Shown here: positions 1 to 50,422 of the stretch, one piece after another
Layout of the letters: each line of letters opens with the position of its first letter
Numbering within the stretch: position 1 is the stretch's first letter
Assembly: GCA_964445095.1 (NCBI GenBank)
Contig: CAYUJR010000005.1
Location: forward strand, 1 to 50,422
Direction of reading: 5' to 3'
Source: an uncultured Gammaproteobacteria bacterium
Lineage (GTDB): Bacteria; Patescibacteriota; Microgenomatia; Levybacterales; JACOYD01
Length of the DNA: 50,422 nt
Made by a program: the position numbers and the translations under genes
Notes under the pieces: generated by a model
What the model was told of the DNA's origin: nothing
Databases searched by the model: none
What the model saw: the letters and a program-made list of their open reading frames with translations, nothing else

Positions 1-744
1 GGGCATTCTAAGTGGGCGCAGATTAAAAGACAAAAAGGGACGGCGGACGTTAAGCGCGGATTAGCCTTTACCAAACTGGCCAACGCTATCACCATCACCG
101 TGCGGCAGGGTGGGGGAATTGCCGATCCCGACAGCAACTTTAAACTTAGATTAGCTATCGAAAAAGCCCGTTCTGCTAACATGCCCAAAGAAAATATTCA
201 AAGAGCCATTGATCGGGGAAAGGCCCCACTTCGTCAAGACTCCGCGGGGTTGGAAGAAGTGGTTTATGAAGGGTTCGGGCCGGGAGGCATAGCTGTGATT
301 ATTGAATGCGTCACCGATAACAAAGAGCGCACCCGTTCGGAAATTCGCAACATTTTTGATAAAAGCGGGGTAACGCTGGGACAGGCTGGCTCGGTAGCTT
401 ATCAATTCAGTCAGGCGGGCCTAGTCACTGTTAAAAAAAATAATTTATCCACAGAAGAAATTCTTAACAAAGCTATCGAAGCCGGAGCAGAAGATTTAGA
501 AGAAGCAGGAGAAGAAAGCTTAATTTATACACCAGCTAATCATCTAAAAGCTGTTAAGGATAACCTAGCTCAAGCCGGCCTAACAGTAGTAGAAGCCGAA
601 CTGACTCGCCGGCCCACCGTGACAGTTCCTGTTACCGATAAGGAAATTTCTGCCAAAATACTTTCTTTTGTAGAGACGATAGAAAACCTTGATGATGTAC
701 AAAAAGTTTATTCAAATTTTGAGATAAGTGACGAATTATTATGA
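1..744 (+). CDS. yebC: YebC/PmpR family protein (5' end lies just outside the window)
   Basis: Frame is open from base 1 as GHSKWAQIKRQKG...KRGLAFTKL. Family motifs NMPKENIQRAI, YEGFGPGG, TDNKERT and DDVQKVYSN are present. Confidence 0.95.
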   Translation, partial: GHSKWAQIKRQKGTADVKRGLAFTKLANAITITVRQGGGIADPDSNFKLRLAIEKARSANMPKENIQRAIDRGKAPLRQDSAGLEEVVYEGFGPGGIAVIIECVTDNKERTRSEIRNIFDKSGVTLGQAGSVAYQFSQAGLVTVKKNNLSTEEILNKAIEAGAEDLEEAGEESLIYTPANHLKAVKDNLAQAGLTVVEAELTRRPTVTVPVTDKEISAKILSFVETIENLDDVQKVYSNFEISDELL

Positions 745-1268
745 TAATTTTAGGTATTGATCCCGGCACGGCCCGGATGGGCTGGGGAGTAATTGAAATT
801 AGAAATTGGAAATTAGAAATTGGAAATTCCCAAAAGATTTATCTTTTGGGTTATGGGTGCGTGGTGACGGGTAAAGAAGACGGAGTGGGGAAGAGGTTGG
901 GTATCCTGCGAAAGGAACTTAAAAAAGTTATAAATAGCCACAATCCGGATATTATGGTAATTGAGCGGCTTTTCTTCGGTATGAATGCCAAAACTGCCAT
1001 TTCTGTGGGTCAGGCCACGGGGATAATTCATCTCACCGCTTCAGAAAGCAGTATTCCTACTGTGGAATATACCGGTCTTCAGGTAAAGCTGACGGTGGCG
1101 GGGCATGGTAGAGCCGATAAAAAAGTTCTGCAAACCAACGTCCGTCGTTTTTTGGGTATCAACAACTTAAGTTTTAAGGGAAAGAAAAAAGGCTGGGATG
1201 ATGCCTCCGACGCTTTAGCCATTGCCATTTGTCACGTCCATAAGACTTCATATGATAAAAATCATTAA
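741..1268 (+). CDS. ruvC: Holliday junction resolvase RuvC
   Basis: Motifs ILGIDPG, IERLFF, GHGRADK and DASDALAIA; follows yebC as usual. Confidence 0.95.
   Translation: MIILGIDPGTARMGWGVIEIRNWKLEIGNSQKIYLLGYGCVVTGKEDGVGKRLGILRKELKKVINSHNPDIMVIERLFFGMNAKTAISVGQATGIIHLTASESSIPTVEYTGLQVKLTVAGHGRADKKVLQTNVRRFLGINNLSFKGKKKGWDDASDALAIAICHVHKTSYDKNH
795..829 (+). repeat. In-frame heptamer tandem repeat (GAAATTR) x5 in ruvC
   Basis: gaaatta gaaattg gaaatta gaaattg gaaattc, encoding EIRNWKLEIGNS. Confidence 0.85.
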
Positions 1269-2043
1269 AAACTTAAGTAAAAGAGCTAAGTTTGTCATTG
1301 TTACCTTATTGCAAGCTGGCGGTTTTTTTGCCTTTCTTTATTTTGACGCAGACTCACGTCTTATCAGCTATATTATTCTTTCTCTAACTGCCAGCTTGAG
1401 TTTATTCCTCATACTTTTGGATGATTTAAAACTTGGTCCACAGCTATTGCTACTAGTTCTGCCCCTTTTTTATACTTTAGCCTTTGGTCTTTTTTATTCA
1501 CTGCTGCCGGCCAGATTTTTAACCAGACTAATTTTAACTAGTTTTTACGGAGTAGGGCTTTATGCTTTATATCTTTCCCATAATATTTATGCCGTGGCAG
1601 GTGCGAGAACAATTCAGCTGTTAAAAGCAGCCCATTCGGTGGGGTTTTTGCTGACGGTTTTGACTCATTTTTTCTTGATGAACGTGATTTTTTCCCTCCA
1701 TTTGGTGACGCCTCTAGTTTTGGGACTCGTTTTATTATTAAGTTTTAGTCTCATTTTACCCATCATGTGGAGCGTTACTTTAGAAGAGTATCTAAGTAAG
1801 CAGGTAACTGTTTTCTCTGCTATGCTGGCCTTGGTGATCGGACAGCTTTCACTAATGTTGAGCTTCTGGCCGGCGCATCCGACCGTGGGAGCTCTTTTTC
1901 TCTCCGGTAACTTTTATACCTACGTCGGTCTCTCTCAAGCATGGCTGGAAAGAAGATTATTTAAAAACACCCTATGGGAATTCGTAGGTGTAGCAATTAT
2001 AGTGTTGTTAGTATTAATTACGTTTACCAAGTGGGGGGAGTAA
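1252..2043 (+). CDS. Multi-pass membrane protein (DUF5656-like, typical of CPR)
   Basis: About 9 hydrophobic segments and a NIYAVAGARTIQLLKAA motif. Start placed at ATG 1252; family name recalled, not searched. Confidence 0.65.
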   Translation: MIKIIKNLSKRAKFVIVTLLQAGGFFAFLYFDADSRLISYIILSLTASLSLFLILLDDLKLGPQLLLLVLPLFYTLAFGLFYSLLPARFLTRLILTSFYGVGLYALYLSHNIYAVAGARTIQLLKAAHSVGFLLTVLTHFFLMNVIFSLHLVTPLVLGLVLLLSFSLILPIMWSVTLEEYLSKQVTVFSAMLALVIGQLSLMLSFWPAHPTVGALFLSGNFYTYVGLSQAWLERRLFKNTLWEFVGVAIIVLLVLITFTKWGE

Positions 2044-2584
2044 AGAGGGGAGAAGGGTGCTTGTACCGCGAAGCGTAGCGAAGTGGTGAAATAGTTTGAT
2101 ATGGTTAGTTTTCACAAAACTATGAGCTACTTTTCACAGGCATATGTGGATAACTCATGGAAACGATTCCACTCCACCGTAGCAGGGTGAACAATAAAAG
2201 TACGCATAAAATTAATACTTTAGCGCATTATTACGCTCTAAATAGCACTATACTCTTTTCTGTTAAGAAGTTGTAAAAAATGTGATTTGAGAAGCTGTTG
2301 GGTAGAGAAAAAAACCCGAAAAAGGTTGAGGGTTTTAGCCTCAAAATTATACATTTATCGCATGAAAACGGGCTAAATGAGATATGATAGGGAGTGGAGT
2401 GGCGCTGAGGTCGGTACGAAATTTTTTTCGTCAGCAATTGCGCGCTCTACTGTTTCTAAGCGGGAGGATGGCATAGAGCAAGGTGCTGACATCAAAAAAT
2501 TTGTACCTCCCCGCGCCATATCATACATAAATGAAATAAAGAGAAAATAAGAATAGATAGGAGACTAGGGAAGCAGCAAGCACT

Positions 2585-2612
2585 ATGTCGTACAATAATA
2601 CTTTTACGACGC
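2585..2612. other. Putative dif-like Xer recombination site (11-6-11 imperfect palindrome)
   Basis: ATGTCGTACAA-TAATAC-TTTTACGACGC. It lies in a 700-bp intergenic gap where gene orientation converges and local G/C bias flips. Confidence 0.6.
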
Positions 2613-2745
2613 TAGCCAGGCTGGGTTGCCGGAGAAGTGGTTTTTAGTTGGTCATTGATCATTAGTAATTAGTTGTTGGTAATTTTTACTTATCCCTTCC
2701 CCTAATCTCCTAATATCTTATTTTCCCAATTCCTTATTTTTACCC

Positions 2746-3351
2746 TCACTCCCCTACTATGGGATATTGAGAGAATTGTTCTTGCAGAGGAAGAAAAGGT
2801 TTAAATAGTTCATCTCCGTCAACCTCACGGCCGTTTTCATAAAAGAAATTTGAATGCCAACCGTTGGGGAATTCTCCTGCCGTAAAATAATTATAATCAT
2901 AAGTCTTTGGGTTTAAATGAACAGCCCAAAACATTATTTTTCCAGTTGTTGGGTTAATAACTCGCAAGAAATATTTATAAGGACCAATAGGTTTTTCACT
3001 TAAATCCAGAATCGGACGCGTAAGCCGATGGCCAATGTTTTCGTCTGGTAAATTATAAGTATCAATAACCGGGCGTTGACCGCCGGCGCTGCCAATCATT
3101 ACTGCCTTTGGCAGAGTTACCACACCAATTTTATTATTAAATTCTCCTCGTTCCCGATTTTGATTAAGAGATTTAATAAGAGAATTAATAATAGCTCGTT
3201 GAGGGGAAACAGAAGGTGGTGGTTGTTCTTGGTTAACAGTTCTAACAGCAGAAGTTGTTGGCGATAGTTGGAGGGAAACTCTACAACCAGTTGTTAAAAG
3301 AGCTACAGAAGATACAGCTAATGCCAAATTTTCAAGTCCGTTCCTGCCCAC
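2746..3351 (-). CDS. Hypothetical lipoprotein
   Basis: TTGACA(3387-3382)-17-TATATT(3364-3359)-7nt-GTG(3351) gives MGRNGLENLALAVSSVALLTTGC, a lipobox-type signal peptide. The ORF-track TTG start is the -35 box. Confidence 0.65.
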   Translation of the reverse strand: MGRNGLENLALAVSSVALLTTGCRVSLQLSPTTSAVRTVNQEQPPPSVSPQRAIINSLIKSLNQNRERGEFNNKIGVVTLPKAVMIGSAGGQRPVIDTYNLPDENIGHRLTRPILDLSEKPIGPYKYFLRVINPTTGKIMFWAVHLNPKTYDYNYFTAGEFPNGWHSNFFYENGREVDGDELFKPFLPLQEQFSQYPIVGE

Positions 3352-3396
3352 GGGCAAGAATATACGCCTTAAGATTTCATTTGTCAAATATTCTAT

Positions 3397-4764
3397 TTAA
3401 TATAGTATGGCTAGTTCATATGGTGGAGTTTTGGATTTGGGGGTTTGGTAAATATCAACGCCCGACTCAATCGCTTCTAAAATTTTCACATAGCGGTAAA
3501 AAATGGCATTGGTCCAGCCAAAACCGGCTTGAGTTTGGTAATGAAAATCACTGGGCTTATCGCCCCGCACTCCATCAATTTTCTCAAAAAAAGTGCCATA
3601 TTTTCTAAAAAGTCGAGCATGCGTTTCGACCGATTTTTTCATAATCTGCTCGGCTTCTTTGATAAAGCCATATTTTAGCAGGCCGACAACTGTTAAATAC
3701 TCGAGCGGCGGCCAACTATGGGGATAATCCCACTGCTTGGGTTTAATGACTTCCTCAATGGCCGGCCGGTAGCGATGCGGTATATGGCGTAGGCTAATTT
3801 GGGGGGCCAGCGATTCCTTGGCGGTCACGACCAGGCCATGGTCTGTTTCAAACCGAGATAAATTTCTTGCCATTTTTTTGGCCTGTTGTTTTGATGCTAA
3901 ACCAACCCACAAAGGAGTAAAGCCGGCCAGCGACCAAAAATCACTCTGACGGGCGAAAAAATAACCATAATCAAAAAAGAAGCCTTTTTCCTCATTCCAC
4001 ATCAGTCGATTAATTTCTTTTTGACGAGCAGTAGCCTTTTTAATCCAAAAACGTTCTTCTTTTTTATCGTTTATCAAACTGGCAAAAAAAGCCAAGTCCG
4101 TTTCATATTTATATAGATAAACATTAAGGTCAATCGGCAGAAACTCGCTACAGCGGCTGTAGAAGCGAGAGGTGAAATCCCAGCCGGATTCAATTTCTGA
4201 TGAATGGGCATAGCCCAGGTCTGTATCGCCATAACGGTTGAGCTGATACCCTTTGACCCGATGATGATAAAATCCGTGTGGATCGTCCCATACTGTTTTG
4301 TATTCCCGGCGGGCAGTATCAACAGCTTTTTCTAACCAATTTTGCTGCTTAAAAACTTTGTAGACATTTTTGAACAAATTTTTTATCCGTTCTTTAAGGT
4401 CTTGTTTGTAAAGAGAAGAACTATAAACATCTTGAATCATCGAGGTGAAAAAGGGCGGTTGGGAGCGGCCGGTGGCAGTGGGAGAATCAAAATTGGGAAT
4501 AATGTGAAACCTGTCGAAAAGATAAATAAAATTATCCATCATGCTTTTCATTAAAAAGCGGCGTTTGGTATCCAGCAGTCCTCGAAACATAAAATAACTG
4601 TCCCAGTAGAAAATATAACTAAATTTTTGATCGTTGGGAGTAAAAAAGGTATGAGGAATAGTAATGCTATGGCGATGGACTCGTTTTTTAGTGGGCGGGA
4701 AAATAATTCTATCCCAATAGGAGTCGATATATTCCAGGCAATCTCGGTATTTCTCCCCCACCAT
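3397..4764 (-). CDS. Alpha,alpha-trehalase (GH37)
   Basis: Motifs YIFYWDSYF, RSQPP, ESGWDFTSRF, PIDLN, QWDYP-SWPPL, FEK and GFGWTN. Confidence 0.9.
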   Translation of the reverse strand: MVGEKYRDCLEYIDSYWDRIIFPPTKKRVHRHSITIPHTFFTPNDQKFSYIFYWDSYFMFRGLLDTKRRFLMKSMMDNFIYLFDRFHIIPNFDSPTATGRSQPPFFTSMIQDVYSSSLYKQDLKERIKNLFKNVYKVFKQQNWLEKAVDTARREYKTVWDDPHGFYHHRVKGYQLNRYGDTDLGYAHSSEIESGWDFTSRFYSRCSEFLPIDLNVYLYKYETDLAFFASLINDKKEERFWIKKATARQKEINRLMWNEEKGFFFDYGYFFARQSDFWSLAGFTPLWVGLASKQQAKKMARNLSRFETDHGLVVTAKESLAPQISLRHIPHRYRPAIEEVIKPKQWDYPHSWPPLEYLTVVGLLKYGFIKEAEQIMKKSVETHARLFRKYGTFFEKIDGVRGDKPSDFHYQTQAGFGWTNAIFYRYVKILEAIESGVDIYQTPKSKTPPYELAILY

Positions 4765-4795
4765 AGGTTGATAGTAATACTAGTTAATTAATTTT

Positions 4796-7291
4796 TCAAG
4801 CCGCAGAACGAAAGGTGCTGGATACAGTGGTAGGTCTTACTACTCCATTGCTATCTTTTTTGACCAAAGTCATTCTGAGGAGAGGCGTATGGCAGCGTCG
4901 GGCATTTTCCATGGCCGTTCGGGAGGGTTTAAAAGCTGTGGGAAGCCATACTCGCTTACCGCGAGTGGCGCCTGGACGTGCTTTCCCCTTTCTGACATCC
5001 TTTCTGTTAATTGAGTCAGGGTCGGTAGGTATTAGTTGGAAAATTTCTCTCTCTGCTCCAGGTGCCAGTTCAGCAGCTAAACGGTCCAGATCTATTTGTT
5101 CTTCTTGAACTGTTCCTCCATCCACCTCTCTTTGGGTGGTAATAATATAGTCTGCGCTTTCTCTGAGCAGATCTTCAACACTTCGGAGTGGCCGGCGATT
5201 GCCATTGGTTCTTTCAGTTCTTTGCTGAGCTCGGTTAACAGCCGTGAGCAATCTTTTGGCTATTTCAGCTTTTGAGGGAACCAACAGGGCATGGGTTAGA
5301 GAAATTACCCGTTGATTTAATTGTAGGAATAACTCCCAGGAGATTTTTTCTTCAAGCGCCAGATCAGCCAAGTTTCCCTCTAATTCGCCGTTTTTATCTA
5401 TATAAAATGTGACAGTTAGATCTTCTCCTAAGTAAATTACTCCTTCTAAGTCACTTTGTTGAGCGGGGTTATAATTAGTAGAATGGGCTAACTGGATACG
5501 CGGATAATAATTTTCTCTGGCCCGAACCGGCTGTCTGTGATTTAGTCTAATAATAGTATCTCCTGCGCTTAAAGTTCCGTCTCTTTTACAAGTTTTAGCA
5601 TTGGGATTGAGATCAACCCAGGCTTGACGTAAATCTTTTTGTAATTGGGCAACTTCTTCTAGTGTTAGTTTTTGTTTAAACACCTGGCCTAACGCGTGTG
5701 TAATTTGTTCTTCGCGGGTTAATTCATGAGTTTCTGGAGACGGGGTTGGCTTGGCTGGTTCTGCGTTTTCCTCAAAAATAATTGCTTGGTTAGGAAGAGA
5801 ATTCATTGGTTTGAGGTGGCCCAAAACTCTACCACTTCCTGCATCTATATACGCATCTCCTACACGTAAAAACCTCCATTCTGATCTCGTCACAATCTCT
5901 AAAAGTTCTTCATTAGATATGCTAGGGTCGATATCAATCAGTGAGGATAAGTATATTCTTGCAAGCGTTAATTTTACCTCGTCGGAGATAGCTTTGGATC
6001 TGATAATATCAGAAAAAAGAAAGTTGCCTGCTACATCATCTTTTTCAAAAACAGCTGCTAAGAGAAGCGCTGCCGTAAGCTTTTTCCATAATTCTTGTTC
6101 AGATCCTGATTGATTTGAAAAATTAGCAAGACTAATAATAATCGGGAGAAAGTGATGCTTTTCATGACCTAAAAATTTTCCAGAATGATCTACGATTGGA
6201 CTTTCCCAATATTCGGTGCCAACTAATAGATTAATTAAAACTCTTCTTGTTTCTGAATTAATTCTTGGATTAGCTAAGGTTTCTGCCATAACGAAGATAG
6301 CGTTTTTTAATCCCTCTGGCGAGCTGGTGGCGTTTTTTTTAAATCCTAAAAGATATTCTCTTCCTGAATCTGGTAAGTCAAACGTTGATCTTAAATCATT
6401 TTTCCGAAAAAAGATTTTTAATATAGAACAAGTAGCAACAATGGCTAGTCGCAAAGACTCTTCATCAAGTGGTTTTGTTAAAGCAGTTTTTACCCTTCTT
6501 CCAACGGTCATGACAAAATCTTGCCAGTCGGCAGGTCGTGGTACCATCGCATTCGGCATTCTTTGTCCCATTTTTCGTTCATATGCAAAAAGCTCAGCGT
6601 TACCTATAAGCATAAGCTGTTCTTCCAGAGTTAACCCTTCTTGTTTTTGAGGCTTTTCTTCTGGAACCAACTTTTTGTTAGGTTTTTCTTTGAGAGCTAT
6701 ATAATTAGGTTTAAGTAAATTAGATAGCAAAGTTCCTACGGATTGAAATTCCGGTTTTAATTTAGTCAAAACATAATAACTGACTTCTGCAACTCTCAAA
6801 TTAAAAACGAAAAACTCATTTCTATCGGGAATAGCCGTGAGAAAGTCAGGTATTCTTCTTTCTGTCAAATCGGTTAATACAGCCATAGTATCTAAAGCAT
6901 CCGGCGTAACTTCTTGAGCTTTTGTGGCACGATCGGCCAAAACTTCTATGCCTGCCGCCAGGTGGCCAGGGTCAAGAGATATAGTTTCCCAAAAAGCTTC
7001 TGTAGCTTCTGGCGTTGGAGCTCCATGAGCAAATAAACTATCGATTAAGTCTCGGGTTTCCTCCAGGGCTTGTAAATATGCCCCAAAACTTTCGCTAGGT
7101 CTGATAATGGGAAGAACATCCGTTGCTTCTCTCCATTGGCCTTCTGATGCCGGATGGGTTTGTACAAAATTTACCGCTGGTATTGCAGGTGGAGAAGGGT
7201 TTTTCGCTTCGTATCCTCTTCTCCGAGAAAGTAAACGGCGGTCCCGTCGAGAAAGGCCAGTTGTAAAGTTTTTTCCTTCTTTTCCATTCAT
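4796..7291 (-). CDS. Large hypothetical protein (~831 aa)
   Basis: Long ORF with no recognised domain. Start re-placed at ATG 7291, 8 nt after TGcTATACT (7305-7300), with TTGCAT as -35. Confidence 0.7.
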   Translation of the reverse strand: MNGKEGKNFTTGLSRRDRRLLSRRRGYEAKNPSPPAIPAVNFVQTHPASEGQWREATDVLPIIRPSESFGAYLQALEETRDLIDSLFAHGAPTPEATEAFWETISLDPGHLAAGIEVLADRATKAQEVTPDALDTMAVLTDLTERRIPDFLTAIPDRNEFFVFNLRVAEVSYYVLTKLKPEFQSVGTLLSNLLKPNYIALKEKPNKKLVPEEKPQKQEGLTLEEQLMLIGNAELFAYERKMGQRMPNAMVPRPADWQDFVMTVGRRVKTALTKPLDEESLRLAIVATCSILKIFFRKNDLRSTFDLPDSGREYLLGFKKNATSSPEGLKNAIFVMAETLANPRINSETRRVLINLLVGTEYWESPIVDHSGKFLGHEKHHFLPIIISLANFSNQSGSEQELWKKLTAALLLAAVFEKDDVAGNFLFSDIIRSKAISDEVKLTLARIYLSSLIDIDPSISNEELLEIVTRSEWRFLRVGDAYIDAGSGRVLGHLKPMNSLPNQAIIFEENAEPAKPTPSPETHELTREEQITHALGQVFKQKLTLEEVAQLQKDLRQAWVDLNPNAKTCKRDGTLSAGDTIIRLNHRQPVRARENYYPRIQLAHSTNYNPAQQSDLEGVIYLGEDLTVTFYIDKNGELEGNLADLALEEKISWELFLQLNQRVISLTHALLVPSKAEIAKRLLTAVNRAQQRTERTNGNRRPLRSVEDLLRESADYIITTQREVDGGTVQEEQIDLDRLAAELAPGAEREIFQLIPTDPDSINRKDVRKGKARPGATRGKRVWLPTAFKPSRTAMENARRCHTPLLRMTLVKKDSNGVVRPTTVSSTFRSAA

Positions 7292-7332
7292 AGGTACGGA
7301 GTATAGCAAAAAGGGTGATAAAAATGCAAAAA

Positions 7333-7361
7333 TTGACAATTAAATTTCTGCGTCGCATAAT
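7333..7361 (+). promoter_or_regulatory. Sigma70 promoter of xer (leaderless), overlapping a dif-like arm
   Basis: TTGACA-17-CATAAT-6nt-ATG. Confidence 0.75.
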
Positions 7362-7367
7362 ATTATT

Positions 7368-8294
7368 ATGACTAATTCTCTGCCCCAGTTAATTGATGAG
7401 TTTTTAGAATATTTAGAAATAGAGAAAAACTGCAGTAAGCTGACGATTCGAGACTATCGGCATTATCTGGAGATTTTTGTTAATTGGTTTTCTTCCACAG
7501 GAAAGTCTATTAAGGATTTGGATTTGCAAACTGTCCGTAAATACCGCATTTATTTGGCTAATAAAGCTGATAGTAAAGGATTGACTTTAAAACGTGTTAC
7601 TCAAAATTATTATGTGATAGCCCTACGTTCTTTTTTGCGCTTTCTTATTAAAAATGACCATAAAACCCTGGAGCCGTCTAAAATTGACTTGCCAAAAACA
7701 GAAAGTCGTAGCATTAAATTTTTAGAACGGGAACACGTTGACAGATTAGTGACCGCCGTTAATACCGAAAAAGAGGAAGGGATTCGCGATCGGTCGATAC
7801 TCGAATTGCTTTTCTCAACCGGCCTGCGGGTTTCTGAACTGGTCTCGCTAAACCGTGACCAGATAAATATCGAGCGGCGGGAGTTTGGAGTGGTGGGTAA
7901 AGGCGGGAGGCCGCGGGTAGTGTTTATTTCAGATAGAGCCGTCCAGTGGCTGTCTCGTTATCTAGTAAAGCGAAAGGATACATTTAGACCTTTGTTTATT
8001 CGCTATTCGGGAAAAGTTATTATTGAGAATAATGGCGAGAAAATGCGGCTGACTGCCCGTTCGGTCGAGCGGCTGATCAAAAAATATGTCAGGCACTCAA
8101 GATTACCTATTGATGCTACAGTTCATACTCTGCGTCACTCCTTTGCTACGGATCTTCTTAATAACGGCGCTGATATCCGCTCGGTGCAGGAGATGCTAGG
8201 TCACAAGAATATCGCTACCACTCAAATTTATACCCACGTTACCAACCGCCAACTACGGGAGGTACATGCCGCCTTTCATTCAGGTAACAAATGA
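7368..8294 (+). CDS. XerC/XerD-family tyrosine recombinase
   Basis: SAM-like N-terminus plus STGLRVSEL, GKGGR, HTLRHSFAT and LGHKNIATTQIYT. Confidence 0.95.
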   Translation: MTNSLPQLIDEFLEYLEIEKNCSKLTIRDYRHYLEIFVNWFSSTGKSIKDLDLQTVRKYRIYLANKADSKGLTLKRVTQNYYVIALRSFLRFLIKNDHKTLEPSKIDLPKTESRSIKFLEREHVDRLVTAVNTEKEEGIRDRSILELLFSTGLRVSELVSLNRDQINIERREFGVVGKGGRPRVVFISDRAVQWLSRYLVKRKDTFRPLFIRYSGKVIIENNGEKMRLTARSVERLIKKYVRHSRLPIDATVHTLRHSFATDLLNNGADIRSVQEMLGHKNIATTQIYTHVTNRQLREVHAAFHSGNK

Positions 8295-8311
8295 TGACAT
8301 TACACGCATTA

Positions 8312-8337
8312 CACACCTTGGATGTGTGGTACGTTCA
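8312..8337. repeat. REP-like hairpin downstream of RAYT
   Basis: CACAC-cttggat-GTGTG-gtACGTTCA; near-identical to 9064-9091. Confidence 0.6.
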
Positions 8338-8355
8338 CACCTTAGTAAAAATGCA

Positions 8356-9023
8356 CTATTCAAGTATTAAGTGTTTTATTCTATCTAATTTTCTTTGGTA
8401 ATCTATTTGATTTGCCACAAATTTTTTATAATCAGCGATCGATCTAAAAAAATCTAAAATTATATCTTTTCTAAGATATGTTTTTTCTCTACGAATATAA
8501 TCAGGATAAGATGACCACGGATAGCTTTCTAATTCTTCTATTGTTCTAATCAGAAAAGCCGTCATGGGATTAAGGTGAATATATCTAGATACATGAATAA
8601 GCTGTTCATCAGATTCTATCCTGACGGCCCTGAAATTTTGCTGGAAAAGTGAACCAGTACGGGTAGTTTTAATGTTAAAATATTTGGCAAAGCTGTTTTG
8701 AAAATTACTCATAAATTGATTTATTCCTCTTCTCTCTACTCCTTTTAATAAAAAATGAAAATGATTTGGCATGAGACAAAAACAAATTATCTCTACGACT
8801 GGTTTGTTTAAAATTAAATCTTTTAAAAATTTAGCTTTTTGGTCTTGCGGTAAGCGGTTATAGAAAGAAAATCGAAGAGGTGGCTTGCCATATTGATAAA
8901 AACGGAAAACATCAATTGCTCTTTGGTAATCTTTGGCGGACAAAAATATTTCCTGTTGCCCATTGCTTCTGTTATAGACATGGTATATTTCTCCATTAAC
9001 AACCGGGTTTTTCTGTAGGCCAT
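8356..9023 (-). pseudogene. REP-associated tyrosine transposase (RAYT, Y1/HUH), frameshifted near the 5' end
   Basis: Motifs CLMPNHFHFL, GSLFQQNF, YIHLNP and YPWSSY. ATG 9023 (MAYRKT) is out of frame with the conserved VNGEIYHVYNRS segment. Confidence 0.8.
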
Positions 9024-9063
9024 AAATAGATAATATCGGAAAAATACCAAGGTGTCAAGCTAC

Positions 9064-9091
9064 CACACATTGGAAGTGTGCGGAACGTTCA
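9064..9091. repeat. REP-like hairpin upstream of RAYT
   Basis: CACAC-attggaa-GTGTG-cggaACGTTCA. Confidence 0.6.
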
Positions 9092-9107
9092 TAGTAGGAA
9101 TAAGTGA

Positions 9108-9917
9108 TTATTGATTTTCGGCGGCTTTGATTAGGTTTTCCAGTAAACAGGCCACGTTGACGGGGCCGACACCCCCCGGAGTTGGAGTGTAAAAACCGGC
9201 AATGCCGGAGATTTTTTCTTCCTCATAATCTCCATGAAACTTATCGTCACTCTCCCTATGCATACCAACACTTATTAGAATTACTCCTTTTTTAATCATC
9301 TCACCTGTCACTATATTTGCTCTGCCAACCGCGGAAATAATAATATCGGCAGTGCGAGTGATTAATTGTGGATTAGTAGTTTTACTGTCAATGACTATTG
9401 TCTTAACTCCTAATTCCTTTAATCTTTTTATGACCGGTCCCCCACCCGTCTGTCCTTTCCCAATTACTACGATTCTTTTTGATTTAAATTCTCCTATTTT
9501 TCTCAAAATTCTCAAAACCGCACGGGCCAGAGGCATTTCAAATTGAGATTTTGGATGTAAGCCGTCGATATCTTTTTCTGGTAAGACCGCTTTAGCGATA
9601 ATGCTATTATTAATAGTTGGCGGTAGAGGGCGTTGGACTATGATACCGTGGACATTGTTATTATTGTTTAATTCTTCAATTATTGACAGAAGTTTTTGCA
9701 CAGAAGTATTTGTTGGTAATTCTTTAATGGTAGCTTTAGCTCCAATTAGCTCCCCCTGCAATTTTTTGCGTTTAACATAAAGAGCAGAGGCTGGATCATG
9801 GCCGACCAATATAACTACTAAATGAGGCGCTACTCCCCTCTTTTTTAGCTGCTTAACGCGGTGTTTTAAATCCTGGAGAATTTTTTCCGCAATTATCTTT
9901 CCGTCAATTCTTGTCAT
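9108..9917 (-). CDS. folD: Methylenetetrahydrofolate dehydrogenase/cyclohydrolase
   Basis: Motifs IDGK, HGIIVQRPLP, EKDIDG and TPTPGGVGP. Confidence 0.92.
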   Translation of the reverse strand: MTRIDGKIIAEKILQDLKHRVKQLKKRGVAPHLVVILVGHDPASALYVKRKKLQGELIGAKATIKELPTNTSVQKLLSIIEELNNNNNVHGIIVQRPLPPTINNSIIAKAVLPEKDIDGLHPKSQFEMPLARAVLRILRKIGEFKSKRIVVIGKGQTGGGPVIKRLKELGVKTIVIDSKTTNPQLITRTADIIISAVGRANIVTGEMIKKGVILISVGMHRESDDKFHGDYEEEKISGIAGFYTPTPGGVGPVNVACLLENLIKAAENQ

Positions 9918-9919
9918 TT

Positions 9920-12373
9920 TTAACTAATACAGGCGGCGGCGGCAACCTTATCATTTTTATCGGAAAAACGCATCAGAATTACTCCTTGAGTGGCGCGAGA
10001 AAGTTTAGGAATGGAGGCAATATCAAGTTTGACTAATAAACCACGCTTACTGGTAATAATAACCTCGCGGCAAGCCTCCGGCATCACGAAAGCTACGATA
10101 ATTTGGCCGGTTTTGGCGCTGACTTTAGCTGCTTTGACGCCTTGGCCTCCCCTACTCTGTCTTTTAAATTGAGACACCAAGGTTTTTTTGCCAACGCCAT
10201 TTTCCATAATCACCAGCAGTTCCGGCTTATCGCTTTTTCCAATCACAGCCATTCCTACAACTGTGTCGTCTTGGGTTAATTTAATTCCGCGGACTCCCAT
10301 GGTACTTCTCCCCAAGGGTCTAGCGGATTTTTCCGAAAAGCGGATGGCCTTGCCACGACGAGTAATAATTAAAACGTCATCATCGCCTGTGGTAATATTA
10401 CTCCACACCAACTCATCGTTGGGATCAAGTTTAATGGCCGCGATGCCGCTGCGGCGAATATTTTCAAATTCACCAAGACCCGTTTTTTTGACAGTACCTT
10501 TTCTGGTTGTAAGAAAGACAAAACCTTTGGTTTCTTTGGGGTGGTAGGTGACAAAAGATTCAACTTTTTCGTCTTGTTCAATATTTAATAAATTAACAAT
10601 GGCCGTTCCCTTACTGGTTCTTGAGCTTTCTTGAATTTCAAAAGCCCGCAGTTGATAAACTTTTCCTTTATTAGTAAAAAATAAAATATTGTCATGAGTT
10701 TGGGAATAACGCAAATGAGCGATGCTATCTTCTTCTTTGGTAGTCATACCTTTTATACCCTTTCCGCCTCGATGTTGAGTGCGAAAGCTTAATAACGATT
10801 GGCGCTTAATATAGCCGCTGCTAGTTAAAGTAATTACTGTCGGTTCGTTAGCAACCAGATCTTCTTCGCTGAACTCTCCCACTTTACCTTTGATTACCTT
10901 GGTTCGCCTATCATCTTGATACTTTTCTTTTACCTTAACTAATTCCTGCTTAATCACCAGCAAGATTTTGGCTGGTTTGGCCAGTAAATCTTCAAGATAG
11001 GCGATAGTTTCTTTAACCATCTCGTATTCATCTTCGATTTTTTGGCGCTCCAGTGCCGCTAGTCTTCGCAGCTGCATGTCCAAAATAGCAGTAGCTTGAA
11101 GATCGGTCAACTTGAACTTGGTCATCAAGTTAGTTTTAGCATCTTCTTGGGTTTTGGAGGCGCGAATAGTTTTAATTACGGCGTCAATATTGTCCACCGC
11201 TATTTTTAGGCCTTGTAAAATATGAAGTCTTGCTTGAGCCGCTTTCAGTTCAAATTCCGACCGTTTCGTCACTACGGAAAATCTATGTTTGATATACTCC
11301 TCAAGAATTGTTTTGAGATTGAGTGTTTGCGGCGTCCCATCAACCAGAGCTACAACGTTGGCCGGGAAAATTGTTTGCAGACTGGTATGTTTGAATAAAT
11401 TATTAAGAACTTTTCTGGGGGTAGCGTCGCGTTTTAGCTCAACCACAATACGAATGCCGTGTCTATCCGACTCGTCACGCAGGTCAGTTATCCCCTCCAC
11501 CTTTTTTTCTTTGGCTAAATCGGCGATGCGGGCTACCAGAAGGCTCTTGTTAACCTGATATGGCAATTCGGTAATAATAATGGCCGATTTTCCCTGACCA
11601 ATGTCTTCAATATCGGCTTTTCCCCGAATAATAATTCTGCCTTTACCCGTGGCGTATAAATTTTTAATTTCCGAAAAATCGTAAATGGTGCCGTAAGTCG
11701 GGAAATCGGGACCTTTGATAAATTCCAAAAGCTCATCAACTGTAACTTCGGAAGTAAGCGTAGGAGTTGATACTTTTGTTTTACTAATGACATAAATAAT
11801 CGCATCAATAACCTCACTTAAATTATGCGGCGGAATTTTAGTGGCCATACCAACAGCAATACCTTCAGAACCCATTAGGAGAAGATTTGGTAATTTTGCT
11901 GGGAGAAATGTCGGCTCCTGCAAAGTTGCATCAAAATTAGGAAGAAACTCAACGGTCTCTTTATCTAAATCGTAGAGCATCTCAGATGTGATTGCTGCCA
12001 TTTTGGCTTCTGTATAACGCATGGCGGCCGGCGGATCCCCATCCATTGAACCAAAATTACCCTGACCGTCAATCAGCGGATAACGCATGGAAAAATCCTG
12101 AGCCAGACGTACCAAGGCATCATAAATTGGCATGTCACCATGAGGATGGTATTTTCCCATCACTTCTCCGACAATTTTTGCGCTTTTTGAATACTTAGCA
12201 TTGTGGGTAAGTCCCATTTCATGGAGAGCAAAAAGAATTCTGCGGTGAACCGGCTTTAGTCCATCGCGAACATCTGGCAGAGCCCGAGAAACAATTACAG
12301 ACATAGCGTAGTCAAGATACGCCTTCTTCATCTCAAGCGAGATTTCAGTTTTTAAGAGTTTACCAATATCCAT
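9920..12373 (-). CDS. gyrA: DNA gyrase subunit A
   Basis: Motifs [16 protein letters not shown] and AAMRYTE, plus GyrA-box QHRGGKG. Confidence 0.97.
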
Positions 12374-12374
12374 A

Positions 12375-12887
12375 TCATCTCATGGCTTTTCTTATTTCTT
12401 CTAGCGCTTTCTCTTTTTCTTTCCACTCTTTTACCTTTACCCACTTGCCCGGTTCTGTTTTTTTGTAATTCTCAAAAAAATACTTAATTTCATCGAGAAT
12501 TTTTTTTGGCACATCGGCAATATCATTATACGCGGCGAATTTGCTATCTACCTTTGCTAGCGGCACGGCAATTACTTTAGTATCTTCTCCTGCTTCATCG
12601 TCCATTTCCAGCATGCCGATGGGGCGTGAAGGAATAACAACGCCAACAGAAACCGGTTTGCTGGAAAGAACTAAAACATCAATCGGATCGCCGTCGCCAC
12701 TCAGCGTCTGTGGCACAAAGCCGTAGTTAAACGGGTAATTCATTTGGGTAAAAAGAAATCGGTCAACAAAAATCGCTCCGCTTTCTTTATCCAGCTCATA
12801 TTTGACGCTGACGCCTTGAGGAATTTCTATAAAAACATTTATTTCCTCCGGCGGATTTTTACCAATTGGTACATTTTTTATATCCAT
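12375..12887 (-). CDS. ppa: Inorganic pyrophosphatase (family I)
   Basis: Motifs KYELDK, YPFNYG and DGDPIDV. SD AAGGAGGTG precedes ATG 12887. Confidence 0.93.
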
Positions 12888-12900
12888 AAATCTCACCTCC

Positions 12901-14859
<1,959 letters not shown>

Positions 14860-14870
14860 TTATAGCAAGT

Positions 14871-15551
14871 TTACCAACCATTTTCCAGTGGAATTAGGGA
14901 GAGAAAAAGGTTTTCCAGGGCGAAGCGAGGGTTGACGTTGGTGGTGGAAAGCAGAGTATGAGTTTTTTGAAAAGATTTTAAGAAATTAAGATAGTTAGGG
15001 TTTGAGTGATTACCAGCTAGTTTTTGCCGAATAAAAATAATCATTTTCTCCAGCCAGGCAGCTGCCTCTTCGCGGTTTTTGCCGACATCTTCAGCCAGCT
15101 TCAATTTTTCCTCCACCCCACCAGTTAATAAAACTGAAAACTGAAAACTGAAAACTGAAAATTCGCTCGTGGCTAGTTGCTCGTGGCTAGTTACTAAAGT
15201 TATTACTTGACAGCGTGATACTACTGTTGGCAAAAGTAAGTCTTTGTTGCGGGCTGTCAATACTATTATAGTATTTGCCGGTGGCTCTTCCAGGGTTTTT
15301 AAGAAGGCATTTTGCGCTTCCGTAGTAGCAGTATCAAAATCTAAAAAAAGACCCAACTTAAAAGGAGAATTAAAGGGTTTTAAAGCTAATTTTGCCTTAA
15401 CTTCTCTTACTTTATCAATACCAATTGAGCCTGCTGTTGTGGGTTCAATTACCAAGATATCAAATTGACTCACCCCATAGCTTTTAGCAAATTCCAGCGC
15501 TTTTTCTCTTCTTTTATCTGGGGTACCGCCTATAATTAAGAAACTATGCAT
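14871..15551 (-). CDS. holB: DNA polymerase III delta-prime-like clamp-loader subunit
   Basis: Motifs IGIDKVR, EAQNAFLKTLEEPP and LLPTVVSRC. Start is ATG 15551 or 15563. Confidence 0.8.
   Translation of the reverse strand: MHSFLIIGGTPDKRREKALEFAKSYGVSQFDILVIEPTTAGSIGIDKVREVKAKLALKPFNSPFKLGLFLDFDTATTEAQNAFLKTLEEPPANTIIVLTARNKDLLLPTVVSRCQVITLVTSHEQLATSEFSVFSFQFSVLLTGGVEEKLKLAEDVGKNREEAAAWLEKMIIFIRQKLAGNHSNPNYLNFLKSFQKTHTLLSTTNVNPRFALENLFLSLIPLENGW
15130..15192. repeat. Two abutting in-phase heptamer arrays in holB
   Basis: (aaaactg)x4, aaaattc, then (gctcgtg gctagtt)x2. Confidence 0.85.
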
Positions 15552-15607
15552 AATCCTTGACATATTAGCACAAAATGAACTACGATTGAAGAAAGAAATC
15601 TGCCCAT

Positions 15608-17314
15608 ATGGATACCCAACAAACAGTCGCAGATATTTTGCTGGCCGATAAAATTATTACTCCCGAGCAGTATTCCCAGGTAAAACTGGCCGGTATTAAT
15701 ACCAATAGAAACATTTCAGAACTGCTTATTGAGCAAAAACTGGCTAGTCTTACCCAAGTAGCCGAGGCAAAAGCTAAACTATTAAATGTCCCTTTTGTGG
15801 CGCTATCTGCTAGGGCTGTTAATCCCGCCGCCTTAGCTCTTGTTCCTGAACCGGTAGCCAAACGTTTTACTATTCTTCCTTTTGATTTTGACAAAAAAAC
15901 TAATACTTTGTCTGTCGCTATGGCCAATCCGGAAGATTTGGCCACAGTGGAGTTTCTTAAACAAAGATCTGCCGCTCAAGTAGTGGTTTATGCCGCTTCG
16001 CCTGATGAGTTGCGGCAGATGATTGACCAGCATTATGCCCAGGATATCATTTCCGAAGTGAAAGAAGCAGTCAAAGAGACCGAGGTTGAGCCGGGAACAA
16101 AAACAATTACCCAGACCGACCTGGCTCAAATTATTAAAGAAGCGCCGATAGCCCGCATTGTCTCCACGGTTCTTGAATACGCCATTAAAAGCCGAGCCTC
16201 GGACGTTCATATCGAACCGATGGAGGGTAGAACCCGAGTTCGTTATAGAATAGACGGAATACTACACGAAAAATTGTCGCTTCCTAAAGGTATTCACGAT
16301 GCCCTAGTGTCACGCATTAAAATTTTATCAGGTATGAAAATAGATGAACACCGAATTCCCCAGGACGGACGTTTTAACTTTAAAATGCCGGAAGAAGAGG
16401 TGGATTTGCGTATTTCGGTGTTGCCGAGCGTCCTGGGTGAAAAAATAGTGATGAGATTGCTTAAAAAATCAGGCGGAGTGCCGAGCTTGCCAGAGTTAGG
16501 TTTAAATGGAATTAGTCTAAAAAATCTGGAAACGGCTATTTTGCGGCCGCACGGCATCATCATTGTCTGCGGACCAACCGGTTCCGGTAAAACTACTACT
16601 TTATACTCTGTTCTTAATAAACTTAATACCACTAAAGTCAATATTCTGACCTTAGAGGACCCGGTTGAATATAGAATTGCCGGTGTTAATCAAGTACAGA
16701 TTAATCCAGCAGTCGGACTGACCTTTGCCACGGGACTGCGCTCATTCTTGCGGCAAGATCCCAATATTATTCTGGTTGGGGAGATCAGAGATAGAGAAAC
16801 CACTGATTTGGCTATCCAGGCGGCGCTGACCGGACATTTAGTCTTTTCGACGTTGCATACTTCTAATGCTTCAGGTGCCCTACCCAGGCTGCTTGATTTA
16901 GGAGCAGAAACATTTTTATTGGCTTCAACTATGAATGCGGTGGTTGGTCAGCGAATTGTCAGAAAAATGTGTACTGCCTGTCGCGAGCAATACGAAATTC
17001 CGGAAAGCATGAGGCAAGATATTCGAAATGTTCTTGGTCCCCTCCTGCCGTCAAACAAAACAATAGATAAATTATGGCGCGGACGCGGCTGTGATGAATG
17101 TAATAATACCGGTTACTTGGGAAGAGTTGGTATTTTTGAAGTTTTGCCGATGACCGAAAAAATTGCCCGGATGGTGCTGGAGCGGGCAGATGCGGGAAGC
17201 GTCGAGAAAGAGGCAGTAGCCCAAAGCATGATCACCATGAAGCAGGACGGCTATCTCAAGGTGATTGAGGGTGTAACTACTATTGAAGAAGTCTTAAGAG
17301 TGGCACAGGAATAG
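15608..17314 (+). CDS. pilB: Type IV pilus assembly ATPase (PilB/GspE)
   Basis: Motifs ASDVHIEP, GPTGSGKTTT, LRQDPNIILVGEIRD and the CxxC...CxxC zinc motif. Confidence 0.93.
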   Translation: MDTQQTVADILLADKIITPEQYSQVKLAGINTNRNISELLIEQKLASLTQVAEAKAKLLNVPFVALSARAVNPAALALVPEPVAKRFTILPFDFDKKTNTLSVAMANPEDLATVEFLKQRSAAQVVVYAASPDELRQMIDQHYAQDIISEVKEAVKETEVEPGTKTITQTDLAQIIKEAPIARIVSTVLEYAIKSRASDVHIEPMEGRTRVRYRIDGILHEKLSLPKGIHDALVSRIKILSGMKIDEHRIPQDGRFNFKMPEEEVDLRISVLPSVLGEKIVMRLLKKSGGVPSLPELGLNGISLKNLETAILRPHGIIIVCGPTGSGKTTTLYSVLNKLNTTKVNILTLEDPVEYRIAGVNQVQINPAVGLTFATGLRSFLRQDPNIILVGEIRDRETTDLAIQAALTGHLVFSTLHTSNASGALPRLLDLGAETFLLASTMNAVVGQRIVRKMCTACREQYEIPESMRQDIRNVLGPLLPSNKTIDKLWRGRGCDECNNTGYLGRVGIFEVLPMTEKIARMVLERADAGSVEKEAVAQSMITMKQDGYLKVIEGVTTIEEVLRVAQE

Positions 17315-17348
17315 TTATTAGAAATTAGGATTTAGTAATTTTCAAGAT

Positions 17349-18410
17349 ATGGATATTAAAGAATTATTATTCGCTACAGTTAAAAATAAGGCCTCGGATT
17401 TGCATCTGGTAAGTGACAAGCCTCCCATAATTCGAGTTAATGGCAGACTGGTTTTACTTAGCCAGACTCCCCTGTCGGCTCTAGAGATAGAAGAGATGAT
17501 TTTTTCTGTTACTACTCCGGAGCAGAAAGCCTTAATAGAGCATGACCGAGAGCTTGATTTTTCTTTGCCTTTCGAGCTTTCCGCCGGTCTTGAGGGTAGA
17601 TTTAGGATTAATGCCTATTATCAAAGAAATAGCCTGGCTGCTTCGCTCCGTTTCTTAGACCCTCACATTAAAACGATTGAACAGCTTAATCTGCCGGCCA
17701 TCTTCCATCAATTCAGTAAAGTTTTACAAGGTTTTATCTTAATTACCGGTCCGACAGGACATGGTAAATCAACCAGTCTGGCTTCAATTATTAATGAGAT
17801 TAATCAAAATAAAAGCGTTCATATAGTTACCATTGAAGACCCCATAGAATATGTTTATCCTGGTGGTAAAAGCATCATTAGCCAGCGAGAACTGAGGCTG
17901 GATACCTATTCCTGGGCTAAAGCCTTGCGGTCGGCTCTGCGTGAAGACCCGGATGTCGTCTTGGTGGGTGAGATGAGAGACCCGGAAACAATTGCTTCAG
18001 CCATCACCATTGCCGAAACCGGACATCTGGTTTTCTCGACTCTCCATACCAATTCGGCCGCCCAAACGATAGATAGGATTGTTGATGTTTTTCCCGCTCA
18101 CCAGCAGTCGCAAATTAGAACCCAGCTGGCCTCTACTCTTCAAGCAGTTGTTTCTCAAAGATTACTGCCTGCCCTGTCAGGCGACAGAATTCCGGCAGTA
18201 GAAGTGATGTTGGGTACGGATGCGGTTAAGACTAATATTAGAGACGGCAAAACCCATATGTTAGATAATATCATCCGTACCTCCGGCGAGTTGGGCATGA
18301 TTTCCCTGGAGACACATTTGGCCGCTTTAGTTCGGGAGGGGAAAATTACCCTAGATACTGCCAATTCCTATGCTCTGCGGCCAGATGAGTTGAGTAGACT
18401 GTTGGGTTAA
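17349..18410 (+). CDS. pilT: Type IV pilus retraction ATPase
   Basis: Motifs ASDLHL, GPTGHGKST, LREDPDV, AETGHLV and AVKTNIRDGK. Confidence 0.93.
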   Translation: MDIKELLFATVKNKASDLHLVSDKPPIIRVNGRLVLLSQTPLSALEIEEMIFSVTTPEQKALIEHDRELDFSLPFELSAGLEGRFRINAYYQRNSLAASLRFLDPHIKTIEQLNLPAIFHQFSKVLQGFILITGPTGHGKSTSLASIINEINQNKSVHIVTIEDPIEYVYPGGKSIISQRELRLDTYSWAKALRSALREDPDVVLVGEMRDPETIASAITIAETGHLVFSTLHTNSAAQTIDRIVDVFPAHQQSQIRTQLASTLQAVVSQRLLPALSGDRIPAVEVMLGTDAVKTNIRDGKTHMLDNIIRTSGELGMISLETHLAALVREGKITLDTANSYALRPDELSRLLG

Positions 18411-18420
18411 AGAATTAAGC

Positions 18421-19614
18421 ATGAGAAAATTTTCATACAAGGCTAAAAAGGAAGGAATTGATATTAGTGGAATTATTGAGGCTAAGGGAGAAAAAGAAGC
18501 CGCTAAATTACTGCACGAACAGAATTTATTCGTAGTTTCCGTTATTCCAGAGAGAAAGCAAAATATTTTATTTTTCAAAAACCGGGTCGGACTTAATGAT
18601 GTGGTAAACCTTACCCGACAGTTATCCTCCATGATTACGGCAGGTCTCACTATTACCGAAGCCTTATCGGTATTGGGGAGTGAGGTAGAAAATCCCCTGC
18701 TTGGTCAGATTTTAGAAGAAATTTTAACAGACGTGGAAGCGGGAAATTCTCTTTCGGCGGCCATGGCCAAGCACCCCAAAGTTTTTTCGTCAGTCTATAT
18801 TGCCATGATTACCGCCGCCGAAGAAGCCGGGTTGCTCGACAAAGTCCTGGCTCGCTTGGCAGATAATCTGGAGAAAGAAAAAGCTTTTAGGGGTAAAATT
18901 ATTGGCGCGCTTATTTATCCAATAATTGTGGTGGTGGGAATGGTAGCCGTGGGAGTCATCATGATGCTGTTTGTCATCCCGACTGTGCGGGGACTTTATC
19001 AGGATTTAGGGGTTGATTTACCGGCCATGACCCAGGTAGTGCTGGCCATATCTGATTTTATGGTTAAAGGCTGGCCGTTGTTGGCGGGCCTCGGGGCGCT
19101 GTTATTTTTCGCCTTTTCTTCTTATAAAAAAACTGACCTTGGACAGAGACAGCTGGATACTATTCTTCTGCGAGCGCCGGTTATTGGCAAATTGCGCAAG
19201 TTAATAATTCTGACTGAATTTTCCCGCACTTTGGGATTACTAATCGGTTCGGGCAGTCCCATTATTGAGTCAATAAATATTACAGGAAATACTACCGGCA
19301 GCATTTGGTATAAAGAGTCACTGACTACTATATCTAAAAAAGTGGAAAAGGGAGTAGCTTTAGGCGATGCCATGGCAGAAGATAGTCGTTTTCCCTCAAT
19401 TTTGGTGCAGATGAGTAAAGTGGGCGAAACGACAGGCAAGTTAGACGAAGCGCTGCTGCGGGTGTCCGGCTACTTTGAGTCGGAAGCCGAACAATCAATC
19501 AAAACTTTAACTACGGCTCTTGAACCTTTAATTATGATATTTTTGGGAATTGGGGTAGCAGTTTTAATTATTGCCGTTATTATGCCGATCTACAGTCTAA
19601 CCAGCGCTTTTTAA
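18421..19614 (+). CDS. pilC: Type IV pilus platform protein (PilC/GspF)
   Basis: Motifs TRQLSSMITAG, GETTGKLD and LEPLIM; 3 transmembrane segments. Confidence 0.92.
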   Translation: MRKFSYKAKKEGIDISGIIEAKGEKEAAKLLHEQNLFVVSVIPERKQNILFFKNRVGLNDVVNLTRQLSSMITAGLTITEALSVLGSEVENPLLGQILEEILTDVEAGNSLSAAMAKHPKVFSSVYIAMITAAEEAGLLDKVLARLADNLEKEKAFRGKIIGALIYPIIVVVGMVAVGVIMMLFVIPTVRGLYQDLGVDLPAMTQVVLAISDFMVKGWPLLAGLGALLFFAFSSYKKTDLGQRQLDTILLRAPVIGKLRKLIILTEFSRTLGLLIGSGSPIIESINITGNTTGSIWYKESLTTISKKVEKGVALGDAMAEDSRFPSILVQMSKVGETTGKLDEALLRVSGYFESEAEQSIKTLTTALEPLIMIFLGIGVAVLIIAVIMPIYSLTSAF

Positions 19615-19623
19615 TCATTTCCA

Positions 19624-20008
19624 TGTCATTCTGAGCCCCGCTCAGCGGGGCGAAGAATCTCTAAATGAGACATTATTATGTTTATATTTTAACTAATAAG
19701 AACAATACTGTGCTTTACATTGGAGTAACTAATAATTTACTAAGACGAGTATATGAGCATAAAAACAAACTTATAGATGGTTTTACAAGAAAATATAATA
19801 TAGGTAAACTTGTGTATGTTGAAAATTTTACTGACGTAAATGAAGCTATTGCAGTTGAGAAAAAAATTAAAGGTTGGTTAAGAATTAAAAAGATAAAACT
19901 AATAGAATCAAAGAATCCCCAGTGGAAAGATCTAACCCTTTTTATAGAGGATAACTTTTATATTAGTAGGGTAAAACAGAGAGATCCTTCGCTACACTCA
20001 GGATGACA
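19624..20008 (+). mobile_element. GIY-YIG gene bracketed by imperfect palindromic arms (REPIN-like element)
   Basis: Left arm TGTCATTCTGAG...CGAAGAATCTCT; right arm AGAGATCCTTCG...CTCAGGATGACA. Confidence 0.75.
19665..20006 (+). CDS. GIY-YIG nuclease family protein
   Basis: YYVYIL...LYIGVTNNLLRRVYEHK...EKKIKGW...NPQWKDL. Confidence 0.9.
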   Translation: MRHYYVYILTNKNNTVLYIGVTNNLLRRVYEHKNKLIDGFTRKYNIGKLVYVENFTDVNEAIAVEKKIKGWLRIKKIKLIESKNPQWKDLTLFIEDNFYISRVKQRDPSLHSG

Positions 20009-20040
20009 AAAAGAAAGGCGTTTGAGGCTAAATTGGGGGC

Positions 20041-20070
20041 TTGACAAACAAATTTTAACATGTCTATACT
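20041..20070 (+). promoter_or_regulatory. Sigma70 promoter of probable major pilin
   Basis: TTGACA-18-TATACT, followed by a short leader containing AGG. Confidence 0.65.
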
Positions 20071-20087
20071 AGATTATAGGTAAATAA

Positions 20088-20669
20088 ATGAAAAGAATTC
20101 ATCAAACACTATCTCAAGGTTTTACCCTCATAGAACTTCTGGTTGTTATAACTATTTTAGGTATTCTGGTGACTCTAGCTTTAGTGACCATTAATCCGGC
20201 CGAAGCCCAGAAAAAAGGCCGTGATACCCAACGCTTAAAAGATGTAGCCACCATCCAGTCAATCGTCGAACAACTACTGGCTGATAATCCTGGTGCTATA
20301 ACAACTGCAGCGGCAAACAGTGGTACGCCTGCTACGGGAGCAAACTCATGTACAAACACGGGGTGGTTGTCTCAAGCCTTTACTATTGGTGGTGTAAAGC
20401 CGGATCTATGTAAATATGCAAATGTTATTCCAATTGACCCCTCTAATCGTTCAACATCCGTAACAACACGCACTGGAACTGTAGATGCTACTGCGCGAAA
20501 AGCCATGTATTCCATTGTTTTTACAGGGGGCACAACAGCGTATAAAATTTGTACCAAGCTAGAATCAACAGCTAATGGTGCTAAACTTATTAATGATGGG
20601 GAGGCGGCTGCTAACGACTTTTTTGCAGTCTTTTCTTCAGATACAGCTACTTGCGTAGAAATCCCCTAA
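20088..20669 (+). CDS. Type IV pilin (probable major pilin)
   Basis: G|FTLIELL class III signal peptide; has its own promoter. Confidence 0.85.
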   Translation: MKRIHQTLSQGFTLIELLVVITILGILVTLALVTINPAEAQKKGRDTQRLKDVATIQSIVEQLLADNPGAITTAAANSGTPATGANSCTNTGWLSQAFTIGGVKPDLCKYANVIPIDPSNRSTSVTTRTGTVDATARKAMYSIVFTGGTTAYKICTKLESTANGAKLINDGEAAANDFFAVFSSDTATCVEIP

Positions 20670-20703
20670 CCTCCGACAGTTAAAATATGCTATTCTTTTA
20701 TTA

Positions 20704-21468
20704 ATGGGTTATTTTTTATACCTTGCCTTCATCTTTATTACGGGTATTGTTTTTGGTAGTTTTTTGAATGTTCTCATCTATCGCCTACCGCATAATCTTC
20801 CCCTGACCGGACGCTCTTTTTGTCCAAAATGTAAAAAAAAGATTTCTTGGCAGGACAATATTCCCCTACTCTCCTTTGTTTTACTGGGAGGCAAATGTCG
20901 CAGTTGCCGCTCCCCCATCAGTTGGCAATACCCGCTGGTTGAGTTAGCAACAGGGGTCTTATTTGTCTTAACAGTTATTTTTCTTGCAAAAGACAATCTA
21001 TCATCTATAATTTATCATCTATCAATTCTAAGTGTCCTTATTGTTGTTTTTTTTACCGACCTTAAATATGGCATTATTCCTGATAAAATTACCTATCCGG
21101 CAATTATTATCTCTTTAATATACATAATACTTAATACTCAATACTTAATACTCAATACTTCTTTATCAGCTCTCGGCGCCGCTGTTTTTTTAGCTTTTCT
21201 CCATCTTATTACCCGTGGTCGGGGCATGGGCTTAGGAGACGTCAAACTAGCCTTTTTAATGGGCTTGTTGCTGGGTTTCCCCAAGATTATTGTTGCCTTT
21301 TACCTGGCTTTCTTGACAGGAGCGGCAGTTTCACTCATACTAGTTTTAATAGGCAAAAAAAAGTTTGGACAAACCATTCCCTTTGGCCCGTTTTTAGTTG
21401 CGGGAACCTTAATAGCCATGTTTTTAGGAGAATTAATTATAAAACAATTTAACAATTTAACAATTTAA
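20704..21468 (+). CDS. pilD: Prepilin peptidase
   Basis: Motifs GSFLNVLIYRLP, CPKC...CRSC, GMGLGDVKL and IPFGPFL. Confidence 0.93.
   Translation: MGYFLYLAFIFITGIVFGSFLNVLIYRLPHNLPLTGRSFCPKCKKKISWQDNIPLLSFVLLGGKCRSCRSPISWQYPLVELATGVLFVLTVIFLAKDNLSSIIYHLSILSVLIVVFFTDLKYGIIPDKITYPAIIISLIYIILNTQYLILNTSLSALGAAVFLAFLHLITRGRGMGLGDVKLAFLMGLLLGFPKIIVAFYLAFLTGAAVSLILVLIGKKKFGQTIPFGPFLVAGTLIAMFLGELIIKQFNNLTI
20997..21160. repeat. Two heptamer arrays in pilD (20997-21024 and 21121-21160)
   Basis: tctatca tctataa tttatca tctatca; and tacataa tacttaa tactcaa tacttaa tactcaa tactt. Confidence 0.8.
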
Positions 21469-21470
21469 CA

Positions 21471-22061
21471 ATGAAATACAAAGGCTTCACCCTCATCGAG
21501 TTGCTGGTGGTCATTTCTATTATTTCCATCTTGACGGTGGTTTTTTTAATATCTAATCCCTTTACCATGCTGCAAAAAGGCAGAGATACGCAGAGAAAAA
21601 GCGATCTTGGGCAAATACAAAAGGCTTTGGAATCTTACTATAACGATAATAATAAGTACCCCGACTTCGGTAATCCACCAAATGCTCCTGGTAGCGTGAC
21701 CGGATGGGCTATTCCTGGTCACGTAAGTGATAGAGGACTAGGTACTTATTTGCAAAACAATAATTATTTTAAAAGTATTCCCAAAGACCCCAAATTTGAT
21801 GGCAGTAATTGTACTAGTACTACCAGCACAGGCTATCTTTATTTTATGAATAATAGCGATAGGCAAAGATATACCATATTTACGAGACTGGAAAATACCA
21901 ACGATCTGGCTGCTACGCAACCTAAACCCCTACCCAGTGACCCCTATCAAGCCAGCCGTTGTGGGCCAGATGGAAATGCTAATAACTGTAAAACATATAC
22001 ACCGGCGGATAGCGGAACTTGCGGTGGGGTAATTTTTAATTATTGGGTAAATAGTCCATGA
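21471..22061 (+). CDS. Pilin/GspG-like protein
   Basis: G|FTLIELL signal; RDTQRKSDL and PKDP motifs. Confidence 0.85.
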   Translation: MKYKGFTLIELLVVISIISILTVVFLISNPFTMLQKGRDTQRKSDLGQIQKALESYYNDNNKYPDFGNPPNAPGSVTGWAIPGHVSDRGLGTYLQNNNYFKSIPKDPKFDGSNCTSTTSTGYLYFMNNSDRQRYTIFTRLENTNDLAATQPKPLPSDPYQASRCGPDGNANNCKTYTPADSGTCGGVIFNYWVNSP

Positions 22062-22498
22062 AGAAAAAAAACGGGTTTACTCTTATAGAGCTTTTAATTG
22101 TTATTATCATTATTGGCATTTTGGCCACGCTGATTTTTGCCAATTTTGGCGATATCAGGAAAAAATCCCGTGATAGTCAACGAAAAAGCGATTTAAAGCA
22201 AATTCAGACGGCTCTGGAGCTTTATCGAGCCGATAATAAAATATACCCGTTAACTGCTTCATTTCCAGCTTGTGGTAGTGCCTTAACTTTGGGTGGTTCG
22301 ACCTATATGGCCAAAGTTCCTTGCGATCCCACCAATACTGGTCAGTATGTTTATAGATATACAGGAGCTAGCGGTACTACCTATACCCTGACTGCCTGTT
22401 TAGAAAATACTAATGATTCACAAAAAGACACCGCTAATAATGCCTCGATTTGTACTGGAGGGACAACCAATTGGTCTTATACTACGCAAAACCCATGA
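22058..22498 (+). CDS. Pilin/GspG-like protein
   Basis: G|FTLIELL signal; RDSQRKSDLKQIQTALELY. Confidence 0.85.
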   Translation: MKKKNGFTLIELLIVIIIIGILATLIFANFGDIRKKSRDSQRKSDLKQIQTALELYRADNKIYPLTASFPACGSALTLGGSTYMAKVPCDPTNTGQYVYRYTGASGTTYTLTACLENTNDSQKDTANNASICTGGTTNWSYTTQNP

Positions 22499-22971
22499 TA
22501 AAATCGATAGGATTTACCTTAGTAGAGCTTTTGATAGCAGTTTCCGTACTGGCCATTATTGGAGCTTTTGGCTTTGCCGCTCTGGTTAATTATAGTCGTA
22601 TTCAAGCTTTGGAAAATGCCGCTAGAGATTTAAAGACTCATTTAAGACTAGTTCAAAGTAAAGCCATGGTTCAGGAAAAGCCGGCCGCCTGCAGCTCCTC
22701 GGCGCCTTTAACTGCCTATCGCTTAACATTTACCAACCCGAGCAATTATCGGATAGACGCTCTCTGCAGCACCACCGTGACGGTGGGAACTTTTTCTCTT
22801 CCCCAACCAATCACCAGAACAGTCCCCGCGGCAGATACCTATATAGATTTTCTTGTCTCTAGTGGTTTACCAAGACCGGCCGTTGGCTACAGTCTTCCTT
22901 TTACTTTTACTCTGTCCGGTTTTAGTAATACCAGTAGTGTCATTATAGAAGCAACAGGAGTGATCAAGTAA
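22495..22971 (+). CDS. Minor pilin (FimT/GspH-like)
   Basis: MIKSIG|FTLVELL signal. Confidence 0.8.
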   Translation: MIKSIGFTLVELLIAVSVLAIIGAFGFAALVNYSRIQALENAARDLKTHLRLVQSKAMVQEKPAACSSSAPLTAYRLTFTNPSNYRIDALCSTTVTVGTFSLPQPITRTVPAADTYIDFLVSSGLPRPAVGYSLPFTFTLSGFSNTSSVIIEATGVIK

Positions 22972-22974
22972 AAA

Positions 22975-23394
22975 ATGAAAAAAGATGCCGGGCAGACCTT
23001 GCTGGAAGTAATTGTGGGATTAGGAGTGGGGGTGGTAGTGTTGGTAGCTATCACTTCGGCTGTCCTTTCCAGCCTGACCGGCTCTGATTTTGGTAAAAAT
23101 CAGACTCAAGCCACTCTTTATGCCCAGCAAGGGATGGAAGTCGTGAGAGATTTAAGAAACAAGGAGGGAGCTGGCTTTTTTAGCCGCAGCGGTTCTTATT
23201 GTATGGACTCTACCAATAGTTTAGTTCCCGGAGTCTGCTCGAGTCCCAATTTAGACGGTTTTTTTACTCGTAAAATTATTTTTGCAATTTTAGGAGCCGG
23301 TAGGGAGCGAGCTACTGTCACAGTTTCTTTTACCGATAGTAGAGGAGCGCATGAGTCAAACCTGGTATCAATTTTTACTGATTGGCAACAATAA
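22975..23394 (+). CDS. Minor pilin (PilV-like)
   Basis: G|QTLLEV signal; AQQGMEVVR. Confidence 0.8.
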   Translation: MKKDAGQTLLEVIVGLGVGVVVLVAITSAVLSSLTGSDFGKNQTQATLYAQQGMEVVRDLRNKEGAGFFSRSGSYCMDSTNSLVPGVCSSPNLDGFFTRKIIFAILGAGRERATVTVSFTDSRGAHESNLVSIFTDWQQ

Positions 23395-23915
23395 TGAAAC
23401 CGAGAAGAAATGCATTCACGTTGATAGAATTATTGGTGGTGATGGGAGTTTTTCTGGCAGTGGCGGCAGTGGTGGGAGGAATTTTGTTCTCAACACTCCG
23501 CGGTTCACAAAAATCAACTACCATCGATACTGTCCGGGAAAACGGCAATTTTGCCCTTGGTAGCATGACTAAGATGATTCGTCAAGCCCAAAATGTTACT
23601 TATCCTACCAATTGTTTTGCGCCTATCCCCACGCCTGTGTCCAGGATAGAGTTAACTCCCGGCGATGGAAGTAACACCACCATTTTTACTTGCGACGATA
23701 CAAGTAAGAAAATTGCCTCTAATAGTAGCGACTTAATTGATACAACCAGGGTTAATTTAATCTCCGGCAGTTGCTCATTTATCTGCACTCAAACAGCCGG
23801 TCAGCCACCCAGTGTCAGAATAAAATTCCGACTTTCCCAGGCTGGAACTTCTTCGTTTAGCGAGAGTCAAGCCGCTCTGGATTTTGATACGTCGGTAACT
23901 CTAAGAAATCCGTAG
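23394..23915 (+). CDS. Minor pilin (PilW-like)
   Basis: A|FTLIELL signal; C-terminal TSVTLRN. Confidence 0.8.
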   Translation: MKPRRNAFTLIELLVVMGVFLAVAAVVGGILFSTLRGSQKSTTIDTVRENGNFALGSMTKMIRQAQNVTYPTNCFAPIPTPVSRIELTPGDGSNTTIFTCDDTSKKIASNSSDLIDTTRVNLISGSCSFICTQTAGQPPSVRIKFRLSQAGTSSFSESQAALDFDTSVTLRNP

Positions 23916-23952
23916 TTGACTTTTACCTCTATTTATTCCTACAATAAATTTA

Positions 23953-24732
23953 ATGGGCAAACAAAGTGGTCAAGCCTTGTTGATTGTAGTGCTGACGATG
24001 GTAGTAGCCTTAACAGTAGGTTTATCTGTAGTATCGCGTTCGATTACTAATGTACGTATCTCGACATCGGAGGAGGAATCGCAGCGTGCTTTTTCTGCAG
24101 CCGAAGCGGGAGTTGAAGAACTGCTCAAGAGCGGGGCGGACTCGGCCGCTGACACTCTCCCTAATCAAGCCATCTATAACGCACGAGCAATTGCAGTTTC
24201 TTCTCCCACCGAATTTTTAGTACCGGGAACGGCCAATAAAGACGAGGCGGTACAAGTCTGGCTGTCAAATTATCCAGATTATGCCAGTCCGTATTCCGGA
24301 CAAATCACAATTTATTGGGGTGATCCGGCAGAAATTTGTAATAATGTGGCGGCCATTGAAGCAATTATCTTATCCGGTTCTACCACCTCACCCACAGTTA
24401 ATCGATATCTTCTAGATCCTTGTAGCAGGGGTAATAACTTTACTCTAGTTTCAGGAGGAGCAGGAGCTGTCCAGGGCGTTAACTTTGGCCATAGTTACTT
24501 GATTTCTGTTACTAATGGTCTTATCATGAGAATGATTCCTCTTTATAAATCAACGAATATAGCCGTGAAAGGTAACGTAGTTCTTCCCTCTCAAGGTAAA
24601 GATATTGAGTCAACGGGTGAGTTTACTTCGGCCGGTCAGAAGGTAGTTCGTAAAATCAGAGTTTTTCAGTCTCATCCCTCCCTGCCTAGTATTTTTGATC
24701 ACGCCATTTTTTCCGGCACCAGTCTTCCCTAA
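23953..24732 (+). CDS. PilX-like minor pilin
   Basis: G|QALLIV without E5; RAFSAAEAGVE. Leaderless promoter TTGACT-18-TACAAT-7nt-ATG. Confidence 0.8.
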   Translation: MGKQSGQALLIVVLTMVVALTVGLSVVSRSITNVRISTSEEESQRAFSAAEAGVEELLKSGADSAADTLPNQAIYNARAIAVSSPTEFLVPGTANKDEAVQVWLSNYPDYASPYSGQITIYWGDPAEICNNVAAIEAIILSGSTTSPTVNRYLLDPCSRGNNFTLVSGGAGAVQGVNFGHSYLISVTNGLIMRMIPLYKSTNIAVKGNVVLPSQGKDIESTGEFTSAGQKVVRKIRVFQSHPSLPSIFDHAIFSGTSLP

Positions 24733-24738
24733 ACTAAT

Positions 24739-25767
24739 ATGCCCAAAAAAGTTTTCGGACTCGACATTGGCACTACCTCTATTAAGGCAGTTGAAATAGC
24801 AGTTGAAAAAAGTGAATTACGGTTGGTAGCGGCTGACGAAATTCCTACTCCGCCTCGGGGTTTAGCCTCCGAGTCAGACCTTGACCAGCAGTTGTTGGCC
24901 GGCACAATTAAAAAACTAATCCAACTGGCCAAAATTGACACTAAGTTTGTTAATACGGCTTTACCTGAAGCCCAAGTTTTTACCCGGGTGATAGAAATGC
25001 CGATTCTAAGTGAAAAAGAACTGGTCTCGGCTATCAAGTGGGAATCCGAACAATATATCCCTCTCCCCGAATCTTCAATTTCTCTTGATTGGGAGATCTT
25101 GCGCAAAAATCCGGAGAAGAACAATATGGATGTATTATTAGTAGGAGCGCCGATGCGGTTAGTTGCTAAATATCAAAAAATAATGGAATTGGCAAATCTG
25201 GAGGTTGTTTCCATGGAGACAGAGTTACTGGCCGCCAGTCATTCGCTGGTGTGGTTCTCGGAAAAAAACACGCCGACAATTCTAATGCATATTGGAGCAA
25301 ATTCTACCAACCTGGGTATTTTTAAAGATGGCATGTTAGTAGTTGGTTCGACTATTCCCTCGGGGGGTAATGCCTTAACCCGAGCAATAGCGGGAGAATT
25401 TGGCTTTGAGACAACTCAAGCTGAAGAATATAAAAAAACATATGGTTTAGAAAAGCAAGCATTCGGCGGAAAAATAGTAGTGGCACTCCAGCCAGTTTTA
25501 ACGAGTTGGCTGGCCGAAATTAAAAAGGCGATTAGTTTCTATCAGAATAAACAATTAAACAGCGAAATTAAACGAATAATTATTTCAGGGGGTGGAGCCA
25601 AACTTCCGGGCTTGGCAATTTTTTTTGCTGATAGTTTGGGTATAGAAGCAGAATTAGGAAATCCCTGGAAGCATATCAAGGTTGATCCGAAAACTTTTGA
25701 AACATTTGCCTCTCGAGCCCCTGCCTATGTCGTGGCAACCGGTCTAGCACTACGAGAATATGGTTAA
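24739..25767 (+). CDS. pilM: Type IV pilus assembly protein PilM
   Basis: Actin-like motifs GLDIGTTSIK, ISGGGAKLPG and ATGLALR. Confidence 0.92.
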   Translation: MPKKVFGLDIGTTSIKAVEIAVEKSELRLVAADEIPTPPRGLASESDLDQQLLAGTIKKLIQLAKIDTKFVNTALPEAQVFTRVIEMPILSEKELVSAIKWESEQYIPLPESSISLDWEILRKNPEKNNMDVLLVGAPMRLVAKYQKIMELANLEVVSMETELLAASHSLVWFSEKNTPTILMHIGANSTNLGIFKDGMLVVGSTIPSGGNALTRAIAGEFGFETTQAEEYKKTYGLEKQAFGGKIVVALQPVLTSWLAEIKKAISFYQNKQLNSEIKRIIISGGGAKLPGLAIFFADSLGIEAELGNPWKHIKVDPKTFETFASRAPAYVVATGLALREYG

Positions 25768-26299
25768 CATTAATCTTTTAAAAAGAGCCCAAACCCCTCA
25801 GCTAACCAAAAAGCGAATTAAAAATACGCTTAATTATATTTCTTTTCTGTTGTTTACCATACTGGTAATACTATGGGCAGTTAGCTTTATGATCAATTTA
25901 TTATTAGCAGTCAAAGTGCAAGATGCGAGTCAGCTCATTAAGCGGGCAGAGATAGAAATAACTTCTTTTGCCGAACTGGAAGTAATGCGGCGAACGATAA
26001 ACGATAAACTCAACTCTATCGAGAAAATCAATAAACAAGACTATCGTTTTGACGAAAAAGTAATTGCTATAGAGGATATATTGCCGCCAGATGTTTTCCT
26101 GCAGCAAGCCACCTTTACCTCTAAAACATTTTCTTTTTCTATTACCTCAATTAAACTTTCCTCTCTTAACATTTTTATAGAAAGTCTTGTGTCTCGAGAA
26201 AAAGGGGCAAAATTTTTTCAAAAGATTATTCTGGAGGGATTGGGATTTGATGAAAAAGACAGTAGTTATAAAATGAATATTTCAGGAGAATTATTATGA
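25760..26299 (+). CDS. pilN: PilN-like protein
   Basis: INLL motif followed by a TM helix; lies after pilM. Confidence 0.75.
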   Translation: MVNINLLKRAQTPQLTKKRIKNTLNYISFLLFTILVILWAVSFMINLLLAVKVQDASQLIKRAEIEITSFAELEVMRRTINDKLNSIEKINKQDYRFDEKVIAIEDILPPDVFLQQATFTSKTFSFSITSIKLSSLNIFIESLVSREKGAKFFQKIILEGLGFDEKDSSYKMNISGELL

Positions 26300-27000
26300 G
26301 TCGCGAATTGTCATTTTACACTAAATTATTGCAAGACTTTGCTATTTATATAGGTTTTTTAATCATATTTTTATTTCTTTTATTTAAAATATTAATTCCC
26401 CAAATGGAGTCTATTTTGACAAATAGAACGTTACTCCAAAATAGTCAGGAAAAATTAGACAACCTAGAAACAAAAGTCAGAATTTTAAGAGGATATAATA
26501 AAGAAGCTACTCGCGAACAACTCAAGAAACTTAACCTGGCTTTGCCTCTGGAAAAAGATATAGGACTAATGCTTAGTTCTCTTGATAGCGTGGCAGCCAG
26601 ATCTAAAGCTCAACTAGGCACGTTTTCGATAAAAGTAGGTAGTTTGGCCACTCCATCAGCCGCTACTAAGGATTCGACACTCGGAGTGCCATCCCTTGAG
26701 GTTAAACTTAATATCAGCGGTGAGCCTCGGGAAATAGCAGAATTTGTTAAACAAACCCGATCGGTCTTGCCAATTATGCAGGTTTCTAAGGTTGCGCTAA
26801 CTGGTCTTTCTTCTAGTATTGACTTAGTCTATTATTATCAGCCAACAATTCCTATAAATTCAATAACAGATGCCCCTCTGCCAATTTTTTCTTCCAGCCA
26901 AGAAAAAATTCTAAGTGATATAGAAACAAGAGCGCCTGTTTTAACCGGCGGGGCGGAGACTGAAATTGACAGTAGCTCAAGAACTGACCCGTTTTACTAA
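26296..27000 (+). CDS. pilO: PilO-like protein
   Basis: N-terminal TM, coiled coil and ALP motif; position in the operon. Confidence 0.7.
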   Translation: MSRELSFYTKLLQDFAIYIGFLIIFLFLLFKILIPQMESILTNRTLLQNSQEKLDNLETKVRILRGYNKEATREQLKKLNLALPLEKDIGLMLSSLDSVAARSKAQLGTFSIKVGSLATPSAATKDSTLGVPSLEVKLNISGEPREIAEFVKQTRSVLPIMQVSKVALTGLSSSIDLVYYYQPTIPINSITDAPLPIFSSSQEKILSDIETRAPVLTGGAETEIDSSSRTDPFY

Positions 27001-27651
27001 AGTTTTTTTACTTCTCCAAGATGTAATTTCTTTATGATTGCCGGAAATTAAAATTTTAGGAACACGCCATCCCTCGTAAGTATTTGGCCGGGTATATTGG
27101 GGATGTTCGATGCTAGTTGAGAAGTGAGAAAAAGATTCATAGAGTGTTGCCTCCGGTTTAGTTAATACTCCGGAGATAAGCCTGCTGACTGTATCGACTA
27201 CGACCATAGCCGGAATTTCTCCTCCGGTTAGTACGTAATTGCCAATAGATAGCGTTTCATCTACTAAATGTTCTTTTACTCTTTCGTCCACACCCTCGTA
27301 GTGCCCAGCAATAAGAATCAAGTGATCAAGTTTTGATAATTCTCCTGCCCTATCCTGTGTAAATGTTTTTCCTCGCGGGTCTGTAAGAATTATTTGCTCT
27401 CGACATTTGACATTTGACATTTGACATTTGACATTTGTGATTGCTTTATCAATCACATCTACCCTCAATACCATTCCCACTCCCCCACCATACGGTCGGT
27501 CATCTACGATTTTGTGTCTGCCAATGCCAAAATCACGAATGTTTACTAAATCTATTTTGATCAGTTTTTTTTGCTGGGCTCTCTTAATAATTGAGTAACT
27601 AAAAGGCCCCTGAAACATTTCAGGGAAGAGGGTAAGAATTGTAATTTTCAT
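26977..27651 (-). CDS. trmD: tRNA (guanine37-N1)-methyltransferase
   Basis: Motifs TLFPEMF, VDDRPYGGG, GHYEGVDER and SIGNYVLTGGE. Confidence 0.96.
   Translation of the reverse strand: MKITILTLFPEMFQGPFSYSIIKRAQQKKLIKIDLVNIRDFGIGRHKIVDDRPYGGGVGMVLRVDVIDKAITNVKCQMSNVKCREQIILTDPRGKTFTQDRAGELSKLDHLILIAGHYEGVDERVKEHLVDETLSIGNYVLTGGEIPAMVVVDTVSRLISGVLTKPEATLYESFSHFSTSIEHPQYTRPNTYEGWRVPKILISGNHKEITSWRSKKTLVKRVSS
27402..27436. repeat. Perfect heptamer array (GACATTT) x5 in trmD
   Basis: Encodes NVKCQMSNVKC. Confidence 0.9.
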
Positions 27652-27881
27652 GCTTCGACCAAAGTTAGATTAACTCGTTTACCTTCTTTTAACGCCTGAA
27701 TACGCAAAACGTTTCTGATGGCTTTAATTATTTTTCCGTTTTTGCCAATTATCCTACCCATGTCGTCTTTGGCAACAGTTAGGTTAAGATTAATTATTCC
27801 ATCTACTTCGTCTTGAGCTATGGTAATTTGTTCAGTTTTTTGTACAATCGCCTTGACTATAAATTCCAGAGTCTTTTCCAT
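27648..27881 (-). CDS. khpA: KH-domain RNA-binding protein KhpA
   Basis: Motif DMGRIIGKNGKIIKAIR. Confidence 0.88.
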   Translation of the reverse strand: MEKTLEFIVKAIVQKTEQITIAQDEVDGIINLNLTVAKDDMGRIIGKNGKIIKAIRNVLRIQALKEGKRVNLTLVEA

Positions 27882-27896
27882 AAGACAAAAATTATC

Positions 27897-28562
27897 TCAT
27901 CTCCCTTTTAACTTTTCAAGCGCTAGTTTGGCTGCCTGTTGCTCGGCAATCTGCCTAGAGTTTCCCTCGCCGGTGGCTTCTAAATTACCAAGCACATAAA
28001 CACCGACTGTAAAAATCTTTTTGTGATCCGGACCTTCAGTTTTTAGAATTTGGTATATGGGCGCAGGCTTTTTTTGTTGTTGGATAAACTCTTGAAAAAG
28101 ACTTTTATTATCTTTTAGTTGTGCTAGAACGTTTTCTTTCTCTATCCTCGGTAGAAGGGTTTTTTCTAAAAAAAGCCAGACACTATCTAATCCGCTATCT
28201 AAAAATAAGGCGCCAACAAAAGCCTCAAAAGTATTGGCAAGAAGCGTGGGATTATTTCGCCCAAATTTTTCTTCTCCTCGGGAGAGCTTAAGGTGTTTAC
28301 CTAATTCTAGCTCATAAGCTACCGTAGCCAGAGTATCGGTTCTAACCAGGATTGAGCGCAAATCTGTCAATTTTCCTTCAGAGAGCGTAGGAAATTTTTG
28401 ATAGAGAAATTTAGATACCAGAAAAGCCAGCACGCTATCGCCCAAGAATTCTAGTCTCTCATTTGATATTAAACCTTGACTGCTTATCTCATTAAGATAA
28501 GAGCGGTGAGTGAAGGCTAACTCCAGAAATTTACGATTTTTAAATTTAGGTAAAACTGCCAT
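27897..28562 (-). CDS. rnc: Ribonuclease III
   Basis: Motifs AFTHRSY and NERLEFLGD, plus a dsRBD with GPDH. Confidence 0.95.
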   Translation of the reverse strand: MAVLPKFKNRKFLELAFTHRSYLNEISSQGLISNERLEFLGDSVLAFLVSKFLYQKFPTLSEGKLTDLRSILVRTDTLATVAYELELGKHLKLSRGEEKFGRNNPTLLANTFEAFVGALFLDSGLDSVWLFLEKTLLPRIEKENVLAQLKDNKSLFQEFIQQQKKPAPIYQILKTEGPDHKKIFTVGVYVLGNLEATGEGNSRQIAEQQAAKLALEKLKGR

Positions 28563-28800
28563 GATCAACAATGAAATTAATAATATCGCCTACTGTAGTA
28601 AAACTTTCCCCTTCCTGTGGCTCGATTTTTATATTAAAAGTATTCTCCAGTGCGGAGTAGAAATCGCCGAGTTCCAGCCGGGTTGAATTAAGGTCTTTTT
28701 CCAACTCTAATTCCGGCTTGATATCTTCTTTGGGAATACCAAAGTGATTGGCAAAAACCTCGATGATTTTACTCTCCAATTTTTTTTCGCTCTCGTTCAT
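28546..28800 (-). CDS. Acyl carrier protein-like protein (atypical attachment motif)
   Basis: Acidic 84 aa protein with ALENTFNIKI and TTVGDII, upstream of rnc. The DSL motif reads TRL. Confidence 0.75.
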   Translation of the reverse strand: MNESEKKLESKIIEVFANHFGIPKEDIKPELELEKDLNSTRLELGDFYSALENTFNIKIEPQEGESFTTVGDIINFIVDHGSFT

Positions 28801-29137
28801 AAATTTTACCTAAAACACCATTGACAAAAGATGAAGAAGTATCGCCGCCAAATTCTTTTCCTAATTCTACCGCCTCGTCAATAATTACCCTGGGAGGTTC
28901 TTTTGCTTCAAATAATAATTCGTAAATTGCCAAGCGTAAAATGACTAAATCAATTTTGTTTATCTTATCTATTGGAAATTCAGACGCCGCTTCTCGTATT
29001 ATTGTATCAATTTTAGTAAGATTAGCAATAATTTTTTTAACGTTGCTGCTCGTTTTTTGAGAAGCAAAACTTAAGGCAAATAATTCCTGAATGGTTTTTT
29101 GTCTGGCTTTGTGTCGCGGATCACTTCTCTCTCTCAT
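28769..29137 (-). CDS. nusB: Transcription antitermination factor NusB
   Basis: Motifs ILRLAIYEL, IIDEAVELGK and FVNGVL. Confidence 0.92.
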   Translation of the reverse strand: MRERSDPRHKARQKTIQELFALSFASQKTSSNVKKIIANLTKIDTIIREAASEFPIDKINKIDLVILRLAIYELLFEAKEPPRVIIDEAVELGKEFGGDTSSSFVNGVLGKIYERERKKIGE

Positions 29138-29333
29138 CGTTTTTCTTTTTTGCTGAAGTTGTGGAATAGACTAGTCTACCGTCATAAAATCCGCAGTTTT
29201 TGCAAATCTGGTGAGGATAAGTCTTTTGATGACAATTTTTGCACTCCCCGAGTTTTAGCAAGCTAAAGCTAATACTGGCACGTCTTTTACCCTGCCGCTG
29301 TCTAGAGTGTCTTCTTTTAGGTTCTTGTGGCAT
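29121..29333 (-). CDS. rpmF: 50S ribosomal protein L32
   Basis: PKRRHS...CKNC...PHQICKNCGFY. Confidence 0.92.
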   Translation of the reverse strand: MPQEPKRRHSRQRQGKRRASISFSLLKLGECKNCHQKTYPHQICKNCGFYDGRLVYSTTSAKKKNDEREK

Positions 29334-29344
29334 AAGTTTTAGAG

Positions 29345-31372
29345 TTAATCTGGTGCGACTTGTTGTATTGTATAGCTTTTTAGCTTTTCTTTCAATAGGG
29401 GGAAGGTATCAAGCTGCGGTAATATTTTTTCTGCCTCAACTCTCGCTTTTTTAATTAAGTTAGCGTCATTAAAAGTAGCAACTTTTAGAGTAGGAAGACC
29501 GTGTTGCATAGTTCCATAAATTTCCCCCGGACCGCGCAACTTCAGATCGAGTTCTGCCAGTTGAGCGCCGATATGTAAAACCTCTAGCGCCTTAAGACGT
29601 TTAAGAATAGTTTTTTCTTTGGATTCTGTAAATAGTAGGCAATATGATTGCTTGTCGCTTCTGCCTACTCTGCCCCGTAATTGATGAAGCTGTGCTAATC
29701 CAAATCGTTCAGCGGCCTCGATAATAATTATAGCGGCATTGGGAATATCTATGCCTACTTCAACGACCGGAGTAGCCACCAGTATATCAATAGTCCCATT
29801 CCTAAAGTTATTGATAGCCGACTCTTTTTCTTGATGCTTTAACTTCCCGTGTAGCAACCCTAATTTAAAATCGGTGAAAACTTCTTTTTTTAATCTGTCA
29901 AATTCTAATGTCGCTGCCTTGACGGACTTAAGACTTTCCGACTGTTCTATAAAGGGACAGATAATAAAAAGTTGCGTGTGGTGGATGCTAAGTTGTGAGC
30001 GAATCCAGTGGTAGGCCGCCTCTCTTTTCTGGGGAGAAACAAGCCAGGTTCTAATTTCTTTTCGTCCTTTAGGCATTTCGTCCAAAAATGACAGCTCTAG
30101 GTCTCCATACAGCGTTAAAGCTACAGTTCGGGGGATGGGCGTAGCGGTCATGGTCAGAAAATGGGGATTTCTGCCCTTTTTTCTGACCATCGCCCGTTGT
30201 TCTACTCCAAAACGCTGTTGCTCGTCAATTACCACCAGACGAATTTTATTAAAATCTAATTTTTTGAACAGCAAAGCATGAGTACCAACGAGAATTGAGA
30301 ATTGAGAATTGAGAATTGAGCTTTTTTTACTCCCTGTTATTAAGCTAACCTTAACTCCCAACGGTGTTAATAGTTTGGAAATAGTATTGTAATGTTGATT
30401 AGCGAGGATTTCTGTCGGAGCCATCAAAACTGATTGAAAGTTATTTAAATGCGATAGATACATGGCTATTGCCGCCACTACAGTTTTTCCACTACCTACG
30501 TCGCCTTCTAAAAGCCTGTTCATTGGACGAGTGCCAGCTAGATCAGCAAATATTTCTTTAACCGCTTTTTTTTGGGCAAAAGTGAGTTCAAAAGGTAGTT
30601 TTTGCCAGAAATCTTGAATTTGCTTACGGAATTTACTGATGATAAATGGATAACCGCTCGTGCTATTATTCCAGTCCGTTTTTCTTTTTAAAACAGCCAT
30701 TTGTAATAAAAAAAACTCATCAAATGCTAACCTTTGTTTTGCTAAATCAGCGCTTTTTTTATCTTTTGGAAAATGGATTTGTTCAATAGCTTCGATAAAT
30801 CCTATAAAACCTTCTCTTTTAATAATCGAATAAGGAATATACTCGAACAAATTACTTTTCTGTTCATGAAGTATCTGATAGATTTGACGACGTAACCATT
30901 TAGAAGAAATACCCCTGGTTTCTGGATAAATTGGCACTAATCGACCAGTATGGATACTCAGAGCGTCATTATTAACTATTTCGTACTCTGGTGATTCAAG
31001 AACCGGCTTTTTGGCAAATACTGAAATTTTTCCGGCAAGAGAAATCTTGTCTCCTGCTTGAATATTCTTAGCCAGAAAAGGTTGATTAAACCAAACGACA
31101 TCTATAGTGCCAGTGTCATCTTTTATTTTTGCTTTTTGAATAGTTTTAAATCTTCTTATGTAGCTATTTTTTATTTCAGCAACAAAACCTTGAATGGTGA
31201 CATTTTCCCCAGCCTGAACCTTATCAATTGGAGAAATGAGGGAAAAATCTTCATAGCGAAATGGTACATGATAGAGAAAATCTTGCGCGATGTATATTCC
31301 CAATTTTTTAAGTCGAGTAGCATATATTGGACCAATTTTGGGAAGCTGGTTAATTGGTGTTGACAAGTCCAT
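29345..31372 (-). CDS. recG: ATP-dependent DNA helicase RecG
   Basis: Motifs GDVGSGKT, DEQQRFG, TATPIPRT and QLRGRVGR. Confidence 0.96.
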   Translation of the reverse strand: MDLSTPINQLPKIGPIYATRLKKLGIYIAQDFLYHVPFRYEDFSLISPIDKVQAGENVTIQGFVAEIKNSYIRRFKTIQKAKIKDDTGTIDVVWFNQPFLAKNIQAGDKISLAGKISVFAKKPVLESPEYEIVNNDALSIHTGRLVPIYPETRGISSKWLRRQIYQILHEQKSNLFEYIPYSIIKREGFIGFIEAIEQIHFPKDKKSADLAKQRLAFDEFFLLQMAVLKRKTDWNNSTSGYPFIISKFRKQIQDFWQKLPFELTFAQKKAVKEIFADLAGTRPMNRLLEGDVGSGKTVVAAIAMYLSHLNNFQSVLMAPTEILANQHYNTISKLLTPLGVKVSLITGSKKSSILNSQFSILVGTHALLFKKLDFNKIRLVVIDEQQRFGVEQRAMVRKKGRNPHFLTMTATPIPRTVALTLYGDLELSFLDEMPKGRKEIRTWLVSPQKREAAYHWIRSQLSIHHTQLFIICPFIEQSESLKSVKAATLEFDRLKKEVFTDFKLGLLHGKLKHQEKESAINNFRNGTIDILVATPVVEVGIDIPNAAIIIIEAAERFGLAQLHQLRGRVGRSDKQSYCLLFTESKEKTILKRLKALEVLHIGAQLAELDLKLRGPGEIYGTMQHGLPTLKVATFNDANLIKKARVEAEKILPQLDTFPLLKEKLKSYTIQQVAPD
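30290..30320. repeat. Heptamer array (GAGAATT) x4 in recG
   Basis: Encodes SILNSQFSIL. Confidence 0.85.
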
Positions 31373-31375
31373 TGT

Positions 31376-31483
31376 TTATCTTAATAGAACAAAATATGGC
31401 AGGAATGAAGTGAGAATAAGTGCCAACGCTGCGATAGCAACCACAATTCTCCAGAAGGTTTTGTGTTTACGAAAAATATCCAT
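31376..31483 (-). CDS. Small single-pass membrane protein (35 aa), missed by the ORF track
   Basis: MDIFRKHKTFWRIVVAIAALALILTSFLPYFVLLR*; fills the gap between tyrS and recG. Confidence 0.6.
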   Translation of the reverse strand: MDIFRKHKTFWRIVVAIAALALILTSFLPYFVLLR

Positions 31484-31492
31484 AAGTTTTTT

Positions 31493-31555
31493 TGTCATTC
31501 TGAGGCCGAAGGCCGAAGAATCTCAATAGATTCTTCGCTAATGCTCAAGATGACA
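31493..31555. mobile_element. Gene-less 63-bp palindromic copy of the GIY-YIG element arms (MITE/REPIN-like)
   Basis: TGTCATTCTGAG-GCCGAAGGC-CGAAGAATCT-caat-AGATTCTTCG-ctaatg-CTCAAGATGACA. Confidence 0.75.
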
Positions 31556-32747
31556 TTTTAATTCTAATAAACTTTCTTTTTCCCACTCTTATTATCATTC
31601 CATTCTTAACGTTGATTGTTGATTGTTGATTGTTGATTGTTAGATTATCAATTTCAACTCCTCCTTGCTCAACTAGTCTCTTTGCATAGGAGCGACTAGA
31701 TGCAAGCTTTGTTTGTACTAATAAATCAACAATATCAACTTCTCTAGCGCTAGTATATTGGTATATTGGTATATCTGATGGTAGCTCTTGTTTTTGGACG
31801 GTTTTCTCAAATTCAGATTGTGCTTCTCTTGCTAATTTCTCACTATTTAATTGTTTGACTATCTCAAATGCCAGTCTTTTTTTATGGCTTAGGGGATTTT
31901 CACCTTTGGTTATAGCCTTTTCTATATGTCCAATTTCTTCGTTGGGAATGTCGGTTAGATATTCAAAACCTTTGACTACAATATCGTCTGGCAGTGCCAT
32001 TATTTTTCCGTAGAGAGATGTCGGTTTATCTGTTAATGCGATAACGTTTCCTTCGGTTTTTCCAATTTTAATTCCTCTTGAATCTGTAAGAAGAGGCGTA
32101 GTCATTACGAACTTTTCTCTATCTTGCATTGCGCGAACAAGATGCCTTCCAGCAAGCATATTAAAAGTTTGGTCTGTTCCGCCAAGTTCTAAATCAACCT
32201 TCATTACAACAGAATCATACGCCTGGAGTAAAGGATATAAAAATTCTCTGAAGTTTATGCTCTGACCTTGCTTTTTACGTTCTTCAAATAATTCTCGTTC
32301 TTCAAGTTGCTGCAAGGAAAAGTACCCTGCAATATTAAGAACATCAGTCAAAGTTAATTTATTTAGCCAATCTCCGTTATAGAGAATTTCCACAGCATTT
32401 TTGCCTTCAAATCTTACTATTTTTCCTGTCTGCATAATATAATCTTTAGCGTTTCTCCGTAATTCATCGCGCGTTAAGAATTTTTCTCGAGTTCTTGTTT
32501 TTCCAGATGGATCACCAGCCTGTCCTGTACCGTCCCCAATTAAAAATATTACTTGATGCCCTACGTCTTGCCACTGCCGGAGTTTACGAAGTCCGACCAT
32601 GTGGCCTATGTGAAGCTGTATCCCACTAGGGTCAAACCCCTGATAAAGTTTTAACTTTTTTCCGCTTCTCAAAACTTTTTCAAGCTCTCCTTTTGAGGGG
32701 TAAATCTTATCAACTCCCCTAGTTAATAATTCTTCAATCTGGTCCAT
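31545..32747 (-). CDS. tyrS: Tyrosine--tRNA ligase
   Basis: Motifs GFDPS, HIGH, GGTDQ and KIGKT, plus an S4 domain. ATG 32747 lies 6 nt after TGaTATACT. Confidence 0.96.
   Translation of the reverse strand: MDQIEELLTRGVDKIYPSKGELEKVLRSGKKLKLYQGFDPSGIQLHIGHMVGLRKLRQWQDVGHQVIFLIGDGTGQAGDPSGKTRTREKFLTRDELRRNAKDYIMQTGKIVRFEGKNAVEILYNGDWLNKLTLTDVLNIAGYFSLQQLEERELFEERKKQGQSINFREFLYPLLQAYDSVVMKVDLELGGTDQTFNMLAGRHLVRAMQDREKFVMTTPLLTDSRGIKIGKTEGNVIALTDKPTSLYGKIMALPDDIVVKGFEYLTDIPNEEIGHIEKAITKGENPLSHKKRLAFEIVKQLNSEKLAREAQSEFEKTVQKQELPSDIPIYQYTSAREVDIVDLLVQTKLASSRSYAKRLVEQGGVEIDNLTINNQQSTINVKNGMIIRVGKRKFIRIKMSS
31611..31641. repeat. Heptamer array (GTTGATT) x4 in tyrS
   Basis: Encodes TINNQQSTIN. Confidence 0.85.
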
Positions 32748-32801
32748 AGCCACAGTATATCATATTTCCAATATGATGATATATTTGGTATACTTTTAGT
32801 T

Positions 32802-35135
32802 GTGAGATTTACCAGACACGTGCGATCACGATCTCGGATTTTTCTACTTAGTAAATTTTCAACTCTTGTTTTCTTTAGCATCGTTGGTATAGTTTTATTA
32901 ACCATTATTCTTTTTTTCTGGTACGGTCGTGATTTACCAAAACCCGGTAAGTTAAGTTCGAGTAATCTGACGCAATCAACCCGAATTTTTGACAGAAATC
33001 AAATCCTACTCTACAGCGTCTATAGCTCGGAAAACAGAATTTATGTTAATCTGTCCGATATTCCAAAGTCTCTTCAAGAGGCTACAATTGCCATCGAAGA
33101 TAAAAATTTCTATAAAAATGAAGGTTATTCATTGTCCGGTTATCTGCGGGCTATTCGCGACATGATTTTATTTAGAAAAATAACCGGCGGTTCAACTATT
33201 ACCCAACAGCTTATTAAAAATACCCTACTGACATCCGAGCGAACAATTCCTCGAAAAATTAAAGAATTTATCTTGGCTGTTCAAGTAGACAGAAAATATA
33301 ATAAAGACGAAATCCTCGAGCTTTATCTTAATGCCGTCTCTTATGGAGGAACAGCGGTGGGAGTTGAAGCGGCTGCCCAGACTTATTTTGGGAAGTCGGT
33401 TAAGGAACTTAGCTTAACAGAATCGATTATTTTGGCCGGTTTTCCCCAGCGTCCTTCTTATTATTCTCCTTATGGGCCGGATCCGCAAGCTTATATTGAG
33501 CGTTCTAAACAAGTTTTACGAAGAATCAGAGAAGACGGCTACATCACCAAAAAGCAAGAAGAAGAAGTCGCGCGTGAACTTCCTAATATTAAATTTTTAG
33601 CTCCCACCCAAGGAATAAAGGCACCCCACTTTTCCTTTTATGTTAAGGACTTACTTGTCAAGCGGTTCGGAGAGGAAATAGTAGAACAGGGGGGACTTCA
33701 GGTTGTTACCACCCTTGACTATAAATTACAACAGGAAGCAGAAAAAATTGTTAAAGAAGAGGTAGATAGAGCTCGAGGCCTAAAAGTGGGTAATGGTGCC
33801 AGCGTGGTGTTAAATCCGAAAAATGGAGAAATTTTGTCAATGGCGGGAAGTAAAGACTTCTTCGCGACAGAATCAGCCCAAAACCAAATATTTGAAGGTC
33901 AATTTAATGTAGTAGCGCAAGGACTGCGTCAGCCGGGTTCGGCCATTAAGCCTATTACTTATGCCACGGCCTTAGAAAAAGGTTATACTGCTTCAACGCT
34001 TCTAATGGATACCAAAACAGTTTTTCCCAATCAAGGAGAAGAAGATTATATTCCGGTAAACTATGACGGAAAATATCATGGTCCCGTTCAAATGCGATTT
34101 GCCTTAGGCAGTTCGATTAATATTCCAGCGGTCAAGATGCTAGCCTTAGTCGGGATAAAAGATATGTTAACGACTGCTTCTAATCTAGGTCTCACCACAC
34201 TTACTCCTACTAATGAGAATATTCGGCGTTTTGGTTTATCAATTACTTTAGGCGGTGGAGAAATAAAACTGATAGATTTAGCTGCCGCCTACTCGGCTTT
34301 TGCTAATGCCGGATTAAGGGTGGAACCAGTGGCGATTTTGAAGGTGAGCGATAACAAAGGTAAGATATTATTTGAGTATAAAGAAGCTGAAAGTAAAAAA
34401 CGGGTGTTATCAAAAGAGGTTGCTTTTATGATTTCCCATATTCTGCTTGATAATAATGCTCGGCTGATCACTTTTGGAGAGAATAGTTTTTTAAACGTCA
34501 GAGGGCACACTATTGCCGTTAAGACTGGTACCACTGATGATAAGCGAGATAACTGGACTATCGGTTGGACACCCAATGTGTTAGTAGCTGCTTGGGTAGG
34601 GAATAATGATAATAGTCCAATGGGTAATGTGGCCTCCGGGGTAACAGGAGCAGCTCCCATCTGGCGGCGAATAATTCTGGAAGCCCTCAAGGGAAAACCA
34701 GACGAACAATTTGAAAAACCAGATAACGTGATTGCCATGACAATTGACGGTTTAGGGGGAGGCAGTCCGGTTGATGGACAGTCAACACGAACTGAATATT
34801 TTATTAAAGGCACCGAACCTAAAATTGCGGCCTCAATTTATAAAGAAATTAAAGTTTCCAAAGCCGATACCAATAAAATAGCCAGCCAGTCGGAATTGGA
34901 AAAAGGAGAATATGAGGTGCGTAAGTTTATTGTTTTTAGCGAAAAAGATCCGGTATCCGCTGATTCTAAAAACCGCTGGCAAGAAGGGATTAACGAATGG
35001 CTGACGGAAGCTCACAAAGACGACCCGTTATATCATCCGCCCACCGAAACATCAACCAGGATAATTACTCCAACTCCTACTATTACTCCATCTCCCTCGC
35101 CCACCCCGAACCTGACTCCGACAGTTATTCCTTAA
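32802..35135 (+). CDS. Class A penicillin-binding protein (transglycosylase + transpeptidase)
   Basis: Motifs EDKNFY, GGSTITQQL, SAIK, SIN and KTGT; Pro/Thr-rich tail. Confidence 0.93.
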   Translation: MRFTRHVRSRSRIFLLSKFSTLVFFSIVGIVLLTIILFFWYGRDLPKPGKLSSSNLTQSTRIFDRNQILLYSVYSSENRIYVNLSDIPKSLQEATIAIEDKNFYKNEGYSLSGYLRAIRDMILFRKITGGSTITQQLIKNTLLTSERTIPRKIKEFILAVQVDRKYNKDEILELYLNAVSYGGTAVGVEAAAQTYFGKSVKELSLTESIILAGFPQRPSYYSPYGPDPQAYIERSKQVLRRIREDGYITKKQEEEVARELPNIKFLAPTQGIKAPHFSFYVKDLLVKRFGEEIVEQGGLQVVTTLDYKLQQEAEKIVKEEVDRARGLKVGNGASVVLNPKNGEILSMAGSKDFFATESAQNQIFEGQFNVVAQGLRQPGSAIKPITYATALEKGYTASTLLMDTKTVFPNQGEEDYIPVNYDGKYHGPVQMRFALGSSINIPAVKMLALVGIKDMLTTASNLGLTTLTPTNENIRRFGLSITLGGGEIKLIDLAAAYSAFANAGLRVEPVAILKVSDNKGKILFEYKEAESKKRVLSKEVAFMISHILLDNNARLITFGENSFLNVRGHTIAVKTGTTDDKRDNWTIGWTPNVLVAAWVGNNDNSPMGNVASGVTGAAPIWRRIILEALKGKPDEQFEKPDNVIAMTIDGLGGGSPVDGQSTRTEYFIKGTEPKIAASIYKEIKVSKADTNKIASQSELEKGEYEVRKFIVFSEKDPVSADSKNRWQEGINEWLTEAHKDDPLYHPPTETSTRIITPTPTITPSPSPTPNLTPTVIP

Positions 35136-37011
35136 GCCTAGCCTTAAACCTTCGCTCGAGATTTACTAGCATTTTCTGGCGAATTTGTGAAACTTCAACT
35201 GTTGTTAAATTTCTCGACGGATGTTGGTAGATAATGTGGAAAGTTTTGGTATTCTCGTAAATATCTAAAAGAGAAACACCGGTAATCAATGGACTTTGTC
35301 TTTTTATTTCATTTATTAAGTCTGCGATTTTTACACTCCGATCGGTAACCAGTGCTAAATCTTCAATAACTGGCGGATATTTGGGGATAGATTTATAGAT
35401 TTTTATTAATAGATTTTCCTTAACTGCTTGAGAAAAATTTAGTTCGAATAAAATATAATCCTCGGCAGACACTATAAATTTAGTGGGATCTTTTTTTATT
35501 CCCAATTCCCAAAAAAGTCGCTCAACTATTCCTTTTACCTCAAGAAAGGTTTTTGTATTTGAAATGCCAGATAAATAATATGGTTCTTCTGTTTTGTCCA
35601 GAGTCTTCCCAAGATAAACCTTGCCTAGTTCAAAAAGATTAATTTCTTCTGCGTTTGGTTTATTTTGTTCAAGCGCTTTCTTTAGATTAATAGTCAAGGA
35701 AGGCCGGAGGTACTCAAATTCTCGACTGACCGGATTGTCAACCCGCAGACATTTGTCAGGATTAAAATTTGATTGTCTTAGATCCTCTTCGCTAATTAAG
35801 CTATATGTATAAATTTCGGAAAAACCGGCCGCCGCCAGAATTTGTTTAGTTTTTTGTTCAATTTTGTAGTCCTTAAAATAAGGGATTTGTTTTACAGGTA
35901 TTGCTCCTGTTGGCAGAGTTTTAGAGAAATTATTATAACCATAAAGTCTGGCCACTTCTTCTATGAGATCTTCTTCAATTTGCAGATCATTTCGATAGGT
36001 CGGGATAGTACATTCGATAAGACCCGGTTTCGTTATTCTTGGAGACAAATGCAGTCTTGATAGAAGAGCTAATACTTCTTTCTCGGGGATGATAATTCCT
36101 AAAATAAATGCTAACCGATCAAGCCGAAGTGTTACTTTCCACGGATTAAATACCTTTCTGCGTACATCATACAAAGTACTTACAACTTCCCCGCCCGCAT
36201 ATTCCAGAATTAAGTCAGTAGCACGTCTTATAGCGTCAATAGTTCCTCCGGCGTTCACTCCTCGCTCAAAAATGCTGCTGGCTTCAGAACGAAGTCCTAG
36301 AGCCTGTGATGTTTTGCGAATTAGGACCGGAATTTCAACAGGCGCCCAGATAAAAATTGTTTTCGTATCGTTGTAGGTAGCGCTGTTGTATCCACCTTTA
36401 ATTCCGCAGAGATCGATAGTATCTTTATCATCCCTTACAATAACCGCGTTTTTAGGCAGGTGATAAGAAATGCCGTCAACGCTTTTAAACGGTTCTCCGC
36501 CACTAGCTTGTGTTATAGTCATGCGATGCCCGTTAATGCGGTCGTAATTAAAGGCATGCAGCGGATTACCCAATTCAAACATCACGAAATTTGTAATATC
36601 CACAATGTTATTAATAGGCCGCTGTTCAATTTTGAGAAGCTTATCTTTGAGCCATGGCGGCGATTCTTTGACCGTTACCCCTTTAATAATAAGGCCCGTG
36701 TGTCTGGGGCTTATGGTCAGGTCGACACTAATATCCAATGGGAGAATATTTACCGGTTTTTTCGTAATATCTATGTGAAGCTTAGGATATTTAATTAGCT
36801 TATCTGTAATAGCGGCAATTTCACGAGCAATACCGATAATTGATAGCCAGTCGGGACGATTGGGGGTAATTTCCAGCTCAAAGATGACGTCGTTATTTAT
36901 TTTAGTAATCTTTTCACATCCCAAACCCACCTCGGTCAGGCGTTTAGCCAATTGTTCGGGCGTAAGCTTTATATCAACGTAATCTTTTAACCAAGAAAGC
37001 GGCGCTAACAT
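35125..37011 (-). CDS. pheT: Phenylalanine--tRNA ligase beta subunit (short form without the B2 OB domain)
   Basis: Motifs ITPNRPD, PINNIVDITN and DLIEEVAR, plus a C-terminal anticodon-binding domain. Confidence 0.94.
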   Translation of the reverse strand: MLAPLSWLKDYVDIKLTPEQLAKRLTEVGLGCEKITKINNDVIFELEITPNRPDWLSIIGIAREIAAITDKLIKYPKLHIDITKKPVNILPLDISVDLTISPRHTGLIIKGVTVKESPPWLKDKLLKIEQRPINNIVDITNFVMFELGNPLHAFNYDRINGHRMTITQASGGEPFKSVDGISYHLPKNAVIVRDDKDTIDLCGIKGGYNSATYNDTKTIFIWAPVEIPVLIRKTSQALGLRSEASSIFERGVNAGGTIDAIRRATDLILEYAGGEVVSTLYDVRRKVFNPWKVTLRLDRLAFILGIIIPEKEVLALLSRLHLSPRITKPGLIECTIPTYRNDLQIEEDLIEEVARLYGYNNFSKTLPTGAIPVKQIPYFKDYKIEQKTKQILAAAGFSEIYTYSLISEEDLRQSNFNPDKCLRVDNPVSREFEYLRPSLTINLKKALEQNKPNAEEINLFELGKVYLGKTLDKTEEPYYLSGISNTKTFLEVKGIVERLFWELGIKKDPTKFIVSAEDYILFELNFSQAVKENLLIKIYKSIPKYPPVIEDLALVTDRSVKIADLINEIKRQSPLITGVSLLDIYENTKTFHIIYQHPSRNLTTVEVSQIRQKMLVNLERRFKARLKE

Positions 37012-37012
37012 A

Positions 37013-38050
37013 TTAAAATTGCTCCAATATTCTTAAATCCGGATTGGTCAAAAGTCGCAGGTCATCCATTTGATAACGTAGGGTTACTAATCGGGAAAGA
37101 CCGATGGCAAAGGCGAATCCGTTGAATTCCTTTGGATTATAACCAACAGCTCGCAAGACATTAGGGTGAATCATGCCGGCCGGCATAATTTCACTCCAGC
37201 CGCTTTTTTTACAAAACGAACATCCCTTTCCATGACAAACAGTGCATTCTATATATGTATCAACACCTGGTTCAACAAATGGAAAATTGGTGGTGGCGAA
37301 CTTAATTTTAATTTTTTCCCCCATTAATTTTTTTAGTACATAGGTAATAGTACCAAAAAGATCTGTTAATCGAACATTCTTGTCAACTAAAAATCCCTCC
37401 ACTTGCCAAAATTCAAAACCATGCGAAGCATCTACCTGTTCATAGCGAAAATTTTTCCCCGGTGCAATCACTCTAACCGGAGGTTTGGTTTTTTCCATCA
37501 CTCTACCTTGCATAGCCGATGTTTGGGTTCGCAAAACAATCTCTCCCGGAGTTACTTTTGTTCCGTGAGTATCTAAATACAGCGTCATTTGTGTATCACG
37601 CGAGGGATGATTCTTTAACATATTTAATACCTCAAAATTGTAGTGGTCAGTTTCAATCTCCGGACCATCGGCAGCTTGATATCCGAGTTGTCTAAACACA
37701 TCTACAACTTCATAAAGAACTTGGGTCATGGGGTGGAGGTGGCCGATTTTGGGCGGGATACCCGGAGCGGTAGTATCAATCTGTTGTTTGCGCGTTTTTG
37801 AGAATTGAGAGTTGAGAATTGAGAGTTGAGAATTGAGAGTTTCTTCGATGGTGTTTTTGATCTCATTTGCCAATCTGCCTATTTCCGGACGTTTTTCCTG
37901 AGGAAGCTTAGTAATCTCCTTTAGGGCTTTGGTCAATTTGCCGCTTTTTCCCAAAAATGACAGTTTTAAATATTCCAGCTCTTTCGCGTCTTTAGCATCA
38001 AGAATTAACGGGATAACTTCATTTTTAATTGATATTAATGTTTCTTCCAT
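37013..38050 (-). CDS. pheS: Phenylalanine--tRNA ligase alpha subunit
   Basis: Motifs GHLHP, LRTQTS, FPFVEPG and GFAFAIG. Confidence 0.95.
   Translation of the reverse strand: MEETLISIKNEVIPLILDAKDAKELEYLKLSFLGKSGKLTKALKEITKLPQEKRPEIGRLANEIKNTIEETLNSQLSILNSQFSKTRKQQIDTTAPGIPPKIGHLHPMTQVLYEVVDVFRQLGYQAADGPEIETDHYNFEVLNMLKNHPSRDTQMTLYLDTHGTKVTPGEIVLRTQTSAMQGRVMEKTKPPVRVIAPGKNFRYEQVDASHGFEFWQVEGFLVDKNVRLTDLFGTITYVLKKLMGEKIKIKFATTNFPFVEPGVDTYIECTVCHGKGCSFCKKSGWSEIMPAGMIHPNVLRAVGYNPKEFNGFAFAIGLSRLVTLRYQMDDLRLLTNPDLRILEQF
37798..37841. repeat. Heptamer array (TTGAGAR) x6 in pheS
   Basis: Alternating ttgagaa/ttgagag, encoding TLNSQLSILNSQFS. Confidence 0.9.
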
Positions 38051-38052
38051 AG

Positions 38053-38313
38053 TTACTTTTGTAATTTACGGGCATACTTAAAAATAGCCACCCATAAAGA
38101 TTTAACAAAATTTTGCTCAAGATGGTATTTGCGTGATAGCGTTTGAAGGACTGCTATTTTTTTTTGTTCTCTACCCGAATCTATTATTTTTAGCCCGTGT
38201 TCTTTTTTAAAATTACCGATTTCCGTTACTATAATTTGGCGCTGGGCAAGTAATTCCAATAACTTTTTATCAATATCGTCTACTTGCTGTCTAAGTTTTT
38301 CCAGGAATTCCAT
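38053..38313 (-). CDS. Chorismate mutase (AroQ-class, monofunctional)
   Basis: LRQQVDDID...LAQR...IGNFK...RE pattern. Confidence 0.88.
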   Translation of the reverse strand: MEFLEKLRQQVDDIDKKLLELLAQRQIIVTEIGNFKKEHGLKIIDSGREQKKIAVLQTLSRKYHLEQNFVKSLWVAIFKYARKLQK

Positions 38314-38327
38314 ATTTTAAAATTGTA

Positions 38328-39962
38328 TCATGTTTTTCCCAAAACTCGAATTATTGGACAATAAACTTTTAGTTCTCCCAAGACTTTAATAAGAGCATTG
38401 TCTTTAAAAACTTTTTCTACTTCTACAAAAAAATGATAATCCCACGGTTTGACTCGGCTGGGGCGTGATTCCAGTTTGCTAAGATTAATGTTATAACTCG
38501 CAAAGACATTGAGGATATCTCTTAAAATTCCCACCCGATCGGGAACTGTCAGGAAAAGCAGTGTCTTATTATTATTTAGCCCTTTAATATTAAAAGGCTC
38601 TTTACTAATAACATAAAATTTGGTTTTATTTGCCGGAAAATCTTCAATATTCTTGGCTAAGACATTGAGACGATATTTTTGGGCAGCCAACAAAGAAGCA
38701 ATATATCCACAACCTTTTTTGTCCAGTTTTATTTCTGAAGTTGTACTTTGAGTAGATATAACGGCGGATTTTGGTAAATTTGTTTTTAGCCACTGCCGAC
38801 ATTGAGCAATTGCCTGTGGATGCGATTTAACGATCTGAATATCTTTTAAACTTTTTTCTTTGGAGACTAGATAGTGATGCACAGATAACTGACATGAACC
38901 AACTACATAAAGATTAAATTGGGCAAGATAATCTAATGTTTCAGCAACTGTACCGCCGATCGAATTTTCCGCTGGCACTACTGCCAGTTCTGCGTTGGCG
39001 GTCGCGACGCTATTAAACGCATCATAAACTGTGGGATAGGCAATGAGGCGGTTTTTGGGAAAAATATTTAAGGCCGTTTCATGAGAATAAGTCCCTTCCG
39101 GTCCCAGATAAGCAATTTTTACCTTTGGAGAAATTCCCTTGACGGACATTTTAACTAAAAAGTTTATTGGTAGTTCTTTTTTGGCAAAGTTAGAAAATTT
39201 TGGGAAAGTTTCTTGTTCGTTAACAAACATCTTGATAAAAGAATTCTTATCTTTTCCGGCAACTGTTTGGAGAAGCTCTTGGGCATTGTTTGCAAAGTTT
39301 TTTAGAACCGGTAGGTAGAATGAATTGTACAGTTGAATATCCGCTAAAAGCGAAAGGTCCTGCTCAAGTACTCTGCTCATCGCTAGCGATTGAAGAGAAA
39401 AAATGGGAGTACGGATTTTGGTCGGCAATTTACGATTAGCAATTAAACTTTTTGAAAGTAGTAGATTGATGGCATGAGTTAATGCTTGAATATAGGCGAC
39501 TGTTTTGTCATGCGTTTTGGGATCTGTTTCGACTACCTCAATTCCCGATTTTTGAAAAAGTTTTTTTAAGAAGTCAACATAGCGATTATCCTTTTGACGG
39601 CAAAAAACAATAGTTTGTCCGGCTAGCTCTCCCGGTGTCGGTCCAAAAAGCGGATGCATGCCCAGCGTCCCGCTTTTAGCTGCTTCCATTGCCCGTAACG
39701 GCTTGACTTTAAGCGATGTGATGTCAGTTAATAAAGAGTCGCGTTTAACCAAGGGGGCGATTTGACTAATAACTTGACTTGCCACTGCAATAGGTACACA
39801 GACAATCACGATGTCGGCCCGTTTGGCACAATTTCCTATTGATAGCCGAGTTTTTCTACCGGCAACAAGAACTATTAATCCTTGGTTTTTAAAAAAATTG
39901 GCGAGCCACTGCCCCATTTTGCCAGTTCCGCCGATAAGACCAATGATAGGCTTCTTTTTCAT
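38328..39962 (-). CDS. Fused prephenate dehydrogenase / prephenate dehydratase-ACT
   Basis: N-terminal TyrA motifs GGTGKMG, DITSLK, HPLFGP and HD. C-terminal PheA motifs AYLGPEGTYS, ENS, SHPQA, TKF and LESRP. Confidence 0.9.
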   Translation of the reverse strand: MKKKPIIGLIGGTGKMGQWLANFFKNQGLIVLVAGRKTRLSIGNCAKRADIVIVCVPIAVASQVISQIAPLVKRDSLLTDITSLKVKPLRAMEAAKSGTLGMHPLFGPTPGELAGQTIVFCRQKDNRYVDFLKKLFQKSGIEVVETDPKTHDKTVAYIQALTHAINLLLSKSLIANRKLPTKIRTPIFSLQSLAMSRVLEQDLSLLADIQLYNSFYLPVLKNFANNAQELLQTVAGKDKNSFIKMFVNEQETFPKFSNFAKKELPINFLVKMSVKGISPKVKIAYLGPEGTYSHETALNIFPKNRLIAYPTVYDAFNSVATANAELAVVPAENSIGGTVAETLDYLAQFNLYVVGSCQLSVHHYLVSKEKSLKDIQIVKSHPQAIAQCRQWLKTNLPKSAVISTQSTTSEIKLDKKGCGYIASLLAAQKYRLNVLAKNIEDFPANKTKFYVISKEPFNIKGLNNNKTLLFLTVPDRVGILRDILNVFASYNINLSKLESRPSRVKPWDYHFFVEVEKVFKDNALIKVLGELKVYCPIIRVLGKT

Positions 39963-39978
39963 AGGTGAATTAGGTTAC

Positions 39979-41103
39979 TTAGACTGTAAAAGGTAGAGAT
40001 TTTTGATAACTGTCAAAATTTCGTTTGGTTTCTCTAATATTATCGCCGCCAAACTTTTCCAAGATGGCGCGAGCTAACACGAAAGCCAGCATGGCTTCCG
40101 ATATTACTCCGGCACGGGCCACCACGCACACATCAGAACGCTGTACAGTAGCTTTTGTTTGTTGGCCGCTTGTAATATCAATTGTTGGCAAGGGTTCGTA
40201 TAACGTTGATAGCGGTTTATGAAAAACTCGCGTAATCACATCTTCTCCATTGGTCATCCCGCCCTCAATACCACCCATATTATTTGTTTCACGCTTAATT
40301 TTCTTCATTTTTACAAAAATAGCATCTTGAGACTCTTGTCCGGTCTTACCGGCAATTTCAATCCCATTTCCTATCTCTACCGCTTTAACCGAAGGAATAC
40401 TCATCAAGGCTTGAGCAATCTGGCCGTCTAGCCGCCTGTCGTAGTGAACATAACTGCCAAGGCCAATAGGAATATGATGGGCGATTACCTCAACTACTCC
40501 GCCAAGAGTATTTTTATTTAATCTGGCTTTAGTGATCTCTTGTTTCATCTGTTCTCGGGCTGTTTTATCTAAGCAATGCACGTCAGGATCAGTAGTGTGG
40601 ATATTTTTTACATCCGCAAAAGAATATTTTACCGGTTGGGTTTTTACTTTACCAATTTGGATAGTATGACTGGCGATTTCTATGTCAAAGATCTCTAGCA
40701 GTTTTTTACAAATCGTTCCCACTGCCACTCGCATGACTGTTTCTCGAGCCGAGGCTCTTTCTAAAACATTACGGACATCACTAAAACCATATTTTAGCAC
40801 GCCGGCTAAATCAGCGTGTCCGGGACGAGGTTTGGTAATCCGCTCTTCCCATTTGGCGCTGTCTTCGTTTTTAACTAATAAGGTAATGGGACTGCCAATG
40901 GTTTTGTTAAAACGCAGGCCAGACAAAATCTCTACCTGGTCGGTTTCAATTTTACCTCGCCCTCCCCTGCCAAAATCAAAGGCTCTTTTTTGCAGTTCCT
41001 GATTAATTTCTGCCGCCGAAATTTTAAGATCCGCGGGCATTCCCTCTAGAATTACCACCTCGGCCGGTCCATGAGATTCGCCGGCTGTTAAAAAACGTAA
41101 CAT
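39979..41103 (-). CDS. aroC: Chorismate synthase
   Basis: Motifs TAGESHG, PRPGHAD, RASARET and GGIEGG. Confidence 0.95.
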   Translation of the reverse strand: MLRFLTAGESHGPAEVVILEGMPADLKISAAEINQELQKRAFDFGRGGRGKIETDQVEILSGLRFNKTIGSPITLLVKNEDSAKWEERITKPRPGHADLAGVLKYGFSDVRNVLERASARETVMRVAVGTICKKLLEIFDIEIASHTIQIGKVKTQPVKYSFADVKNIHTTDPDVHCLDKTAREQMKQEITKARLNKNTLGGVVEVIAHHIPIGLGSYVHYDRRLDGQIAQALMSIPSVKAVEIGNGIEIAGKTGQESQDAIFVKMKKIKRETNNMGGIEGGMTNGEDVITRVFHKPLSTLYEPLPTIDITSGQQTKATVQRSDVCVVARAGVISEAMLAFVLARAILEKFGGDNIRETKRNFDSYQKSLPFTV

Positions 41104-41105
41104 TT

Positions 41106-41627
41106 TTATCTCTCCTTCCTAGGTTGCTTTAAGACTAGGTCTATTACTTCAGCCACCTCTTTGGTAGTTAATTTATTAGTGTCTATAACCTCATCTGCCG
41201 CCTCAATATAAAGTTTACGGCGCTGGGCTAAAACTCTTCTCATATCTTCTCTTCTTGAATTGGTGCCGGTCAAAGAAGGTCTGTTTTCGTCCTCACCGAT
41301 TCTTTTGAGCAGTCTGTCCAGGCTGGCTACCAGTAAAAAAATCAGCCCGTTTTTTTTAAGCATCTTTACATTCTCTTGTCGGATAACAACTCCTCCACCG
41401 GTTGAGACAACTCGATTGTCAAGCTTAGCTACCTTTTTACAAACTCCGGATTCTAGATCGCGGAAATACTCCCAGCCATATTTTTGTACCATCCGCGGTA
41501 CAGTCATTCCAGCTTTTTTGATAATCAAATTATCCATTTCCAGAAACTTTTTTTTAAGGCGGCGCGCTAAAATTCTTCCCACAGTTGATTTACCGGCTCC
41601 GCGCATACCAATAAGTACTATGTTCAT
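41106..41627 (-). CDS. aroK: Shikimate kinase
   Basis: Motifs GMRGAGKST, FRDLE, STGGG and RPSL. Start ATG 41627 overlaps the aroA stop. Confidence 0.93.
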   Translation of the reverse strand: MNIVLIGMRGAGKSTVGRILARRLKKKFLEMDNLIIKKAGMTVPRMVQKYGWEYFRDLESGVCKKVAKLDNRVVSTGGGVVIRQENVKMLKKNGLIFLLVASLDRLLKRIGEDENRPSLTGTNSRREDMRRVLAQRRKLYIEAADEVIDTNKLTTKEVAEVIDLVLKQPRKER

Positions 41628-42910
41628 CTTTTCACCACCTCCATTTTTACCCCCAGTCGGGCTAAATCCTGCCAAAAACCAGGGTAGGATTTGCTGATAA
41701 CTTCGGCATTTTTAATCATAATCCCTCTTTTGGCTCCCAGAGCGGCAATAGCCATACTCATGGCCATACGATGATCCTCGTGCGTATTGATAACTCCGCC
41801 CTTAGGGGGTCTACCGGCAATAGTTAAGGAATTTTTGTTATGAGATACCTCAACTCCGATTTTTTTTAACTCGCGGGCAGTATCGGTGATGCGGTCCGTT
41901 TCCTTATAAGTAAGATGACCAATATTTTTGATATGAGTTTTCCCCACAGCGTAGCTCGCCACTGCCGACAATGTCTGCACTGTATCGGGGCAATTTTCCA
42001 TGTCAACAGTAATTCCTCGTAGAGGGAAGTTCCCCTTGACAGTAACTTGATGGTCGGTATCTTCTATTTGGCAACCCATTTGGGTAAGAATGTTGAGAAA
42101 AACTTTGTCTGCCTGGGGCAGTTTTAAGTTCAAATTGCCTACACTAACCTGACCGCCAGTCACCGCTGCTGCAGCAAATAAATAAGAAGCAGAGGAAAAA
42201 TCACCCTCGATAGCCATGGTGGTAGCCTGGTATGCTTGACCAGGCCGAACGATAAAAACTCGATAATTATCATTTTGTACCTTGACACCGAATTTATTCA
42301 TGACCATAATGGTGGTGTCAACATATGGCTTGGAGGGAAATCTACCTTCAATTTTCAGTCGTAATCCCTTTTTGGCAAAAGGGGCAACCAGCAGTAGAGC
42401 CGAAACAAATTGTGAGCTGGCATTTGGTTTAATAGTAATCTCTCCACCTAAGATTTTACCTCCAGTAATTTTTAGCGGAGCATGACCATTTTTTGCCAGA
42501 GACTTAGTTTTAATACTCAAAGCCTTTAGGCTTTGCAAGAGTTCTTTCATCGGTCGCTCGTGCATCCGTTTACTGCCGGAAATAACAGTAGTGCCGGTAG
42601 CTAAAGCAGCAATGGCCGTAATAAATCTCATGGTGGTGCCGGAATTATTAACTTTAATAGTTTTTTTAGGGACAACGAGTTGTCCACCACTGCCCTTGAT
42701 TGTCAGGGTGGCGCCTTGCCGCTTAATTTTTACACCAAAAGCTCGGCAGGCATTGATAGTTTGCATAGTGTCATTGCTAACTAAGGCGTTTTTAACTACA
42801 GACGTTCCTTTGGCCAGTGAGGCAATGACGGCCGCTCTATGAGTCATACTCTTGGAGGGCGGCGCCGTGACTTTCCCCTTGACTTTTGATGGGAAAATTT
42901 TTATATTCAT
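41624..42910 (-). CDS. aroA: EPSP synthase
   Basis: Motifs PPSKS, NSGTTMRF, SSQFVSALL, KETDRI and DHRMAM. Confidence 0.95.
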   Translation of the reverse strand: MNIKIFPSKVKGKVTAPPSKSMTHRAAVIASLAKGTSVVKNALVSNDTMQTINACRAFGVKIKRQGATLTIKGSGGQLVVPKKTIKVNNSGTTMRFITAIAALATGTTVISGSKRMHERPMKELLQSLKALSIKTKSLAKNGHAPLKITGGKILGGEITIKPNASSQFVSALLLVAPFAKKGLRLKIEGRFPSKPYVDTTIMVMNKFGVKVQNDNYRVFIVRPGQAYQATTMAIEGDFSSASYLFAAAAVTGGQVSVGNLNLKLPQADKVFLNILTQMGCQIEDTDHQVTVKGNFPLRGITVDMENCPDTVQTLSAVASYAVGKTHIKNIGHLTYKETDRITDTARELKKIGVEVSHNKNSLTIAGRPPKGGVINTHEDHRMAMSMAIAALGAKRGIMIKNAEVISKSYPGFWQDLARLGVKMEVVKR

Positions 42911-43344
42911 GATTTTCTAATGTGTTTTATTAATTTTTTAAGACCAACAAGATAACTTTGTTCCTTGAGTCCCATGATTCGATCGACGACAATGCCGGTC
43001 AGAACGTCCTTTTTGCGGAAAGCTTCACGCTTAGTGATGTCTGATAGATGCGTTTCTACGACCGGCACTTTAGCATCCTCCAGGCCGTCTCGCAAAGAAT
43101 AGCCATAGTGGGTTAGGGCCCCGGGATTAATCATAATTCCGTCAACTTTACCCCGATATTTTTGAATAGCATCAACTAGTGCTCCTTCGTGATTTGACTG
43201 AAAAAAGACCAGCTTAACTCCTAATTCTTGGGCTAGATTTACCAAGAGTTTTTTGATGTCAATTAGGGTCAGTACTCCATAATGCTTAACACTACGGCGA
43301 CCCAGCATATTTAAATTCGGCCCATTTAAAACTAAAATTTTCAT
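42907..43344 (-). CDS. aroQ: Type II 3-dehydroquinate dehydratase
   Basis: Motifs LNGPNLNMLG, QSNHEG, INPGALTH and ETHLS. Confidence 0.94.
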   Translation of the reverse strand: MKILVLNGPNLNMLGRRSVKHYGVLTLIDIKKLLVNLAQELGVKLVFFQSNHEGALVDAIQKYRGKVDGIMINPGALTHYGYSLRDGLEDAKVPVVETHLSDITKREAFRKKDVLTGIVVDRIMGLKEQSYLVGLKKLIKHIRKS

Positions 43345-44369
43345 ACTTTACTGGCTTTGTCAAAAGCGTCTGACATAATTTTTACGACATCACTACTCGG
43401 TTCATCAACAGTAAACATAAGAGAAAGAGCCAGAAAGGCCTGCCACACCAGCATACCCTTGCCATTAAGAGTTTTAAAACCAGCCTCTCGTGCTTGTTGA
43501 AGCATTGGCGTTTCTACCGGATTATAGATTAGGTCGGCAAAAACAACATCTTTCCTCTTTCCTTTTAAGACACGGAGAGCATTTGCTGAAAGTTGATGAT
43601 TTTCTTTTAGAGAAATGCTAGTTGGTGCAAGAGACGAGTAAGGTTCTTCCGGCTTTTCTGCCTGGCCTTTAGCCGAGGCATTTAACACTAAATCAAAAGT
43701 CCCCGACCCCACGAGTTGCGGAATTTTTTGTTCTTCAATTGTCCAAAGCTTATTTGCTGAATAGAATCTTTCTAAATGAGCTACCAGTCTTGCTGAATTT
43801 TCAGCAGTTCTATTAGCAATCGTGACTCTTTCCACACCTGCATCCAGCAAGGCGGGGACTACGCCTCTGGCTCCGCCGCCTGCTCCAACTAGTAAAACCG
43901 ACAGCCCTTGAAAATTAGGAATGATCGTTTTTAAGTTTTTTATCTCTCCTTCTCCATCGGTGTTATAGCCCACCAGCATTTCTTCTCTGGCCACCACTGT
44001 ATTAACAGCTCCGGCCTTACGTGCCGACTCGTCAATGCTGCCCCCGAGCCTTGGTATTTGTTCTAAAACGAATCTCTTCCAGGGCATACCCACATTAAAA
44101 CCAATACAGTTGGCGTCTTGACGAATAATCTTCATCATTTTTTTGACTGCGCTTTCTGTGGGAATATCTAAAGCTTGATAATAAGCGTGAATTCTCAAAG
44201 CCTCAAATGCCGCATTCCACATATCAGGAGACTTACTATAAGGAGAAATAACCTCTCCAAATAAAAATATACCCATGACATCACCTGACAATTTTTCAAC
44301 CCCTTTTCTATCAGTGTCTAACTTATTAGTAATCAGTGACGCAATTTCTTGTAATTTTTCTACTTTCAT
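43341..44369 (-). CDS. aroE: Shikimate dehydrogenase family protein
   Basis: Motifs SKSP, GAVNTV, NTDG, GAGGGAR, IANRT, DLIYNP and GMLVWQA. Confidence 0.88.
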   Translation of the reverse strand: MKVEKLQEIASLITNKLDTDRKGVEKLSGDVMGIFLFGEVISPYSKSPDMWNAAFEALRIHAYYQALDIPTESAVKKMMKIIRQDANCIGFNVGMPWKRFVLEQIPRLGGSIDESARKAGAVNTVVAREEMLVGYNTDGEGEIKNLKTIIPNFQGLSVLLVGAGGGARGVVPALLDAGVERVTIANRTAENSARLVAHLERFYSANKLWTIEEQKIPQLVGSGTFDLVLNASAKGQAEKPEEPYSSLAPTSISLKENHQLSANALRVLKGKRKDVVFADLIYNPVETPMLQQAREAGFKTLNGKGMLVWQAFLALSLMFTVDEPSSDVVKIMSDAFDKASKV

Positions 44370-44376
44370 AGGCAAT

Positions 44377-44426
44377 AAAAAACCTCCCCTTCTTGGGAGG
44401 TTAAGTATAGCAAGAGCTAACCTCCC
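44377..44426 (-). terminator. Attenuator (terminator plus antiterminator) of the aro operon
   Basis: GGGAGGTTAG ... TAACCTCCC-aagaag-GGGAGG-TTTTTT. Confidence 0.85.
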
Positions 44427-44473
44427 TACGGCGTAAGGTAAAAGAAACCGAAGGTTTTGGTTAGTTTCTGCAT
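44426..44473 (-). CDS. Phe/Tyr-rich leader peptide MQKLTKTFGFFYLTP
   Basis: 15-codon ORF between promoter TTGACA(44513-44508)-17-TATATT(44490-44485) and the terminator preceding aroE. Confidence 0.85.
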   Translation of the reverse strand: MQKLTKTFGFFYLTP

Positions 44474-44490
44474 AAGTTATTTATAATATA

Positions 44491-44841
44491 TCAGATAGTT
44501 TTTATCTTGTCAACAATGACCTTAAAGGCGGTGGGATCGGTTACTACCAAATCGGCCAGAATTTTTCTGTCTAATTCGATGTGAGCCTTCTTCAGTCTAT
44601 TGATAAAAAGACTATAAGAAAGTTCTTCTTTTTTAACAGCCTCCCCAATTCTGGTGATCCACAGTCGGCGGAAATCTCGTTTTCGCAGTTTTCTGCCGTG
44701 ATAAGCGTAAGCTCCGGCGTGCAAAGCGGCTTGACGGGCTACTCGAACAAGCTTACTTTTTGTCCCCCGATAACCCTTCGTTAATTTTAATAACTTTTTG
44801 TGTCTTCGGCGTGATGTTATTCCTCTTTTAACTCTAGCCAT
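44491..44841 (-). CDS. rplT: 50S ribosomal protein L20
   Basis: Motifs [19 protein letters not shown] and LDRKILADL. Confidence 0.97.
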
Positions 44842-45031
44842 ATCCTAATAACTTTTTAATATTTCTGGCTTGTTTTCCAATTAATTGAGTCGGCTCTTTA
44901 TATCTTCTCAATTGTTTCTTTGTCTTTTTTGCTTTTAAATGGCGGGAGTATTGGTGACCACGTAAAATTTTTCCCTTTTTGGTGATTTTAAATCGCTTGA
45001 GTATCCCCTTTTTTGTTTTCATCTTTCGCAT
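44834..45031 (-). CDS. rpmI: 50S ribosomal protein L35
   Basis: KMKTKKG-KRFKIT; lies between infC and rplT. Confidence 0.93.
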
Positions 45032-45566
45032 AAGCTTTTTTCCTTTCTGGAGAGAGCAGGGTAATTAGTAATTTTCCCTCAAAACGCGGCTCTCTATCAA
45101 CTTTCGAGATATCCGTAAGTCCTCCTATGAAAGTTTGCAAAACTCTTTGACCAAATTCCGGATGGGTGATTTGGCGGCCGGAAAACTTAACAACCAGTCT
45201 TATTTTATTTCCTTGTTGTAAAAATTTTTGAGCATTGGATAACTTGGTTTTTAAATCATGTTTGTGTGTAAATGGTCCTAACCTTATTTCTTTAGTTTCG
45301 GAAGAATGAGTTTTTTTTCGTTCCTCTCGGCGTCTTTTTTCTTCCTGATAAAGAAACTTTTTAAAATCTATTATTTTAACAACAGGAGGAACAGCGTTAG
45401 ATGCAATTTCAACCAAATCAAGCTGTGCCTCTTGCGCTTTCTTTAGTGCTTCATCTTTAGCGACTACTCCAATCTGTTTCCCTGTCTCATCAATCAACCG
45501 CACTTCTCGCGCTTGAATTTGTTGATTTAACCGATAAAACTTTTTTTGACTTGCCACTCGTTTAAT
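44988..45566 (-). CDS. infC: Translation initiation factor IF-3 (probable ATT start)
   Basis: Motifs NQQIQAREVRLID, DLVEIA and KEIRL. An in-frame ATT at 45566 follows GAGG plus 6 nt. Confidence 0.93.
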   Translation of the reverse strand: MKRVASQKKFYRLNQQIQAREVRLIDETGKQIGVVAKDEALKKAQEAQLDLVEIASNAVPPVVKIIDFKKFLYQEEKRRREERKKTHSSETKEIRLGPFTHKHDLKTKLSNAQKFLQQGNKIRLVVKFSGRQITHPEFGQRVLQTFIGGLTDISKVDREPRFEGKLLITLLSPERKKAYAKDENKKGDTQAI

Positions 45567-47307
45567 TTTTTTCCTCGATTTGGGTTTTTAAATTTTCTAT
45601 AAATTGTGACAAACTTTTTTGACCCAAATCTTTTCCCTCCCTTGTTCGAAGAGAGATAGCATCTCCGGCTTTCTCCTTATCCCCCATTATAACCATATAG
45701 GGTACCTTTTGTAAAGTGGCGTCGCGGATTTTGGCCTGCATAGTTTGAGAGCGGTCATCAAGTTCTACCTTAAATCCATTACTTCTTAATTTACTAGCTA
45801 CCAAGTTGGCCTGCTTAACATGCCGCTCGGCAATGGGAATAATCATTATTTGAACCGGAGAAAGCCACAGCGGAAAAGCTCCGGCATAATGTTCAATTAA
45901 AATACCAAAAAAGCGGTGGACTGAGCCAAAAATAGCCCGATGGATCATCACCGGCCGTTGTTCTTTGCCATTGCTATCAATGTAGGTAATCTTAAAGCGC
46001 TCCGGCATGGCAAAATCCAGCTGGATAGTGCCGCATTGCCACTGTCGTCCCAGCGAATCGGTTAGATGAAAATCAATTTTGGGTCCATAGAAAGCTCCGT
46101 CTCCCGGATTTATTTGATAATCAAACTTAAAATCCTCTAGTACTTTTTGAAGAATTTTTTCTGATTTTTCCCACATTTGGGCCGTGCCGATAGATTTTTC
46201 CGGTCTGGTCGACAGCTCGACTTTCATTTTTTTAAAGTGGAAAGGCTCGTAAATTGCCAGAGCCAGTTCTATCACTTTTTTAATCTCTTCTTCAATCTGG
46301 TCTTCCTTGCAAAAAATATGAGCATCGTCTTGCCTAAAGGCCCGCTCTCGCAGCAGCCCATTTAAAGTGCCCGATGGTTCAAATCTATGCACCAATCCCA
46401 ACTCTCTCCATCTAATCGGCAGTTCCCGATAGGAGTGAGGCCGGTTTTTATAAATAATAATCATCCCCGGACAATTCATGGGTTTTAAAGCCATGTCTTT
46501 ATCGTCGGCTGAAGTAAAGTACATTTTATCTTTATAATTATCCCAGTGTCCTGATATCTTCCATACGTCGTTAGTTAAAACAACTGGTCCGGATACCTCT
46601 TCGTAGCCCGCTTGATCATGCATTTTGTTCCAAAAGTCAATTAATGGTTGGCGCATTCTCATACCGTTGGGATGCCAAAAAATAAAGCCCGGTCCTTCCT
46701 CGTGAAAACTAAATAGGTCAAGTTCGGCGCCGATTTTTTTATGGTCTCTTTTTTTGGCCTCCTCCTGCTGCCAGAGATATTGGTCGAGTTCCTCTTGGGT
46801 AGGAAAACAAGTACCATAAATTCGAGTTAACATTTTATTTTTCTCATCTCCCCGCCAATAGGCTCCGGCAACAGATAACAGTTTAAAAGCCCCAATCTCT
46901 TTGGCTAGATTTTGGGCATGTCCACCTTTACACAGATCCAGGAATGATCCCTGCTTAGTTTCCGTAATTTTTTCCCCTTGAGTGGATAACGCATCGATTA
47001 GCTCTAATTTATATGGATTCCATGAGAAATCTTTTTTGGCTTGTTTCACTGAAACCTGCTTTATCTGAAAATCATCCCAGGTTTTCAAGATTTGACGCAT
47101 TTTATTTTCAATTTTTGGAAAATCTACATTCGAGATTGTAATAGCTCCTAAATCGAAATCTTGATAAAAACCATTTTCTATTGAAGGGCCAATAGCATTT
47201 TTGGCATCAGGGAAAAGTTCTAACACGGCAGCCGCCAAAAGATGGGCGCAGGAATGGCGAATATTTTGTAATTTTTGGCCAAACGGCTTATTATTGTTAT
47301 TCTTCAT
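45562..47307 (-). CDS. thrS: Threonine--tRNA ligase
   Basis: Motifs RHSCAHL, DLCKGGH, RDHKKIG, KPMNCP, FYGPKID and WQCGTIQLDF. Confidence 0.97.
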   Translation of the reverse strand: MKNNNNKPFGQKLQNIRHSCAHLLAAAVLELFPDAKNAIGPSIENGFYQDFDLGAITISNVDFPKIENKMRQILKTWDDFQIKQVSVKQAKKDFSWNPYKLELIDALSTQGEKITETKQGSFLDLCKGGHAQNLAKEIGAFKLLSVAGAYWRGDEKNKMLTRIYGTCFPTQEELDQYLWQQEEAKKRDHKKIGAELDLFSFHEEGPGFIFWHPNGMRMRQPLIDFWNKMHDQAGYEEVSGPVVLTNDVWKISGHWDNYKDKMYFTSADDKDMALKPMNCPGMIIIYKNRPHSYRELPIRWRELGLVHRFEPSGTLNGLLRERAFRQDDAHIFCKEDQIEEEIKKVIELALAIYEPFHFKKMKVELSTRPEKSIGTAQMWEKSEKILQKVLEDFKFDYQINPGDGAFYGPKIDFHLTDSLGRQWQCGTIQLDFAMPERFKITYIDSNGKEQRPVMIHRAIFGSVHRFFGILIEHYAGAFPLWLSPVQIMIIPIAERHVKQANLVASKLRSNGFKVELDDRSQTMQAKIRDATLQKVPYMVIMGDKEKAGDAISLRTREGKDLGQKSLSQFIENLKTQIEEKN

Positions 47308-47313
47308 AAAAAT

Positions 47314-47370
47314 AAAAAAACCTCCCGCCTGGGAGGAGTTTTGCTATAACGGCGCAAACAACAACCTCCC
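47314..47370 (-). terminator. Attenuator (terminator plus antiterminator) of thrS
   Basis: GGGAGGTT ... AACTCCTCCC-aggc-GGGAGG-TTTTTTT. Confidence 0.85.
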
Positions 47371-47418
47371 TCAAGAGAGCTTGGTTGTCGTCGTAGAAGC
47401 TATAGCGCTTTGTTTCAT
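47371..47418 (-). CDS. Thr-rich leader peptide MKQSAIASTTTTKLS
   Basis: ACG ACG ACA ACC run; promoter TTGACA(47459-47454)-17-TATAGT(47436-47431). Confidence 0.88.
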   Translation of the reverse strand: MKQSAIASTTTTKLS

Positions 47419-47447
47419 AAGATAAAAGTTACTATACCAAAACAACC

Positions 47448-48749
47448 TCAAGTTGTCAATAGATAATTTTTGAAGTCGGAATATAGATTAGATAACGCGA
47501 TTGTTTTTTTCTTTTTTTGTATAATCTCTTTGAGATTTTTGGGCAGAGCCACTTTTTGTTTTAGGGCTCTTTCTATTGTTTCCGGGAATTTGGCCGGATG
47601 GGCTGTGGCCAAAAAAATATTACTTGATGGTTCTTGGTTTTGCTGAATATACGCTTTGAGTCCCAAGTAAGCTACGGCACTATGCGGATCGAGAATATAA
47701 TGGTACCTTTTGTCAACTTCCCTAATGGCTTGAACAGTTTCTTCGTCGGTAAAACTTTTACTAAAAATATCTTTTTGCATTAATTTAAGATTATTTTGAT
47801 AAAGCTCGCGGATTCTGGCTAAATTATTGGGATTACCTACATCCATGGCATTAGAAAGAGTTTGTTTGGCAGGTTTCGGTTTAAAAGCTCCGGTTTGAAC
47901 AAAATGGGTAAAAACGTCATTAATATTGGTGGCAGCTACCAGTCGAGCCTTAGGTAGACCCATTTTTTTAGCAAGAACCCCGGCTGTAAAATTGCCCAGA
48001 TTACCGCAGGGAATAGAAAAAACCACCGGCCTTGCTTTGTTTGGCAGTTGAGCCCAGGCGTAAAAATAATAAAAAACTTGCGGCAGGAGACGAGCAATGT
48101 TAATAGAATTAGCAGAAGTCAGGGTTAATCTTCTTTTTAATGTTTTATCTAAAAATGCTTCTTTGATCAGTTTTTGACAGTCATCAAATGTTCCTTCTAT
48201 CTCGAGAGTAATAATATTCCCTCCCATGGTAGTAAGTTGAAGTTCCTGCGTTGGACTAACCTTTCCCTTGGGATAAAGTATAATCACTTTAACTTGGGGA
48301 ACATTATAAAATCCCGCTGCCACCGCGCTGCCGGTGTCGCCCGAGGTAGCCACCATGACAGTGGTAGTTTTTTTATTGCTATTGGCTAAAGCGGAAGTGA
48401 GTCTGGCCATAAAACGGGCCCCAAAATCTTTAAACGACAGCGTGGGGCCATGAAAAAGTTCTAAAACCCAAAGGTTATTATCTAATTTTTTAAGATTGAC
48501 TGGGAAGTTCATGCTTTCATTGACAATTTGTCGTAAGTTTTTAGTTGCGATATCGCCTGCAAAAAGCATTTTTGCCAGCTCTAAGGCCACCTCGGTAAAA
48601 GAGAGAAAGCGAAATTTTTCTATCATTTTGGCTGAAAGACGGGGAATCACTCGTGGCAGATAAAGTCCTCCGTCCGGGGCCAGACCGGTAAGAGTAGCTT
48701 GAGCCAGAGAGGCAGATGGGCTTTCTCGGCCAGTACTGTAATAGTCCAT
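47448..48749 (-). CDS. thrC: Threonine synthase
   Basis: Motifs GLAPDGGLY, ELFHGPTLSFKD, ATSGDTG, NSINIAR and TAHPAKF. Confidence 0.95.
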   Translation of the reverse strand: MDYYSTGRESPSASLAQATLTGLAPDGGLYLPRVIPRLSAKMIEKFRFLSFTEVALELAKMLFAGDIATKNLRQIVNESMNFPVNLKKLDNNLWVLELFHGPTLSFKDFGARFMARLTSALANSNKKTTTVMVATSGDTGSAVAAGFYNVPQVKVIILYPKGKVSPTQELQLTTMGGNIITLEIEGTFDDCQKLIKEAFLDKTLKRRLTLTSANSINIARLLPQVFYYFYAWAQLPNKARPVVFSIPCGNLGNFTAGVLAKKMGLPKARLVAATNINDVFTHFVQTGAFKPKPAKQTLSNAMDVGNPNNLARIRELYQNNLKLMQKDIFSKSFTDEETVQAIREVDKRYHYILDPHSAVAYLGLKAYIQQNQEPSSNIFLATAHPAKFPETIERALKQKVALPKNLKEIIQKKKKTIALSNLYSDFKNYLLTT

Positions 48750-48813
48750 AATTAAATCTATAAATTTAGCCTCGATTATACCGAGAAATTATAGATAAAA
48801 ATATATAATAAAG

Positions 48814-48874
48814 TGACCGCTGGTGGACTTGAACCACCGACCTTCACAATGTCAATGTGACGCTCTAGCCAACT
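48814..48874 (-). pseudogene. tRNA-Val(GAC) 3' fragment lacking the first ~13 nt
   Basis: AGTTGGCTA GAGC G TCACA TT-GAC-AT TGTGA AGGTC GGTGG TTCAAGT CCACC AGCGGTC A. Confidence 0.75.
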
Positions 48875-48880
48875 CAGGCG

Positions 48881-49055
48881 TGGGCATTGTAGGATTTTGG
48901 ACCTACGGCCTGTCGCACCTGCCCGCCGCGGTGTGCGCCTGCATGGATTTGAACCATGGACCTCTTCGATGTCAACGAAGCGCTCTACCCCTGAGCTACA
49001 AGCGCATTTTGACAGGCGGGCATCAAGCGACTACTCTACCCTAAGCTAAGCGCCC
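48881..49055 (-). other. Split tRNA-like gene whose anticodon loop encloses the intact tRNA-Val
   Basis: 5' half GGGCGCT TA GCTT AGGGTA GAGT A GTCGC (49055-49027). 3' half GCGAC AGGCC GTAGG TCCAAAAT CCTAC AATGCCC A (48916-48881). Confidence 0.65.
48934..49005 (-). tRNA. tRNA-Val(GAC)
   Basis: Full cloverleaf GCGCTTG TA GCTC AGGGGTA GAGC G CTTCG TT-GAC-AT CGAAG AGGTC CATGG TTCAAAT CCATG CAGGCGC A; CCA not encoded. Confidence 0.93.
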
Positions 49056-49309
49056 AATAAAATTCTTTTGCTAACAACTATTCTATCAATTATGTCCCTT
49101 CTCTTTAACCTTTTTAGTTTATACTCAATACTTCTTGCTTTGCTCAAGCTTTCGTATCGCTGACTAAAAACAAGCTTGAAAGGTCTTGTTAATTGCGTAT
49201 ACTTTAATCTTCCAAAATTATGCTCAACTAATCTTCTTTCTAAATTATTAGTTGATCCGATGTAATACCGATCATTTACTAAAGATCTTAGAATATATAG
49301 TATTCCCAT
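49046..49309 (-). CDS. GIY-YIG nuclease family protein
   Basis: LYILRS...YYIGSTNNLERRLVEHN...RPFKLV...IEYKLKRLK. Confidence 0.88.
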   Translation of the reverse strand: MGILYILRSLVNDRYYIGSTNNLERRLVEHNFGRLKYTQLTRPFKLVFSQRYESLSKARSIEYKLKRLKRRDIIDRIVVSKRILLGA

Positions 49310-49367
49310 TGAACCTATGACCCGTCCGACGTCATGTCGGACTGCTCTACCACTAAACTAACCGTCC
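49308..49367 (-). pseudogene. tRNA-like 5' fragment that breaks off in the T-loop at the GIY-YIG start codon
   Basis: GGACGGT TA GTTT AGTGGTA GAGC A GTCCGAC ATGAC GTCGGAC GGGTC ATAGG TTCA|ATG. Confidence 0.65.
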
Positions 49368-49428
49368 AGACCTCGCCCATTTTACCAACTTTAGTTAATA
49401 AATGCTACTAGGGATTAGAAAGTTATGC

Positions 49429-49746
49429 TTATTTGTCCGTAGGTTCGACCTGTTCCCAGACGCCTCCTGCGCGTATTGTTAGGTCATTAAACCAATCACC
49501 AACCTCATTTAACAACATTGCATCTTGATGTGTAACAGTTGGCTTTTGTTCAGGATGGCCATTGTTGCCTTCAGACAAAAGGTGTCTTGCCAGCTCATGA
49601 GTACCACTGACGTGTGGTGGTAAATCTCTACCCAGCGCACGCATTGCCAACATAAGACAACTGACGCCAACGGCAAGATGATGACGTGCTTCCCTCAAAC
49701 CTTCCTGCTCTTCTCCATGATTATTTCCTCTAGCTTGTTCTACCAT
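49429..49746 (-). CDS. Hypothetical protein (105 aa)
   Basis: ORF with strong SD AAGGAGGTG; no recognised domain. Confidence 0.7.
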   Translation of the reverse strand: MVEQARGNNHGEEQEGLREARHHLAVGVSCLMLAMRALGRDLPPHVSGTHELARHLLSEGNNGHPEQKPTVTHQDAMLLNEVGDWFNDLTIRAGGVWEQVEPTDK

Positions 49747-49766
49747 ATTTACACCTCCTTTCCATT

Positions 49767-49835
49767 AAAAAACCTCCCGTTGGGGAGGTTTCATTTTGCG
49801 GAGCATTTTAAAAAACTACCGCAATAGACCTCCCC
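49767..49835 (-). terminator. Attenuator upstream of the 105-aa orphan
   Basis: GGGGGAGGT ... AAACCTCCCC-aac-GGGAGG-TTTTTT. Confidence 0.78.
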
Positions 49836-49884
49836 CTTGGAAGGCAATAATAATTCCAATAATTTGATTGCTTTGTAATGACAT
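49816..49884 (-). CDS. Ile-rich leader peptide MSLQSNQIIGIIIAFQGGGLLR
   Basis: Leaderless ORF 7 nt after TTGACA(49920-49915)-17-TATTAT(49897-49892); five ATT codons. Confidence 0.75.
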   Translation of the reverse strand: MSLQSNQIIGIIIAFQGGGLLR

Positions 49885-49933
49885 TATTTTGATAATAACA
49901 TACTGCTAAATATTTGTCAAAAACAAAACAATT

Positions 49934-50236
49934 TTAGGCATTCATAACACCCACTATACTATTACTAGGTTGAGCTTGAGGTCCAGTTTTTTCTGCTGGC
50001 TTAGACAAACTAGCATCAACCTGACTTGTTCCACTTTCTGGCCTAACAACTCTTTGCAGATCGTAGCTTGTTGCATCAAAGACGACTACACACATTCCTC
50101 TACCAGATATATCTCCATGATCCAATCCATTTACTTTCGTAACGTCTGCTTCTACTCGAACACTTGCGCCTCCGGCGGGAAATTCAGTTGTTCCTCCTGT
50201 TATTACGGGAACATTTGGATTTATTTCTACGCTCAT
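49934..50236 (-). CDS. Hypothetical protein (100 aa)
   Basis: SD AAAGGGGGTG precedes ATG 50236; no recognised domain. Confidence 0.65.
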   Translation of the reverse strand: MSVEINPNVPVITGGTTEFPAGGASVRVEADVTKVNGLDHGDISGRGMCVVVFDATSYDLQRVVRPESGTSQVDASLSKPAEKTGPQAQPSNSIVGVMNA

Positions 50237-50261
50237 TCTATTCACCCCCTTTCAAAGCATT

Positions 50262-50332
50262 AAAAAACCTCCCGTTGGGGAGGTCTTAAAAATTACTTTA
50301 TTTTAGATTTTAATTATCTAAAAAGACCTCCC
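50262..50332 (-). terminator. Attenuator upstream of the 100-aa orphan
   Basis: GGGAGGTCTT ... AAGACCTCCCC-aac-GGGAGG-TTTTTT. Confidence 0.78.
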
Positions 50333-50418
50333 GTAAAAGCTCCCAAAAGGAGAGCCAATAATAGAAGGCTAAGTAAAATTTCAACTTTCTTAAAATCTAA
50401 AACAATGCTTTTTGTCAT
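50314..50418 (-). CDS. Leu-rich leader peptide MTKSIVLDFKKVEILLSLLLLALLLGAFTGGLFR
   Basis: 34-codon ORF at the window edge, so the start and promoter cannot be verified; 9 Leu in 11 codons. Confidence 0.65.
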   Translation of the reverse strand: MTKSIVLDFKKVEILLSLLLLALLLGAFTGGLFR

Positions 50419-50422
50419 TATG

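Follow-up and report, generated by a model that had tools for sequence, protein, structure and literature searches.

The leader that lies between rplT and aroE in a tiny-genome, Levybacteria-like CPR bacterium is very probably, to judge from its sequence and its modeled folds, a ribosome-mediated (leader-peptide) transcription attenuator of the kind found at E. coli pheM and pheL. Most likely, going by its codons and the genes that follow, it turns on the genes for aromatic amino-acid synthesis and Phe-tRNA ligase when phenylalanine or tyrosine is short. The mechanism is a classic one, met here in a bacterial group for which our literature search turned up no earlier description of it. What computation shows at this locus is a promoter-like site, an upstream open reading frame (uORF) and a terminator, together with helices that exclude one another and carry compensatory changes; it also shows that the aromatic codons are conserved and which genes lie around them. 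All coordinates refer to the window, that is, the whole stretch of DNA analyzed, 50,422 nt long.

Organization of the leader

The elements of the leader, in the order in which they would be transcribed, are these:

44491..44841, minus strand: rplT, ribosomal protein L20 (NCBIfam TIGR01032, 1.1e-42)
44513-44508, minus strand: −35 hexamer TTGACA (promoter scan)
44490-44485, minus strand: −10 hexamer TATATT, TG-extended (promoter scan)
ATG at 44473, TAG at 44428-44426, minus strand: leader-peptide uORF MQKLTKTFGFFYLTP plus TAG, 15 codons (sequence)
44464-44433, minus strand: segment 1 candidates CTAACC (44464-44459), CCT (44454-44452) and CCTTAC (44438-44433), partners of segment 2 (constrained and free minimum-free-energy folds)
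44452-44438, minus strand: control codons TTC GGT TTC TTT TAC, F G F F Y (sequence)
44426-44417, minus strand: segment 2, GGGAGGTTAG, the 5' strand of the antiterminator (sequence, folds, covariation)
44404-44395, minus strand: segment 3, TTAACCTCCC, pairing with segment 2 (antiterminator) or segment 4 (terminator)
44402-44381, minus strand: intrinsic terminator AACCTCCC-AAGAAG-GGGAGGTT, then a T-run (terminator scan)
44388-44377, minus strand: segment 4, GGGAGGTT plus T-run, the terminator 3' arm and possible aroE Shine-Dalgarno (SD) (terminator scan, SD spacing)

The promoter is embedded in the end of rplT, as the original prediction had it: the final codons of the gene contain the −35 hexamer, and its stop codon, TGA (44493-44491), provides the TG of the extended −10. 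This putative promoter scores 11 matches out of 12 in the promoter scan, with a spacer of 17 nt. The uORF begins 11 nt downstream of the −10, without an SD and with, at most, a very short 5' UTR—a near-leaderless arrangement. From the sequence it is probably leaderless outright, and its translation would rely on leaderless-type initiation. Its aromatic content is modest: just three Phe codons and one Tyr codon, with a Gly codon in between. When the 144-nt leader was shuffled 5000 times with its dinucleotides preserved, a uORF of this description (ATG start, 8–40 codons, at least four of five consecutive residues F, Y or W) turned up in 22 cases, and ATG ORFs of the same description occur genome-wide at 0.083 per kb of strand.

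For comparison, 95 related rplT loci were collected from Levybacteria/Microgenomates MAGs, our own included; 92 of these have at least 250 nt downstream, and 89 are distinct after removal of duplicates. The original prediction staked itself on the conservation of aromatic codons in orthologous leaders, and conserved they are: an F/Y/W-rich uORF and a terminator follow rplT directly at 53 of the 89 distinct loci. (Before duplicates were removed, 49 loci had at least five F/Y/W residues in seven, and six others, our own among them, had four in seven.) Of these 53 leaders, 39 have a −35/−10 pair no more than 40 nt ahead of the uORF start, and 29 of the 39 have 6–13 nt between the −10 and the start codon.

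Alternative folds and proposed mechanism

The uORF and segment 2 overlap, as had been proposed; they share one base, the final G of the TAG (44426), with which GGGAGGTTAG opens. Segment 2 can form 9 bp with the 5' arm of the terminator, again as proposed, and this 2:3 antiterminator excludes the terminator hairpin. The latter, between the uORF and aroE, comprises 8 pairs, 5 of them G-C, and a 6-nt loop. In our leader the antiterminator is worth −16.0 kcal/mol and the terminator hairpin −13.2 kcal/mol. Two upstream partners had also been suggested for segment 2. One, CCTTAC, does pair with it, to GTAGGG in the constrained fold; the other, AACCTTC, is not used, and the minimum-free-energy fold of the ribosome-free RNA consists of CTAACC:GGTTAG and CCT:AGG instead.

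Folding of the alternative structures, for which the original prediction had called, was done here under ribosome masks and gave the outcome that attenuation leads one to expect. With the mask on the stop codon the terminator remained intact in 53 of 53 leaders. When the RNA was ended before segment 4, segments 2 and 3 paired in 51, 52 and 48 of the 53 if the ribosome was stalled on the first, middle or last aromatic codon, respectively, and in 2 of the 53 if it stood at the stop. The protector helix, 1:2, is weak in our own leader. Since ribosome-free RNA cut before segment 4 already forms the antiterminator, untranslated leader RNA may, on these models, read through, which is not how the classic trp leader behaves. 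At equilibrium, full-length RNA carrying a stalled ribosome still favors the terminator; the switch must therefore be kinetic.

The sequence of events would be as follows. Transcription would begin a few bases 5' of the uORF ATG, from the promoter that reaches into rplT. With Phe- and Tyr-tRNAs plentiful, the ribosome would reach the TAG, and its footprint would lie over segment 2; segments 3 and 4 would then pair, and the hairpin and U-run would halt RNA polymerase before aroE. If the ribosome were to stall at TTC-GGT-TTC-TTT-TAC, segment 2 would be free and could pair with segment 3 as this emerges. Once 2:3 had formed there would be no terminator, and polymerase would read through into aroE-aroQ-aroA-aroK-aroC-tyrA/pheA-CM-pheS-pheT. 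In the conformer that allows read-through, segment 4 would leave its GGAGG unpaired, and ribosomes might bind there to translate the first gene. Both the response to tRNA charging and the sequestration of the SD are steps that we infer.

The downstream operon and the start of aroE

The genes that would come under control are these:

43341..44375, minus strand: aroE-like shikimate dehydrogenase (NCBIfam TIGR00507, 6.2e-49, below its cut-off; Pfam Shikimate_dh_N and Shikimate_DH)
38053..43344, minus strand: aroQ, aroA, aroK, aroC, fused tyrA-pheA and chorismate mutase, tightly packed (NCBIfam)
38313-38053, minus strand: chorismate mutase gene (Pfam CM_2, 1.4e-20)
35125..38050, minus strand: pheS and pheT (pheS NCBIfam TIGR00468, 7.5e-77; ORF list)

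The account of the aro-pheST operon in the original prediction needs two amendments: the chorismate mutase gene is an addition, and tyrA/pheA is one fused gene. Eight biosynthesis genes, aroE to chorismate mutase, separate the leader from pheST, and pheS is the ninth gene downstream. On the minus strand, from the leader to the end of pheT, there are three terminator-like sites besides that of the leader, all weaker and all within coding regions.

Where aroE begins is uncertain from the sequence. Candidate starts are TTG 44375, ATG 44369, TTG 44281 and ATG 44266. An AroE of our type is found in one of 40 relatives; the match begins at residue 46, and that relative's AroE has a short N-terminus. 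The 35-residue N-terminal extension of our AroE is thus best called putative.

The position of the start bears on an alternative that we judge unlikely: that control is mainly translational, the 3:4 hairpin hiding the aroE ribosome-binding site and the 2:3 helix freeing it, with termination playing a minor part. From the GGAGG of the terminator 3' arm it is indeed 7 nt to TTG 44375 and 13 nt to ATG 44369, and no other SD-like motif precedes 44369. The 13-nt spacing from GGGAGG to ATG, reported earlier for both aroE (44369) and thrS (47307), is correct, and among the 53 leaders the first ORF starts 4–14 nt after the arm in 17, at 7–8 nt in 11 of these. Against this, every hairpin (53 of 53) is followed by a run of at least five Ts, the mark of an intrinsic terminator; the next ORF is further off in the remaining 36 leaders, sometimes with an SD of its own; and the real start of aroE may be TTG 44281, which is preceded by its own AAGGGG. 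The earlier suggestion that the arm doubles as a sequestered SD is thus partly supported, by the 17 leaders, and at aroE itself it hangs on the choice of start. Transcription attenuation remains the reading we prefer.

Covariation and conservation

The 2:3 duplex was compared among relatives with duplexes in which the partners had been permuted: true partners average −11.75 kcal/mol, permuted ones −10.21 (sd 0.18), and none of 2000 permutations was as low. An alignment of 33 leaders by MAFFT, analyzed with RNAalifold, recovered only nine pairs. Variable loop lengths had shifted the terminator columns in it, and a covariance model, R1, was therefore built from the relatives and the alignment made by that model, 65 distinct rows, was used instead. 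In the R1 alignment helices 1:2 and 3:4 are 93.3% paired, with double-sided changes in 9 of 12 pairs and a covariation score of 0.294 versus 0.164 for shuffled alignments (0 of 500 as high). The protector helix, weak though it is in our leader, is 95.5% paired in relatives. The 2:3 helix, which is not part of the model, is 84.1% paired, with compensatory changes in 5 of 7 pairs and a score of 0.224 versus 0.148 (0 of 500).

These results weigh on a second alternative, namely that the hairpin is a mere terminator of the thrS-infC-rpmI-rplT operon, an unrelated promoter follows, and the uORF is a chance frame. The hairpin is indeed about 100 nt after rplT, and T-rich DNA contains short F-rich frames often enough: nine came from the reverse complements of the 92 loci. 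But the terminator is downstream of the promoter, not upstream; segments 2 and 3 covary; and aromatic uORFs occur at 53 of 89 loci compared with about one of 92 in dinucleotide shuffles (mean 0.77, maximum 5), statistics that the relatedness of the loci inflates. Moreover, relatives without the leader mostly have no terminator between rplT and pheS (gaps of 4–70 nt). We consider this explanation very improbable.

The attenuator, as we continue to regard it, is not essential in the lineage, since 36 of the 89 related loci do without it. Where it is present, F dominates the control window: among 371 positions there are 181 F, 85 Y and 26 W. Genomes with W in the leader encode TrpA (PF00290) in 10 of 26 cases, those lacking W in 4 of 26 (Fisher p 0.12), a difference too small to tie the Trp codon firmly to Trp synthesis. 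By Pfam, the first two downstream ORFs include aro/phe-pathway genes or pheS in 35 of the 53 cases; among relatives where pheS follows, it is the first or second ORF 3' of the leader. Nine leaders precede a PfkB kinase and then a DAHP-synthase-like ORF, eight precede ORFs without a family match, and one locus is too short to tell. The small ORFs that follow leaders are not one family: among 20 compared there were only three pairwise matches.

Ribosome or other sensor

T-box leaders are tRNA-charging sensors that act by antitermination, and they are the usual means of pheS control in Firmicutes. Like our leader, T-boxes (RF00230) are cis-acting and are found upstream of aminoacyl-tRNA synthetase genes; unlike them, our leader is short, about 100 nt, and its proposed sensor is the translating ribosome rather than a tRNA-binding RNA. 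It might nonetheless be argued that the RNA answers to a sensor that is not a ribosome—a tRNA, as in T-boxes, a protein, or a small molecule—and that the F/Y codons are structural. The control-codon stretch, GGTTTTAC, has a possible pairing partner downstream, GTAAAACC, in many relatives, which gives those bases a structural role as well, and elsewhere the genome does contain at least one T-box-like element (a partial match of 28.2 bits). At this locus, however, searches found no riboswitch and no T-box: RF00230 has no gathering-level match in the window, nor does it match within 44200-44700 at E values up to 10, and all other Rfam families together yield just two tRNAs at gathering level in the window. 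Synonymous changes and exchanges among F, Y and W keep the frame aromatic in relatives, and in the class sample the structure model's best 12 matches all have an in-frame ATG uORF upstream, the start codon lying outside the model. We give this alternative very little credence. Less still attaches to the idea that the product of the uORF, a small hydrophobic peptide, itself does something in the cell: the ATG-started frame is intact and its position conserved, but conservation is limited to the aromatic run and the segment 1 bases, while the N-terminus and the length (13–38 aa) vary freely.

If the sensor is a ribosome, the nearest comparison is E. coli pheM. Run against the whole K-12 chromosome, R1 finds only two matches at E ≤ 10, pheM at 30.7 bits and pheL at 29.7; pheM is the better, but its genome-wide E of 0.09 does not imply homology. 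(On our own leader the model scores 28.4 bits, E 0.027, which is weak.) In both organisms the leader comes right after rplT, and pheST is controlled, here by prediction; in both the peptide is 14–15 residues long with a Phe/Tyr run, ours being MQKLTKTFGFFYLTP; and in both a GGAGG-type segment just after the stop recurs in the 3' arm of the terminator, the two copies being separated by a CCUCC segment (GGAGGCT/AGCCTCC/GGAGGCT in pheM). The differences are also plain. E. coli pheM is situated between rplT and pheS, whereas here eight biosynthesis genes intervene; the terminator abuts the first gene here, whereas E. coli pheS begins some 230 nt later. Our promoter lies partly within rplT, and by eye one sees no separate terminator for that gene in the short stretch before the uORF, whereas at the E. 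coli locus a hairpin and T-run can be seen just 3' of rplT. And our uORF has no SD, and its host is a CPR bacterium. Convergence on Phe codons and GGAGG/CCUCC helices may account for the likeness as an alternative to common descent.

The pheL/pheA attenuator (RF01859, Phe_leader) likewise employs a leader peptide with a Phe run, to control the gene for prephenate dehydratase. The Rfam model aligns over its full length with our leader (20.9 bits, E 0.48) and with those of five relatives (33.7–44.0 bits), all below its gathering score of 55. According to one report, pheL genes are known from gamma-proteobacteria, and candidates in bacteria other than proteobacteria are few (PMC3082878). Classical attenuators have been predicted upstream of the Streptomyces synthetase genes trpS and leuS, and share with ours a leader peptide, antiterminator and terminator 5' of such a gene (PMC1262725); they concern other amino acids and another phylum, and no biosynthetic pathway is joined to the synthetase genes in one operon. 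Among the matches listed in our literature search there was no report of leader-peptide attenuation in Patescibacteria/CPR, subscription journals and supplements lying outside that search.

The same scaffold at other loci, and what it may mean

The scaffold is not confined to rplT. Within the window it recurs upstream of thrS with a run of four Thr codons, the GGGAGG there being at 47326-47321; a relative, too, has the Thr-codon form, and versions with Thr, Ile, Leu or Arg codons are found elsewhere in the genome. Taken together, these observations allow a broader reading, which we put forward tentatively and would not yet bet on: that Microgenomates-type CPR possess a lineage-wide, modular family of attenuators, in which GGGAGG/CCUCCC/GGGAGG and a U-run are reused with Phe/Tyr/Trp, Thr, Ile, Leu and Arg cassettes. 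Such switches would stand ahead of operons for biosynthesis, of genes for aminoacyl-tRNA synthetases (pheST, thrS), and of small proteins whose function is unknown. Their uORFs would be leaderless, the 3' arm would serve as the SD of the first gene, and the arrangement rplT-leader-pheST would share an ancestor with E. coli pheM rather than having arisen anew. If this is true, a single decision by the RNA would set transcription and translation alike.

CPR/Patescibacteria are usually described as metabolically minimal, and to our knowledge almost nothing is known of how they regulate their genes. A conserved leader-peptide attenuator would imply that transcription and translation are tightly coupled in CPR cells, and that aromatic amino-acid synthesis and the supply of PheRS are under real control, by way of tRNA charging. 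The resemblance to pheM, which extends even to the site behind rplT, prompts one to ask whether this attenuator has an ancient origin. In practical terms, R1 can be used at once to pick out, by computation, genes in uncultured genomes that respond to amino acids, and the leader family flags the small unknown proteins that lie downstream.

Anatomy of the leader

Every gene in this region of the window is on the minus strand, and there the 3' end of rplT reads ...GTTGACAAGATAAAAACTATCTGA. The elements of the original prediction, a Phe/Tyr leader-peptide attenuator for aro-pheST, were all found on that strand by sequence reading and scans: a promoter in the end of rplT, a uORF, a stop codon overlapping segment 2, and a terminator. 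Segments 1 and 2 can pair as the protector (1:2), 2 and 3 as the antiterminator (2:3), and 3 and 4 as the terminator (3:4).

44513-44508, minus: -35 box TTGACA (promoter scan)
44490-44485, minus: -10 box TATATT, 17-nt spacer to the -35, score 11/12 (promoter scan)
ATG 44473 to TAG 44428-44426, minus: uORF MQKLTKTFGFFYLTP, its ATG eleven bases past the -10
44426-44417, minus: segment 2, GGGAGGTTAG, its first base the G of the uORF stop
44404-44395, minus: segment 3, TTAACCTCCC (sequence reading)
44402-44381, minus: terminator AACCTCCC-AAGAAG-GGGAGGTT, then TTTTATT (terminator scan)

The TG two bases 5' of the -10 is part of the rplT stop codon. When the 144-nt leader was dinucleotide-shuffled, 22 of 5000 shuffles contained a uORF with at least four aromatic codons in five consecutive ones; the genome-wide frequency of such frames is 0.083 per kb of strand. 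Within its family the window's leader is weak, with four aromatic codons—none of them Trp, as had been stated—and a weak protector helix.

The operon it precedes

Downstream on the minus strand, NCBIfam and Pfam place an aroE-like shikimate dehydrogenase, aroQ, aroA, aroK and aroC, a fused prephenate dehydrogenase/dehydratase encoded by one gene of the operon, and, last of the named genes, pheS and pheT. The operon also has a chorismate mutase, overlooked in the original prediction:

38313-38053, minus: chorismate mutase (NCBIfam/Pfam)

These genes overlap or are separated by no more than 16 nt, and besides the leader terminator the scan found three weaker minus-strand terminator-like sites, each within coding regions. 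The assembly (818 kb, 44 contigs, 94.8% complete) contains shikimate pathway steps 3–7 plus the Phe and Tyr branches; TrpA (PF00290), DAHP synthase (PF00793) and dehydroquinate synthase (PF01761) were not found anywhere in it. The first two shikimate steps may be encoded in the missing 5%, may be catalyzed by another type of enzyme, or may be bypassed by uptake of an intermediate.

Conservation among relatives

The closest rplT loci in public species genomes are nearly all labelled Candidatus Levybacteria/Levyibacteriota or Patescibacteria group, which corresponds to the Microgenomates group of the NCBI taxonomy. We assembled 95 rplT loci, 15 from related genomes and 80 from MAGs; downstream sequence of 250 nt or more was present for 92, and three duplicates reduced these to 89 distinct. 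A uORF starting between -10 and +200 relative to the rplT stop, with F, Y or W at five or more of seven residues, occurs in 49 of the 92; six more, the window's included, have four of seven. Dinucleotide shuffling (100 rounds) yielded 0.77 of 92 on average and never more than 5, and the reverse complements yielded nine of 92. Among distinct loci, 53 of 89 have an aromatic leader uORF.

Across the seven-residue control windows of these leaders (371 positions), F accounts for 181, Y for 85 and W for 26; Tyr is present in 46 of the 53 peptides and Trp in 26. No significant tie was seen across relatives between a Trp codon in the leader and the presence of TrpA. The N-terminal, non-aromatic portions of the uORFs vary freely. 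The leaders have two layouts. The frame continues through segment 2 in 33 of them (...YFWFYFTSQxGR...), and in 20, including the window's, it stops 1–5 nt 5' of segment 2.

Within the first two ORFs past the leader, 35 of the 53 loci have aromatic-pathway or PheRS Pfam families; eight have no Pfam family, and one locus is too short. At loci that lack a leader, rplT is followed immediately by pheS, or by a greA-like gene with pheS next. The remaining nine (L023, L027, L030, L031, L053, L055, L056, L070 and L081) have a PfkB kinase and then a DAHP-synthase-like ORF of about 310 aa with an IIAGPCS motif and no Pfam call at 1e-5.

Several relatives have Pfam-less small ORFs (71–152 aa) between the aromatic leader and the pheS or aro genes; these fall into three or more small families unrelated to one another (loci in brackets):

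3009-3233 (L024), 3125-3337 (L034), 2998-3438 (L045), 3010-3441 (L062): small Pfam-less ORFs
2966-3406 (L022), 932-1387 (L078): small Pfam-less ORFs

A second aromatic leader lies farther down the locus in L022 (3465-3579), L049 (5111-5219), L078 (1457-1567) and L019 (1513-1750); L019 has two tandem leaders with mixed W, H, Y and F codons.

RNA structure and proposed switching

Each of the 53 leaders closes with a hairpin and, behind it, at least five T. Each was folded with the stretch beneath the ribosome held single-stranded. All 53 keep an intact terminator when the ribosome sits at the stop codon. When the transcript was cut before segment 4, 2:3 pairing formed in 51, 52 and 48 of the 53 with the ribosome stalled at the first, middle and last aromatic codon, respectively, and in only two with it at the stop. 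In the window's leader the energies are -16.0 kcal/mol for the antiterminator structure and -13.2 kcal/mol for the terminator hairpin. With the A-site at TAC (44440-44438) the footprint ends just short of segment 2; with the A-site at TAG it covers segment 2. The antiterminator also folds in the untranslated, truncated RNA. At equilibrium the full RNA prefers the terminator even when the ribosome is stalled; the choice therefore has to be kinetic, as it is in classical attenuators.

The 2:3 duplex averages -11.75 kcal/mol with its own partner versus -10.21 (sd 0.18) when partners are permuted among leaders, none of 2000 permutations being as low, and -5.0 kcal/mol when the upstream sequence is shuffled. 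R1, a covariance model trained on 33 relatives, produced an alignment of 65 distinct rows. In it, pairing reaches 93.3% over helices 1:2 and 3:4, with double-sided changes in nine of 12 pairs, figures biased upward because the alignment was fitted to those helices. The 2:3 helix, which R1 lacks, is 84.1% paired, with double-sided changes in five of seven pairs. Its covariation is 0.224, versus 0.148 in shuffles and at most 0.164 in slid registers; no shuffle of 500 was as high, although such counts are not probabilities, since the leaders are related. By these comparisons segment 2 tracks segment 3 in evolution.

Likeness to known attenuators

No gathering-level Rfam match occurs at the leader locus. 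Phe_leader (RF01859, gathering score 55) gives a full-length alignment to the window's leader at 20.9 bits (E 0.48), and scores 33.7–44.0 bits in five leaders among 13 related loci. In the opposite direction, a scan of the complete E. coli K-12 chromosome with R1 gave only two matches with E no higher than 10:

1799153-1799261: pheM by annotation, 30.7 bits
2737607-2737721: pheL by annotation, 29.7 bits

In E. coli, pheM sits between rplT and pheS, and its product is a peptide of 14 residues; its stop is followed by GGAGGCT, AGCCTCC-CAGT-GGAGGCT and a T-run, the same design as in the window. PMC5371410 assigns pheM the role of attenuator for the Phe-tRNA synthetase genes. A second source places pheL in gamma-proteobacteria with few candidates beyond proteobacteria (PMC3082878); a third reports predicted classical attenuators before Streptomyces trpS and leuS (PMC1262725). 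Our element is predicted to work like pheM and pheL, both of which it measurably resembles. It falls below the curated Phe_leader threshold, and its likeness to pheM may reflect common descent or convergence.

Translation starts

Of the 53 leaders, 39 have a -35/-10 pair no more than 40 nt from the uORF start. The gap between the end of the -10 and the start codon is 6–13 nt in 29 of these 39 (the window's is 11 nt), and we infer that the uORFs probably start at or near the RNA 5' end, without an SD.

The terminator 3' arm had been proposed to double as a sequestered SD, its GGGAGG lying 13 nt from the aroE ATG as at thrS; both distances are correct. The spacing elsewhere supports the idea: the first ORF with 60 aa or more begins 4–14 nt past the last G of the arm in 17 of the 53 leaders, and at 7–8 nt in 11 of those. 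The corresponding distances in the window are 7 nt for TTG 44375 and 13 nt for ATG 44369. The aroE start may be further in, at TTG 44281, which has its own AAGGGG; the shikimate dehydrogenase domain begins only at about residue 36 of the frame, and relatives do not fix the choice. The frame has a possible N-terminal extension of about 35 residues ahead of that domain (44270-44375, minus), and is open back through the whole leader (379 aa).

Distribution and sister elements

In a 151-genome sample of the window's class, 47 have an R1 match at E<=0.001 (46 of 150 excluding the unpublished genome G106). All 12 best loci of that sample have an ATG-started F/Y/W uORF, though the start codon lies outside R1. 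A phylum sample gave six of 151 genomes, four of them outside the class. Within the window's own genome the GGGAGG/CCTCCC/GGGAGG-T scaffold recurs with other codon runs (C-numbers are its contigs):

47418-47371, minus: TTTT (Thr) leader uORF MKQSAIASTTTTKLS before thrS; promoter TTGACA, 17-nt spacer, TATAGT
47321-47459, minus: thrS leader region; TGA directly followed by GGGAGG; CTCCTCCC-AGGC-GGGAGG plus seven T at 47336-47321
49765-49900, minus: Ile-run leader uORF MSLQSNQIIGIIIAFQGGGLLR (IIGIII), R1 40.7 bits
50260-50400, minus: leader with a Leu-rich 34-residue frame, R1 38.4 bits

Other candidate leaders in the same genome are these, the first of them on the scaffold just given:

C22 6352-6480, minus: candidate RRR uORF before GNAT and M20 peptidase (ArgE/LysK-like) genes
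C13 700-829, plus: candidate LLLL uORF before fusA
C6 39787-39900, minus: terminator-bearing leader before lysW-lysX
C12 about 21609-21800, minus: partial hit to the T-box model (28.2 bits, truncated by the locus boundary), upstream of a Pfam-less 488-aa ORF

A Thr-run uORF with a terminator precedes thrS in one of 16 relatives examined (L146: MNQAVTLTTTTTR). The Ile-run leader precedes a strong SD and a 105-aa ORF (49746-49429), and the Leu-rich one a strong SD and an ORF of about 100 aa (50245/50227-49934), neither with a Pfam family. Nearby, a short tRNA match at 48821-48872 (minus; model positions 7–64, 30.8 bits, just above threshold) adjoins a normal tRNA at 48934-49005 (69.7 bits), and may be a truncated or unusual tRNA.

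Full-text literature searches, which did not extend to subscription journals, turned up no account of attenuation by leader peptides in CPR/Patescibacteria. The mechanism itself is a textbook one, and the novelty lies in the host group, the make-up of the operon and the compactness of the layout.

Follow-up and report, generated by a model that had tools for sequence, protein, structure and literature searches.

A reused CCUCC/GGAGG RNA module as a likely starvation-sensing switch in a class of ultra-small (CPR) bacteria

The window, the whole 50,422-nucleotide stretch of DNA analysed here, carries four elements that are very probably ribosome-mediated (leader-peptide) transcription attenuators built on a single modular CCUCC/GGAGG RNA chassis. 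Judging from sequence, such elements are likely to be starvation-sensing gene switches common to a class of ultra-small (CPR) bacteria, and their likely targets are tRNA-charging and biosynthesis genes, along with many small proteins of unassigned function. The original prediction of one attenuator module reused with different sensor codons is supported by architecture, conservation, codon-to-function concordance and foldability, features from which we infer leader translation, ribosome stalling, termination and the response to starvation. Each computational check suggested with that prediction gave a favourable result.

Architecture and predicted switching of the module

All four elements, and all window features described below, lie on the minus strand. 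On re-reading of the sequence, the elements are found where the original prediction had placed them, and each follows the claimed layout: a short ORF with a run of codons of one amino-acid class, GGGAGG, a CCTCCC-loop-GGGAGG hairpin with U6/7, and a gene. The distance from the run to GGGAGG was recounted as 11 nt for FGFFY, 12 nt for TTTT, 11 nt for IIGIII and 11 nt for the Leu run, and a sigma70-like site is seen for three of the four elements, both as claimed. The pattern CCTCCC-N3-7-GGGAGGTTTTT has four matches in the window versus 0.00 expected (100 shuffles). Genome-wide (818,293 bases), CCTCC-N3-9-GGAGG-T4+ matches five times, at the four window elements and at contig C22 (6369-6348); the 818-kb genome has no CCTCC-loop-GGAGG-U4+ hairpins besides these, and all five share the element layout. 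The C22 element has an Arg-codon (RRR) leader and precedes genes for GNAT and ArgE/DapE-family deacylase proteins (Pfam/NCBIfam). The regulon of the source genome would have five members (Leu, Ile, Thr, Phe/Tyr and Arg), and a divergent sixth is possible. The label "CPR-like" given to the lineage fits a genome of this size and a ThrRS whose nearest named relatives are Microgenomates.

In the proposed mechanism, a promoter would fire 6–12 nt before an SD-less short ORF with a single-class codon run. The RNA would then present four segments in order: 1, which is C/U-rich (CUUCC or CCUCC-like), 2 with GGGAGG, 3 with CCUCCC, and 4, in which U6-7 comes after GGGAGG. CCUCC/GGAGG complementarity is common to all three pairings (1:2, 2:3 and 3:4). 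With ample cognate aminoacyl-tRNA, the ribosome would reach the stop codon, abutting or just past segment 2, and mask this segment, so that 3:4 would form and RNA polymerase would terminate at the U-tract. If there were no translation, 1:2 would form, and termination would likewise follow. A shortage of the tRNA would make the ribosome stall on the run and cover the following 11–12 nt (segment 1), leaving segment 2 free to pair with segment 3; no terminator would form, and the genes would be read. The freed segment 4 (GGGAGG-U7-RUG) would probably let ribosomes bind at the first ORF or mini-ORF downstream, in which case translational control would be added.

The alternative structures fold as this mechanism needs, with median ΔG values of -8.0 (1:2), -16.2 (2:3) and -13.8 kcal/mol (3:4), and the hexamers are paired in the segment 2–segment 3 MFE structure for 95/95 elements. 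A covariance model, R1, recovers the C22 copy, on which it was not trained, with a score of 46.9 bits; its next-best match has 20.8 bits. Covariation is scarce outside the fixed hexamers. For the 3' extension of 2:3, shuffled partners do equally well (813/2000 shuffles reach it), tests of the 5' extension and of degenerate segment 2 are only modestly positive (12/2000; p=9e-4), and the 1:2 helix, at 6.64 bp, only slightly exceeds the 5.95 bp obtained when the upstream sequence is shuffled.

A sigma70-like site with its -10 box ending 6–12 nt before the ATG precedes 67 of the 88 classified leaders, compared with 21 of 418 control positions, and an SD-like site stands before none of these 67 leaders. 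The promoter spacing suggests that the leaders probably start leaderless or nearly so; because they have no SD, their translation is something that we infer. At the other end of the element, a start codon lies 0–2 nt past the U-run in 116 of 144 elements (vs 75 of 333 other T6+ runs), and the U-run is exactly 7 nt long in 113 of 144. These features, together with a TTG (44375) that begins 7 nt past the GGAGG of the Phe/Tyr terminator and a thrS gene (ATG at 47307) with no SD-like site apart from the terminator 3' arm, would also suit a mainly translational switch, in which the hairpin hides the SD, leader translation opens or closes it, and the U-run is a spacer. Such a switch is unlikely to be the principal mode: a GC-rich hairpin of 6–9 bp directly followed by U6-8 is the classic form of an intrinsic terminator, 79 of the 116 start codons begin mini-ORFs of at most 15 codons, and many real genes further downstream, including both orphan genes of the window, have an SD of their own. 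It is also compatible with attenuation, as one mode does not exclude the other. The terminator 3' arm probably also recruits ribosomes, and dual (transcriptional and translational) control is probably part of the best explanation.

The Thr and Phe/Tyr elements

The Thr element has a promoter, TTGACA-17-TATAGT (47431..47459; -35 at 47459-47454, -10 at 47436-47431), which overlaps the end of thrC; its -10 box ends 12 nt before the leader ATG, the corrected position of which is 47418. The leader ORF (47371..47418), MKQSAIASTTTTKLS*, carries the TTTT run, and its stop codon TGA adjoins segment 2. The attenuator (47314..47370) consists of GGGAGG (47370-47365) and a CCTCCC-AGGC-GGGAGG-T7 terminator (47336-47314), and matches the covariance model at 45.8 bits. 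In the predicted 1:2 fold, the Thr codons pair with GGTTGTTGTT, directly past segment 2. The operon thrS-infC-rpmI-rplT follows (44491..47307), and all four genes match NCBIfam equivalogs above cut-off.

The Phe/Tyr promoter, TTGACA-17-TATATT (44485..44513; -35 at 44513-44508, -10 at 44490-44485), overlaps the rplT stop, and its -10 box ends 11 nt before the leader ATG (44473 after correction). The leader ORF (44426..44473), MQKLTKTFGFFYLTP*, contains the FGFFY run, and its stop codon TAG overlaps segment 2, a GGGAGG (44426-44421) that extends to GGGAGGTTA (44426-44418). The attenuator (44377..44426) ends in an (A)CCTCCC-AAGAAG-GGGAGG-T6 terminator (44400-44377); its predicted folds have -14.7 (2:3) and -13.5 kcal/mol (3:4), and its covariance-model score is 47.5 bits. 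Downstream lie aroE, aroQ, aroA, aroK, aroC, a tyrA/pheA fusion (PDH+PDT+ACT), chorismate mutase, pheS and pheT (35125..44375; Pfam). The "aro operon" of the original prediction is thus present, but the gene string extends via the fusion and chorismate mutase to pheS-pheT, ending at 35125. For aroE and the chorismate mutase gene (38313-38055), the NCBIfam best match is below cut-off. Strand and spacing suggest that aroE to pheT are co-transcribed as a single unit.

The Leu and Ile elements

The Ile promoter, TTGACA-17-TATTAT (49892..49920; -35 at 49920-49915, -10 at 49897-49892), ends 7 nt before the ATG of a leader ORF (49816..49884), MSLQSNQIIGIIIAFQGGGLLR*, with the IIGIII run. The attenuator (49767..49834) is made up of segment 2 (GGGAGG, 49834-49829), a spacer containing an inner hairpin, and a CCTCCC-CAAC-GGGAGG-T6 terminator (49788-49767). 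Its predicted folds have -20.7 (2:3) and -13.4 kcal/mol (3:4), and it scores 45.5 bits with the covariance model. The gene that follows (49429..49746, 105 aa) is an orphan with 1.0% Ile vs 8.2% in the proteome. A Pfam search gave a sub-threshold DUF6833 match alone, no relative was found, and the structure model comprises three helices (pLDDT 61).

The Leu leader ORF (50314..50418), MTKSIVLDFKKVEILLSLLLLALLLGAFTGGLFR*, is 34 codons plus stop and contains LLSLLLLALLL. Only 4 nt separate its start from the window end, past which the promoter of the element would fall. Segment 2 (GGGAGG, 50327..50332; extended form GGGAGGTCTT), the putative antiterminator 5' arm, lies 11 nt past the last Leu codon, and the extended form pairs with AAGACCTCCC in a predicted 2:3 fold of -19.2 kcal/mol. 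The terminator, CCTCCC-CAAC-GGGAGG-T6 (50262..50283), has a predicted -13.6 kcal/mol and an R1 match of 50.4 bits. At the peptide level, the 34-aa leader is conserved in further orders of the class (L111, L113, L115, L116, L119), and it is reminiscent of a small membrane peptide, so its Leu richness may have a second cause besides sensing. The orphan gene downstream (49934..50236, 100 aa; own SD GGGGGTG) has 2.9% Leu vs 10.8% in the proteome, no Pfam match, a single relative (77% identical) and a structure model with pLDDT 37.

Distribution and codon-to-function concordance

The chassis was found in 20 of 41 related genomes, in 61 of 401 sampled genomes of the class and in one of 374 sampled genomes outside it, with 1–8 copies per carrier; a reversed-pattern control gave 0 matches in the 41, 245, 401 and 401 genomes searched. 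Full-text literature searches found no account of such attenuators in CPR. As predicted for other genomic copies, the C22 element and copies in relatives also have short ORFs, amino-acid runs and the fixed distance. Among fetched loci, GGGAGG lies 8–80 nt upstream of 95 of 143 such terminators vs 0 of 142 for a further-upstream control window. The run-to-GGGAGG gap is 11–12 nt in 44 of 74 scorable elements, and the leader stop is at -4..-2 in 31 and at +6 in 20 of them. By an automatic rule, about one third of the related elements show no clear codon run: of 144 elements, 34 were scored as without one and 17 as lacking a leader or segment 2, several of the latter being simple bidirectional terminators.

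Where downstream genes are known (Pfam/NCBIfam), they mostly fit the codons, as the original prediction expected. Thr runs precede thrS in the window and at L036, and thrS beyond a small ORF at L001 and L020. Aromatic (Phe/Tyr/Trp) runs precede aroE...pheST in the window, aroK (L010), aroA (L052, L055, L067), pheA (L093) and a DAHP synthase gene (L107); 17 aromatic elements in relatives stand one or two small ORFs before genes of a 21-member BLAST cluster, the sole scanned member of which is PheS. Ile runs are followed by ilvA (L069), by RidA and ilvA (L113, with IQIIGIII leaders like the Ile leader of the window) and by an HMGL/LeuA-dimer synthase, a cimA-like fit (L019). A Ser run precedes a serB-serA fusion (L018), LPxP...P leaders an AA_kinase, proB-like kinase (L037, L066; L070 by BLAST cluster only), a W run Glycos_transf_3 (L092) and an MMM run SAM_HAT_C, a SAM hydrolase-like enzyme (L116). 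There are mismatches: thrS behind ..MQMK.S leaders with no Thr run (L013, L076), alaS 193 nt past a leader with no Ala (L102), a PDT protein two ORFs after an Ile leader (L082), and Methyltransf_11 proteins with no evident link to their Leu leaders.

This concordance bears on a very improbable reading in which a trans-acting factor (an RNA-binding protein, uncharged tRNA in the T-box way, or the CCUCC tail of 16S rRNA bound to the GGGAGG segments) sets the switch and the ORFs are incidental. In its favour, the segments are perfect SD/anti-SD mimics, the leaders are SD-less, and two sub-threshold T-box-like matches occur elsewhere in the genome. However, the runs stand at a fixed distance, in frame with a start directly after the promoter, and a single RNA-binding factor is insufficient because, in eight or more amino-acid classes on an unchanged chassis, run identity follows what the downstream genes do. 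T-box riboswitches (RF00230) perform the same task, sensing tRNA charging and antiterminating aaRS and amino-acid genes, but the window has no T-box match, and its elements have neither specifier loop nor T-box sequence, the sensor presumably being codon runs in a translated ORF.

It is scarcely credible that the elements are ordinary terminators or repeats without a sensing role, placed next to SD-like GGGAGG motifs and genes for small hydrophobic peptides by coincidence. Some copies in relatives, e.g. L008, L036, L062 and L108, are simple bidirectional terminators where genes end, and the Leu leader is membrane-peptide-like, but the low copy number means that this is not the general terminator, the elements have their own promoters and fixed spacing, and the enrichment of upstream GGGAGG and the concordance counts already contradict this reading.

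Comparison with known attenuators

The Phe/Tyr attenuator directly follows rplT of thrS-infC-rpmI-rplT and has pheS-pheT downstream. E. coli pheM presumably occupies the matching position after rplT of the same gene string, and we take its peptide to resemble FYFTS-type leaders; by analogy, the Phe/Tyr element can be regarded as the positional counterpart of pheM. E. coli pheMST is described in the consulted part of PMC9291695 as a leader-peptide attenuator of an aminoacyl-tRNA synthetase operon, and resembles the Phe/Tyr element in standing ahead of pheS-pheT. The window differs in having seven aro/tyr/phe genes between leader and pheS, an SD-less leader, and stems that belong to a class-wide CCUCC/GGAGG module.

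The window elements follow the same four-segment logic as classical enterobacterial attenuators (trp, thr, leu, ilv, his, pheA), and have in common with them runs of codons, a stop codon near segment 2 and a GC hairpin with a U-tract. Rfam Phe_leader (RF01859) gives full-length but sub-threshold matches to all four (36.1, 23.6, 22.3 and 20.9 bits; gathering 55). To our knowledge, the stems of classical operons are unrelated from one operon to the next and their leaders have an SD, whereas here leaders for Leu, Ile, Thr, Phe/Tyr/Trp, Ser, Pro, Met and Arg all use a single invariant set of hexamers, which occurs in no fewer than 61 sampled genomes of a class.

In Actinobacteria, classical attenuators are predicted before aminoacyl-tRNA synthetase genes, including Streptomyces trpS and leuS (Seliverstov et al. 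2005, PMC1262725); the consulted part of that paper describes no thrS attenuator. Its trp attenuators have complementary triples gGCC-rGCy-GGCC conserved across genomes, but, as far as this part goes, common to orthologous trp leaders and not to different-amino-acid leaders of one genome, unlike here. The same part reports no conserved terminator hairpins for mycobacterial cys leaders, whereas a canonical hairpin with U7 is invariant here. Mycobacterial leaderless poly-Cys short ORFs are Cys-responsive attenuators, their sensor, according to the consulted part of the source (bioRxiv 10.1101/834739), being translated from leaderless mRNA; here only promoter spacing points to a leaderless start.

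Genes downstream of the elements

Small first ORFs are poor in the cognate amino acid (ratio 0.585, reached by 0/5000 label permutations in the main data set), a depletion that recurs only partly when a second set, taken from other orders, is examined (18 cargo ORFs, mean Leu ~0.071). The elements most often precede genes for small orphan proteins rather than biosynthetic operons, and most cargo proteins are small, evolve fast and are under purifying selection, with dN/dS of 0.11–0.26 in pairs of at least 68% identity.

Probable attenuators of one build in a single genome

As the original prediction stated, the minus strand of the window carries four elements of common layout between positions 44377 and 50418. 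Their hairpin pattern matches four times in the window against 0.00 matches expected, and five times across the complete 818-kb, 40%-GC genome. Three of the four follow a promoter close to consensus (TTGACA and, 17 nt on, TATTAT, TATAGT or TATATT), as had been seen; the fourth, the Leu element, begins 4 nt from the window end. The short ORFs start 7–12 nt past the –10 box, lack a Shine-Dalgarno (SD) motif and would encode leader peptides with the runs LLSLLLLALLL (Leu element, MTKSIVLDFKKVEILLSLLLLALLLGAFTGGLFR), IIGIII (Ile, MSLQSNQIIGIIIAFQGGGLLR), TTTT (Thr, MKQSAIASTTTTKLS) and FGFFY (Phe/Tyr, MQKLTKTFGFFYLTP). The distances from the last control codon to GGGAGG, 11, 11, 12 and 11 nt in the same order, are those reported originally. 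On the 3' side of GGGAGG follow a 20–43-nt spacer, CCTCCC, a loop of 4–6 nt, GGGAGG and six or seven Ts. The U-tracts are located at 50262 (Leu), 49767 (Ile), 47314 (Thr) and 44377 (Phe/Tyr). In the RNA, a C/U-rich segment 1, GGGAGG (segment 2), CCUCCC (segment 3) and GGGAGG with the U-run (segment 4) would allow the pairings 1:2, 2:3 (antiterminator) and 3:4 (terminator).

The fifth copy, at positions 6369–6348 of contig C22, follows a leader with an Arg run, RRR (MKIEITVLADRRRTFS), whose stop codon abuts GGGGAGG, and lies upstream of genes for a GNAT protein and an ArgE/DapE-family deacylase. A further genomic copy thus carries a short ORF with an amino-acid run. A covariance model (R1) built without the C22 copy recovers it at 46.9 bits, compared with 45–50 bits for the window copies and 20.8 bits for the best other match in the genome. 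The terminators of the five copies have folding energies of –11.0 to –13.9 kcal/mol and end in U6–7. The 20.8-bit match, on the minus strand of contig C9 (30031–30113), is divergent, with stems GGGAGA, TCTCCC and GGGAGA-T6; it has its own promoter, a leader (MGPCCNNARFLSLFIVIR) whose stop codon abuts segment 2, and small orphan ORFs after it. Judged by its sequence, it is a possible sixth member of the family.

Anatomy of the elements across the order

The layout was followed through 144 elements, consisting of those in this genome and loci L001–L110 from other genomes of the order. Flanks were taken for the listed order-wide terminator matches down to G090:C2:33645, leaving out the remaining listed and 188 further matches. 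Of 143 terminators, 95 have a GGGAGG hexamer 8–80 nt on their 5' side, and none of 142 has one in the control interval, terminators less than 150 nt from the locus start being excluded from this count (the Leu element of the window was re-added by hand for the leader classes). By our own rule, 93 of the 144 elements were assigned a leader run class: 36 are aromatic, 25 Leu, 11 Ile, 7 Thr, 6 mixed Ile/Leu/Val and 5 Ser, with one element each for Met, Val and Arg. The class is unclear in 34 elements, and 17 have no leader or no segment 2, several of these being plain bidirectional terminators.

Among 74 scorable elements, 44 have a gap of 11–12 nt between the run and GGGAGG, and the stop codon is positioned at –4 to –2 in 31 and at +6 in 20 of the same 74 (51 together). 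Of 88 classified leaders, 67 follow a sigma70-like site with the end of its –10 box 6–12 nt (mode 7) ahead of the ATG, compared with 21 of 418 control positions. None of the 67 leaders with a promoter has an SD-like motif, which argues for a leaderless start.

The U-run is exactly 7 nt long in 113 of 144 elements, and a start codon lies 0–2 nt past it in 116 of 144, compared with 75 of 333 other T-runs; mini-ORFs of at most 15 codons begin at 79 of these 116 start codons. Two such mini-ORFs are present in the window on the minus strand, ML-stop (50260–50252) and MERRCKYGRTS-stop (49765–49730), each with its start codon 7 nt from the terminator GGGAGG. Both terminate at or over the SD or the start of the real gene, an arrangement that suggests SD sequestration and translational coupling.

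Alternative structures and proposed mechanism

Folding of the alternative structures, which the original prediction had called for, gives median energies of –8.0 (1:2), –16.2 (2:3) and –13.8 kcal/mol (3:4). The GGGAGG and CCUCCC hexamers are paired in 95 of 95 minimum-energy antiterminator folds, and in 66 of these 95 elements 2:3 has a lower energy than 3:4. The 1:2 helix measures 6.64 bp compared with 5.95 bp in shuffled sequence (96 elements); it can be clearly recognised in the Thr and Arg elements, where the control codons form its 5' half, and is plausible in the others. Covariation outside the hexamers is weak: in the 3' extension of 2:3 it does not rise above shuffle. For 21 aromatic-class antiterminators, in whose MAFFT alignment CCTCCC is out of register, RNAalifold gives five pairs with zero compensatory changes, a result that says nothing for or against the inner spacer hairpins seen by eye.

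The classical four-segment attenuation model fits every fixed feature of these sequences. A ribosome stalled on the codon run would cover segment 1, and the freed GGGAGG would pair with CCUCCC; a ribosome reaching the stop codon would mask GGGAGG, and the terminator would form. This spacing argument builds on established ribosome footprint sizes. Were an upstream SD present, the CCUCC segments would pair with it. The motif GGGAGG-U7-RUG suggests that the 3' arm of the terminator, once freed, could act as a ribosome-binding site. Three features set the elements apart from textbook attenuators, namely that a single hexamer pair serves all three helices and all amino acids, that the leaders have no SD, and that the terminator 3' arm is itself a candidate ribosome-binding site.

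Putative sensor codons and downstream genes

The Thr element precedes thrS-infC-rpmI-rplT, and all four products match NCBIfam equivalogs above cut-off. The Phe/Tyr element begins at the rplT stop and is followed by aroE, aroQ, aroA, aroK, aroC, a prephenate dehydrogenase/dehydratase fusion, chorismate mutase, pheS and pheT. Among relatives, downstream function was assigned with Pfam and NCBIfam for a subset of downstream ORFs (88 query entries, mainly picked by length or cluster, with some proteins duplicated).

The claim that run identity fits downstream function holds for thrS, for the aro to pheST gene string and for many relatives. Thr leaders precede ThrRS in the window and in L036 and, after a small ORF, in L001 and L020. 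Aromatic leaders precede shikimate kinase (L010), EPSP synthase (L052, L055, L067), prephenate dehydratase (L093) and DAHP synthase (L107), and 17 stand within three ORFs ahead of a PheS-cluster gene (a 21-member BLAST cluster, whose one scanned member is PheS). Ile leaders are followed by threonine dehydratase (L069), RidA with threonine dehydratase (L113, from another order), an HMGL/LeuA-dimer synthase (L019) and, by eye, a synthase (L119). A Ser-rich leader precedes a serB-serA fusion (L018), Pro-rich leaders an amino-acid kinase (L037 and L066; L070 by BLAST cluster only) and a Trp leader a Glycos_transf_3 protein (L092). The third element of L116 has a Met-run leader (MLNCLSEKMMMLEMSFRREERL) ahead of a SAM-hydroxide-adenosyltransferase-like protein, which carries the C-terminal domain of that family. 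Enzymes of this family would release methionine from SAM, and a Met leader governing such an enzyme would be neat starvation logic.

Mismatches to the claim occur at four loci. In L013 and L076, a small ORF and an attenuator stand ahead of thrS, and the leader ends in ..VMMQMKAS or ..LSMQMKSS, without a Thr run (the L076 thrS exceeds the NCBIfam TIGR00418 cut-off). In L102, alaS is located 193 nt downstream of a leader without Ala, and in L082 an Ile leader stands two ORFs ahead of prephenate dehydratase. Leu leaders also precede SAM-dependent methyltransferase-like (Methyltransf_11) proteins in four genomes of two orders (matched in L059 and L126, assigned by similarity only in L072 and L124), with no evident functional link.

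The Leu leader peptide itself, 32–35 residues long, is kept across orders (L111, L113, L115, L116 and L119 compared with window 50418–50314) and follows the pattern MSK..a.D.kr.EiLLsLL...LGGLFR-stop. From its sequence, it looks like a charged head and a single membrane helix, and the peptide may have a function beyond sensing.

The first ORFs behind the Leu and Ile elements of the window encode 100 and 105 residues, respectively, and each has its own SD. Pfam assigns neither to a family. A word-index search covering lengths of 55–184 residues finds one relative of the Leu orphan and none of the Ile orphan, so the term orphan is valid only within that range and sensitivity. Their predicted structures are of too low quality to support a search by fold (pLDDT of 37 for the Leu orphan and 61, with three helices, for the Ile orphan).

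A further feature lies at 48800–49380 on the minus strand. A GIY-YIG nuclease ORF (49309–49046, Pfam PF01541) starts within the apparent T-arm of a tRNA-like sequence (~49360–49300) and is followed by a tRNA-Val(GAC) (49005–48933) and a partial tRNA match (48872–48821). The region may represent a tRNA gene split by insertion of a homing endonuclease.

Small cargo proteins

The first genes behind the elements (the cargo) mostly encode 60–170 residues and have no Pfam match where scanned. BLAST places them in many small clusters and leaves 70 singleton first ORFs. Among the cargo are a Leu-class family of 158 residues and an Ile-class family of 118–122 residues. In cargo pairs at least 68% identical, dN/dS is 0.11–0.26, which rules out non-coding spacers; the small ORFs appear to be real genes.

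Cargo proteins contain little of the amino acid that their leader is predicted to sense. Leu-class cargo contains 4.8% Leu compared with 7.5% in other classes (p = 4.5e-4), Ile-class cargo 3.7% Ile compared with 6.6% (p = 0.002), and aromatic-class cargo 3.9% Phe+Trp+Tyr compared with 7.6% (p = 5e-8). With each BLAST cluster counted once, the cognate/average ratio comes to 0.585, a value that none of 5000 label permutations reaches. The Ile orphan of the window has 1.0% Ile compared with 8.2% in the proteome, and the Leu orphan 2.9% Leu compared with 10.8%. Depletion in all cargo ORFs is not a general rule: it holds in the order-level set and only partly in a second collection drawn from other orders, where the Leu content ranges from 0.010 to 0.130 (mean ~0.071) and the effect is uneven. 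The depletion would carry over to unknown proteins the 'cognate bias' idea, described for biosynthetic enzymes (PMC4209129).

A wider reading, which we advance tentatively and regard as rather improbable, is that the elements form a plug-and-play starvation regulon of a Microgenomates-like CPR class. It would comprise a module mimicking SD and anti-SD, leaderless sensor ORFs for at least eight amino-acid classes, and fast-turnover cargo in which each protein could be made without its own sensed amino acid; the main cargo would be small amino-acid-specific starvation effectors, not biosynthesis. If this regulon exists, the effectors might serve, for example, scavenging from a host or growth arrest, and the leader codons would be the first functional label for scores of orphan genes.

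Relation to known leaders

Among 4227 Rfam 15 models, only tRNAs match the window at gathering level. Phe_leader (RF01859) scores 36.1, 23.6, 22.3 and 20.9 bits on the four elements, below its gathering threshold of 55 bits, and the 18 window matches with E up to 10 include no other Rfam leader family over the elements. The window contains no T-box match (RF00230). Elsewhere in the genome, sub-threshold T-box-like matches occur at C12:21624–21832 (minus strand, 45.7 bits) and C7:23958–24136 (plus strand, 45.1 bits; cut-off 93 for both), one of them 92 nt upstream of a 124-residue ORF that by eye resembles a tRNA-binding domain protein. Leaders sensing tRNA and leaders sensing ribosomes may coexist in this genome.

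With its start at the rplT stop, ahead of the aro genes and then pheS-pheT, the Phe/Tyr element occupies the place that pheM has in the E. coli gene order. The likeness to pheM-type control (rplT, leader, aro genes, pheS-pheT) is one of position. With such elements, leader peptides would control both thrS and pheST in this lineage. Attenuation of aminoacyl-tRNA synthetase genes by a leader peptide is described for E. coli pheMST (PMC9291695), similar control has been predicted for trpS and leuS of Streptomyces (PMC1262725), and leaderless sensor ORFs are reported in mycobacteria (10.1101/834739). A full-text search of incomplete coverage turned up no publication describing leader-peptide attenuation for Patescibacteria, CPR or Microgenomates.

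Distribution

CPR bacteria (Patescibacteria) make up a large part of bacterial diversity and are nearly all uncultured; to our knowledge, little has been published on their gene regulation. The full pattern GGGAGG-N10–40-CCTCCC-N3–7-GGGAGG-TTTT is found in 20 of 41 related genomes, in 61 of 401 genomes drawn evenly from the class and in 4 of 401 in a phylum sample, where the 374 genomes belonging to other classes contribute just one of the four matches. No genome set contains a match to the reversed pattern. The terminator portion alone occurs in 168 of 245 genomes of the order, with 1–8 copies each. The attenuator family would thereby constitute a class-wide cis-regulatory RNA system in CPR, in which the codon run, readable by eye, names the signal and would predict the inducing condition of many orphan genes. 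A minimal module of alternating CCUCC and GGAGG that lends itself to re-coding for many amino acids would also be relevant to attenuator evolution and to synthetic sensor design.

The closest named relatives of the window ThrRS are from Microgenomates (Gottesman-, Ames- and Roizmanbacteria), and together with the 818-kb genome they support the assignment to a CPR-like lineage made from the sequence. A CCTCC...GGAGG-T terminator lies upstream of thrS in 1 of 80 named ThrRS loci (L161), and other stems occur at L136, L141 and L175, so the exact chassis is ruled out as a general control of thrS. At these three loci, from Gottesmanbacteria and Roizmanbacteria records, short ORFs with Thr runs stand ahead of thrS; the alternative stems at such leaders are CCCACG/CGTGGG and GGAGGG/CCCTCC. 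T-rich short ORFs also precede thrS in L184, L207 and L208, the latter two being Deinococcales records. Thr-leader control of thrS may therefore be wider than the CCTCC/GGAGG chassis.

Several close ThrRS loci (L131, L133, L134, L139 and others) have record titles such as 'uncultured Gammaproteobacteria' or 'Pseudomonadales'. At 50–59% identity to the window ThrRS, they equal or exceed the Microgenomates-labelled loci, and their titles look doubtful.

Follow-up and report, generated by a model that had tools for sequence, protein, structure and literature searches.

A putative leader-peptide transcription attenuator with a threonine codon run upstream of thrS

The threonyl-tRNA synthetase gene thrS is controlled by translational autorepression in Escherichia coli and by T-boxes in Firmicutes. 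In the present study, we asked how thrS is controlled in a stretch of 50,422 nucleotides (hereafter, the window), in which the gene follows the threonine synthase gene thrC. The results indicated that thrS is very probably preceded by a ribosome-mediated (leader-peptide) transcription attenuator, which would sense charged tRNA-Thr and gate thrS together with at least part of infC-rpmI-rplT. This interpretation is supported by comparison between genomes rather than by experiment.

Anatomy and predicted folding of the thrS leader

A preliminary description of the locus had claimed a near-consensus promoter, an open reading frame located upstream (uORF) with four threonine codons, and the three classical pairings (1:2, 2:3, and 3:4, the last forming a terminator with T7), and had stated that the adjacent thrC has no such leader. 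All of the named features were found on the minus strand at 47459-47308, before thrS (Table 1). The statement on thrC was also borne out, since the 70 nt separating a tRNA-like gene from the thrC ATG held only -10-like boxes.

Table 1. Features of the thrS leader and its neighbouring genes, numbered from the first nucleotide of the window
Feature	Position	Strand	Remarks
thrC (threonine synthase)	47448..48749	-	stop TGA at 47450-47448
-35 box TTGACA, leader promoter	47454..47459	-	within the last codons of thrC
-10 box, TG-extended, TGgTATAGT	47431..47439	-	TATAGT at 47436-47431
Leader uORF MKQSAIASTTTTKLS and TGA stop	47371..47418	-	ATG at 47418; TGA at 47373-47371
Outer helix, 5' strand GCUAUAGC	47399..47406	-	
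Four regulatory Thr codons ACG ACG ACA ACC	47383..47394	-	47383-47392, as region 1, provides the 5' side of the 1:2 helix
Region 2	47357..47370	-	GGGAGG (47370-47365) is the partner of region 3, and GGUUGUUGUU (47366-47357) that of the Thr codons
Outer helix, 3' strand GUUAUAGC	47343..47350	-	
Region 3, CCTCCC, terminator 5' arm	47331..47336	-	followed by the loop AGGC
Region 4, GGGAGG, terminator 3' arm	47321..47326	-	
U-tract of the intrinsic terminator, T7-A-T5	47308..47320	-	
thrS, 581 aa	45562..47307	-	ATG at 47307; domains tRNA-synt_2b, HGTP_anticodon, tRNA_SAD
infC-rpmI-rplT	44491..45557	-	infC 45557-44988, rpmI 45031-44834, rplT 44841-44491

The leader promoter, TTGACA-17-TGnTATAGT, has a 17-nt spacer and scored 11/12 in addition to its TG extension. 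The uORF of 15 codons begins with an ATG located 12 nt past the end of the -10 box, from whose position a 5' untranslated region of approximately 5 nt, not zero, was estimated. No Shine-Dalgarno (SD) sequence was found before the uORF; its start appears to be near-leaderless, and efficient initiation there is assumed. No terminator was found between thrC and the leader, and thrC transcripts therefore probably end at the attenuator terminator as well.

Sequence, folding, and comparison together established the anatomy and the alternative pairings. The 1:2 pairing spans 10 bp (GACGACAACC/GGUUGUUGUU) and is enclosed by an outer 8-bp helix (GCUAUAGC/GUUAUAGC), which the preliminary description had not mentioned and in which a strain variant (47349 A>G, in 4/4 DNA runs) turns a G.U pair into a G-C pair. 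The GGGAGG of region 2 directly adjoins the stop codon of the uORF. The terminator, CCTCCC-AGGC-GGGAGG followed by T7, lies 13 nt before the thrS ATG, and its stem is short (6 bp, -10.3 kcal/mol). The predicted folding energy of the 105-nt leader was -39.5 kcal/mol (z = -4.39), which was equalled by none of 200 dinucleotide shuffles, and the 2:3 duplex of -11.1 kcal/mol was matched just once in 500 mononucleotide shuffles of the segment upstream.

We then predicted the fold with a ribosome masking the A-site plus 13 nt. The terminator was formed in the free leader RNA (6/6 pairs). When the ribosome was placed at each of the four Thr codons, region 3 was paired upstream as an antiterminator (6/6), and with the ribosome at the stop codon the predicted terminator returned (6/6 pairs). 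The same flip was observed at most Thr positions in six of the eight other leaders subjected to this masking; the exceptions were L149, which never flipped, and L128, which flipped only at the first Thr codon. The minimum-energy fold of the aroE leader of the same genome retained its terminator.

Control had also been proposed to extend to the coupled infC-rpmI-rplT genes, and this proposal stands in part. The gap between thrS and infC is only 4 nt, and no promoter-like site was found between the attenuator terminator and the thrS ATG. However, a promoter-like site scoring 11/12 lies within thrS (45715-45686) and could feed infC independently; thus, the gating of infC-rpmI-rplT is only partly supported.

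Threonine leaders in relatives and look-alike elements

The absence of the Thr run from orthologous leaders, which the preliminary description had considered, was not what we observed: runs of 3-6 Thr codons with a terminator were present upstream of thrS at 16 sequence-distinct loci of related Patescibacteria. To define specificity, we surveyed 150 distinct 220-nt regions upstream of thrS for uORF residue runs followed by a terminator. At least 4/5 identical residues occurred for Thr in seven regions, for Ala in one, and for all other residues in none, and at least 3/5 identical residues occurred for Thr in nine and for M, L, A, and R in one each; Thr was the only amino acid enriched. With full flanks of 190 thrS loci, duplicates included, the counts were Thr 16, Ala 4, Phe 3, His 2, Ser 1, and Leu 1. 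Both the conservation and the specificity of the Thr run were established in this way. The leader itself was found in only 9 of the 150 distinct proximal regions, most relatives being without one.

The Thr run was kept across the leaders, whereas the remaining peptide was not. Region 2 co-varied with the terminator arm, and six different arm sequences each had a matching region 2 (GGGAGG/CCTCCC, GGAGGG/CCCTCC, GCGTGG/CCCACGC in L128, GGGGTT/AACCCC in L149, GCGGGG/CCCCGC in L071, and GGGGG/TCCCC in L014). This co-variation was read from the arm and partner listed for each sequence, a MAFFT alignment of the nine leaders having lost the helix register. Counted from where the stop codon ends, region 2 began at -2 to +3 nt in 7/9 leaders. 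The 2:3 duplex was better than at least 495 of 500 shuffles in 6/9 leaders, and better than 491 of 500 in L149. Most relatives had the ATG 6-7 nt past the -10 box and were truly leaderless; these distances were read by eye from boxes with a 17-nt spacer from a TTGACA-like box, as automatic picking was noisy. Five leader-bearing relatives (L014, L041, L054, L072, and L176) had a -10-like box between the terminator and thrS, so the attenuator cannot be the sole gate there.

Linkage to thrS was scanned with the pattern (ACN)x4 + GGAGG + CCTCC in 245 genomes of the host's order, 18 of which matched. The pattern was located on the same strand within 1 kb upstream of thrS in 12 of these 18 genomes, approximately 2 kb upstream in two, truncated by a contig end in one, and unlinked in three, against a reversed-pattern control that was not empty (13 matches in 7 genomes).

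Look-alike elements were found in the host as well. The whole 818-kb genome contained only five CCTCC...GGAGG hairpins followed by a T-run, and a promoter-proximal uORF with an upstream GGAGG copy was present at 5/5 of them. Besides the thrS leader, these were an Arg leader (RRR) upstream of the argS operon (GNAT-M20 peptidase-argS), a Phe/Tyr leader (F-G-F-F-Y) upstream of aroE-aroQ and directly after rplT, and Ile-rich and Leu-rich leaders before small ORFs. Neither of the two small ORFs had a Pfam family above the cut-off, and BLASTP matched neither of them to the small ORFs that follow leaders at 30 loci of relatives. In the paralogous leaders, codons correspond to genes, the Arg, aromatic, Ile, or Leu runs going with argS, aro genes, and pheS. 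A loose scan of the whole genome (uORF, residue run, terminator, and gene) returned approximately 50 rows, and those beyond the five GGAGG/CCTCC elements looked like noise, mostly inside coding regions.

The GGAGG/CCTCC/GGAGG switch was detected in 132 of the 245 genomes of the order. On balance, we lean slightly towards a wider reading, taken as a whole, in which the thrS leader represents one instance of a Patescibacteria module that is order-wide and as yet undescribed: leaderless peptides carrying runs of Thr, Arg, Leu, Ile, or aromatic residues and a GGAGG/CCUCC/GGAGG switch with a U-tract would gate thrS, argS, and pheS, together with shikimate-pathway genes and numerous small ORFs of no known family, alongside a few T-boxes. 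Such a family would provide a candidate starvation-responsive gene set, including many small ORFs without known function.

Proposed mechanism and alternative explanations

In the proposed mechanism, polymerase would start at the strong promoter approximately 5 nt before the uORF AUG, and a ribosome would load on the near-leaderless 5' end and translate the uORF. When Thr-tRNA is plentiful, the ribosome would reach the UGA and cover the GGGAGG of region 2; CCUCCC would then pair with the downstream GGGAGG, and transcription would end in the U-tract, 13 nt before thrS. When Thr-tRNA is scarce, the ribosome would stall on ACG-ACG-ACA-ACC and open the 1:2 helix, leaving region 2 free to pair with region 3 and block the terminator, so that polymerase would continue into thrS. 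Without a ribosome, the 1:2 helix would sequester region 2 and the terminator would form; thus the same hairpin would also end read-through transcripts from thrC. In the read-through RNA, region 4 would be single-stranded and usable as the thrS SD sequence, so transcription and translation may be turned on at the same time. Within this scheme, it is presumed that the uORF is translated, that termination takes place in vivo, and that the system responds to Thr-tRNA. Region 3 shares its sequence with the 16S anti-SD, and region 2 adjoins the uORF stop codon; purely by inference, the anti-SD of the terminating ribosome may therefore take hold of region 2, in direct competition with region 3. If the mechanism is true, a shortage of charged threonine tRNA would lead the cell to raise its production of threonyl-tRNA synthetase.

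Among the alternatives, the hairpin may act mainly on translation, with CCUCCC sequestering the thrS SD sequence GGGAGG and with little or no termination. Apart from region 4, no SD-like sequence precedes thrS, a situation shared by aroE, and neighbouring genes carry AGGAGGT approximately 7 nt before the ATG. However, T7-A-T5 directly after the hairpin is the signature of an intrinsic terminator, and the 13-nt spacing from region 4 to the ATG is long for an SD sequence. Moreover, for the Ile, Leu, and Arg paralogues, as for many relatives, a separate SD sequence after the terminator serves the downstream gene, so the switch works there without SD sequestration. A mainly translational action is therefore improbable, and SD sequestration is best seen as an added layer of the attenuator rather than as its rival.

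Sensing of general translation stress, such as slowed ribosomes or antibiotics, instead of threonine specifically, is very improbable. According to the predicted fold, a stall anywhere in codons 9-12 would free region 2, and inducible resistance leaders work by stalling of this general kind. Yet the Thr run is the conserved part of the peptide, and the paralogous leaders carry other residue runs fitting their own downstream genes, both of which argue for a specific signal.

We give scarcely any credence to direct recognition of the leader, either by ThrRS through E. coli-type mimicry of the tRNA-Thr anticodon arm or through a T-box-like tRNA sensor, even though autoregulation and T-boxes are the established solutions for thrS elsewhere and in one relative (L113) thrS is preceded not by a leader but by a T-box match below threshold (39.1 bits; cut-off, 93). 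Neither T-box (RF00230, searched in 44000-49500) nor Thr_leader (RF00506) matched at E up to 10; the sole family match on the leader was Phe_leader (RF01859), at 22.3 bits against a cut-off of 55, and across the whole window every leader family stayed below its gathering score. The leader is only 105 nt long, and inspection of its hairpin loops, UCUU and AGGC, revealed no Thr anticodon triplet of an E. coli-type thrS operator. T-box, L20 leader, and ThrRS operator were rejected as candidates for the lack of a T-box or cis-regulatory family match and of a Thr anticodon in the loops. Two sub-threshold T-box matches were found on other contigs of the same genome; thus, leader peptides complement T-boxes in this genome rather than replacing them.

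That the hairpin is merely the thrC terminator, with the uORF and the upstream GGGAGG coincidental and thrS expressed from leak-through or an unseen promoter, is equally hard to credit and appears already contradicted by comparative data: although no other terminator follows thrC, the leader arrangement recurs before thrS in relatives whose upstream gene differs from thrC, the uORF run is specific for Thr, region 2 co-varies with the terminator arm, and the interval from terminator to thrS lacks a promoter-like site.

Comparison with known systems

The locus had been presented as a different regulatory solution for thrS; a leader-peptide attenuator is supported, but precedents exist in Deinococcus deserti and Streptomyces lividans. 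Leaderless thrS leader peptides are annotated with attenuation proposed, namely Deide_06409 of D. deserti (PMC4007540, tables S2, S8, and S9), with approximately 20,000 reads on the leader against approximately 750 on thrS, and thrL (SLIV_19412) of S. lividans TK24 (PMC8079986, Table 4), for which the authors call termination unclear. Both are short leaderless ORFs directly upstream of thrS; their peptides (MKPLAHHSGLVMRGVWPRRMPYLPGLVTRTLRA and MKRVRPFLETTPGFVPAR) contain only two Thr each, whereas the uORF here, in another phylum, has four Thr codons in a row and comes with a full switch and an unambiguous U-tract terminator. As far as their accessible text goes, other reports describe attenuators of aminoacyl-tRNA synthetase genes outside Proteobacteria, with classical leader peptides before Streptomyces trpS and leuS (PMC1262725) and a His leader before hisS paralogues of bacilli (PMC2965389), but these concern other amino acids and phyla, and no threonine case was found there.

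The mechanism proposed here is classical, in a little-studied lineage, and thrS leader peptides are already annotated elsewhere in weaker form. The published ones that we found, as far as their reports could be consulted, have two Thr codons and no clear terminator. Within the literature found, the present leaders provide the clearest thrS example of classical leader-peptide attenuation, with 4-6 consecutive Thr codons, a full switch, and conservation accompanied by compensatory change. In that literature, which covered few subscription journals, we found no transcription attenuation in the host lineage or the candidate phyla radiation, no T-box riboswitches in Patescibacteria, and no thrS leader peptides in the host lineage. 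The host belongs to a reduced-genome, uncultured groundwater lineage (818 kb). If the mechanism is true, transcription and translation would be tightly coupled in these organisms, near-leaderless mRNAs would be translated, and amino-acid supply would be sensed gene by gene.

Among the systems most like the thrS leader are E. coli pheST with its leader pheM and the classical trp, thr, his, and leu attenuators, which have in common with it a short ORF close to the promoter that carries several cognate codons in a row, the 1:2, 2:3, and 3:4 pairings, and an intrinsic terminator just before the structural gene. pheST, like thrS, encodes an aminoacyl-tRNA synthetase. In E. coli, the order thrS-infC-rpmI-rplT-pheM-pheST places pheM directly after rplT, where the present genome has its aromatic leader, but upstream of aroE-aroQ. 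Unlike pheST and the classical attenuators, the thrS leader has a uORF without an SD sequence and 12 nt past the -10 box, builds antiterminator and terminator from SD-like GGGAGG and anti-SD-like CCUCCC, and belongs to no sequence family (no Thr_leader match and a Phe_leader score below the cut-off). The T-box of Firmicutes and the operator of E. coli serve the same goal, more ThrRS when tRNA-Thr charging falls; the sensor is uncharged tRNA in the former and the ThrRS protein in the latter, whereas in the attenuator proposed here it would be the translating ribosome.

Structure and predicted switching of the thrS leader

This part of the window carries genes on the minus strand only, in the order tRNA-Val, thrC, a 140-nt gap, thrS, infC, rpmI, rplT, a second gap, aroE and aroQ. 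The preliminary description had placed a promoter, a four-Thr uORF, a GGGAGG/CCTCCC pairing and a terminator with T7 in the thrS gap, and minus-strand reading showed all of them to be present. In the leader fold, the Thr codons took part in a 10-bp helix (GACGACAACC with GGUUGUUGUU). Around it lay an outer 8-bp helix (GCUAUAGC/GUUAUAGC), overlooked in the description, and the terminator hairpin came next. The promoter scan found no promoter-like site between the terminator and the thrS ATG in the window, so thrS expression appears to depend on read-through.

Features of the leaders, tRNA cluster and T-box matches in this genome (window coordinates unless a contig is named)
Feature	Position	Strand	Remarks
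Leu-rich leader, 34-codon uORF	50418-50262	-	precedes 100-aa ORF (50236-49934)
Ile-rich leader, uORF MSLQSNQIIGIIIAFQGGGLLR plus stop	49920-49767	-	precedes 105-aa ORF (49746-49429)
GIY-YIG ORF, 87 aa	49309-49046	-	among tRNA sequences (48821-49375)
tRNA-Val(GAC)	49005-48933	-	
Partial tRNA match	48872-48821	-	30.8 bits
thrC	48749-47448	-	
thrS leader: -35 box TTGACA	47459-47454	-	within final codons of thrC
thrS leader: TG-extended -10 box TATAGT	47436-47431	-	17 nt after TTGACA; promoter scan 11/12 with TG
thrS leader: uORF MKQSAIASTTTTKLS	ATG at 47418, TGA at 47373-47371	-	
thrS leader: Thr codons ACG ACG ACA ACC	47394-47383	-	
thrS leader: region 2, GGGAGG	47370-47365	-	abuts uORF stop codon
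thrS leader: terminator CCTCCC-AGGC-GGGAGG	47336-47321	-	T7-A-T5, then thrS ATG
thrS	47307-45562	-	
Aromatic leader	44513-44370	-	between rplT and aroE-aroQ; same build as thrS leader
Aromatic leader: uORF MQKLTKTFGFFYLTP plus stop	44473-44426	-	stop fused to GGGAGG
Aromatic leader: terminator AACCTCCC...GGGGAGGTT	44402-44381	-	T-run, then aroE ATG at 44369
Arg leader MKIEITVLADRRRTFS plus stop	contig C22 (locus L001), about 6349-6450	-	three Arg codons; stop fused to GGGAGG; AACCTCCC/GGGAGGTT terminator
T-box match with terminator	contig C7, 23958-24136	+	sub-threshold, 45.1 bits vs cut-off 93
T-box match with terminator	contig C12, 21624-21832	-	sub-threshold, 45.7 bits vs cut-off 93

The 105-nt leader had a folding energy of -39.5 kcal/mol (z = -4.39), which was equalled by none of 200 dinucleotide shuffles. 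When the upstream segment was shuffled 500 times by mononucleotide, one shuffle reached the energy of the alternative GGGAGG:CCUCCC duplex (-11.1 kcal/mol). A regex search of the whole 818,293-base genome detected only five CCTCC-N3-12-GGAGG hairpins followed by a T-run, and each of the five was accompanied by a uORF close to a promoter and by another GGAGG upstream of the hairpin. In the masking test, the ribosome-covered RNA (A-site codon plus 13 nt) was taken out and the remainder was refolded. The unmasked RNA formed the terminator (6/6 pairs). When the ribosome was placed on each of the four Thr codons, region 3 (CCTCCC) paired with region 2 (6/6), and placing it on the uORF stop codon restored the terminator. 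The leader had no match at threshold among the Rfam families.

To describe strain variation, DNA contigs of four groundwater runs from two studies, neither of them the likely source, were compared with the window. Of the best-supported differences, at least two lay inside the thrS leader; another 730 single-letter differences and 29 indels were counted across the 6.1-kb stretch. The change 47349 A>G, found in 4/4 runs, converted an outer-helix G.U pair to G-C, and an extra A after 47355, found in 3/4 runs, fell in an unpaired stretch.

Thr leaders and other possible thrS control in relatives

ThrRS relatives were collected as numbered loci (L) from 40 same-order genomes (29 non-self loci, L003-L031), metagenome contigs (80 loci) and species-representative genomes (80 loci). 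The nearest were Microgenomates-type Patescibacteria, such as Gottesman-, Roizman-, Woese- and Amesbacteria; their best identity was 59-64%, so a close relative was lacking for comparison. Among 150 distinct 220-nt thrS upstream regions, a uORF containing at least four identical residues in five and followed by a terminator was observed for Thr in seven cases, Ala in one and other residues in none; with at least three in five, the counts were nine for Thr and one each for M, L, A and R. A whole-flank scan yielded seven further Thr leaders, which lay 230-790 nt upstream of thrS; in six cases the intervening sequence held a small ORF that had an SD of its own. The survey of Patescibacteria thrS upstream regions that the preliminary description had proposed thus showed that Thr runs recur, with 16 sequence-distinct leaders in total (example peptides: MQLCLITMTTTTPR, MNLVTTTTTVAL, MNQAVTLTTTTTR and MMNAIRTTTTTTS). 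The Thr run was the conserved part of these peptides, and the remaining residues varied.

In every lineage, region 2 tracked the terminator arm (GGGAGG/CCTCCC, GGAGGG/CCCTCC, GCGTGG/CCCACGC, GGGGTT/AACCCC, GCGGGG/CCCCGC and GGGGG/TCCCC), and in 7/9 proximal leaders it started -2 to +3 nt from the stop codon. In the orthologous leaders, region 2 was followed by a GT-rich segment whose sequence complements ACN codons. The masking test gave a flip from terminator to antiterminator at most Thr positions in six of eight other leaders; L149 did not flip, and L128 flipped at the first Thr only. The pattern (ACN)x4, 2-26 nt, GGAGG, 8-38 nt, CCTCC was present in 18/245 genomes of the order, and the reversed-pattern control had matches in seven genomes. 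In 12 of the 18, it shared the strand of thrS and lay less than 1 kb upstream of the gene; the remaining matches comprised two about 2 kb upstream of thrS, one truncated at a contig end and three that were unlinked and atypical in sequence. The recurring Thr runs and the tracking of the terminator arm by region 2 supported the earlier interpretation of the thrS leader as a putative leader-peptide attenuator.

Several other features were observed in thrS flanks. ORFs of 48-103 aa with their own SD and no detected family lay between the Thr attenuator and thrS at L005, L009, L015, L057, L062, L122 and L193, and L071 had a 225-aa ORF in this position whose start, read by eye, resembled HAD phosphatases. 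A His-rich uORF (MAMAMHHHRHHAAAAVVCLVV) with a terminator was located about 1 kb upstream of thrS in Herpetosiphon (L151 and L160), and a Phe-run uORF (MYPTQAFTFFFFTSQLRGALGNL) with a terminator about 1.8 kb upstream in Amesbacteria (L077, L079 and L135); both are probably leaders of adjoining his or phe genes. Many ThrRS were short (about 410 aa, without the N-terminal part; L019-L031 and others). Upstream of their genes there was often a gene for a small membrane protein with the motif GG(I/L)AWG(I/L)GATVG, and one ORF of this type (L205:2794-3045) matched DUF5665 (PF18910).

In most relatives, thrS was preceded at a distance of a few nucleotides by an extended -10 box (TGnTATAGT) alone. Such boxes, 4-25 nt before the ATG in many relatives (e.g., L004-L015), suggested leaderless or very short-leader thrS mRNAs. 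At L014, L041, L054, L072 and L176, a leader was present together with a -10-like box between terminator and ATG, which suggested a second promoter downstream of the attenuator; the attenuator there would thus add to a basal promoter. At L113 (ThrRS identity 50%), a sub-threshold T-box match (2148-2306, plus strand; 39.1 bits, E 3.5e-5) lay about 180 nt upstream of thrS, which indicates that the sensor placed before thrS differs between related lineages. Across the order, 37/121 genomes had T-box matches at E <= 0.001, with only two over the cut-off. Downstream of the C7 match in our genome lay an ORF resembling a tRNA-binding domain and a gene resembling ProRS, both labelled by eye from sequence.

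Similar leaders in the genome and the order

The aromatic leader has a promoter (TTGACA-17-TATATT) overlapping the rplT end, and its aromatic uORF means that an aromatic leader stands before shikimate-pathway genes. Under masking, its minimum-energy fold remained the terminator. The fold of the Arg leader on C22 flipped in the same test, and genes for a GNAT acetyltransferase (178 aa), an M20 peptidase (363 aa) and argS (580 aa) lay downstream. In the Ile- and Leu-rich leaders, region 2 was inside the uORF; each downstream small ORF had its own SD, and neither matched a Pfam family above the cut-off. The window scan detected no terminator-like site from the Ile leader to the thrS attenuator, so transcription through the Ile leader might extend to the tRNA genes and thrC as well. 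Within this tRNA cluster, a tRNA-like stretch was seen by eye to overlap the start of the GIY-YIG ORF, which may be a mobile endonuclease inserted into the cluster.

The switch GGAGG-N8-38-CCTCC-N3-10-GGAGGTTTTT was found in 132/245 genomes of the order, and the reversed control in 0/245. Among the 30 loci listed (L192-L221), Thr-type uORFs preceded ThrRS at two loci and aromatic-run uORFs preceded PheRS alpha at two; at a further PheRS-alpha locus (L198), no ATG uORF was detected. Aromatic-run uORFs also preceded shikimate kinase (aroK) and EPSP synthase (aroA). Leu or Ile runs preceded small ORFs without a Pfam match, and the LLL-bearing uORF before such ORFs was the commonest type. As a side observation, an unknown ORF of 76-136 aa often lay between the aromatic leader and pheS.

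Comparison with known attenuators

The predicted switching of the thrS leader follows the same logic as the classical trp, thr and pheST attenuators. Leader-peptide attenuation of an aminoacyl-tRNA synthetase gene is established for pheST. Published work has proposed it for Streptomyces trpS and leuS (PMC1262725), and also for the hisS paralogues found in bacilli (PMC2965389). Leaderless leader peptides were annotated before thrS in S. lividans, with two Thr and with termination unclear according to the authors (PMC8079986, Table 4), and in D. deserti, with two non-adjacent Thr and read counts of about 20,000 for the leader vs about 750 for thrS (PMC4007540, supplementary tables). Our literature search found no published report of attenuation in Patescibacteria. 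The thrS leader is the best thrS example of putative leader-peptide attenuation that we found, and it provides an entry point to an order-wide family of similar leaders. Its proposed mechanism is classical, and it differs from classical attenuators in its near-leaderless uORF and in a switch made of SD-like and anti-SD-like words.

Follow-up and report, generated by a model that had tools for sequence, protein, structure and literature searches.

A predicted isoleucine-responsive attenuator upstream of a near-orphan gene in a CPR-like genome

We describe a leader on the minus strand of a 50,422-nt stretch of DNA (the window) that carries the features of a classical attenuator, namely, a leader ORF with control codons, a 3:4 terminator followed by a U-tract, a mutually exclusive 2:3 antiterminator, and the stall geometry, as seen in the sequence and in folding models (Table 1). 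We consider it probable that this ribosome-coupled attenuator senses charged Ile-tRNA and, under isoleucine shortage, would induce a 105-aa gene that is real and evolves fast. Ile-sensing attenuation at this leader is, on sequence and modeling grounds, highly likely, and we have moderate confidence that the orphan gene is the selected target of the switch. The original prediction had proposed a protein of unknown function induced by Ile-tRNA shortage or by ribosome stalling, and this proposal is well supported by inference, drawing on the geometry of the leader, on Ile leaders of relatives that precede ilvA/Rid, citramalate synthase, aspartate kinase, and ileS genes, and on sibling attenuators that match their downstream genes. 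Its further suggestion, a starvation, dormancy, or host-sensing effector, is conjectural, as the searches gave neither a family nor a fold for the protein.

In the proposed mechanism, a ribosome would start at or near the 5' end of the leader RNA. With plentiful Ile-tRNA, it would reach the stop codon and cover segment 2, the 3:4 terminator would form, and transcription would end near position 49767. With scarce Ile-tRNA, it would stall on Ile8 to Ile13, segment 2 would pair with segment 3, and RNA polymerase would enter the orphan gene. The orphan itself would be replaceable cargo within the conserved arrangement tig-DUF5660-(attenuator cassettes)-thrS.

Table 1. Features of the attenuator region and its siblings (window coordinates unless a contig is named)
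Feature	Position	Strand	Basis or remark
Leu-rich leader (34 codons) and attenuator; promoter on overlapping contig C18	50259..50418	-	scan, fold
100-aa orphan P0003 under the Leu leader; one 77% homolog, P0004	49934..50236	-	ORF call, protein search
sigma70-type promoter, TTGACA-17-TATTAT with extended -10 TG	49892..49920	-	11/12 matches
Leader ORF, 22 codons, predicted leaderless or near-leaderless	49816..49884	-	ATG at 49884, 7 nt past -10 box
Control codons Ile8 Ile9 Gly10 Ile11 Ile12 Ile13, every Ile ATT	49846..49863	-	ATT ATT GGA ATT ATT ATT
Segment 1, pairs with segment 2; 1:2 hairpin, -9.8 to -9.9 kcal/mol	49839..49845	-	folding
Segment 2, GGGAGGT box, 5' arm of the antiterminator	49828..49836	-	folding
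Antiterminator inner helix, -10 kcal/mol	49794..49824	-	folding; as stable in 3/200 shuffles
Segments 3 and 4, intrinsic terminator hairpin and T6	49767..49791	-	hairpin 49791-49770, T6 49772-49767, -13.4 kcal/mol
Strong SD of the orphan (GGAGG 49758-49754)	49752..49760	-	15 such sites genome-wide; anti-SD in 16S 3' end
105-aa near-orphan gene P0001, three predicted helices; one homolog, P0002	49429..49746	-	ORF call, protein search, models
Lone thrC ~1 kb downstream, same strand; possible read-through target	47448..48749	-	ORF call, profile
Thr leader attenuator before thrS, internal positive control	47310..47418	-	scan, profile search, fold
Phe/Tyr leader attenuator before aro genes, internal positive control	44372..44473	-	scan, profile search, fold
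Arg-run leader before GNAT-like, ArgE-like, argS-like cluster	G000:C22:2954-6450	-	annotation by sequence reading

The leader and its alternative helices

The consensus promoter, the ATT ATT GGA ATT ATT ATT run, the terminator, and the strong SD that had been called from the sequence are all present. The promoter boxes (TTGACA at 49920-49915 and, after a 17-nt spacer, TATTAT at 49897-49892) form the best of five promoter-like sites in 48500-50422, a number not above that in shuffled sequences (3.9 +/- 1.9). The upstream ORF is Ile rich, as claimed, while the leaderless start assigned to it is a prediction from its distance to the -10 box. This distance is 4 to 13 nt in 62/63 promoter-bearing leaders, and an SD-like word was seen in 3 of 69 leaders. 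At the genome Ile frequency of 8.2%, the chance of at least 5 Ile in 6 codons is ~3e-4 per 22-codon ORF. The GGGAGGT word (49834-49828) lies exactly 11 nt past the Ile run, as stated in the original prediction, and can now be assigned to segment 2, inside the leader ORF. The GGAGG of the orphan stands 7 nt before its ATG at 49746. We also observed an 11-codon mini-ORF (49765-49730, minus strand) that follows the T-tract directly and overlaps the SD and start of the orphan; it could take the 3' arm of the terminator as its SD, and the same junction text is found after the Leu leader of the related genome G336.

The Ile leader can form overlapping alternative helices 1:2, 2:3, and 3:4, with a z-score of -2.72 for the leader fold. 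When a ribosome with a footprint of 8 to 11 nt was modeled on the transcript before segment 4, the probability of the antiterminator was 1.0 with the A site at codons up to Ile13 and 0 from Phe15 on. The Leu, Thr, Phe/Tyr, and Arg leaders flipped within about two codons past their own last control codon in the same kind of model; for the Phe/Tyr leader, this held only while segment 4 was still absent from the transcript. All 14 Ile leaders aligned have their last Ile codon 9 to 12 nt before GGGAGG, and stalling at this codon gave an antiterminator probability of 1.0 in 14/14, compared to 0.0 in 14/14 with the ribosome at the stop codon. The 1:2 hairpin is the first to form in the nascent RNA (-9.9 kcal/mol). 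The antiterminator dominates the naked full-length leader at equilibrium (P 0.98), which leaves the 1:2 protector weak under this condition. The same fold without a ribosome was obtained for 11 of the 14 Ile leaders (P 0.92 or more), and termination without translation is therefore not predicted.

A terminator scanner listed no sites for the region, while separate scans did find the terminator; the scanner presumably missed it because the stem was allowed to run into the T tract. Twenty-seven nucleotides of the terminator stretch are identical to a copy in the Leu leader, at 50258-50284. A T run follows segment 4 in 14/14 aligned leaders, of which the search itself required 3 to 4 T. No covariation emerged from pair counts on the terminator of the aligned leaders, and since the three boxes were search criteria, neither their conservation nor these pair counts carry a covariation signal.

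Sibling and related leaders and the tig-thrS slot

The window is contig C5 of an 818-kb genome (G000; 40% GC, 95% complete) whose gene content is CPR-like. A genome-wide scan for a short ORF with a terminator and an antiterminator gave 24 rows, among them five loci of the same design, with Thr, Phe/Tyr, Arg, Ile, and Leu leaders. The first three precede matching genes, and the Ile and Leu leaders precede orphans; the first gene of the window's Ile attenuator is the 105-aa orphan and not an Ile-pathway gene.

The three-box pattern was found in 37 of 61 related genomes (reversed control, 0/61) and its Ile-run version in 12 of 401 genomes of the class (control, 0). Our set of Ile-run leaders comprises 17 loci chosen for holding the pattern, 14 from the collection and three added by hand (G044, G016, and G266); a further leader that had passed the Ile filter, in G004, was removed as Leu-type. 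Five of the 17 precede Ile-pathway enzymes, two precede an orphan and then ileS (G411, profile checked, and G192, by sequence reading), and 10, including that of the window, precede orphans only. The enzymes are Rid and IlvA in G403, citramalate synthase in G336 and G230, a citramalate-synthase-like protein in G266 (score 401.8 against a cutoff of 450), and aspartate kinase in G001. The operon is therefore cognate to Ile in 7/17, although these seven cases come from about three loci and are kin rather than independent. Pfam gave no family for any of the 10 Ile-cargo orphans scanned, and the Ile-cargo orphan of G028 is 74% identical to that of G044. The possibility that the orphans are CimA fragments found no support, as blastp gave no match at E 0.05 among the cargo set. 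In viral DNA, four stretches matched the Ile pattern, and none had the full attenuator layout on inspection.

Other leaders also match their genes: Ser leaders precede serA, Gln/Asn leaders gatC, Tyr/Phe leaders aroK or DAHP synthase, and a Met leader a gene with a SAM hydroxide adenosyltransferase domain. The last of these is a Met-rich leader in G242 (L060:6973-7746), suggesting that an attenuator controls the salvage of Met from SAM. Two tandem aromatic-rich attenuators were seen before a single 320-aa gene in G027 (L042; G027:C1 ~187750-187950), whose product is 49% identical to the cargo of G056. The Ile-attenuated cimA and ilvA genes (L058, L059, L063, and L065, in G403, G336, G230, and G266) are lone first-step enzymes, unable alone to complete Ile synthesis. 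IlvD and KARI had no match in G403, G336, G230, G266, and G192 (96 to 100% complete), and IlvD had none in five orphan-cargo genomes.

The original prediction had called for analysis of the orphan's neighborhood, and this analysis revealed the slot tig-DUF5660-(attenuator cassettes)-thrS, with cargo exchanged among relatives. In 9 of the 10 loci examined within the order, chosen for holding the pattern, tig and DUF5660 homologs lie upstream and thrS downstream; the tenth (G028) ends before thrS. The slot holds one to four cassettes. An Ile-run leader is present at 6 of the 10 loci, each time before a gene without a Pfam family or one 74% identical to such a gene. The cargo varies between genera yet is tied to the leader type among closer relatives: Leu leaders precede a 158-aa family, Phe leaders one of 87 aa, and Ile leaders one of ~120 aa. 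Three families of the order retain Ile leaders in the slot despite the exchange of cargo. A sensor that is retained while its cargo turns over argues against a simple decaying relic.

For the window's own genome, the first 55 nt of contig C18 (G000:C18:1-55) equal the window end (50368-50422), and this 55-nt word is unique to these two places. C18 contributes the promoter of the Leu leader, and tig, DUF5660, and ilvE lie immediately upstream of this leader in the same orientation. Joining C18 to the window by this overlap places the cassette between tig-DUF5660 and thrS.

The 105-aa protein and its genomic setting

As originally claimed, the 105-aa ORF carries no amino acid metabolism signature: there was no match in NCBIfam, PADLOC, or PHROGs, and the best Pfam hit, DUF6833, scored 17.1 bits against a cutoff of 26. 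The absence of a family also agrees with the description of the protein as an orphan, which has to be relaxed by one homolog. P0002, of 98 aa, is encoded on a 963-bp contig and was found among 1.84 billion representatives (42% identity by HMMER, 38% by BLAST; E 1.2e-6). A search of 5.8 billion proteins returned P0001 itself only and, with a profile, itself and P0002; these protein searches covered sequences of similar length. None of 60 relatives held a significant homolog (one fragment, E 0.09), the two-sequence profile found nothing in 150 genomes of the order, and no homolog was present in viral contigs. Two metagenome matches (L067 and L068) were rejected as they lie on the opposite strand of a long ORF that reads as dynein-like, and a 35-residue match in Prevotella (L069) was not counted as a homolog.

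Structure prediction, also suggested originally, gave three helices at low confidence (pLDDT 61 to 62) and generic helical matches only. Foldseek found nothing in the PDB at an E of 0.001 or less for the orphan models, VIA-align gave a best Z of 6.7 (rmsd 5.3, 95 aligned) with none at Z of 8 or more, and the ESM Atlas had no usable match for P0001 or P0002.

Near-identical DNA is present in groundwater sequencing runs from two studies, and no RNA run was among those found to contain it. The stretch from promoter to leader (49809-49945) is unchanged in one contig from each of four runs, and a second allele of the orphan differs at 33 positions in 347 nt with no gaps. Among the changes listed, 10 of 29 fall in third positions in the orphan, compared to 9 of 12 in a subset of the thrC changes (p 0.037, with the alleles unphased). 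Counted by hand, the listed orphan changes alter the residue in 14 codons, are silent in 7, and introduce no stop; 9 of the 14 residue changes lie in residues 73 to 92 and 2 in residues 1 to 54, the part that carries the best match to P0002. This pattern is compatible with a real gene that evolves fast under constraint on its first helix, and also with relaxed selection or a single recombined patch. The missing third-position bias fits drift as well as diversifying selection. Given the homolog, the frame-preserving divergent allele, the intact promoter, and the optimal SD, the ORF is probably real.

The genome appears incapable of Ile synthesis as judged by similarity searches: IlvD and LeuA/CimA-like proteins had no match in searches of G000, and IlvA and aspartate kinase had no tblastn match. 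The same-family genome G001 holds ilvD, rid, leu-like genes, and thrC, as well as an Ile leader before aspartate kinase. Of that ilvD/rid/leu-like/thrC set, G000 retains only thrC, which is 59% identical to its G001 counterpart but solitary, and one Rid gene; the rest of the G001 thr/ilv/leu cluster had no tblastn match. Because G000 appears unable to make isoleucine, a role for the orphan in coping with or relieving Ile shortage, such as acquisition from a host, is weakly suggested by analogy over a role in biosynthesis. A broader and rather doubtful extension would be that CPR bacteria, unable to make most amino acids, came to use attenuators as a battery of starvation sensors, each specific to an amino acid, for turning on functions aimed at the host, with the Ile slot holding a lone CimA/IlvA that bypasses host feedback or, as here, a fast-evolving small protein that pushes the host to release or make isoleucine. 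If this host-directed reading were true, a lone CimA or IlvA could feed precursor past the feedback control of the host.

Downstream of the orphan lie tRNA-Val and thrC, with no terminator seen between. The tRNA-Val(GAC) gene (48933-49005) is intact and is nested within 48813-49054 (minus strand), flanked on its 5' side by a tRNA-like piece (~49054-49043) and on its 3' side by a tRNA-Val(GAC)-like piece (48874-48813); complementary flanks around the tRNA pair in the fold. The arrangement resembles either a tRNA that is split or interrupted by an intron and encloses a second tRNA, or the scar of a duplication. A small GIY-YIG nuclease gene (87 aa, low GC; 49046-49384, minus strand) starts inside a degenerate tRNA-like stretch with a palindrome and is preceded by an extended -10-like site at 49384. 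Elsewhere in the window, arrays of 7-nt tandem repeats occur at 788-835, 21128-21172, 27409-27447, 30290-30328, and 37793-37845, some of them within genes.

Alternative explanations and known attenuators

The leader could also be a working attenuator kept from a lost ilv/cimA/thr operon, or one that serves thrC and tRNA-Val, with the orphan as a near-neutral insert in the first position. We regard this as unlikely, and several observations speak for it. At the ftsZ locus, an Ile leader precedes cimA-ileS in G230 and G266 versus orphan-ileS in G411 and G192; these orphans stand where other genomes have cimA, so passengers do occur and orphans can be interposed before a real target. The gene set of G001, with its Ile leader, is reduced to thrC and Rid in G000, ilvE lies directly upstream on C18, the thr leader of Escherichia coli senses both Thr and Ile, and the orphan allele lacks a third-position bias. 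The persistence of Ile leaders in the slot across three families, with cargo families tied to leader type, is nevertheless hard to reconcile with an unselected relic, and residues 1 to 54, with 2 of the 14 changes and the best match to P0002, do not look like those of a neutral insert. Extended -10-like sites at 49384 and 49085 could moreover drive the tRNA region separately.

It is quite improbable that the leader is a general sensor of translation stress with read-through as the default, or that the leader RNA or peptide is itself a trans-acting product, with Ile sensing secondary in both cases. The antiterminator fold of 11/14 ribosome-free Ile leaders agrees with such a default, and a trans role has been reported for the trp leader RNA and peptide of Sinorhizobium (10.1101/606483, available part). 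For the Streptomyces coelicolor ilvB leader, the available part of PMC1262725 reports that swapping the candidate control codons had no effect, so anatomy can mislead. The 1:2 hairpin, however, forms first in nascent RNA, and Thr, Phe/Tyr, Arg, Ser, Gln/Asn, Met, and Ile leaders carry codon runs whose amino acid corresponds to the pathway of the genes behind them. Control of translation, in which the 3:4 hairpin would hide a ribosome-binding site as in the leaderless poly-Cys leaders of mycobacteria (10.1101/834739, available part), we consider highly improbable. Segment 4 (GGGAGG) is itself an SD, and an ATG straight after the T-tract opens the cargo gene in G403, G242, and G230 and the mini-ORF in the window; the orphan's own SD, however, lies outside the hairpins, and the T run found after segment 4 in every aligned leader, in part through the search pattern, points to termination. 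Transcription attenuation that responds to Ile-tRNA remains our preferred reading.

According to the available part of PMC11665869, almost nothing is known of how Patescibacteria regulate their genes, and an inducible system for them has yet to be developed. Our search of the literature on CPR bacteria and attenuation, which covered few subscription journals, returned general precedents and no description of such CPR attenuators, and one CPR review contained no occurrence of "attenuat." What this locus adds is direct evidence from Ile-pathway homologs, a conserved slot with swapped cargo, and lone committed-step enzymes. The leaders would be compact, self-contained amino acid sensors that might serve as inducible tools for Patescibacteria, and they tag unannotatable orphans with the nutrient expected to induce them, offering a direct route to how epibionts obtain amino acids.

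In enterobacteria, the attenuators of ilvGMEDA (ilvL), thrL, leuL, and pheM/pheST combine a leader ORF with control codons, 1:2, 2:3, and 3:4 helices, and a U-tract terminator. The window's leader resembles the ilv, thr, leu, and phe leaders in its helices, its U-tract, and a stall just upstream of segment 2, and it has a weak resemblance to the Rfam family Phe_leader (RF01859; 23.6 bits for the Ile leader and 36.1 bits for the Leu sibling, against a gathering score of 55). In the Rfam scan of the window only tRNA passed, with no leader family and no T-box. Unlike the enterobacterial leaders, it starts 7 nt past the -10 box with no SD, its three boxes reuse a single SD-like/anti-SD-like word, and its first gene is an orphan in a genome without a detectable Ile pathway.

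Actinobacterial ilvB leaders and ileS T-boxes, which include short ORFs with Ile/Val/Leu runs beside a terminator, likewise place Ile genes and ileS under RNA-level control (PMC1262725, available part). According to the same excerpt, ileS is under T-boxes in actinobacteria, whereas relatives of the window's genome place ileS under a leader peptide and the leader described here has a full antiterminator. The poly-cysteine attenuators of mycobacteria form a "ribulon," in which a genome has several leaderless short ORFs and each of them controls the genes behind it (10.1101/834739, available part). The CPR-like genomes also hold several putative sensory ORFs, which are predicted to be leaderless. 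The ribulon, as presented there, frees a ribosome-binding site and concerns one amino acid and cysteine loci, whereas the system described here ends transcription at an intrinsic terminator as predicted, covers several amino acids, carries mostly orphan cargo, and leaves the SD of the orphan outside the hairpins. The mechanism is a textbook one, and what is unusual is the arrays of it on swappable orphan cargo in pathway-less genomes.
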